Of a DNA stretch of 28,616 nt, positions 1 to 28,616 are shown one piece after another. Numbering within the stretch: position 1 is the first letter of the stretch; each line of letters begins with the position of its first letter. This DNA comes from a virus (lineage: Duplodnaviria > Caudoviricetes), in IMG/VR virus record IMGVR_UViG_3300021519_000049, positions 1-28,616 of that record, one strand, 5' to 3'. Below the pieces are notes generated by a model that saw only the letters and a list, made by a program, of their open reading frames with translations, ran no database searches and was not told the origin of the DNA. The translations under genes and the position numbers were made by a program.

Positions 1-776
1 GATGCGCTTACACGCTCAGCGTTGTCAGACGCATTGAACGCTTCTTTCGTGTAGTCATCTGCGCTTGGGTCGTTTTGAGCGTGCGCTTCAGCAGCCATCA
101 AATGTGCTTCAGCAGCAGCGTTGTGTGCTTCGCCTTCGCTGAGCGTACGCGAGTTCTCTGAGCGGTCCGCATGATCGGTGCCGACCGCGTCGTGATACGC
201 GGAAAGCGCTTCGTGGCCCATTTGCGCAACTTCGTTGCGAGACATGCTCGTCGGGTCAGCGCCACCGCCAGAAGTCCACCGACCGTTTTCGTCACGTGCC
301 TGTTCTTTCAGCATGTCGTTCGCCTTGGCAACTTCTGCCCTTACCCCTGCTAACCACTCTTGTGCTTCTTGAAGTTTGCTCATCGTTAGTTCCTTTGAAA
401 GTAGAGACTTGGTAGTCACTCTATCAACTCTGCGCATGTTTGCTCTGGAGAGGTGATCCGTTGCCAAGTCGCGATGCATTGTTGCCTCGTGATTGTTTCC
501 TGCGTCTCCGTGTGCTTCCGCTGCTCTCATGTGCGCTACGGCTGCTTCTAGGTGGGTATTGATCTTGTTTTCGTGGCCCTTCGCCTTTTCGCTTGCTGCG
601 GTCTTGGCGTCTGCTCTTTCCGAAAGATAATCGGCTCCTGCGTTCCTGACCTTCGTATCCGTGCCACTTCCAAAACGACCACCAGAATCCCTCATGTGCT
701 CTGATTCTTCCCACAGTTTGAGCATTTGAAGTCTTTTCTGTAGCGCTGTAAGAAGTTGGCTTGGTGATTCCTGCAT
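1..776 (-). CDS. Tagged modular head-associated protein, 3'-truncated at the window edge (not in ORF track)
   Basis: Manual translation from ATG 776 is open to base 1: MQESPSQLLTALQKRLQMLKLWEESEHMRDSGGRFGSG...MLKEQARDENGRWTSGGG...HNAAAEAHLMAAEAH. It carries two copies of the tag motif plus His/Ala-rich helices. Confidence 0.85.
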   Translation of the reverse strand, partial: MQESPSQLLTALQKRLQMLKLWEESEHMRDSGGRFGSGTDTKVRNAGADYLSERADAKTAASEKAKGHENKINTHLEAAVAHMRAAEAHGDAGNNHEATMHRDLATDHLSRANMRRVDRVTTKSLLSKELTMSKLQEAQEWLAGVRAEVAKANDMLKEQARDENGRWTSGGGADPTSMSRNEVAQMGHEALSAYHDAVGTDHADRSENSRTLSEGEAHNAAAEAHLMAAEAHAQNDPSADDYTKEAFNASDNAERVSA

Positions 777-784
777 CAGGATCC

Positions 785-1147
785 CTATGAGCGGTTGGCC
801 CAGGGGACCAGGACCAGTGGCACACCGGCAGAGGTTGCTTCTCTTGCGTTCTCCTTGGAGTTGTCAATCAGAATGTCCACACCATTGTCGTCGCACCATT
901 TTGCCTTGCCCTTTGAACCGCTTCCATCAGGACTGGCGACAATCGTCATGCTATTCCAGCAGTTTGAGCATCCGAGTTCGTCGAGATACTGAGACTTTTT
1001 ATCCCAGATGTCTTTTGTTGCCGTGTCTTCTGCGGTTCCCGTGAGGACAACGACGCTATGACCAGCAGCCATCAGCGCTGCCATCAAGGACTGCATCTCT
1101 TTGGGGTTTGCGTCGATGGTGTTGTCTAAATCAACGGCGACTTTCAT
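785..1147 (-). CDS. Small HAD-superfamily phosphatase/nucleotidase-like protein
   Basis: MKVAVDLDNT (DxDxT motif I), LTG, a conserved K, and ILIDN (motif IV). SD-like GAAGAGG before ATG 1147, so the start is moved from the track's 1201. Confidence 0.75.
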   Translation of the reverse strand: MKVAVDLDNTIDANPKEMQSLMAALMAAGHSVVVLTGTAEDTATKDIWDKKSQYLDELGCSNCWNSMTIVASPDGSGSKGKAKWCDDNGVDILIDNSKENAREATSAGVPLVLVPWANRS

Positions 1148-1179
1148 AGATACCTCTTCGTTGCGCTGCGGGATGTTGA

Positions 1180-1596
1180 TTATGCTAGCGCATTTTGCCA
1201 ATAAGACTGATAGTTGCTAAGTATGTCGGACTCGGCGTCCTTCGCTCCAGGGAATAAATACGGGTACGCATGCGTGCCCTCCGGAAATCCCAATTCAACT
1301 CTTCGACCATAGATCATGTCTGGTGCAATCTTCGCTTCCCATCCCAAACTTTTCTTCAAAACGCTTCGGACCATTATTGACCCCTTCAGGTCGGTTGAAA
1401 TGCTCTGCGGCCTATCGAAGACGGTCTTTGGGGTTCCGGCGTCGTGTCGTGGTCCGAACCTTTGCTTGGCGTACTTTTCAATAGAGTGCGCTCCGAGTGC
1501 GGTTGCATTCATCGTGGCGTAGTCAACCCTGCTCAGGAGTTCTTCGATGGCCATATTGAATTCCTTGACTCCGGTGACTACGAGTTCAACCTTCAT
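1180..1596 (-). CDS. HK97 gp10-like putative neck/tail-completion protein
   Basis: TDLKGSI, YGRRVELG and AYPYLFPG match the HK97 gp10 family pattern (TG.L..SI / YA..VE.GT / A.PFL.PA). ATGA overlap with MuF. Confidence 0.7.
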   Translation of the reverse strand: MKVELVVTGVKEFNMAIEELLSRVDYATMNATALGAHSIEKYAKQRFGPRHDAGTPKTVFDRPQSISTDLKGSIMVRSVLKKSLGWEAKIAPDMIYGRRVELGFPEGTHAYPYLFPGAKDAESDILSNYQSYWQNALA

Positions 1597-2717
1597 TGGG
1601 GCTCCTCAGTTGCTGGCTCTTCGTCAACCTTAACCGCCTGTACATCTGGATTCATTTCGTCTGGTTGCTCAACCTTCACTACCGGTAAATAGGTGCATCG
1701 GCAGTTTGGATGTTGCGGGATTCTTGGATCTGGCAATGGGCTGACCTCGTACGGTCCTTCGGCCTCGTTCTCTTTGCAGTTGTTTCCAGGTGGCTTGTCA
1801 CAGGCATCATCTTCTGCCATCCAGTCAAACTCTTCGATGCCGTTCGCTATGTAGGTATCCATGGTCGCCTGCCCCTGCGCTCGCGAGGTCTCCGTTGCTG
1901 CGATCATCTCGGCGTGATCTGACACCAGGGCTTCTCCGGTCACGGGATCTGGAGTTGAAATGTTTTCAGCGATCTTCGAGGATGGCAGTCCATTGTCCAA
2001 TCCGTAGGCGAGTGCGTTGCCGAGTCGGTCAAGAATTGTGTCGAATATTCCTTTGATTGTTACGTCAGAGTCTTCAAGCAGGATTTCAAGCCCACCATCT
2101 CGAATGAGATTGGCTGCGGCTGATTCCCCTGGCCCCCAGATTTCCCAATCAATTTCCCTCTCGGCTGCGGCGATTGCCGTAGGGACCGCTGCCGCTGATC
2201 CAATCTGACTTGTAGCGCTATGCGCCCCACTCACATAAGCATCCGCCCAGAGATAGTTTAGGACCCTCCTGGCGTCTTCTGGAGAGATCCTGATGTTGGA
2301 CTTGACCGCTGCGTTGGCTATACGTGCTGATGAGATTTCAGAAGGCAATCGGTTCGCTGCGTTCCCTGAAGCCTTGTTGATGCTGGCCATCTCCGCTTCA
2401 TACTTCTTCTTGGCCTCTGCGATCGCTGCCGGTATCCCGCTGACTCCCCTTCGTAGCGCTTCTGCCATCTTTGGTTTGTAGTGGGCAACGATGGCTGCGT
2501 AGTAACGACGGTAGGGCTGCTTTGCCCATGCTGATTTCTTTTGCAGTCTGGCGATCTCTTTTTCGACGGCATCAATTTCATCCTGAATGATACTGCTGGC
2601 CGAAATGTAGAGAGAATCAACAAGAGACTTGTTGGCATCCTGCTGTTTTAGTTGCTCAAGGATTTCTTCTGGTATCTTCACTCCGGCTCTTGAAATGTTG
2701 TCCGTGATTTTGTTCAT
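1593..2717 (-). CDS. MuF / SPP1 gp7-family head morphogenesis (minor capsid) protein
   Basis: AEMIAATETSRAQ, W...D..C...C and the C-terminal PQHPNCRC hallmark. Confidence 0.92.
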   Translation of the reverse strand: MNKITDNISRAGVKIPEEILEQLKQQDANKSLVDSLYISASSIIQDEIDAVEKEIARLQKKSAWAKQPYRRYYAAIVAHYKPKMAEALRRGVSGIPAAIAEAKKKYEAEMASINKASGNAANRLPSEISSARIANAAVKSNIRISPEDARRVLNYLWADAYVSGAHSATSQIGSAAAVPTAIAAAEREIDWEIWGPGESAAANLIRDGGLEILLEDSDVTIKGIFDTILDRLGNALAYGLDNGLPSSKIAENISTPDPVTGEALVSDHAEMIAATETSRAQGQATMDTYIANGIEEFDWMAEDDACDKPPGNNCKENEAEGPYEVSPLPDPRIPQHPNCRCTYLPVVKVEQPDEMNPDVQAVKVDEEPATEEPQ

Positions 2718-5700
2718 TTGTTTATTCCCCCATCGTGGATAACAGACATCGCATCACGCCAGTCCCCACCGAGAACGCCGAAGTAACCCTTATCGGCAAT
2801 GTGCTGGCTATATTCATCCCAATTGTAAGTAACGCCAGTGTAGTTGTAGTTCTCAGGGTTTTTTAGCGTGTTGTCAATCACGTTCCCCTTTTGGTCAACG
2901 GCCCATGCGTGCAGGAAGCCAAGGCCAGGCATATCTTTCGACTCGCATACGCCTTCGCAGTAGTTGAGTTTCCCACCACGTCCGAAGTTGCTGTCCATGA
3001 CGATTCTGCTTGCGTTCTCGAAGCAGTTCTTCGGTTGCCCCATCGCAAATCCCTCTGGAAGTTTCTGCCCTTTGAACTGCGTACCATATTTGGCTACGTA
3101 GTCTCGTGCCCCAATGGGGTCGTGCGTGCCAAGAACAACCACGCTGCCCATGTCGATTCCACCACCGCTCCCAAATCGCCCGTGAGCATCTCGGGGGTGC
3201 TTCGACTCGTCCCATTCTTTAGCGAGGGACTTCGCTGCGCTATAAGCCTCAACAAAATAATGGTCGAAGGTCCCATATGGGGTTTGCGTGTCTGGCGGAT
3301 AAATGCGGGCTGAGTATTTTGCTCCTTCCGGCAGAACACTTTCCCCCATCTTCAGATCAGAAAGACTCTGCTTTTGCCAGGGAACTCCTGTATCGGTGAT
3401 GGACGGGAAGGTCATCGTGCCAACAACACCATTCGGGTTAAAGAAGCAAACGAGACACGACACTGGGCCTGAAACTTCGGTGGCTCTGTACTCATCGGCG
3501 ACGCCCCTGTCTGGGCTGCTTGAGGTGATGCCACCGAGTTCTATGCGAGTAGAAACAACATCATCGCTTGCAGTCTTTCCGTTGCCATAGCGGTCATAAA
3601 GTTCCTGTGCAGAATCGAATGAATCCCCACGCCAAACCTCGTTGAAGGGCAGTTTGGTTGACGAGGCCTCCTCCTGAATCGCATTCGCAAGTTTTTTGTA
3701 TTCTTCCACTTCTTTTGGTCCCAACCGATTCCCTTCAGAGTCTGTGGTCGGATCGACTCCCCTCAGGGCATCGTTGATGTTTGCAGACTCGTAGGCCCAT
3801 TCATCCCAACCATTTGGGGTTACCTTTCCGGAGGAGTCAACCAGAGCGTTCTGCTGATCACCACTACCTTCCCCAAATCTTCCGCCAGCCCCACGTGGAT
3901 GTTTTGATTCATCCCACGATTTGGCTGCGGCGTTTTCTTTGTTGTGGCTCATGATGTCTGCCAGTAGTTCTTGACCAACCTTGGTCTCCCATATTGGGTT
4001 TACCTCGTCTAGATCACCTGGGTTTGGTTGGTTCCTTGCGTCAACCTTCACACCAGGTCGTGCCTTGAGCATCTTTGCCAAACTCATATTGGCTATCTCT
4101 TTGCACTGATCGAGGTCCCACGTAGATGTTCCGCCATACCCTGCGTATGATTCGCCCATCGTGCGACCAATCATTTCGTGGTACGGGCGAGCGTCTGGGG
4201 TTGCCTCACTCGACACGCCAACGTGGTTTGAAACCGCCACCGTTGCGAGTAGGTACTGCAACGCTGTGGCTGCCCCAGGTGTTGTTTGGTTAGAACCAAG
4301 TTGAGCAACGTACAGGCTTTGCATCTCGCTTGCGTTCGGGTCTAGGTTGTTGTTGTCATACACCTTCTCAAAGTTCATGGCGGCACAAACATTTCCCTCT
4401 GCATCTTTTGCCACCAACACGTTCTCTCCATTGGCTGCGTCGTCCATGTAATCAACGCCTTCGACCAAACGGTGGGCCTGATGGTACATAGCAGCCTGAC
4501 CGTCTGGATTGGATATTGCGTTGCCTTGTTGGATAATTTCTTCGTAGCGTTCACTGATGGCGTCGGCTTGGTTGCCTGTGTCTTCACGTACTGCGTCTAG
4601 CGCCTTTGGCGTCGTGCGCTCGTCGAGAATCTCTACAGTGCCACCAGCCTCACGAAACTTCTTAACCTGTCCGCCAATAAACGCCAGGTGCTCTGGTTGG
4701 CTAGCGCCTTGGCTGCCTGCGGTAGGCCGTTCTCGCACCATTGTATCTCCACCACCGCTCCCAAATCGTCCGCCCGCACCACGAGGATGTTTGCTCTCGT
4801 CCCATTCTTTAGCGAGGGACTTCTCTGTCTTTTCTGTAATCTCAATATCGGAGGGCGACCACGCAAACCTTCCTCCCGTTTCACCATTTTCTTTTTCAAC
4901 GAGACCTTTGCCCATTATACCCTTGGCGGTATTTACGAGAGACATTTTATAGAGGGTTTCACGTCCAAACTTGTCATAGTTTTTTTGAATGTCGTCAACG
5001 ACAAAGGTGCTTCCCCTTGGAAGTATGACCTCGGCCTCCTTATCTCGATTATTTGGAAGCGCATTACTGCCTTCGGGGATTTTGATTTCAACCATTGATC
5101 TCTCGGTATTACCTGCGAAGACTTCGGCAATGTGATCTGTTAGAGATGTCGCAACATAACCCTTGTCGGTAAATGTTTCTCCAACCCCCAAACCCAGGTC
5201 AAATTTTACCCCCCTAAATGTAGTCATTGGCTCAGTGGTTATTGAGCGAGCCATTGCTTTGTCTATCTGGTCTATTCCCTGCATAACCCCATTGGATGCC
5301 TTATCACCCAGGTCGTTTCTCAGCGCCAAATTTATCGACTCGGCAGATCCGGACATGTGGGCCTGTTGCGTATAGGCTCTTAACGCATCTTCCTCAAAAG
5401 AGGTTAGGGGTGTTGTCATCCTGAATGAGGATTCAAACTTTTTCTGTGCTTCTTTGTTTGCCTGACCAACAATCTCAAAATACCTTCTTCTACCAGCCCT
5501 TTCGAGCCCTAGATCCGCCGTTGCGTTTAGTGTTCGCTGCCATTCCTCCACTCCATTACCGCTCCCAAACCTTCCGTGATCATCTCGTGGGTGCTTGGAT
5601 TCGTCGAAGTATTTAGCCATGGACTTTTCCATCTTTGAAATAGCAAGATCAACAAGCCATTTCGGTGCGAGCATGGGATCACCGTTTGATTGATTGAATG

Positions 5701-5788
5701 ATTCACGAAGTTTCTTTGCTTCTGGGAAACGGGCTTCACTCGTCAGTCGGGCGACCGCACGTGAGAAGTCAGGCTGCGTTATGTCCAT
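2714..5788 (-). CDS. Four-module tagged polyprotein: VIP2/C3-type ADP-ribosyltransferase + GNAT-like + second ART-like + papain/transglutaminase-like domain
   Basis: Four HPRxxxGRFG tags. ART1: YT...IN.ALR, FRG, YVATS, EAEVILPRG. GNAT: LYVAQLGS...PGAATAL...ARPYH..IG. ART2: INDALRG, WRG, TSSS, GESVLPEG. Module 4: CFENA, YCEG, HAW, IDNT. Confidence 0.85.
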   Translation of the reverse strand: MDITQPDFSRAVARLTSEARFPEAKKLRESFNQSNGDPMLAPKWLVDLAISKMEKSMAKYFDESKHPRDDHGRFGSGNGVEEWQRTLNATADLGLERAGRRRYFEIVGQANKEAQKKFESSFRMTTPLTSFEEDALRAYTQQAHMSGSAESINLALRNDLGDKASNGVMQGIDQIDKAMARSITTEPMTTFRGVKFDLGLGVGETFTDKGYVATSLTDHIAEVFAGNTERSMVEIKIPEGSNALPNNRDKEAEVILPRGSTFVVDDIQKNYDKFGRETLYKMSLVNTAKGIMGKGLVEKENGETGGRFAWSPSDIEITEKTEKSLAKEWDESKHPRGAGGRFGSGGGDTMVRERPTAGSQGASQPEHLAFIGGQVKKFREAGGTVEILDERTTPKALDAVREDTGNQADAISERYEEIIQQGNAISNPDGQAAMYHQAHRLVEGVDYMDDAANGENVLVAKDAEGNVCAAMNFEKVYDNNNLDPNASEMQSLYVAQLGSNQTTPGAATALQYLLATVAVSNHVGVSSEATPDARPYHEMIGRTMGESYAGYGGTSTWDLDQCKEIANMSLAKMLKARPGVKVDARNQPNPGDLDEVNPIWETKVGQELLADIMSHNKENAAAKSWDESKHPRGAGGRFGEGSGDQQNALVDSSGKVTPNGWDEWAYESANINDALRGVDPTTDSEGNRLGPKEVEEYKKLANAIQEEASSTKLPFNEVWRGDSFDSAQELYDRYGNGKTASDDVVSTRIELGGITSSSPDRGVADEYRATEVSGPVSCLVCFFNPNGVVGTMTFPSITDTGVPWQKQSLSDLKMGESVLPEGAKYSARIYPPDTQTPYGTFDHYFVEAYSAAKSLAKEWDESKHPRDAHGRFGSGGGIDMGSVVVLGTHDPIGARDYVAKYGTQFKGQKLPEGFAMGQPKNCFENASRIVMDSNFGRGGKLNYCEGVCESKDMPGLGFLHAWAVDQKGNVIDNTLKNPENYNYTGVTYNWDEYSQHIADKGYFGVLGGDWRDAMSVIHDGGINK
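3158..3233. repeat. Imperfect 76-bp direct repeat, copy 1 (encodes KSLAKEWDESKHPR...RFGSGGG)
   Basis: Exact blocks tccaccaccgctcccaaatcg (3158-3178 = 4748-4768) and ctcgtcccattctttagcgagggacttc (3206-3233 = 4796-4823); the offset of 1590 nt keeps the frame. Confidence 0.9.
4748..4823. repeat. Imperfect 76-bp direct repeat, copy 2
   Basis: Matches 3158-3233 with exact 21-bp and 28-bp blocks. Confidence 0.9.
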
Positions 5789-7800
5789 CAGTAGCCCTTC
5801 GCATTTCGGTCGTATGCTCCGTTGTTGTCCCGTATGTTAAGCGCTCCCCTGTTCAGAACAATCGTTGATCCGCTCTCATCCACCATCGCATCGTAACCCT
5901 TCGTAACCGCCCAAACGGAAAGCATGGAAGTTGTGTCGTAAGCCGCATCGGGGAAAGTTCCATCTTTGTCAACCAATGGTTTGAATGCGCCATCCTTGTT
6001 GTATTGGGATTCGTACTCTTTCATCACATCTGTATCTCTGATTTGGTTGAAAACTTTTGCGTTGGGATCGAGGACCATTTGATACATTCGACCAGGAACA
6101 GTTCCTCCGCTCTTATCATCAAGAGAGTTCCCGGACTGCTTCAGGTAACCCTGGGCAAGAACTATGCTTTCTGTGGTGTAAATCCCATTACCATTCACCC
6201 CACGACCAATGAACGGTGTCTCTGCGTTCAAAAAGTTGTTGTATCGCCTGACCATTGCCTCTTCCTTGCTTCCCGATCCTGCTATCAGGCCATCTGCTGA
6301 GATTCCACGATAGAGAACCTTTCCTCCATTTTCCTGTACATTTTCCTGTACAAACTTCTCCCAATCCTTTTCGGGAATGAGCGTTGGCTTTCCCAGAAAG
6401 CCCTGCTCTCGCATCACTTCACGCAATAGTGAGTCAGATATACCCCCACTAAGAACATTGACGTCTCCCTCTGGTTCACCTTGAGGCCAAGCACGCTGTT
6501 CGATTTTGTCCAAGACGTCAGCGGTGAAGTGATCGGCGTCGTGCTTTGGTTCACCCGAGTCTCCAGTTGTCCACCGTCCACGACTGTCACGTGGTTCGCT
6601 GGGGTCGTACTTGAGAAGGTTGATTATTTCCCTTTGAACGAGGGCGATCTCTGATTCAAGAACTTCTCTTGCTTCTTTATAGAGCGCATCAACGAGCGCC
6701 TTCTTTGCGTTGCCGAGATCGGCGATTTCATAACACTGTTCTGCCGTCCACCTTGAATCCAGATATTGGTCAACATCTCTTCCGATTGAGAGGTGGTAGT
6801 CAAGGCTCCGGTCGGTTGCTTCACTCTGCACTCCGACATCCAGCGCTGCGGCACGACTGGCCAACTCGTACTGAATAGCCGTTGCCGCACCTGGTTCGCT
6901 GAAGGTGCTGCCAAGGTAACCAACCTTGATGTATTCTGGATTTTCGTCCAGAGCATTTCCACTCAAACCCGTTTTGTTGTTGGTGACAACTTCGTAGCCG
7001 AGCGCAGCAACCACATTGTCGTGTGCGTCTTTGGCGAGTATGACGTTGTGACGAAATCCCGTATCCTCGGGCTGTACCCCTAACCCTGGTGCCCCAACGC
7101 TCATTCCAATAGCAGCCCATCCAATGTATTTCATTCCAAGTTCAAGATTCTGCCCTCTGGCGTATCCGGGCTTGTCCTCCATATCCCAACCGCCGTTTTG
7201 AACCATCTCCCGAACACCATTTTGAAAGTCTCTCGCTATCTTTTTCATTTGGGTTCTGTCTTCTTGGTTATTCGTTAGAACCTCTATGTGGTTGCCTGGC
7301 GTGTCAAAGAACTTGTTTGCTCTCCTGGCGATTGTGTCGAGATATTCCGGAGAATTTGCTCTCGCTCGCAGTCGCGTCTTCTCCTGAGTGCCACCACTGC
7401 CGAACCTGCCGTGCGAGTCCCGTGGCTGGTCAGGGCTGTACTTCTTTACGTTGTCGCCGAATAACTTTCGCCACATCTCCTTGCCGTCTGGCGTTTCCCA
7501 GAATGGGTCAACCTCGTCAGGATCTGCGAATGGTTCGGCTGGTTCCTTCTTGGACTTCTCAACGACGATTCCCGTCTCAAGAAATGCCTGGGCCTCCCTC
7601 TTGAGCGTTAGCGGTGCCGGGACCCAGAACGGAAGCCCCTCATCCCGCCTGAGAGCCGTTCTAAGCCCTTCAACGTCGCCCATCGGCAAAGCCCGCCAGA
7701 CCATGTAACTTTTCAGGTCAGTGACGCCTGGGAGATCCCACGTGCCAACCTTGATCCAGTCGGAGCCAAGAAGCGTTGAGTCGGGGTAAATCATTCTCAT
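5788..7800 (-). CDS. Tagged polyprotein: N-terminal small domain + GNAT-like module + ADP-ribosyltransferase-like module
   Basis: Tags KYSPDQPRDSHGRFGSGG and KYDPSEPRDSRGRWTTG. The GNAT-like segment is paralogous to the one in 2714-5788 (LGS...PGAATA.QY). C-terminal LYRG, GRGVNGNGIYTT, A.GY, GYDA and IVLNR resemble phage/MuF-associated ART folds. Confidence 0.75.
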   Translation of the reverse strand: MRMIYPDSTLLGSDWIKVGTWDLPGVTDLKSYMVWRALPMGDVEGLRTALRRDEGLPFWVPAPLTLKREAQAFLETGIVVEKSKKEPAEPFADPDEVDPFWETPDGKEMWRKLFGDNVKKYSPDQPRDSHGRFGSGGTQEKTRLRARANSPEYLDTIARRANKFFDTPGNHIEVLTNNQEDRTQMKKIARDFQNGVREMVQNGGWDMEDKPGYARGQNLELGMKYIGWAAIGMSVGAPGLGVQPEDTGFRHNVILAKDAHDNVVAALGYEVVTNNKTGLSGNALDENPEYIKVGYLGSTFSEPGAATAIQYELASRAAALDVGVQSEATDRSLDYHLSIGRDVDQYLDSRWTAEQCYEIADLGNAKKALVDALYKEAREVLESEIALVQREIINLLKYDPSEPRDSRGRWTTGDSGEPKHDADHFTADVLDKIEQRAWPQGEPEGDVNVLSGGISDSLLREVMREQGFLGKPTLIPEKDWEKFVQENVQENGGKVLYRGISADGLIAGSGSKEEAMVRRYNNFLNAETPFIGRGVNGNGIYTTESIVLAQGYLKQSGNSLDDKSGGTVPGRMYQMVLDPNAKVFNQIRDTDVMKEYESQYNKDGAFKPLVDKDGTFPDAAYDTTSMLSVWAVTKGYDAMVDESGSTIVLNRGALNIRDNNGAYDRNAKGY

Positions 7801-7821
7801 TATTTGGGCTCTCCGCTGTAT

Positions 7822-9084
7822 TTAGGCATGGAATCGGAGATCCTTGCGATGAACAAATTCCGAAATGTAGTCAACAATTTCGGTTTGCTTCACACCCCCG
7901 AGTACGACAACTTCTTTTTCTGAGAGACAACCGTTTCCGGTATATGGGGTTGAGAAAATATCACTAACGGGAACGTCAACCTTCAGCATGCTCCCGACCC
8001 CTCCAGTAACTTCATTGTCCATGAAATCCCTTGCCGTCCCAGGGTCGGTGGTAAAACTTGTCAAGGGTCGGAACCGTGCGTCCATCTGCTCACCAACATC
8101 TCCAAATCTTTGATCTACCCCCCTGAGAAGAGAAATCATGTCACCAGGGGTATATCCGAGATCTGCAAGTTTGCTCTGCGTGTCTTCGTACTGGGTTCGA
8201 AGAAAGTCCCTGTAAACACTTCCGTTCTCTTCGAGGTTGCTTTGAACCATGTCGGCGGTGCTCTGGGTGAGTGACCAGGGGTGGGTGTCCCTAACGCCAA
8301 ACTCCGATTCAGCAGATTCTTGAATAGCCAATGATTGTATATCGCTGTCATTGGATGATCTTGCCCAGGCCTGAATGAGGTTGCTCGCTGCTTCGTTGCG
8401 AAGTTCTTCAAGAAAGGCGGGATCTTTGATTGCCTCTGAAGATCGCATCCATCCAGCGTCTCTCAATTCCGCATCAGCAAAACTTGAGTAGGGAGAAGGA
8501 TCAATGTTATAGGAGTTTCTGGCATCTTCACTTGAAAGACCCCTCAACATGCTGGTTTCGGCGTCTTCAGCAATGTTCAAACCATTCACCCTGAGAGGAG
8601 AAATCATGTCACCATTCGTTCCTATCGTCAGGTATTGAAACGAACTGGCCATCCCTTCGAGTCCTCTATTCTCCGGGCTTTGCTCACTTACAAATAAGTC
8701 GCGCCTTGAATCCAATCCCGTGTCTCCACTGCCGTAATGAATATAACCATGCACGTGCACTGGAGAAGCAAGAAGCATGTCATTCGTCGACGACTTCATT
8801 TTGCTTGCGATTTCTTTGCTCACTTCGGACTTGAGTTGTCCTGCCCTTATGTGCGAAGGAATAAACTGTCCAAAAGTTTTGAGTGTTCCCAACTTTTCCT
8901 CTAAAACCTCTGGACTGCTGTAATCCGTTCCTCCGTGGGTAGCGAACCTGCCGTGAGAGTCTCTCGGGTGCTTGTCCTCTTCGAAGTACTTGGCGAGTCG
9001 CTCGATCTCCGCTGCTACGGCTGCGATCTCTTCTGTGACTGCTACCCGTGCTTCTTTGATGAGTTCAGCGAGTTGGTAGGACAT
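7822..9084 (-). CDS. Tagged ADP-ribosyltransferase (R-S-E clade)
   Basis: Tag KYFEEDKHPRDSHGRF; catalytic-like LLRG, PLTSFTTD...A..F and EKEVVV (ExE). Confidence 0.75.
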   Translation of the reverse strand: MSYQLAELIKEARVAVTEEIAAVAAEIERLAKYFEEDKHPRDSHGRFATHGGTDYSSPEVLEEKLGTLKTFGQFIPSHIRAGQLKSEVSKEIASKMKSSTNDMLLASPVHVHGYIHYGSGDTGLDSRRDLFVSEQSPENRGLEGMASSFQYLTIGTNGDMISPLRVNGLNIAEDAETSMLRGLSSEDARNSYNIDPSPYSSFADAELRDAGWMRSSEAIKDPAFLEELRNEAASNLIQAWARSSNDSDIQSLAIQESAESEFGVRDTHPWSLTQSTADMVQSNLEENGSVYRDFLRTQYEDTQSKLADLGYTPGDMISLLRGVDQRFGDVGEQMDARFRPLTSFTTDPGTARDFMDNEVTGGVGSMLKVDVPVSDIFSTPYTGNGCLSEKEVVVLGGVKQTEIVDYISEFVHRKDLRFHA

Positions 9085-9152
9085 GATAAATACAATCTAG
9101 TGCGTTCTTGCCCCGTGGATTGTTTCAATCCGCTTGCCGACTGCTGTCCTGT

Positions 9153-12100
9153 TCAGTCCAGGAACTTCCCCTGCGTCGCTTCTGCTGCGACCCTGGAGTA
9201 GCGGTCAAGTGCGTTGCCCTTTGGAGTTCCCGATCCCTCTGAACCTGGGGTGCTCTTGATTTTGTCCATCGCTGCTCGAATGTGCTTGTCGGCTTCGGAG
9301 TAGTTCTCTTTGTCGATGTGCTCTCTGGCTTTATCGAGATGGGCATGTGCTTCAGACAGAGAGGAAGATTTGCCACCACCTTTGCGCGGACCAGAACCAG
9401 GCCCACCCTTCCCCAGCATTTGCTTTTGTGATACCTGACCCGCTCGCTCTGCTGCTGCATTGGCTCGATTCAAGGCGTCTTGAGCGTCTAGTTCGGACTC
9501 AGCATCTCGCGTGGTTGCTTCTTCCTTCCCAGCGTTCACCGTCATCATTTCATCGAAGTGGTCTTGTGCTGAGTTTGCGTGATCTCTCGCCAGTGACTCG
9601 TGGTAACTGGCATTTCCCAATTCCGCAGCAGCGGCATGGGACTCAGCAGCATCGGCGTGTGACAGTAGAGCGGTAAAGTGAGCGCCCGAGGTATCCATTT
9701 GATTTCCAATCTCCTGAGAGTTGGCAGTCTGTGAATCCTTATTGGCAAACTGTGAGTTTTCGGTGGCATTATTGGCGGCTTCCCTGTACTTTGAACTGGA
9801 GTCGCCACCTTGAGCGTCTAGGCTGTTAGCGGCATCTTCTCCGTGACGAATTTGTACCGCATCCAGAGCATCTTCATGGTGAGCACCTGCGCTTATTGCG
9901 GCATCATAGGTGCCCCTAGCCTCTTCAAGCCCGTCACTATTCCCCGATGAACCCGTGCCACCACCAGAAGTCCAGCGACCGTGATCATCACGTGCTTGGT
10001 CCTTAGAGAGGAATCTCGCCAGTGGGGTGATTCCATTCTTGTCAGGAACTATGAGTTCCCTGAGGCTCAGTCCCTTTGCTGCGACCCCTTGAAACTCACG
10101 GTAAGCAGTAACGGAATCACTAACCGCTTCCTTGGGTGCTACGTGCGAAATGTTCTGACCCCACTCAGTGCCATAGTAACTCCTATCGATAACCGAGGTT
10201 GACTGCCTGCCGCCACGTCCAACCTGAACAATGTCATCTCTGCCATTTGTACGGATGATTCCGTAGTCACCCATCTTTGGTGGCCGGTCAACGGCATTAT
10301 CCTTGATTGACTGAACTGCGGCAACCCGTAACGCTTCCTTGCCTTTGTCATACGTATCTTCTTGGGCCTTACGGTCAGTGAACGCCTGCTTGATATCGCT
10401 CGGCTCAACCTTCACGCCTAAGTTACTAGTCATCTTCTCGGACAGACGCTGTGCCTGCCCATCGGTTAGTGGACGATCAACGCCTCGTTCTCCCGGACTA
10501 AACTCGGCTCTAAGGTATCTTGAATCAGCCGCCGAAAGATGAGAACTGTAACCGGTTCCAGCCGTACCAGCACGCTCACTCTGCGACGCTTCTGCCCTGC
10601 CACCACCAGAAGTCCACCGTCCACGCTCATCTCTTGCCTGGTCTTTTTCAATAGTCCCCTTGGTGATTCCAAAACTTTCATCAGCCTTCGCTTCAGATGC
10701 GCTGGCCTTTTCGGATGCTGCTTGGGCTGCGGTGCTGAGTTCTGCTGCCTTTGCTTCCTGGGTTGGCGTATAGGCGGTTTCTCTCGCTGTACCTGCGGCG
10801 TCGTGCGCTCGAGCGGCAGCGAGGTGATCGTTTGCGGCAGCGTCATAAAGGCTAATGGTTTTCTCTGATCCCGGTAGTCCCATTTCCTGTATTTGCATTG
10901 ACGTGTTGTGAAGTTCATCCAACTTGTCTGAGTGGAAACCGTTTTTGTCGTAGTGGTCTTGCGCCTGTTCCTTCATACTGAAAGACCTTTCAGTCCGGCT
11001 CATTGACTCACCGCCTGAAGTCCAGCGACCGTGATAATCCCTGGCTTCTTCCTTGCCTAGAAGGGAAGCAAGAAGGGTTTTGCCTTGGTCATCCCGCTCA
11101 AGAAGTTTGCGAAGTTTGGACACTGGGTCGCTGCCCAGGGATTTGTCAGCGTTGTTGTCATCGTCAAGTGACATTTGAATACGCATGTCAGTCTTCGTCC
11201 ACTTTTTCGGATCGTATGACCAGGGTCGCTCTTTCAGGTTGGAAACTGGTCCACGCTTGGCATTTTGTGCCTTCACTCGGTCGAGGATTGCCTGCATGTT
11301 CTCGTTGACGTTCACACCCTTCGCCTTGTCAGCCTTTTTGATTTGCCCGAATGATTGTCGTGGGATTCCTGCTTCGTCTACGTAGTTGTTCATATAGTCC
11401 AATGCCTCTCTTGCTGGCATATCAATCTTGATATACGACTCTTCAACCTTGGGGTCTTCGAGTGCCTGGGTAGCGAACGCTGCCCATCGGTGGTGGCCGT
11501 CGAGGATTGCGTTGTCATTCGAGATGAGGATTCTGTCCCCATCTGGCGTGTTGTCCTGCATGTGGAAGTCCAGGTTTTGGCTACGGTAAGCGTTCAAGAT
11601 TCCAGCGGACGTGCCGAGTGACATTTCACCCTGCGTTGGATGAAGTTCCAGAGGACTGATCTCTCCTCGCTGAACTCCGATTCCCTGATCCTGGAGGTGC
11701 TGCATGAAGCCAGCCATGTTCTCGTCACCGATCTGTGGCATTTCATTGCGAGGTATTCCAAGGTTTGGCTGGTCGAAGGGAGATGAAGCACCATCAAGAT
11801 GAACGGAAGAAAGGTTCGCATCAACCGGCATGTCAATCTTTTCCTTGTAGAAGGGTGCGTTGATCTCAGAGACGTGCTTCATCACGTCGTCAACCTTCGT
11901 GGGGTCCATTGTTATTTTGCCGTCTGCCTTGAGATGAGCGACGGTCGCAAGGGAATCCTTTACCTCTGGTGCGATAGAGGGGATGTTTCGACCTGGCTTG
12001 ATGTCTGGATCTTTCGTCGCTGTTCCCCCACTACCAAATCTCCCACGATCGTCACGTGCTTGGTCAGGGCTGAACTTCATCAGTTCGTCTAGTTGCTTTG

Positions 12101-12743
12101 CCACGATTACTTCCCGTTCTGGTCTCTCGGCAGCGGACTTCATTGATAACTTAGCATCAGCAACGTAATAACCCTCGGTCCTTGTCGCAAGGGTGTCGGT
12201 TACTCCTTGGAGTTTCATAAGATCGCTGGCCACGCTGTCCTTGTGCGCCTGCTCATCTTTTGATCCAGAGGACTGCGTTCCCCTTGAGTATGAGTCGGCC
12301 ATTCTTCCATAGGCGAAGGACGAATCTTTGTATTTGTTCGCACTTTCGTACATGAGATCGGTGGCTTTCTTCGTGTCGCCTGCCGTGAAAGCCTCTTTAC
12401 CTTTTTGGTTGAGAGAGAAGGCTTCTTCGTTTTGCGTTTTGATGTGGTTCATTGCCTCTCGGTTTACGGGACCACCACCCATGCGATTTGCCAGTTCATC
12501 GTGCTCTGATGTGAGTTTCTGGTGAAGTTCTCTCGTAACGCTTGGATTCTGCTTGCTGTCAACCTTGGTATCAACCATCGTTGTTGAGGAGCCAGCACCG
12601 AACTTGCCTCCATCACCCCTGGGGTGCTTTGCTTCGTCCCACTCGCCCTTCTGCGCATCCTTCGGGGGGTATGGGCCCGCCCATTCAAGGCTCAGGTCTG
12701 GCTTGTAGTCGGCGGGAAACTGCCCTTCTCGGGTGCTGGTCAT
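9153..12743 (-). CDS. Large tagged polyprotein with a ParB/Srx-like domain and His/Ala-rich helical modules
   Basis: Five tags plus KGGPGSGP. GIPRNEMPQI...LHPTQ...ILISNDNAILDGHHRWAA is a ParB/sulfiredoxin-fold signature. Contains repeated H..AA..H helices. Confidence 0.8.
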   Translation of the reverse strand: MTSTREGQFPADYKPDLSLEWAGPYPPKDAQKGEWDEAKHPRGDGGKFGAGSSTTMVDTKVDSKQNPSVTRELHQKLTSEHDELANRMGGGPVNREAMNHIKTQNEEAFSLNQKGKEAFTAGDTKKATDLMYESANKYKDSSFAYGRMADSYSRGTQSSGSKDEQAHKDSVASDLMKLQGVTDTLATRTEGYYVADAKLSMKSAAERPEREVIVAKQLDELMKFSPDQARDDRGRFGSGGTATKDPDIKPGRNIPSIAPEVKDSLATVAHLKADGKITMDPTKVDDVMKHVSEINAPFYKEKIDMPVDANLSSVHLDGASSPFDQPNLGIPRNEMPQIGDENMAGFMQHLQDQGIGVQRGEISPLELHPTQGEMSLGTSAGILNAYRSQNLDFHMQDNTPDGDRILISNDNAILDGHHRWAAFATQALEDPKVEESYIKIDMPAREALDYMNNYVDEAGIPRQSFGQIKKADKAKGVNVNENMQAILDRVKAQNAKRGPVSNLKERPWSYDPKKWTKTDMRIQMSLDDDNNADKSLGSDPVSKLRKLLERDDQGKTLLASLLGKEEARDYHGRWTSGGESMSRTERSFSMKEQAQDHYDKNGFHSDKLDELHNTSMQIQEMGLPGSEKTISLYDAAANDHLAAARAHDAAGTARETAYTPTQEAKAAELSTAAQAASEKASASEAKADESFGITKGTIEKDQARDERGRWTSGGGRAEASQSERAGTAGTGYSSHLSAADSRYLRAEFSPGERGVDRPLTDGQAQRLSEKMTSNLGVKVEPSDIKQAFTDRKAQEDTYDKGKEALRVAAVQSIKDNAVDRPPKMGDYGIIRTNGRDDIVQVGRGGRQSTSVIDRSYYGTEWGQNISHVAPKEAVSDSVTAYREFQGVAAKGLSLRELIVPDKNGITPLARFLSKDQARDDHGRWTSGGGTGSSGNSDGLEEARGTYDAAISAGAHHEDALDAVQIRHGEDAANSLDAQGGDSSSKYREAANNATENSQFANKDSQTANSQEIGNQMDTSGAHFTALLSHADAAESHAAAAELGNASYHESLARDHANSAQDHFDEMMTVNAGKEEATTRDAESELDAQDALNRANAAAERAGQVSQKQMLGKGGPGSGPRKGGGKSSSLSEAHAHLDKAREHIDKENYSEADKHIRAAMDKIKSTPGSEGSGTPKGNALDRYSRVAAEATQGKFLD

Positions 12744-13363
12744 GCCCCCACCGCCCGAAGATAGACATGATTGTATTTCTCATCCCAAGTGTATCCGTTG
12801 TCGTCCTTAGCGCCATATTGCACACGATCGATGACAAACTGGCCAGCCACAACAGACTCTTGCTCTGAGTCATTTACATATGAGTTCCCTCTACCCGCCA
12901 GGTCAAAGGCCAGAGTTCCAGCCGGTAAATGAAGGATAGTGCCGCTGGTGCCGCCATATCCGGCTGCGTATGGATCTGCAGTAAAGACGTCAGGAGAGAA
13001 GGAACTGGGAGGGAGATTGACCACGTCTCCCTCTCTACCGACAGAATCTACCCGCAGACCTCGATACAACTCAGTCGAAGAAGGCTTCCCCTCGAACTCA
13101 ACGGCTCGGGCCATGATGTCTATATTCTCGGGGGAGACTTTACCCTCGATTGGTCCAATCTCGTTCCACTGCGCCAAGGCTGCATTTACCTGCGCCTCCG
13201 TGGGCGGGACCCTCGAACCCGCAGAGGAGCCAGCACCGAACTTGCCCCCAGCGCCACGAGGATGCTTTGATTCGTCGAACTCCTTCTCAACTGCGAGTTT
13301 TCTTGCGAGATTGCTTTGACCGGTTTCGTCCCGTTCGAGAAGTTTTTGAAGAGGGTTCGTCAT
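12740..13363 (-). CDS. Tagged single-domain ADP-ribosyltransferase (R-S-E clade)
   Basis: Tag KEFDESKHPRGAGGKFGAG; LYRG, SSFSPD...A..Y and EQESVV (ExE). Start set at ATG 13363, behind a leaderless-type promoter. Confidence 0.8.
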   Translation of the reverse strand: MTNPLQKLLERDETGQSNLARKLAVEKEFDESKHPRGAGGKFGAGSSAGSRVPPTEAQVNAALAQWNEIGPIEGKVSPENIDIMARAVEFEGKPSSTELYRGLRVDSVGREGDVVNLPPSSFSPDVFTADPYAAGYGGTSGTILHLPAGTLAFDLAGRGNSYVNDSEQESVVAGQFVIDRVQYGAKDDNGYTWDEKYNHVYLRAVGA

Positions 13364-13379
13364 GGTTTTCAAAATAGCA
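13364..13379 (-). promoter_or_regulatory. Putative extended -10 leaderless promoter
   Basis: TG-C-TATTTT, then 7 nt, then ATG 13363; no SD present. Confidence 0.5.
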
Positions 13380-13405
13380 CGAGAAGGAGAAGACGCACCT
13401 TGGCG

Positions 13406-14986
13406 TCAGACCCCCACCTGCTTGCGCACTTGCTCTAGCAGTCCGTATGTGGCCCGCAACTTCTCTAGTTCAGGAGCGATCATCTCTTGAACGATTGATT
13501 TCGCTGCTTCCTCTTCGGCTACCGGTTGGTCAAGACCTGCGGCAATGTCATCTGGATCTTCGAGAGGATACGACTCGTCTGTTTGGTCAGCATGTTGCAC
13601 CACGATTTTGTCACCGGCCTGCAACGGCATTGGTAGTCGCACGTATCCGGTTGGTGAAATGAACGCCGTGTCGCCATCTGCTTTTTGCGCTGAGTCAAGT
13701 ATTGAGTTGACCCAAGACTTCGCTGGTTCGCCACCCCATGCTGCCCAGGCAACACGCCCAGGACTCGGGTAGCCATCCTCGCCAGGGCTCCAGCCCTTTC
13801 CCTGGTCGTCAACTGAATGACGAGCAAGGAAACTTGCCATACGCTTGATGATCTCAAGAGATACCGGACGTCCTGCTGCTAGATCGCCAGCACGTCCCCG
13901 TCCAACTGCCGTGAACCCATCTCCGGCTTCTCCGTTTTTGATCCATTCAACTGCTCGTTGTGCTTCCTCTTGTACGCCCTTTGGTGGCGTGAAGGAATTT
14001 GAGTCCTTGCTGACTGGCTTGTAGTAGTCGCCACCACGACGCTTGTATTCCTGGACTACCCATCCATTGGCGACGGCTGAAGGGTAGACGTCAAACTTGC
14101 TCTTAGCCTCACGAATTACCCTGTCGTAAAGTTCCTGGTCGCTTGGTTCGCCCTTCCTGTTGCTGATTATTTTGTCCCACTTCCCCTTCTCTGCCTTCTC
14201 GCCAGGCGCTCGTCCGGCAGTGGCTCCCGTGGCGTCCATGTGGCGAAGTTGACAGAATCCTTCAGGGTTATCAATGTGCTTACCGGCGATAGCAACGCAC
14301 GCATCGAAGTCACCCTCTTCGCCCCAGTTGATTTGGCCGTCGGCTCCTTCGTTGTACCAGTCAATCAATCCCTGTGCGTCGCCTTTTTCGATCATCGATT
14401 CAAGTGACTTTGTTGCGGTTGCCGTGATCAGTCTGTCAGGAATGGCATCGATCATATCGGCTGCCTCGTACAACCTTCGTTGAAGTTCATCGGTGTGACG
14501 GGGCTTGATGTTGGAGAAAGCCGCTGGACTCTCTGCTGCGTCCCTTAGATATCTTGCGGCCTTGTCGTAGTGCTCTCTGGTGTCGGAGGCGAGGTACTTC
14601 TTGTCTGGGTTTTCACGAAGCACGTTTTCACTTGCGTACTTAAGACTTTGTCTAGCCTCGGCAATAGCATCCTTCGTTATGATCACATCCTGAACCTGTC
14701 CGTTTTGCGCTCTCTCGGGGTGGTGGTGTGAATCAACAAGCATTGACAAATGGCTTGCTCTCTCAACCGTTTTACCCAGATGGCTGAGGATATCTCCATG
14801 TGCTGAGGCCCATCGTCCCTTTGCGTCCCTGACCTGATCGTCTTTGAACTTGAGAAGCAGTCCTTCACCCAATTTGTTGAGAAGATTTAGGTTGCCTGCT
14901 CGTCCCGCTTTGTTGAGTTCTTCTGCTGGCTCGGATGGGATTTCCTTGAACTCGAAATCCCTCCATGAATTACGGTCAATGCGGGC
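13406..14986 (-). CDS. In-frame C-terminal extension of the portal gene (beyond TAG 14987-14989) carrying a tag and three small phage head-associated domains
   Basis: Same frame as the portal and open immediately after the TAG (ARIDRNSWRDFEFKEIP...). No SD before the track's TTG start at 14872. Domains: INWGEEGDFDACV..FCQLRH; LYDRV...PSAVANGW..EYKRRGG; VGRGRA..IKRMASFLARH..AWAAWGG. Confidence 0.75.
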   Translation of the reverse strand, partial: ARIDRNSWRDFEFKEIPSEPAEELNKAGRAGNLNLLNKLGEGLLLKFKDDQVRDAKGRWASAHGDILSHLGKTVERASHLSMLVDSHHHPERAQNGQVQDVIITKDAIAEARQSLKYASENVLRENPDKKYLASDTREHYDKAARYLRDAAESPAAFSNIKPRHTDELQRRLYEAADMIDAIPDRLITATATKSLESMIEKGDAQGLIDWYNEGADGQINWGEEGDFDACVAIAGKHIDNPEGFCQLRHMDATGATAGRAPGEKAEKGKWDKIISNRKGEPSDQELYDRVIREAKSKFDVYPSAVANGWVVQEYKRRGGDYYKPVSKDSNSFTPPKGVQEEAQRAVEWIKNGEAGDGFTAVGRGRAGDLAAGRPVSLEIIKRMASFLARHSVDDQGKGWSPGEDGYPSPGRVAWAAWGGEPAKSWVNSILDSAQKADGDTAFISPTGYVRLPMPLQAGDKIVVQHADQTDESYPLEDPDDIAAGLDQPVAEEEAAKSIVQEMIAPELEKLRATYGLLEQVRKQVGV

Positions 14987-16894
14987 CTAGGCGAACTTTC
15001 CGAACGCTGCGAGTTCTTTCTCGGCTGCGATGTCTGGTTGCTTTGGGTCGTCTTTGGGTTTGACGCTTGTTTTTGTGCCTGAAGTCTTAGTATTTCGATC
15101 ACCCTCGGCGCTAGCACTTCCGCTAGCAGATCCAGATCCAGCAGGTTCATTAGAGTCTCCCTTGCCTCCAGTATTTCCTCCGCTCTTGACTGGCTTGTTG
15201 GGTTCATCGGTTACTCCTGCGTTCGGTCCCTGTGGCGCTACTGGCGTCGGTTGTCCGGCACCTGCAACTTGTTGTTGCTGTTGAGCAAATGTACCAGCAA
15301 GAAAGACAACTCCCGCACCTGCGGTAACACCCAACTGGTCTGCCTCTTGTTCCTCCATGAGAGGGATTCCACGCTCGGCTCGGATTTCGTTCCTCGTTCG
15401 GATGCCTGCGCTCACGTCAATCTGGTCAGCCTGCGCCCTGGTGATGTCGTCTTGTTCGTTTCCTCCACCAGTTGCTGTCATCGTCAACTCGGGTCCAACG
15501 CCAAGGAATCTACGTGCGAGGTCGTTGATGCAGTCGATGAGGAAGTTCTTCAGTGCGTCAGTTGCGTAGGCTTCGTACTGGTCGGACTGTCCTTTTTCGT
15601 GACCGCCACCAAGAGAGGACTTCGGGCCGATGCCCAGCATGTTTTGAGGGATTCCAAACTTTGCGCCGATTTGTTGAACCAGCCATTGGTCGTAGGTATT
15701 CTTGTAAGCCTCGTCAACGCTTCGTAGTTGATCTGCCTTCATTCCTGGACGAAGGAGCATGAAGTTCTGTCGTCGCTGGGTTTGTCCAGCGAACTGATCG
15801 TTGTAGGTGCGCTCGTAGTAAGCCAACTGCTCCGGCGTCCATGATTCTGTACCGTCTGTCGTGACAACCATCTTGGGCGTTACGCCATTGGAGTATTCAG
15901 CGTGAAGCCATGCTTGTCGTTCCATGTAGATCGTGGCGATGTTGATGCACTCTTCGACCTGTGAGTATCCATAGATTGAGGATGGGCGTGGGCGTCGAAT
16001 GTAGTACGCCAATTGATCTTCGGTGTACGCATCTGGGACAGTGCCGTCTTCCGCAACATTCTCTGCTTGGAACTCTCCACGTGGGAAGCCATAAAGGATT
16101 TGCTGATACGCAGGACTTGGTGGGCGAGGAATGAATCCTTGGTTGTCCAAAAGAATCTTGATCGTGCTGGTGTCAATGGTGGAGAGACTCATCAGTTCGC
16201 CCTTGAGGTTGTACTCCGGAGATACTGCGATGCCGTCGTAGACCAGGTGAGAGTAGATGATGTCAGTCAACCATTGGCTGAACGTGAAGCCCATTCGCTT
16301 GTCTGGATACTCGAAGAACTCTTGAACCCTCTGAAGTTCGTCTCCATACTTCTCTCGTGCGAGCGCTGCGGCTTTGGCGCTATTGGTGACGTTCTCTTCA
16401 ACCATGATTTGCTGAATGATTTGAGGACTGAAGCCCCATGACCACTCAAGACCAACGATCGCATCCTGTACAATTTGGATACAGCGTTGTACGATGTCAA
16501 CGTCTTCTGCCAGTCCCTTCAGTACAGACCAAGGAACCCTTCTGTCAATGAGGTTGATGTTGGCTGCGATGAGGTACTGCGTGCGTCGTGCGAGTGTTCG
16601 GCCACTTGGAGTAAGTGGATCAATCGCATCCGGGAATAGTGGATTTGCTGGGCCGAATCCTGAGTCAAAGATTCCCTCTGGTCTTGGCAGTGGCTGGAAG
16701 CCTGCGCCTGGTCCGACCTGGTTGAAGGGGGAAGATGGATTCACCTGTGGAACCGCATACGTTGCGCCAGATGACATCTGTGAAGCCATTGCTACCGCAG
16801 GACTCATGGCCTTTTCGATTCCCGCTTCGATAGCGGCATTCATATCGGCTTGTCGGCGGTCTCGTCGCTTGCCCAGAATCGGTATTGCCATCAT
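14987..16894 (-). CDS. Portal protein (HK97-like), ending at an in-frame TAG
   Basis: Directly follows the terminase; motifs IDTSTIK, YGYSQVE, IGAKFGIP and GIRTRNEIRAERG; SD AAGAGG. Confidence 0.9.
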   Translation of the reverse strand: MMAIPILGKRRDRRQADMNAAIEAGIEKAMSPAVAMASQMSSGATYAVPQVNPSSPFNQVGPGAGFQPLPRPEGIFDSGFGPANPLFPDAIDPLTPSGRTLARRTQYLIAANINLIDRRVPWSVLKGLAEDVDIVQRCIQIVQDAIVGLEWSWGFSPQIIQQIMVEENVTNSAKAAALAREKYGDELQRVQEFFEYPDKRMGFTFSQWLTDIIYSHLVYDGIAVSPEYNLKGELMSLSTIDTSTIKILLDNQGFIPRPPSPAYQQILYGFPRGEFQAENVAEDGTVPDAYTEDQLAYYIRRPRPSSIYGYSQVEECINIATIYMERQAWLHAEYSNGVTPKMVVTTDGTESWTPEQLAYYERTYNDQFAGQTQRRQNFMLLRPGMKADQLRSVDEAYKNTYDQWLVQQIGAKFGIPQNMLGIGPKSSLGGGHEKGQSDQYEAYATDALKNFLIDCINDLARRFLGVGPELTMTATGGGNEQDDITRAQADQIDVSAGIRTRNEIRAERGIPLMEEQEADQLGVTAGAGVVFLAGTFAQQQQQVAGAGQPTPVAPQGPNAGVTDEPNKPVKSGGNTGGKGDSNEPAGSGSASGSASAEGDRNTKTSGTKTSVKPKDDPKQPDIAAEKELAAFGKFA

Positions 16895-16910
16895 CTACCT
16901 CTTGTCTTAG

Positions 16911-17708
16911 TCATCTTCCAAACGGTGTCCACCGCTGCGGGCCAAACTGTTGTATTGCGTCCATAACCTGTTGGTTCCGATTGTATGTCATATCGTCAGC
17001 GGTGCGCCCTGATGCCAAACTAAACGGCTCAGGAGTAAGCACAGGGTCCTCTGGTGGCTCATCGGTGGGCATGTCCGCACCACACTTCGAGCACTTCAAG
17101 TTTCCACGCTGATTCAACTGCCCACAGGAACACTCTACAGCCATTGACTCAATCCATTCTTTACCACCAGAAAACTTTGTAAGACCAAGTTCAACAAGAC
17201 CCCAGACAAGAGCATCAAGACGGTCGGGGCTTTCACCGGAGTCAGTTGTCCAGGTTGTCAGTTGGTCTTCAAGGATTGGGAACGAACCGCAGTGGTGGAC
17301 ACGTCCCTGTTCGTAGAGCGCTGCGACTGGTTCGGCTCTTGTCCTTTTGCCCTGTCGTGCGTGAACACGCTTGAATGGTGCGCCAGGAAATACGGTTCGC
17401 ATGACAGATTCGACCATATCGCCACCCTGGTTTCCTTCAGCGACGATCCGATCTGCCTTCCACTTGTGGAAAACTTCGGTAACAATGTTGGCCCAGCCGT
17501 CCGGCGTGTACTTTCCTGATACATCATCCAAGACGTATCCATGCTTCTTGCAGTTGGCCAGTTGGCAGGTTGCCCCAGCATCGGGCAGTTCGATGTGCGG
17601 TCCTTCTGCTACCACAATGATACCGGTCTCGTCTGAATCGTCTCCTGATGTGATCGCGGGGTCAACTGCCACAACTATTCTCTTCAAACTGCTGAGGGTT
17701 ATGGTCAC
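16911..17708 (-). CDS. terL: Terminase large subunit, C-terminal RNase H-like nuclease domain (separate gene) with a C-terminal Zn ribbon
   Basis: IVVAVDPA, DETGIIV, EGNQGG, K..RAEP and SPDRLDALVW. GTG start at 17708 overlaps the ATPase TGA (GTGA). Confidence 0.88.
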   Translation of the reverse strand: MTITLSSLKRIVVAVDPAITSGDDSDETGIIVVAEGPHIELPDAGATCQLANCKKHGYVLDDVSGKYTPDGWANIVTEVFHKWKADRIVAEGNQGGDMVESVMRTVFPGAPFKRVHARQGKRTRAEPVAALYEQGRVHHCGSFPILEDQLTTWTTDSGESPDRLDALVWGLVELGLTKFSGGKEWIESMAVECSCGQLNQRGNLKCSKCGADMPTDEPPEDPVLTPEPFSLASGRTADDMTYNRNQQVMDAIQQFGPQRWTPFGR

Positions 17709-18595
17709 GCTTCCAACTCTACTCGCAGGTCGTCGATGTTTTCTAGTGTCCAAAGAGCACCATCAACGTCGGTGAGGAGTTCTCCCATTAGTTCCTGTCG
17801 TCCGATTCTTGTTCCTTCATAGACCGAAAGCACCTGCTCCTTGAACGATGGTGCCAGGTTCTTGAGGTTCGCATAGGTCGTGTCGTTCGTGATGGCAGTC
17901 GATTCTCTCTCCATTATTTCTCGGATCAGTCGAACTCGCTTGGGTGTGGTGGTGACAAAACACTTCGGGCTCGCACCGAGACGAAGGCCAAGCATGAGAT
18001 TGTTCCATGAAGTATCGAGCACGTCCCCTTTTCTAGAGTCGAACCATGCTGCGGTCTCATCGCACCAGGCTGCGTCGTGCTGTGGGCCACGCAACTGCGC
18101 TGGCGCTGCCGCTGAATAGGTGAAGGCTTGAGCACCGTTCGGCCAGATCAACCGGCGCTTCGTTGGTTCGTGTGCAGGGCGCTCGTGAGGTTCGCTACAG
18201 GCCATGATTCCTGAGTCCCCGTAGATCATGACATCACGGGCATCAGCAGGTGTACGGGCTATCAGGGCTATGCGCTTGCTGCCTTGGTTCCAAACCTGGT
18301 CCAGCACCCACTCAGCGCCTGCTCTCGTCTTTCCGGTACCACGCCCCCCAGAGAACAACCAAACGAGCCAGTCCCTATCTGGAGGCCTCTGAGAAGGCCT
18401 TGCGTGACGACACTCGTGGGTGTGTGGCCCCTCCAGGGGATGAAGGCACCAGTGGAATCCGCCCTCGTGTGGTTCGCCATCGCAATCAAGATTCGGACAC
18501 CACCACCGCCTCGATAGCCGGTTGTTTGTTGCTGCTCGGGTCACCGCCTGTAAGAGCGGAGACAAAGAGGACTCTGAACTCATCAACTCGGTCAT
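17705..18595 (-). CDS. terL: Terminase large subunit, N-terminal ATPase domain
   Basis: Walker A GGRGTGKT, LRGPQ, Walker B AAWCDE, coupling motif TTTP and RQEL.GE. Start could be 18595 or 18583. Confidence 0.93.
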   Translation of the reverse strand: MTELMSSESSLSPLLQAVTRAATNNRLSRRWWCPNLDCDGEPHEGGFHWCLHPLEGPHTHECRHARPSQRPPDRDWLVWLFSGGRGTGKTRAGAEWVLDQVWNQGSKRIALIARTPADARDVMIYGDSGIMACSEPHERPAHEPTKRRLIWPNGAQAFTYSAAAPAQLRGPQHDAAWCDETAAWFDSRKGDVLDTSWNNLMLGLRLGASPKCFVTTTPKRVRLIREIMERESTAITNDTTYANLKNLAPSFKEQVLSVYEGTRIGRQELMGELLTDVDGALWTLENIDDLRVELEA

Positions 18596-19124
18596 TCAAA
18601 CCCATCGCTTCCAGCGCTCTCGTCTGCGCTTCGATCATTTTTGCTGTATCGCTTTCAATATCATAAACCACCATCTCGCCCTTTGTGAGCACTGGTGCGT
18701 TCAATCCAAGAAGTTTGGCTCGCTGTGCCTGAACCCGAAGCAGACCATTCGCTGCCTCCATGCGTGGTCCTTCGTCGATGAGGCGAATCTCTTCTCCCGT
18801 GTCTTCATCTAAGAAGGTGACGACCCTGCCATTGTTGCCAACCCGATAGTGGGTCTTGTTCATGACGCTGTGGTAGAAGCGTTCGAGCCGATCGATCTTT
18901 CGCAACTCCATCTTTAGGACTTCTTCAGCGCCTTCCTTTGGGATTTCGTCCACAGCCCTGCGAACGGCCTGGTGCGCTGCCTGGCGAGAGACGCCCATCG
19001 CCTCACCGATTTGCTGATACGTCCATCCGAGTGAGCGCATCTCTGCTGCCCTGTTGTCCAGGGAGATTTGTTCCGGCGTCCTCATGAAGTCGCCATTGGG
19101 TGCGTGTTGTGTCAAGTCGCTCAT
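18486..19124 (-). CDS. terS: Putative terminase small subunit (N-terminal HTH)
   Basis: GWTYQQIGEAMGVSRQAAHQ helix-turn-helix and RAKLLGLNAP motif; lies immediately upstream of terL. Confidence 0.75.
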   Translation of the reverse strand: MSDLTQHAPNGDFMRTPEQISLDNRAAEMRSLGWTYQQIGEAMGVSRQAAHQAVRRAVDEIPKEGAEEVLKMELRKIDRLERFYHSVMNKTHYRVGNNGRVVTFLDEDTGEEIRLIDEGPRMEAANGLLRVQAQRAKLLGLNAPVLTKGEMVVYDIESDTAKMIEAQTRALEAMGLNDRVDEFRVLFVSALTGGDPSSNKQPAIEAVVVSES

Positions 19125-19133
19125 GGTGTCAAG

Positions 19134-19946
19134 TTAGAATCGTAGTTTAGGTTTTGTTCCCCTCTGGCGAATCATCACATGGGAGCCTTCTGGCCAACCG
19201 ACCTTGGGCTTGTAGGCAACCCAATATGGATAGGTCTTGACCATGTAGGCGCACTCCTCAATCTTCTGATCCATGCGCTGCTCCTTCGACCCATAGCCTC
19301 CTGCGCTGTATCTGGCGCAGTCTGGAACAAGCCACTGGTCAACGATGACGTGGCGACGAGCGGTGAGGTTCACGGCAGCGAAGCAGTAATCGTCCATCGT
19401 TTGAACATTGGTATCGAAGCGAAGTTCTGACTTTCGGACTACGAGAGCCCTCCCATCTGCCAGGACATTGACCTTGTAGTGATTGTTGCGGTAGATGGGA
19501 TTGTCTATCCCGCACCATCCTCCAAGCCAGGAGCCGTTCTTCTCGCAGACAGCGGTGAGCCCTCTTGCCCTTTCGAGAAACCTCTTCATGGTGATGGGTG
19601 TGTCAAACCTCTTCTTGTAAACCTGTTGATTCTCCGTGTTGATTGGCAGAGGCGAAATGGCCCTGTCGTAGTTTCTGAGTTCAGTGATTGTTTTGAGGTC
19701 GTCAACCAGGAAGAGTGCCCATTCACCCTCTTCGAGCATGTCAAGGGCATAGTTGCGGTTGTTGGCGAGACCCTTCGTCTCTCCCGTCGCCTGAAGTCTC
19801 TCCTCTTTGACGAGACCCCCTTCAACAAAGGATTTCTTCTGCTCCTCCGTATGACAGAGAACCGTGTGCTCGATGCCCTCTTTCTCAAGCATCGCACTGG
19901 TCGTGATGCTGTCGAAGCGGTCATATGTGAATACGAATACCTTCAC
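19134..19946 (-). CDS. TET-associated (GREB1-like/TAGT) GT-A glycosyltransferase
   Basis: VFVFTYDR, G...NRNYALD, FLVDDL (DxD-like), MDDY and GG motifs. GTG start overlaps the TET stop (TAGTG), so the start is revised from the track's 20087. Confidence 0.8.
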   Translation of the reverse strand: MKVFVFTYDRFDSITTSAMLEKEGIEHTVLCHTEEQKKSFVEGGLVKEERLQATGETKGLANNRNYALDMLEEGEWALFLVDDLKTITELRNYDRAISPLPINTENQQVYKKRFDTPITMKRFLERARGLTAVCEKNGSWLGGWCGIDNPIYRNNHYKVNVLADGRALVVRKSELRFDTNVQTMDDYCFAAVNLTARRHVIVDQWLVPDCARYSAGGYGSKEQRMDQKIEECAYMVKTYPYWVAYKPKVGWPEGSHVMIRQRGTKPKLRF

Positions 19947-20761
19947 TACTTCGTCGCTGCTTTTTGTCCACGTGTGATCTCCTCTTCGTACGTGCCGCAT
20001 TTGGCGAAGCCTGTTTTGGCGTACCAGACGAGCGTGTATCGATAGGCATCTGGCTTTCGCTTGACGAGGGGTGTGACGCCGTGCCATGTTCCTTGGCCGT
20101 CGAACATTGTTACGGAGCCGTCAGGAACTCCTAACGTCACACCGTATTCCGGGAGATTGAGATTGCCACCACTCATATTCTTTTGAAGAGTCAGCATTGA
20201 ACTCCAAGATCCGATCACGTTTGCTTTATCAAGGTGGTAGGGGAGAGCAGCCGTGTTGTTAATGATTCCACTTGTCCAGGGTTTTTTAGCGATCAACCAG
20301 TCGTCAAGTATGCGGGATTTCACCAAACTGCTTGTCGCTTCTGCTATTTCTGGTTCAACCCTTGTGAAAAGTTCCCACTGATAGTTCGTTAGGGACTCAA
20401 GAACGTCTGCCATTTCTGGATAGTTGGTCATGAATCTGCTTGGCGCTGCTGCGTACCTTCGACGAAGAGGCTTTGGCTCCGTGAATCCAAATGTGAGGCT
20501 TGGATATTTGATGCCAGAAACCCTCTGCGCTCCCTTTGTGCTGGCTCCGGTATCCATCCACTTTGCTGTGAACCTCAGGCAACGAGCGAGGTATCTCTGC
20601 TCAGCAACCGTATCTTCGGGCAGGAGGCATTGAAAGGCGATGGTCTCCCCCGTCTCACCGTCAATAAGTTTGACGTCTTCATCGACTCCTGAGAGGTCAG
20701 GAGCCTGATGCCTCCGTGAAGTTGGCTCCCAGGGTTGCCTGACTACCTCAAGAGTTAGCAT
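19946..20761 (-). CDS. TET/JBP-family 2-oxoglutarate/Fe(II) dioxygenase
   Basis: WTSGIINN, YHLDKAN (HxD), GGNLNLPEY, FDGQ..WHGVTP (distal His) and RYTLVWY (2OG-binding Arg). Confidence 0.9.
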   Translation of the reverse strand: MLTLEVVRQPWEPTSRRHQAPDLSGVDEDVKLIDGETGETIAFQCLLPEDTVAEQRYLARCLRFTAKWMDTGASTKGAQRVSGIKYPSLTFGFTEPKPLRRRYAAAPSRFMTNYPEMADVLESLTNYQWELFTRVEPEIAEATSSLVKSRILDDWLIAKKPWTSGIINNTAALPYHLDKANVIGSWSSMLTLQKNMSGGNLNLPEYGVTLGVPDGSVTMFDGQGTWHGVTPLVKRKPDAYRYTLVWYAKTGFAKCGTYEEEITRGQKAATK

Positions 20762-21404
20762 TGCCCTGGCGAACGAGGATCGAAACTAGTTCAGCGTTGC
20801 TTTCTGCTCCATTTGATGCCCTCAGATCGTTCATCAGGCCGATGAGTTCGTTGTACTCCTCCTCCTTGTAGGGAAGAATGATGCTTCGAACCCCTGCGTT
20901 TTCCCAGGCTTCTTTGCGTTCGGCAGATGATTGTGCGTCACCGAGAAATCCTGTACTGCCGTTCAATTTGAAAAGGAGATCCTCAAGATCGTCTCCATCA
21001 AAGCCCGTGCCCTCAAGAAAGTCATCCTGCTCTGCCAGGTCTTGAAGCAGGTCTGAGAGGATCGCCTCGTCGTAGGTCGCCATGTCGCTCACCCTGTTGT
21101 CAACAAGAAGAATCCTCAACGCCTGATCGTCGTCAACGTCAATAATCGTTGCTTCAATCGTTTCCCAACCGAGAGCGTTTGCTGCAAGGAGTGTGTGGTT
21201 ACCGGCGACAACATTCATTGTTGACTTTTGAACCACGATTGGGCGGTACTGACCGTGTGCTTCGAGACTTTGGACAATGGCCCCGACATCCCCCTGTCTG
21301 GCGTTATTTGGGTGCGTGTGAAGTTCGGATACCTTCAGTTTTTTGATACTCAAGTCGCTTACTTTTTCCACCTGTTTATTCCTTTTCGCTGGTTGATTCG
21401 GCAT
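20748..21404 (-). CDS. ParB/Srx-fold N-terminal domain protein
   Basis: L.THPNNAR, SLEAHGQYRPIVV, VVAGNHTLLAA..LGW, LVDNR and GFD; start at ATG 21404. Confidence 0.9.
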   Translation of the reverse strand: MPNQPAKRNKQVEKVSDLSIKKLKVSELHTHPNNARQGDVGAIVQSLEAHGQYRPIVVQKSTMNVVAGNHTLLAANALGWETIEATIIDVDDDQALRILLVDNRVSDMATYDEAILSDLLQDLAEQDDFLEGTGFDGDDLEDLLFKLNGSTGFLGDAQSSAERKEAWENAGVRSIILPYKEEEYNELIGLMNDLRASNGAESNAELVSILVRQGNANS

Positions 21405-21438
21405 AGTGTAACCATACACCTCGTACAATAAAAATCAA
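21405..21438 (-). promoter_or_regulatory. Putative sigma70/SigA leaderless promoter for the ParB-TET-GT operon
   Basis: TTGATT (21438-21433), 16 nt, TATGGT (21416-21411), 6 nt, ATG 21404; AT-rich intergenic gap with no SD. Confidence 0.6.
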
Positions 21439-21445
21439 GGTCTTT

Positions 21446-21832
21446 CTAATCGTTAGCCCAGGTCATGTGGTCGTCCGTGCAATCTTTGTTTTTGCATTGA
21501 CCCCGAACCTGGTTTGCCCTGTAAATACTGCTTTCATTATTTTCGTGGGCTCTGAGTTGAAGACCGTGCTTTCGACTCCAAAGTGGATGGACGGTGGCCC
21601 ATGAGTGGCAAGGTCGGCAGAGCGAGACGAACAGTTCCGGTGTGAGCCAGGAGTTCTTCATCTGTGAACGGTTGATCAGTTCGTGAACATCGGTTGCTCG
21701 GACCTGACAAACGCCTTCAATCTTGGCCTCACACCTGGGGTCACCCCGCAGTTGCTTCCGGCGCATCTCCTGACGCTCTGGAATTTGCTCTGATCTCTTC
21801 TCGGATACTCGTCGAATGGGACTTCTTTTCAT
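21446..21832 (-). CDS. HNH-like Zn-binding endonuclease
   Basis: CE.....C...ATDVHE..NRS...LCRPCHSW; ATGA-coupled start at 21832. Confidence 0.7.
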   Translation of the reverse strand: MKRSPIRRVSEKRSEQIPERQEMRRKQLRGDPRCEAKIEGVCQVRATDVHELINRSQMKNSWLTPELFVSLCRPCHSWATVHPLWSRKHGLQLRAHENNESSIYRANQVRGQCKNKDCTDDHMTWAND

Positions 21833-22011
21833 GGAACCCTTCGACAAGTGTGACAGGAGACGTGGCCGTAAGAATCGGTATCCCAATCATGCTCGCAGTT
21901 GCTGATCGGATCATGCCGTAGACCACAGGGAACGCAGCGTATCCGGCCTTCTCCTGCGGCCTTATGTCCAGTCTCCGTCTTACAGAACGGACAAAAGTAG
22001 GTAGTGCTCAT
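21829..22011 (-). CDS. Small Cys-rich Zn-ribbon protein
   Basis: SD AAGGAG; three CxxC pairs; stop overlaps the next start. Confidence 0.65.
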   Translation of the reverse strand: MSTTYFCPFCKTETGHKAAGEGRIRCVPCGLRHDPISNCEHDWDTDSYGHVSCHTCRRVP

Positions 22012-22030
22012 TTTTCTCCTTTCCTTTATT

Positions 22031-22360
22031 CTACTTTAGTATGTGAAGAATGTCGTCCCAGTCTCTCGGCCTCCAAACATAGGCCTCGGCGACCGTGGCG
22101 AGATCATCAATCCAGGTTGACTGCTCCTTTGAAAGCCTTCCAACATCACTTTTGATCTCAGCAAAGATGAGGCGGTGTGGTCGTTCTTTCGCATTGAAAT
22201 CCCCACGAACAAGAACAAGATCGGGAAATCCCTTGGCGTCGTAGCGAACAGGTGTTCGGTGATTTCCGTTGGCGTTCATCGCTGAGCCAAAGTGGGCGAC
22301 CGAGTATCCGTAGATATGCGCTAAATCAACTACCTGGTTCTGAAACGTCTTCTCGTCCAT
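22031..22360 (-). CDS. VRR-NUC domain (PD-(D/E)xK) nuclease
   Basis: E..FQ..V..LA, GFPDL, FAEIK..GRLS..Q..W and VWRP.D. Confidence 0.88.
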   Translation of the reverse strand: MDEKTFQNQVVDLAHIYGYSVAHFGSAMNANGNHRTPVRYDAKGFPDLVLVRGDFNAKERPHRLIFAEIKSDVGRLSKEQSTWIDDLATVAEAYVWRPRDWDDILHILK

Positions 22361-22371
22361 ACGAGGAAACC

Positions 22372-22764
22372 TTAGTCGCCAGAGTCATCTTCTTCATATA
22401 TTTCCTCGGATGCTTCTTCCTGGTCTTCCCAAAGAAGAAGGGCAATCAACGCATAACTGGCAAGATCAACAAAGGTGTCTCGTGCATTTTCGTTTGTCAA
22501 CTCGTGGCCTGCCGCAAGTGTTTGGAGTCTCGAAACTTTATCTTGCAGTCGAATCATTGCGCCGATCCATGGGTCAACCCCATAAAGAACGGAACCACGA
22601 AAGTTGAAAAGAGGATCGCCGTCAATGAATATTTCTGAGTCTGACCACTCCGAAAGTCCGTAATCATGGCTCTTTTTGGCATGCATTTCTGAAAGTTCAA
22701 GAAGAAGATCGAAGAACCTGGCGTCTCCTGCTTGTTGGAATATCGTGTCGTCTCGTTCGTCCAT
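22372..22764 (-). CDS. DUF1599 / nucleotide-modification-associated domain 1 (MazG-like all-alpha fold)
   Basis: KKSHDYG, DPLFNF, IRLQDKVSRL and NE...DT..DLASYALI. Confidence 0.85.
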   Translation of the reverse strand: MDERDDTIFQQAGDARFFDLLLELSEMHAKKSHDYGLSEWSDSEIFIDGDPLFNFRGSVLYGVDPWIGAMIRLQDKVSRLQTLAAGHELTNENARDTFVDLASYALIALLLWEDQEEASEEIYEEDDSGD

Positions 22765-22782
22765 GGGGACAACACTACGCCT

Positions 22783-23085
22783 TCAGTCGGTGTCCTGTAA
22801 AGCCCTTCTTACTTCCCTTGCCATACTGGAGTCCCCCATGCCGGAGTTTTCAATGACGTTGATCATCTCTGCATCGAGCCAGTCTGCGACCGACTGCGGA
22901 AGAACTATTTTTACTTCGCTTTCCCGATCATCGTCAGCCAACGCTTTTGAGGTGAGCAGGGAATCTCGCAGTTCTTCAACTAGTTGCGGATCTCCGGTTC
23001 GAAGCCATTGTTCTGCGGTGATCGCTATTTCAGAAAGCGCCATATATTCAGACCTCGGCAACTTGATAGTCAGTTCTTCATCCAT
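22783..23085 (-). CDS. Hypothetical protein
   Basis: SD GAGAGG; fits the co-oriented gene chain. Confidence 0.7.
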   Translation of the reverse strand: MDEELTIKLPRSEYMALSEIAITAEQWLRTGDPQLVEELRDSLLTSKALADDDRESEVKIVLPQSVADWLDAEMINVIENSGMGDSSMAREVRRALQDTD

Positions 23086-23094
23086 ATTGACCTC

Positions 23095-23277
23095 TCAAAT
23101 GTTTCTTTCCCAATCTTCGGGTGAGCCTAGTCGAACGTGGTGAGAGCACGGGTCGTCACCGTTCTCCCATGCCCGAATCTCCTTCGGAGTCAGTGGCCCA
23201 CCATCGTGCGTATCGCAAAACTGCTCGCTACAGTATCCATTTTTTATTCCCATTTTTAGCCACTTCTCAAATTTCAT
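23095..23277 (-). CDS. Small phage hypothetical protein (C..THDG.P...DPC.H motif)
   Basis: SD GAGGAG before ATG 23277; putative metal-binding C/H pattern. Confidence 0.7.
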   Translation of the reverse strand: MKFEKWLKMGIKNGYCSEQFCDTHDGGPLTPKEIRAWENGDDPCSHHVRLGSPEDWERNI

Positions 23278-23425
23278 TACTTTTCTCCTCGCTCTGCGCG
23301 TGAAGATCCTCAAGAAGTTTTCTAAGCCAAGTGGCCTTCATTCCGTTGCCACCGGCTTGCTTTTCTACCCACGCCATAGTTTCGGGTTTAAGTCTTACGC
23401 CCATCTGTGGGTCCCTTACTGCCAT
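23267..23425 (-). CDS. Arc-like ribbon-helix-helix DNA-binding protein
   Basis: MAVRDPQMGVRL alternating beta-ribbon followed by two helices; about 52 aa; SD AAGGG. Confidence 0.55.
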   Translation of the reverse strand: MAVRDPQMGVRLKPETMAWVEKQAGGNGMKATWLRKLLEDLHAQSEEKSNEI

Positions 23426-23670
23426 TGCTCTACCCTTTTCTTCTCTCGTTTGATGCGATGTAGTTCTGCGGCACAGGCCTGGGTAATATTTGCTATCGGG
23501 CTTCCAATCCAACGTTCATTCTCCGCATACATCGCTAAAGCGATTCCGTACTTTTCCAGGAACTCAGCATCGCCCTGTTTGATGGTGATTGTTATGGTTT
23601 CCGTTGAGTCGCTCTTTGCCGATTCACTGTATGGATGAGAACCGTCAAAGGCCGAAGCACAATCTCTCAT
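23416..23670 (-). CDS. Hypothetical protein
   Basis: SD GGAGG; ATGA overlap with the upstream gene. Confidence 0.65.
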   Translation of the reverse strand: MRDCASAFDGSHPYSESAKSDSTETITITIKQGDAEFLEKYGIALAMYAENERWIGSPIANITQACAAELHRIKREKKRVEQWQ

Positions 23671-23807
23671 TTATTTCCCTCCGTGGTAACTTCCTGTTCC
23701 GCTGCTTGATGTCGGGCCACTCGTTCCCGGTGCCGTTGGCGTTCGGCTTGGTACTTCTCTTTGGACTGCTTCATCGCCCACTTGGGTCCTGGTGTTTTCT
23801 TGCTCAT
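23667..23807 (-). CDS. Small basic hypothetical protein, 46 aa (below track cutoff)
   Basis: MSKKTPGPKWAMKQ...TEGNK; ATGA overlaps at both ends. Confidence 0.65.
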   Translation of the reverse strand: MSKKTPGPKWAMKQSKEKYQAERQRHRERVARHQAAEQEVTTEGNK

Positions 23808-24007
23808 ATAGTTCCCACTCTTTCATCTAGTGCCATTTGAAGAAGGGCGTTTTGGCAGGAGAGGCATCCAGTTTGCCTCCTAAGAAACTCAGCGGTCAAC
23901 AGGTAAATCTGGCGTGCTGCTTGTTCTGTGGCATCGAGTTTCATTTCCTCAATCCGCTTCAATCTTTCGAGTTGTTTCAGTTGGTGCTGATGTAAGTTTT
24001 CTTCCAC
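23804..24007 (-). CDS. Hypothetical protein
   Basis: SD AAGGAG with GTG start. Confidence 0.65.
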   Translation of the reverse strand: MEENLHQHQLKQLERLKRIEEMKLDATEQAARQIYLLTAEFLRRQTGCLSCQNALLQMALDERVGTI

Positions 24008-24019
24008 CGGTTCTCCTTT

Positions 24020-24283
24020 TTAGTTCGGGCCTTGGTAAGAATCCCAGTCAAAGTCATCTTCTGGGGGGTCTGGGTCTGGTTCCTCAATGTTATGGCATGA
24101 ACAGTCGCAGTTGTCGCAACCACATGCCGGTGCTGGGTGATCACAAACTTCGCCATCAACGTTGATCGGTGAGGGCTCTTCGAGTGATTCACAGGGGCAG
24201 TCTTCACACCAGTCTGGTTCCATCTCGCCAACGTGCATCAGGTCACTTGTGCTCATGCCAGGCGGATAGTTACTTGGTGCCAT
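24020..24283 (-). CDS. Cys-rich acidic small protein
   Basis: SNYPPG start; CEDCPC...CGCDNCDCSCH; acidic Pro-rich tail; SD AAGGGG. Confidence 0.7.
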   Translation of the reverse strand: MAPSNYPPGMSTSDLMHVGEMEPDWCEDCPCESLEEPSPINVDGEVCDHPAPACGCDNCDCSCHNIEEPDPDPPEDDFDWDSYQGPN

Positions 24284-24464
24284 TGATTTTCCCCTTTCTG
24301 GAAAATACCACCGTGTTCTTTCCATATTCACCAGAGTGGAACTTGTTATAGGTCACTTCCCACGCTGCCTCGGCACAGTTCAAACATTCATTCCTGCCTC
24401 TCTCAGAGTCTGGATAAACGTCTTCTGTTCCCTGGCAGGTGTCACACTTCTGCTCAACAATCAA
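24270..24464 (-). CDS. Zn-ribbon hypothetical protein (alternative start 24542)
   Basis: GGAGG SD before TTG 24464, which overlaps the upstream TGA; CDTC...CLNC. Confidence 0.6.
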   Translation of the reverse strand: MIVEQKCDTCQGTEDVYPDSERGRNECLNCAEAAWEVTYNKFHSGEYGKNTVVFSRKGKINGTK

Positions 24465-24595
24465 CTTGTTTTCCCTCCTTTGACCTTCGGTTCTGCGTTC
24501 GTACTCAAGCATTTCCAGAACCCAGTCTTTGAGTGTCGCCATTCTTTTCCTTTCTTCACGATAGAGAGACCACAGTTTTTACAGGATTCCGTCAT
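24461..24595 (-). CDS. Small C/H Zn-binding protein, 44 aa (not in track)
   Basis: MTESCKNCGLSIVKKGKEWRHSKTGFWKCLSTNAEP...; SD AAGGG; stop coupled to the next gene. Confidence 0.55.
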   Translation of the reverse strand: MTESCKNCGLSIVKKGKEWRHSKTGFWKCLSTNAEPKVKGGKTS

Positions 24596-24692
24596 TCATC
24601 CCTTTCTAGGTAAAGTTCGAAAAGTATAAGTCCAATAAGCACTAGGGCCACCCAATAGATCATCGCTGCTATCTCCTTGAAAAATGGCGGCA

Positions 24693-24956
24693 TCAGTCAT
24701 GCTGCCTCCCACAACGATAACAACCGTTGGCGCATTGGCAAGATGGTGATGAAGGCAATCTGAGTATGACCAAAGGCTCATCCTCTTCTTCGAGTTGTTC
24801 TTCTGCCAACTTTTTAGCCAAAGCCCATCTGTCTTCGTCATTTCCTTGGCCAAGTTGCTCGATGCTCATGCTGTTCACGTTGTAAAGGATCACGAACTCT
24901 CCCGGCTCGGCGCTGCCCCAGTTCCCATCTTCGGCCACATAAATAGTTGCGCTCAT
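24693..24956 (-). CDS. Hypothetical protein
   Basis: MSATIYVAEDGNWG; ATGA overlap and GAGG SD. Confidence 0.65.
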   Translation of the reverse strand: MSATIYVAEDGNWGSAEPGEFVILYNVNSMSIEQLGQGNDEDRWALAKKLAEEQLEEEDEPLVILRLPSSPSCQCANGCYRCGRQHD

Positions 24957-25150
24957 ACTTCCTCTTCCTCCTTGCAGTCGCTGCTGCTCCAATCGCACTT
25001 AGTACAGAAAAGCACGAAACACTCAGACGGTGCGCACTCGGCGCAATCTAGCCAACGTGCTAAAGATCCACACTCAGAGCAACTTGGTTCTCCGTGATCA
25101 CTAAGCCTTTCTTCTAATCTTTCTATTCGGTCGAATGGTCCTTCACTCAT
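24953..25150 (-). CDS. Cys-rich Zn-binding hypothetical protein
   Basis: GGAGG SD and ATGA overlap; three CxxC pairs. Confidence 0.7.
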   Translation of the reverse strand: MSEGPFDRIERLEERLSDHGEPSCSECGSLARWLDCAECAPSECFVLFCTKCDWSSSDCKEEEEV

Positions 25151-25404
25151 TTTTGTACCTCCTTCTCTTTTTTTTGATAATCGGGTTGGTTTTGAATTTC
25201 GCAGTAAAGGCAAGGCATCGGCCATCCGGTTCCTTCAATGAAAGCAAGAAGTTCTTCGTCGGTTATTTGAATCCACCGTTCCTTGCCTTCTTCCTCCCAG
25301 AACTTTTCTGCGTGATAGAGGCAGGCTATTTGCCTGTCAACCAGGGATTCCCACCGTTTCCCAACCTCAGGAATAATCATTTGCTTCCTCATGGCGATAA
25401 TCAA
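25147..25404 (-). CDS. Hypothetical protein
   Basis: Start overlaps the upstream stop; stop overlaps the next ATG. Confidence 0.6.
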   Translation of the reverse strand: MIIAMRKQMIIPEVGKRWESLVDRQIACLYHAEKFWEEEGKERWIQITDEELLAFIEGTGWPMPCLYCEIQNQPDYQKKEKEVQK

Positions 25405-25820
25405 CCGTCCCTTCTTGGCCAGACGTACTCAAGGTTTGAAGGCAGGTCTTGTTCGAAGTATTCGCCGTAGTGCTGCGGATTCTTTCGCAACAGATTGCTG
25501 CGGTGGCTCCGGTGAAACTTTGAATCCCCAAGCCAAACAGGATCTTCTCCGTCAGCAGGGAGGTTGGCCAACAACTTTTCACGGCAGGTGTCCTTATAGC
25601 CTCTCCCAATCCATTCATCACAAACAGCAACGCCGTAGCAAATCAAAGATCGAAGATAGCCACGCCACATGTTTACGGCAGGATGATTTTGCCAGCCATA
25701 GTCGGGTTGGGTTATTGCTTTGACAATTTGAAGGCATTCGACCCGCTGTTTACCAAGTCGCTGCCGGTCAAGAACCGAAGCAGAGTGCTCGAATGATTCA
25801 TAGGGAAGAAAGGTTTGCAT
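25401..25820 (-). CDS. MSMEG_6728-family / pyrimidine-dimer DNA glycosylase (T4 endonuclease V-like)
   Basis: MQTFLPY, LD..RLGKQRVE, NHPAV.MWRGY, EW..RGY and H.SHRSNLLRK. Confidence 0.88.
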   Translation of the reverse strand: MQTFLPYESFEHSASVLDRQRLGKQRVECLQIVKAITQPDYGWQNHPAVNMWRGYLRSLICYGVAVCDEWIGRGYKDTCREKLLANLPADGEDPVWLGDSKFHRSHRSNLLRKNPQHYGEYFEQDLPSNLEYVWPRRDG

Positions 25821-26056
25821 TATTTTTCCTCTCGGCTCACTTGTTGTTTCTTCGGTTTCCGCACAACACGGTCAATGAGAAAAGTTCGCCAGGCAGACTT
25901 TCCATGGCTTCCGCCGATGACGGTTACTTCATCCGGCCTTGCGCTGTCGTGCTTGTCAACCCAGATCACTTTGAATGTTGCGCCCTGCTCTCCCTTGATT
26001 CGAACAAGATCCCCGTATTTGATGTTGCCAGATTCTGTGACTCGTTCGGCTGTCAC
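25820..26056 (-). CDS. Small SH3-like beta-barrel hypothetical protein
   Basis: SD AAGGGGG with GTG start; GDLVRIKGEQG.F...V.GG...RTF..DRV pattern. Confidence 0.7.
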   Translation of the reverse strand: MTAERVTESGNIKYGDLVRIKGEQGATFKVIWVDKHDSARPDEVTVIGGSHGKSAWRTFLIDRVVRKPKKQQVSREEK

Positions 26057-26091
26057 GGTTGTTCCCCCTTCGTGGATATCGGAAGCAATAC

Positions 26092-26152
26092 GTCTCGCAG
26101 GGTGCTGGTTGAAAGGGTAATACCCAGCACCCTGCGAGACCTACTGGTCTCG
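26092..26152. repeat. Perfect 17-bp inverted repeat with an overlapping alternative hairpin in an intergenic region
   Basis: gtctcgcagggtgctgg (26092-26108) pairs with ccagcaccctgcgagac (26124-26140); second hairpin cgagacc-tact-ggtctcg (26135-26152). Confidence 0.9.
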
Positions 26153-26176
26153 TGGCTGAGCCGTGGCCCAACTTGC

Positions 26177-26515
26177 CTATCCATAGATTACCTTTCCGAA
26201 GATAGATTGCTGGAGCACCATGTCGCTGACACAGGAATCCCAACAGTCATCATCAAAAGTAACCGGCTGTCCACAATGGTAGTGGCCTTTTTCGATAATT
26301 TCGCCGTAAGCCTGCGCGAGCATTTCGGCAGTGACAAACTTGCGATGCGTTTTGCCATCCTCGCCTTCGTGCCAGACACCAACCTCTGGAGTCGTTGCGT
26401 ACGAACCGTAGGAGTAGCGAAGAACCCAGGAACTTGAGCCACGGAAGATTCCGCAGAATACGTTGTCCATGATGTCTTCATCCTTCACTTCATGGGTGAT
26501 TGTGATGGTTGCCAC
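26177..26515 (-). CDS. Phage hypothetical protein (C-terminal D..LQ...FG.VIYG motif)
   Basis: The terminal motif resembles a recurring phage family; GTG start 2 nt after the upstream stop. Confidence 0.75.
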   Translation of the reverse strand: MATITITHEVKDEDIMDNVFCGIFRGSSSWVLRYSYGSYATTPEVGVWHEGEDGKTHRKFVTAEMLAQAYGEIIEKGHYHCGQPVTFDDDCWDSCVSDMVLQQSIFGKVIYG

Positions 26516-26517
26516 GG

Positions 26518-26925
26518 CTATCCCTGCCTGACCGTTTTGAAGGCCACCTCTTCTTGGCTCGCTGCGGCTTGCGCCTTACGCATCTTCCTGATTCGGTTCA
26601 CAGTGGCTCGTGCTGATGAAACAAGGCCGAGTGACTCCATTCCAAATGCGGCTGTGCCCATCTCTGAATAGTGCTTGGCGTCGCTCATGATTTCGCTGAG
26701 TTCAGCCTTGTTACAGAAAACAAGAACACCCTTCCTGCTGCTTTCAAGAATTTGGCCCGCTGGCAATGCTCGGTCCCTGTGGTCGCCATAAAACGTTTCT
26801 GGCAACCAGATTTCAATTGTCCGATCAGCCATGTAGTTTTCAGACCAGCATTCTCCGTAAAACTGCGGATCGTCTGCCGTTGGCTGAACCTGCCTTACAA
26901 CTTCACTCCGGTTCACTGTACCCAT
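26518..26925 (-). CDS. Hypothetical protein
   Basis: SD AAAGGGG; in the gene chain. Confidence 0.7.
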   Translation of the reverse strand: MGTVNRSEVVRQVQPTADDPQFYGECWSENYMADRTIEIWLPETFYGDHRDRALPAGQILESSRKGVLVFCNKAELSEIMSDAKHYSEMGTAAFGMESLGLVSSARATVNRIRKMRKAQAAASQEEVAFKTVRQG

Positions 26926-26947
26926 ACCGATTCCCCTTTCAAAGGAC

Positions 26948-27154
26948 TCATTTCATCAGGAGCGCTTTGCCCCATGAGATCATCATGTCATAAGTTTGAC
27001 CCTGTGTCAAGTATCCATAGGGGTCATGACTTGTCGCGGCCCTACGTTGAAAGGCCTCAGAGACCTCCAGATAGCCCCTCAGCGCCTGCTTCGTCGGTCC
27101 TTGGGGGGTTGCCCCCAAATTCATTTCGGTGGCCTCCTGGGTTTCTGCTCTCAT
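26948..27154 (-). CDS. Hypothetical protein
   Basis: ATG 27154 overlaps the upstream TGA (ATGA). Confidence 0.55.
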   Translation of the reverse strand: MRAETQEATEMNLGATPQGPTKQALRGYLEVSEAFQRRAATSHDPYGYLTQGQTYDMMISWGKALLMK

Positions 27155-27540
27155 AGTTCTACCGGTTCTCTGGTTATTCCGGTGGCGTCGATGAAGTTGA
27201 TGTAGTCGTACGATTCGGTGACATCGCCCCAACTCATATCTCCCGTGATTACATAATTGCGATCATGAAGATTGAGGCCAGCGGTATCTCGCCAGATAGC
27301 CCCTTGTGTAAAAAGAGTAACGATGAAATCTTTCGACCAGTTGTAAAGACGCTCTCGCTCCTCTTCATCTGTATTGTCGTCGTCTCGCATAATTCCGTAA
27401 TCCTCCCAATCAACATTGGCGGACAGAGCCCCCTCCAGTCGATCAAGAACGATTTCGGAAAGCCGTTCACAAGGCACCGCTGGTTTTTCGTCTTTCGACA
27501 TAGGCCACTCACAGATTGCGTAAATGAAGTCTGCTCCCAT
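27151..27540 (-). CDS. Phage hypothetical protein (MGADF...ITGDMSWGD)
   Basis: SD AAAGG; acidic globular composition. Confidence 0.75.
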   Translation of the reverse strand: MGADFIYAICEWPMSKDEKPAVPCERLSEIVLDRLEGALSANVDWEDYGIMRDDDNTDEEERERLYNWSKDFIVTLFTQGAIWRDTAGLNLHDRNYVITGDMSWGDVTESYDYINFIDATGITREPVEL

Positions 27541-27718
27541 TATTTTGCCTTTCTGTTTGATATTTCACTGGTTTTCCTAACGCTCCGTACTCCGTGTCCG
27601 CCCCGCAGTCACAACAAACTTTGGCTGTGCAATCAATCTCCATCATCTTGCAAGTTGCGCAATCAAGGAATCGCCAGCCCGTCGTGCCGCCGCAGTGAAT
27701 ACATTTGAAGTTGGTCAT
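27509..27718 (-). CDS. Cys-rich Zn-binding hypothetical protein
   Basis: Three CxxC pairs; ATGA overlap with the upstream gene. Confidence 0.6.
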   Translation of the reverse strand: MTNFKCIHCGGTTGWRFLDCATCKMMEIDCTAKVCCDCGADTEYGALGKPVKYQTERQNNGSRLHLRNL

Positions 27719-27999
27719 GCTGGCACCCCGTGATCAGCACAAACCGCTACAACATCAAAACGGTCACCGCCGAGTTTTGAGTTGCATAGTTCGCACGCTC
27801 TCATGGAGAAGTGCCCCTGTGCGTAGTCGTCGCTCTCTGGGTCACCTGCGAACGGCATGCTCAGCATGTTCATCTTCTGACGTGCAATGTTCACCTGCGC
27901 TATACGCATTGGCGGTAAGTTGTCGAGTTCACTTGGCACGAAGTGCTCTACGAGTAGACAGTCAATACACACACGCATGTTGAAGTTTGAGGTCAGCAC
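27715..27999 (-). CDS. Zn-binding hypothetical protein (CxxC...FS...CxxC..LGGDR)
   Basis: GTG start overlaps the end of the upstream gene; two CxxC pairs. Confidence 0.7.
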   Translation of the reverse strand: MLTSNFNMRVCIDCLLVEHFVPSELDNLPPMRIAQVNIARQKMNMLSMPFAGDPESDDYAQGHFSMRACELCNSKLGGDRFDVVAVCADHGVPA

Positions 28000-28337
28000 G
28001 ATGCCCACCCACAAAACAACCAGCGGTCATCCGCCACCTTCAAGGCGATGGCTGGCCCCCATTTGTCTTCGTAGGTTTGAATAACGGATTCTCCAATTTG
28101 ATCACCAAGCAACTTTTTCATCGGACCGTGATCCTGCCAAGCGCTACTCAGTTCCTCAAGAACCTGGTGTGCGGTCACGCCATCGGGGAGGTGGTATTCA
28201 GTGAACTCCCCCTTTTCCGCAATCGTTCCGGTGTATCCATTGTGACCGTGATACCATAATGCGTCATCAACGGCTTTTTGGAATGCCCGTTCTACCGTCT
28301 CTCCTGTTTCTTCTACCTCAAATGACTCTGCTCCCAT
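27993..28337 (-). CDS. Phage hypothetical protein (HGH.GYTGTIAEK...KWGPA...FCGWA)
   Basis: SD GGAG; TAATG overlap with the upstream gene; motif-rich sequence. Confidence 0.78.
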   Translation of the reverse strand: MGAESFEVEETGETVERAFQKAVDDALWYHGHNGYTGTIAEKGEFTEYHLPDGVTAHQVLEELSSAWQDHGPMKKLLGDQIGESVIQTYEDKWGPAIALKVADDRWLFCGWASC

Positions 28338-28540
28338 TATATTCTCCGGCCGATCATTGTTTCACCTTCGGCACGTTGGTACTGGAAGAAAAGATCATAT
28401 GCGTCCCGCTGTGCGTCACTCCAGGCAGACTCTCCGTAGTAAACCTTTCCGGTGCGTAAGCCATGAACTTCAACCCATGCTTTTTCACCTTCTTCAACAT
28501 GCACAACTCCGTAGCCAATTTCGTCTCTTACTTGTCTCAT
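28337..28540 (-). CDS. Hypothetical protein
   Basis: SD AAGGG; stop overlaps the next ATG. Confidence 0.7.
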   Translation of the reverse strand: MRQVRDEIGYGVVHVEEGEKAWVEVHGLRTGKVYYGESAWSDAQRDAYDLFFQYQRAEGETMIGRRI

Positions 28541-28616
28541 TGTTTTTCCCTTCTGTTGGTTACCACCACGATGAGTAGTAAATCTCCATGTCGCTTGCGA
28601 TTGCGTTTCTTGCTTC

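Follow-up and report, generated by a model that had tools for sequence, protein, structure and literature searches.

A repeated peptide tag in head-module polyproteins of a lake phage as a candidate ejection handle

Relation to described virion effectors

Phage-type polyvalent proteins join ART, GNAT, ParB-like, PBECR, LPD, 2H, zeta kinase and RelA/SpoT domains in large proteins; their genes belong to the portal–terminase head module, they were proposed to be packaged and injected, and some come with assemblin-like prohead peptidases (PMC5512222; PMC9503650). A zincin metallopeptidase, held mainly responsible for processing, was reported in 36% of them and is not obligatory (PMC5512222). In T4, the capsid-targeting sequence (CTS) is an N-terminal propeptide that precedes the cut site and is cleaved off, the protease being gp21; the cargo proteins are encoded by separate genes, and the system is confined to T4 relatives (PMC9026906). 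Variable enzyme domains are tied to the portal/MuF module in MuF polymorphic toxins (PMC5576092) and SPP1 gp7 (PMC6316719). DarA and Hdf of P1 reside inside the head, touch both capsid and DNA, and are no longer present once the DNA has been ejected (PMC12810830).

The window analysed here (the whole stretch of 28,616 nucleotides) resembles each of these systems in part. Like polyvalent proteins, its ORFs combine disparate activities in one polypeptide (ART, GNAT, ART and papain-like in ORF A; GNAT and ART-PolyVal in ORF B) and lie in a portal–terminase packaging context, but no zincin HExxH motif was found in its nine head ORFs. The available part of the polyvalent protein descriptions mentions neither a repeated module-heading peptide nor any correspondence of the residue at module boundaries with the prohead protease (PMC5512222; PMC9503650). 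As in T4 internal proteins and Alt, a short peptide is common to divergent cargo with ART among it, processing and ejection being predictions here (PMC9026906); in contrast to T4, the peptide of the window stands after the predicted cut, would remain attached to the cargo, occurs repeatedly inside polyproteins and is shared across protease families and phyla. Whereas gp21 cuts after Glu, the relatives of the window encode an XkdF protease and Lys stands before the tags, the window's own protease lying off the contig. The enzyme domains are tied to the portal/MuF module as in MuF toxins, but the MuF protein of the window is short and untagged, the enzymes are encoded upstream in ORFs of their own, and small immunity-like ORFs are absent behind them; ORFs A to E abut or overlap each other, with no space for a small gene between. 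The C-terminal fusion of MuF toxins is absent from the window and present in relatives P0003 and P0010. Compared by description only, the P1 proteins form a structured capsid-bound complex for which the available text reports no common short tag (PMC12810830). We regard the system as a predicted variant of polyvalent/MuF-type virion effectors.

The tag and the modules it heads

The first-pass annotation had counted about 16 copies of a tag in seven ORFs around the portal and MuF genes. A six-frame scan of the window returned 16 matches to R[DG]xxG[RK][FW], all on the minus strand and distributed over the ORFs exactly as claimed, with the consensus [WFY]x4-5(H/Q)PRDxxG[RK][FW]; the portal core, MuF, neck, terminase and remaining ORFs tested had none. 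Residue shuffling of the 17 ORFs (7191 aa) gave a mean of 0.026 tags and a maximum of 2 in 2000 shuffles with a pattern derived from the tags themselves, and a looser pattern added one out-of-frame chance match only. Conservation is at the protein level: the same-codon share between copies was 34% against 32% expected. A DNA-level repeat as the origin of the tag was ruled out, as silent positions were no more alike than by chance. The tag is not strongly basic and the modules are mostly acidic; in one model the tag region had a pLDDT of 46–62 and no assigned secondary structure. No family in Pfam or NCBIfam covers it. Nor was it described in the literature found (mainly open-access main texts), covering motif strings, protease cut sites, CTS-like motifs, processed portal polyproteins, MuF and ejection, HK97 specificity and phage Gilgamesh.

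All features below lie on the minus strand. The portal core (14987..16894) is HK97-like (Phage_portal, PF04860, 2e-19) and has no close cultured relative (best 27%). An in-window TAG at 14987-14989 interrupts what is a single 1162-codon frame (13406-16894). Since five relatives have Lys at this place and two lake runs or contigs, X1 and X2, have T for A at 14989 (25.5x and 6x), we concluded that the TAG is an assembly error and the frame continuous, and the same observations ruled out a recoded or read-through TAG. The C-terminal extension (13406..14986) is a true portal fusion and not a separate gene. It consists of a tagged insert of about 150 aa followed by phrog_6439, DUF5872 and phrog_2859, small head-associated domains; the insert, with its single tag (core 14810-14830) and module F1 without an assigned fold (14402..14830), occurs in the window only and is missing from the portals of the five relatives.

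ORF E (12740..13372) consists of a type-1 leader, Lys, one tag (13238-13258) and the R-S-E ART-like module E1, identified by motifs and by hhalign to the A1 family (96.5%). ORF D (9153..12743; 1196 aa) carries five tags (12600-12620, 12036-12056, 11022-11042, 10614-10634 and 9972-9992), a second post-Lys motif, GGPGSG, at about 9407, and modules of which D2 is weakly ParB/SerK-like and D1 and D3–D5 have no assigned fold. ORF C (7822..9084) has a type-2 leader, in common with the MuF N-terminus, followed by Lys, one tag (8944-8964) and the R-S-E ART-like module C1 (hhalign 99.0%), for which a PDB search yielded nothing useful. In ORF B (5788..7800), a recurrent N-terminal spacer domain precedes two tags, one heading GNAT module B1 (7402-7422) and the other ART-PolyVal-like module B2 (6571-6591). 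The four tags of ORF A (2714..5788; 1024 aa), at 5567-5587, 4763-4783, 3875-3895 and 3173-3193, head ART A1, GNAT A2, ART A3 and papain/transglutaminase-like A4. An ORF truncated by the contig end (1..776) has two tags (672-692 and 276-296) with Ala/His-rich modules without an assigned fold; in relatives the XkdF protease comes after the equivalent position.

Thus the 16 modules comprise five ART, two GNAT, one weakly papain-like, one weakly ParB-like and seven without an assigned fold. The ART label given at first pass held for all five modules (PF03496, hhalign, R-S-E motif, PF18760). A1 (PF03496, 1e-17), A3 (hhalign 99.5%), C1 and E1 fall in an R-S-E ART clade by profile match and an R...S-x-S/T...E motif, which supports their prediction as ADP-ribosyltransferases, and B2 is ART-PolyVal-like (Atlas 0.92; PF18760). 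Both GNAT labels were likewise borne out, for A2 by fold (Foldseek E 6e-5, prob 1.0, with a pLDDT-68 model) and for B1 by homology to A2 (blastp 1e-21). The two remaining labels drew weaker support. In A4, C/H/D is invariant over seven alignment rows and the top matches against VIA were all papain-like, but at Z 4.3–4.7 and rmsd 3.0–3.7 over 83–107 aligned residues, and Foldseek gave no match. In D2, DGHH is invariant over 12 rows; ParBc_2 was found in 2 of 12 members (best E 0.007), and a SerK match (E 0.012) ranked below likely chance matches to Protein A.

Downstream of ORF A lie the untagged MuF/SPP1 gp7-like minor head protein (1593..2717; 374 aa; PF04233 3e-5, phrog_115 3e-17, TIGR01641 5e-8), which begins with the type-2 leader and stops soon after its domain without an enzyme, a neck/tail-completion-like gene (1180..1596; phrog_5, 1e-4), and a small conserved gene (785..1201), HAD-like by eye and syntenic in L001 and L004. 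About 12 kb separates the portal core from MuF, in agreement with the gap of more than 10 kb first noticed, against only 3–4 kb in L001 and L004. A metagenome scan with the MuF protein matched only the window itself.

The residue before the tag and exchange of modules

Lys precedes all 16 tags of the window, within three residues of the aromatic in the 12 long forms (background 0.17) and at -4 in the four short forms. In syntenic relatives the prohead protease is an XkdF protein (PF14550, 2e-12). The motif [AEVTLM]-K-[SAG] was modestly enriched in the head ORFs (41/303 Lys vs 12/179, p 0.02) and in the untagged protease and scaffold of L004 (15/78 vs 6/108, p 0.005), with patterns chosen post hoc and the observed count reached by 31–43 of 1000 shuffles.

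The survey across phages covered 329 locus groups from many bacterial phyla. Among XkdF/S78 groups, the residue before the tag is K or R in 25 of 27 and D or N in 12 of 27; among DUF2213 groups the figures are 10 of 48 and 44 of 48, respectively. In 41 of 43 DUF2213 groups the tag is preceded by the residue at the protease's own C-terminal boundary (permutation mean 26.9, maximum 35 in 20,000), including 8/8 for N and 3/3 for R; these groups are related, a tree taking about three label changes, and the rule for R was formulated once the data had been seen. L079 and L333 miss the boundary rule. In L051 (XkdF), Asp directly precedes the tags and Lys lies 8–10 residues further upstream, and L320 has no Lys before the tag. 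In 25 groups the tag directly follows the start Met, and a protease was detected in 2 of these vs 49/86 of the others.

Because the tag follows a protease-matched residue or the start Met, it is placed downstream of the predicted cut and would be kept on the cargo; because that residue is usually the predicted cut residue of the head protease, the modules are likely separated from each other by cutting within the capsid. Judging from these residues, the prohead protease of the phage likely cuts after Lys. The tag always stands close behind the predicted P1 residue, as it would if it were the P' half of the recognition site; this reading is highly improbable, as the same tag occurs with at least five protease groups of differing predicted P1 and also after Met, and protease and scaffold contain many Lys-Ser/Ala sites without a tag.

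Modules are swapped from tag to tag, even inside one lake population. A variant co-occurring in the lake lacks the segment A1+A2 (3854..5563; 570 codons, tag to tag) without loss of frame: run X1 contained the joint 3853-5564 at depth 9.1, and depth was halved over 4201-5460. Single modules shared by P0002 and P0003, at 88% and 92%, are bounded by tags. Such exchange is also expected if the proteins stay whole and function like ordinary polyvalent proteins, with the tag as a linker and its coding sequence as a crossover point, and unprocessed delivery is described for N4 virion RNAP and for some plasmid polyvalent proteins (PMC5512222). We consider this quite unlikely, as silent positions agree only at chance level, the upstream residue tracks protease type, and the tag also stands at the extreme N-terminus of single-module genes. 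Processing into tagged modules, as first proposed, is therefore well supported, though indirectly, by the protease-matched residue and the tag-to-tag exchange.

Genomic context and possible role of the tag

Head genes lie near 92 of the 111 groups with at least 12 kb of sequence; the tag is not exclusive to head genes, as in the other 19 no head gene was detected, some being lone chromosomal genes or integrase neighbours. Tagged genes outside head modules bear PBECR, LPD3, AbiEii or NlpC/CHAP domains. They would fit a tag without a virion role that works once the modules have been delivered or expressed in the host, guiding them to nucleic acid or a conserved protein of the host, and a cross-phylum tag requires a cross-phylum partner. 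The predominance of head modules and the widely differing substrates of the cargo enzymes argue against such a role, which we regard as improbable.

A further explanation is that the tag targets the capsid by attaching to a component of the assembling prohead (scaffold, portal or MuF), cutting merely freeing the modules. Some single genes in head modules (e.g. L014, L035, L037) begin with Met and the tag and show no other common address, and most DUF2213 and XkdF loci have MuF nearby (32/36 and 5/5). However, the tag comes behind the predicted cut, unlike the T4 CTS, which lies ahead of its cut site and is lost (PMC9026906); upstream of Lys, separate leaders recur; and the tag co-occurs with HK97-, SPP1-, Mu- and lambda-type portals alike. 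Tagged modules are fused to MuF in L004, P0003 and P0010. Because the tag is retained in portal fusions, where the module is already attached, and MuF was undetected in 5/6 long S78 groups, no single phage protein is obvious as a universal partner. The head-targeting signal of the first reading is thereby weakened, and we give it a small though appreciable chance. From their position, the recurrent leaders appear to be better packaging candidates than the tag; that leaders or portal/MuF fusion form the putative packaging address is about evenly balanced.

Our best guess for the tag is a putative ejection handle that would grip DNA. We propose a model in which the region would be a swappable cassette of head-module polyproteins, with the repeat unit leader, Lys, tag, Gly-rich linker and module. 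Cutting after Lys by the prohead protease would leave every module starting with the tag, the retained tag would hold on to DNA inside the head, thereby taking the released enzymes out of the capsid with the genome, and the ejected enzymes would modify host targets early in infection. We give the whole account a probability of roughly 45%. Within it, the tagged proteins are probably present in virions and delivered, and DNA as the putative partner is a tentative choice. A broader proposal, that the tag may be a protease-independent ejection handle general to tailed phages, starting by cut or by Met, with the residue before it reporting protease specificity, is more doubtful.

Outside T4 and T7, the selection of internal head proteins for ejection is, to our knowledge, still largely unexplained. 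The tag is short, crosses phyla and is present in cultured phages, Gordonia phage Sixama (gp73) and Streptomyces phage Gilgamesh (gp48) among them; it would make this selection directly testable and could provide a sequence handle for listing injected effectors, unassigned domains included. The predicted cut specificities are after Lys for XkdF and after Asp, Asn or Arg for DUF2213, and the tag could serve protein delivery. If the general handle were true, phages of many phyla would build and reshuffle arsenals of injected effectors tag by tag.

The tag is not special to the phage of the window and recurs in phages of many bacterial phyla. A match to Pseudomonas phage Astolliot was discarded because it carries no tag, and further tblastn of cultured phages with QPRD-type tags gave no matches. 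PDB profile searches with the tag returned no match and then two non-significant ones (E 0.33 and 0.39), one of which is an exact PRDxxGRF in the baseplate hub gp113 of phage 7-7-1, structure 9RKU, without the upstream aromatic.

Tagged modules and portal of the window

On the minus strand, the window carries small and large terminase genes, the portal, a 12-kb cassette, MuF (an SPP1 gp7-like minor head protein) and a neck-like gene, in that order. A scan for R[DG]xxG[RK][FW] found 16 tags, bearing out the first-pass annotation, including its counts for each of seven ORFs, and returned none in ten further window ORFs tested. The repeat is real and well beyond chance (mean 0.026 and maximum 2 in 2000 shuffles). 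Where tag copies agree in a residue, they also agree in its codon in 311/914 comparisons (34%), and codon usage predicts 32%, which indicates conservation at the protein level. Lys precedes 16/16 tags, and at least four leader or spacer peptides recur upstream of Lys-tag whichever module follows, one of which also starts MuF (seen in the cassette ORFs A, 2714-5788; B, 5788-7800; C, 7822-9084; D, 9153-12743; and E, 12740-13372; in MuF; and in the relatives L001, L004, L006 and P0002-P0010). Other short motifs after Lys at module starts, GGPGSG, DWxxW[DN] and GHDFRGNQW, may be alternative tags (window ~9407; L001 7603-9390; L006 12141-12752; L007 5684-7393).

The stop codon between the portal and its extension is an error, because five relatives have Lys at this position and both lake runs covering it (X1, possibly the source sample, and X2, from another study) have T at 14989; the tagged portal insert is missing from the same five relatives. 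The large terminase occupies two ORFs, ATPase (16911-17753) and nuclease (17705-18595), with no indel at the split in lake contigs; it is likewise split in L002, L004, L006 and L007, with additional DNA between the halves. A TET/JBP-like dioxygenase gene beside glycosyltransferase-like and ParB-like genes (19134-20761) is likely a DNA-modification cassette.

Module identity and exchange

Modules are named by ORF. A1 matched PF03496 at 1e-17, and profiles built from the collected loci tied A3, C1 and E1 to A1 at 99.5, 99.0 and 96.5%, the R...S...E motif being kept in each, while B2 is ART-PolyVal-like (Atlas 0.92, 173/256 features). The predicted structure of A2 (pLDDT 68) matched GNATs at E 6e-5, and B1 is its paralogue. 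The earlier ART and GNAT labels were therefore supported, but papain-like (A4) and ParB-like (D2) only weakly: Cys, His and Asp of A4 are invariant across 7 rows, and Foldseek found no match for it, with papain-like proteins ranking first by VIA at a weak Z of 4.3-4.7; D2 keeps DGHH across 12 rows. Seven modules are unassigned, and the enzyme labels of the remainder are predicted from sequence or model. In L154/L155 (1401-10136), a protein of >2700 aa carries nine tags, each after Lys, and seven C1-type ART modules.

The tag also marks module exchange points. The relatives P0002 and P0003 match ORF A at 88 and 92% over residues 41-336 and 623-876 only, respectively, in each case from tag to tag, and cargo behind the same tag in relatives includes zeta-type kinase, PI3/PI4-kinase-like, SNF2, LPD3 and LPD13 domains. 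In run X1, an in-frame joint from just past tag 1 to just past tag 3 omits A1 and A2 (depth 9.1), and depth is 10.8-12 over 4201-5460 but 18-42 in the rest. Of 22 loose ends, 12 were listed, and 4 of these lie at tags or their Lys.

The residue before the tag and the prohead protease

Counted up to four residues before the tag's aromatic, K/R occurred in 25/27 groups with XkdF or S78 prohead proteases vs 10/48 DUF2213 groups, and D/N in 12/27 vs 44/48. Relatives of DUF2213 carry a head maturation protease annotation in many phage records. The residue at the C-terminal boundary of DUF2213 itself (D 32, N 8, R 3) also precedes the tag in 41/43 groups, five with an unreadable residue being left out, vs at most 35 in 20,000 permutations, under a looser rule for R fixed after viewing; this residue needs three changes on the DUF2213 tree, hence few independent events. 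Two more protease groups, both presumed, are associated with Ala-Leu-Ala (4 groups) and Thr-Ala-Ala (3 groups) contexts. The tags after Ala-Leu-Ala are in L019, L057, L078 and L085, where the portal-to-capsid gene, the presumed protease, had no Pfam match. In 25 groups the tag directly follows the start Met, and five protease profiles detected a protease in 2 of these vs 49/86 other groups. Together, the covariation and the start-Met tags locate the tag at the N-terminus predicted for the mature protein, whichever protease is present.

XkdF occurs in L001 and L004, which share the neck and a small conserved gene with the window; as the window stops short of the protease gene, its XkdF assignment rests on these relatives. 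Lys in [AEVTLM]-K-[SAG], patterns picked after viewing the sequences, shows modest enrichment both in head ORFs and in two untagged L004 proteins, the protease and the scaffold. Lys is the residue after which HK97-type proteases cleave. From the covariation, we infer that the prohead protease would cut after Lys and that the tag would stay on the freed cargo. The earlier proposal of polyproteins cut into individually tagged modules gains from this covariation, but cutting itself is predicted, and the tag as a linker in uncut proteins remains a rival.

Range, known head cargo and a possible partner of the tag

Scans with tag patterns gave 131 and 148 IMG/VR stretches (estimated 640 and 370 in all) and 128 from species genomes, whose titles, partly from bins that can be mislabelled, name Firmicutes, Proteobacteria, Actinobacteria, Cyanobacteria/Melainabacteria, Planctomycetes, Bacteroidetes and Elusimicrobia, among others. 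Merging identical contexts gave 329 groups and 448 distinct tags. Among the 111 groups spanning 12 kb or more, local profiles found portal, MuF or protease in 77, and up to four nearest ORFs gave head-and-packaging matches in 15 of the other 34. The proposed enrichment at head genes thus holds for most long groups, but 19 remain without a head gene found, so that the tag is head-biased, not head-exclusive. Twelve of these 19 loci were viewed together with L299: some neighbour integrases or phage genes, and others are single chromosomal genes that encode PBECR, LPD3 or NlpC/CHAP domains.

Polyvalent proteins and MuF- or portal-fused ARTs in head modules have been described (PMC5512222, PMC9503650), MuF toxins being C-terminal fusions with small ORFs mostly downstream of them (PMC5576092). 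In T4, Alt and internal proteins are packaged through a propeptide of ten residues, which gp21 cuts off (PMC9026906); in SPP1 the portal is bound by gp7 (PMC6316719), and P1 DarA/Hdf contacts capsid and DNA (PMC12810830). The available parts of this literature do not name the tag and literal motif searches were negative; supplements, including the polyvalent-protein FTP files, could hold it. The cassette, here known from its genes, resembles polyvalent, head-packaged, protease-processed cargo; in contrast to known head cargo, its N-terminal tag would be retained, crosses phyla and proteases, and also marks exchange points.

Because the tag would remain on cargo, is present even in portal fusions, and occurs with unrelated portal types, often with no MuF detected, it would act after release, on a partner common to all tag-bearing phages. 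Most simply, this partner may be the packaged DNA. Arg/Gly/aromatic peptides can bind nucleic acid, but the tag is not strongly basic, has no stable fold in the one predicted model and is present in some non-head genes, all of which count against this reading. Two further rivals remain, namely a targeting signal, against which the predicted retention on cargo is to be weighed, and action on the host side. Of the three rivals, targeting is the most probable, host-side action comes second and the uncut linker last.

Sequence confirmed Sixama gp73, Gilgamesh gp48, Orimi01 portal and a Helicobacter prophage portal as cultured or prophage carriers; the Astolliot match, one of five examined, was spurious. 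Gilgamesh gp48 (Streptomyces phage; L013 79-13953; 4624 aa, after portal-MuF) bears one tag close to the N-terminus; the LEVK that precedes this tag is repeated in the gp52 protease. A chromosomal Desulfovibrio gene (L331 7902-10798) combines the tag with an NlpC/CHAP domain, and behind it lie several small paralogues, of which one is DUF3828, an arrangement resembling an amidase-immunity locus. In the actinobacterial integrated elements L345, L308 and L299, small genes with N-terminal tags, as well as variant tags, lie next to an integrase and outside head modules, and in L299 the tag opens an AbiEii domain. The baseplate hub gp113 of phage 7-7-1 (L416 3903-5267; PDB 9rku) has QPRDxxGRF plus Gly over residues 83-98 but lacks the aromatic upstream.
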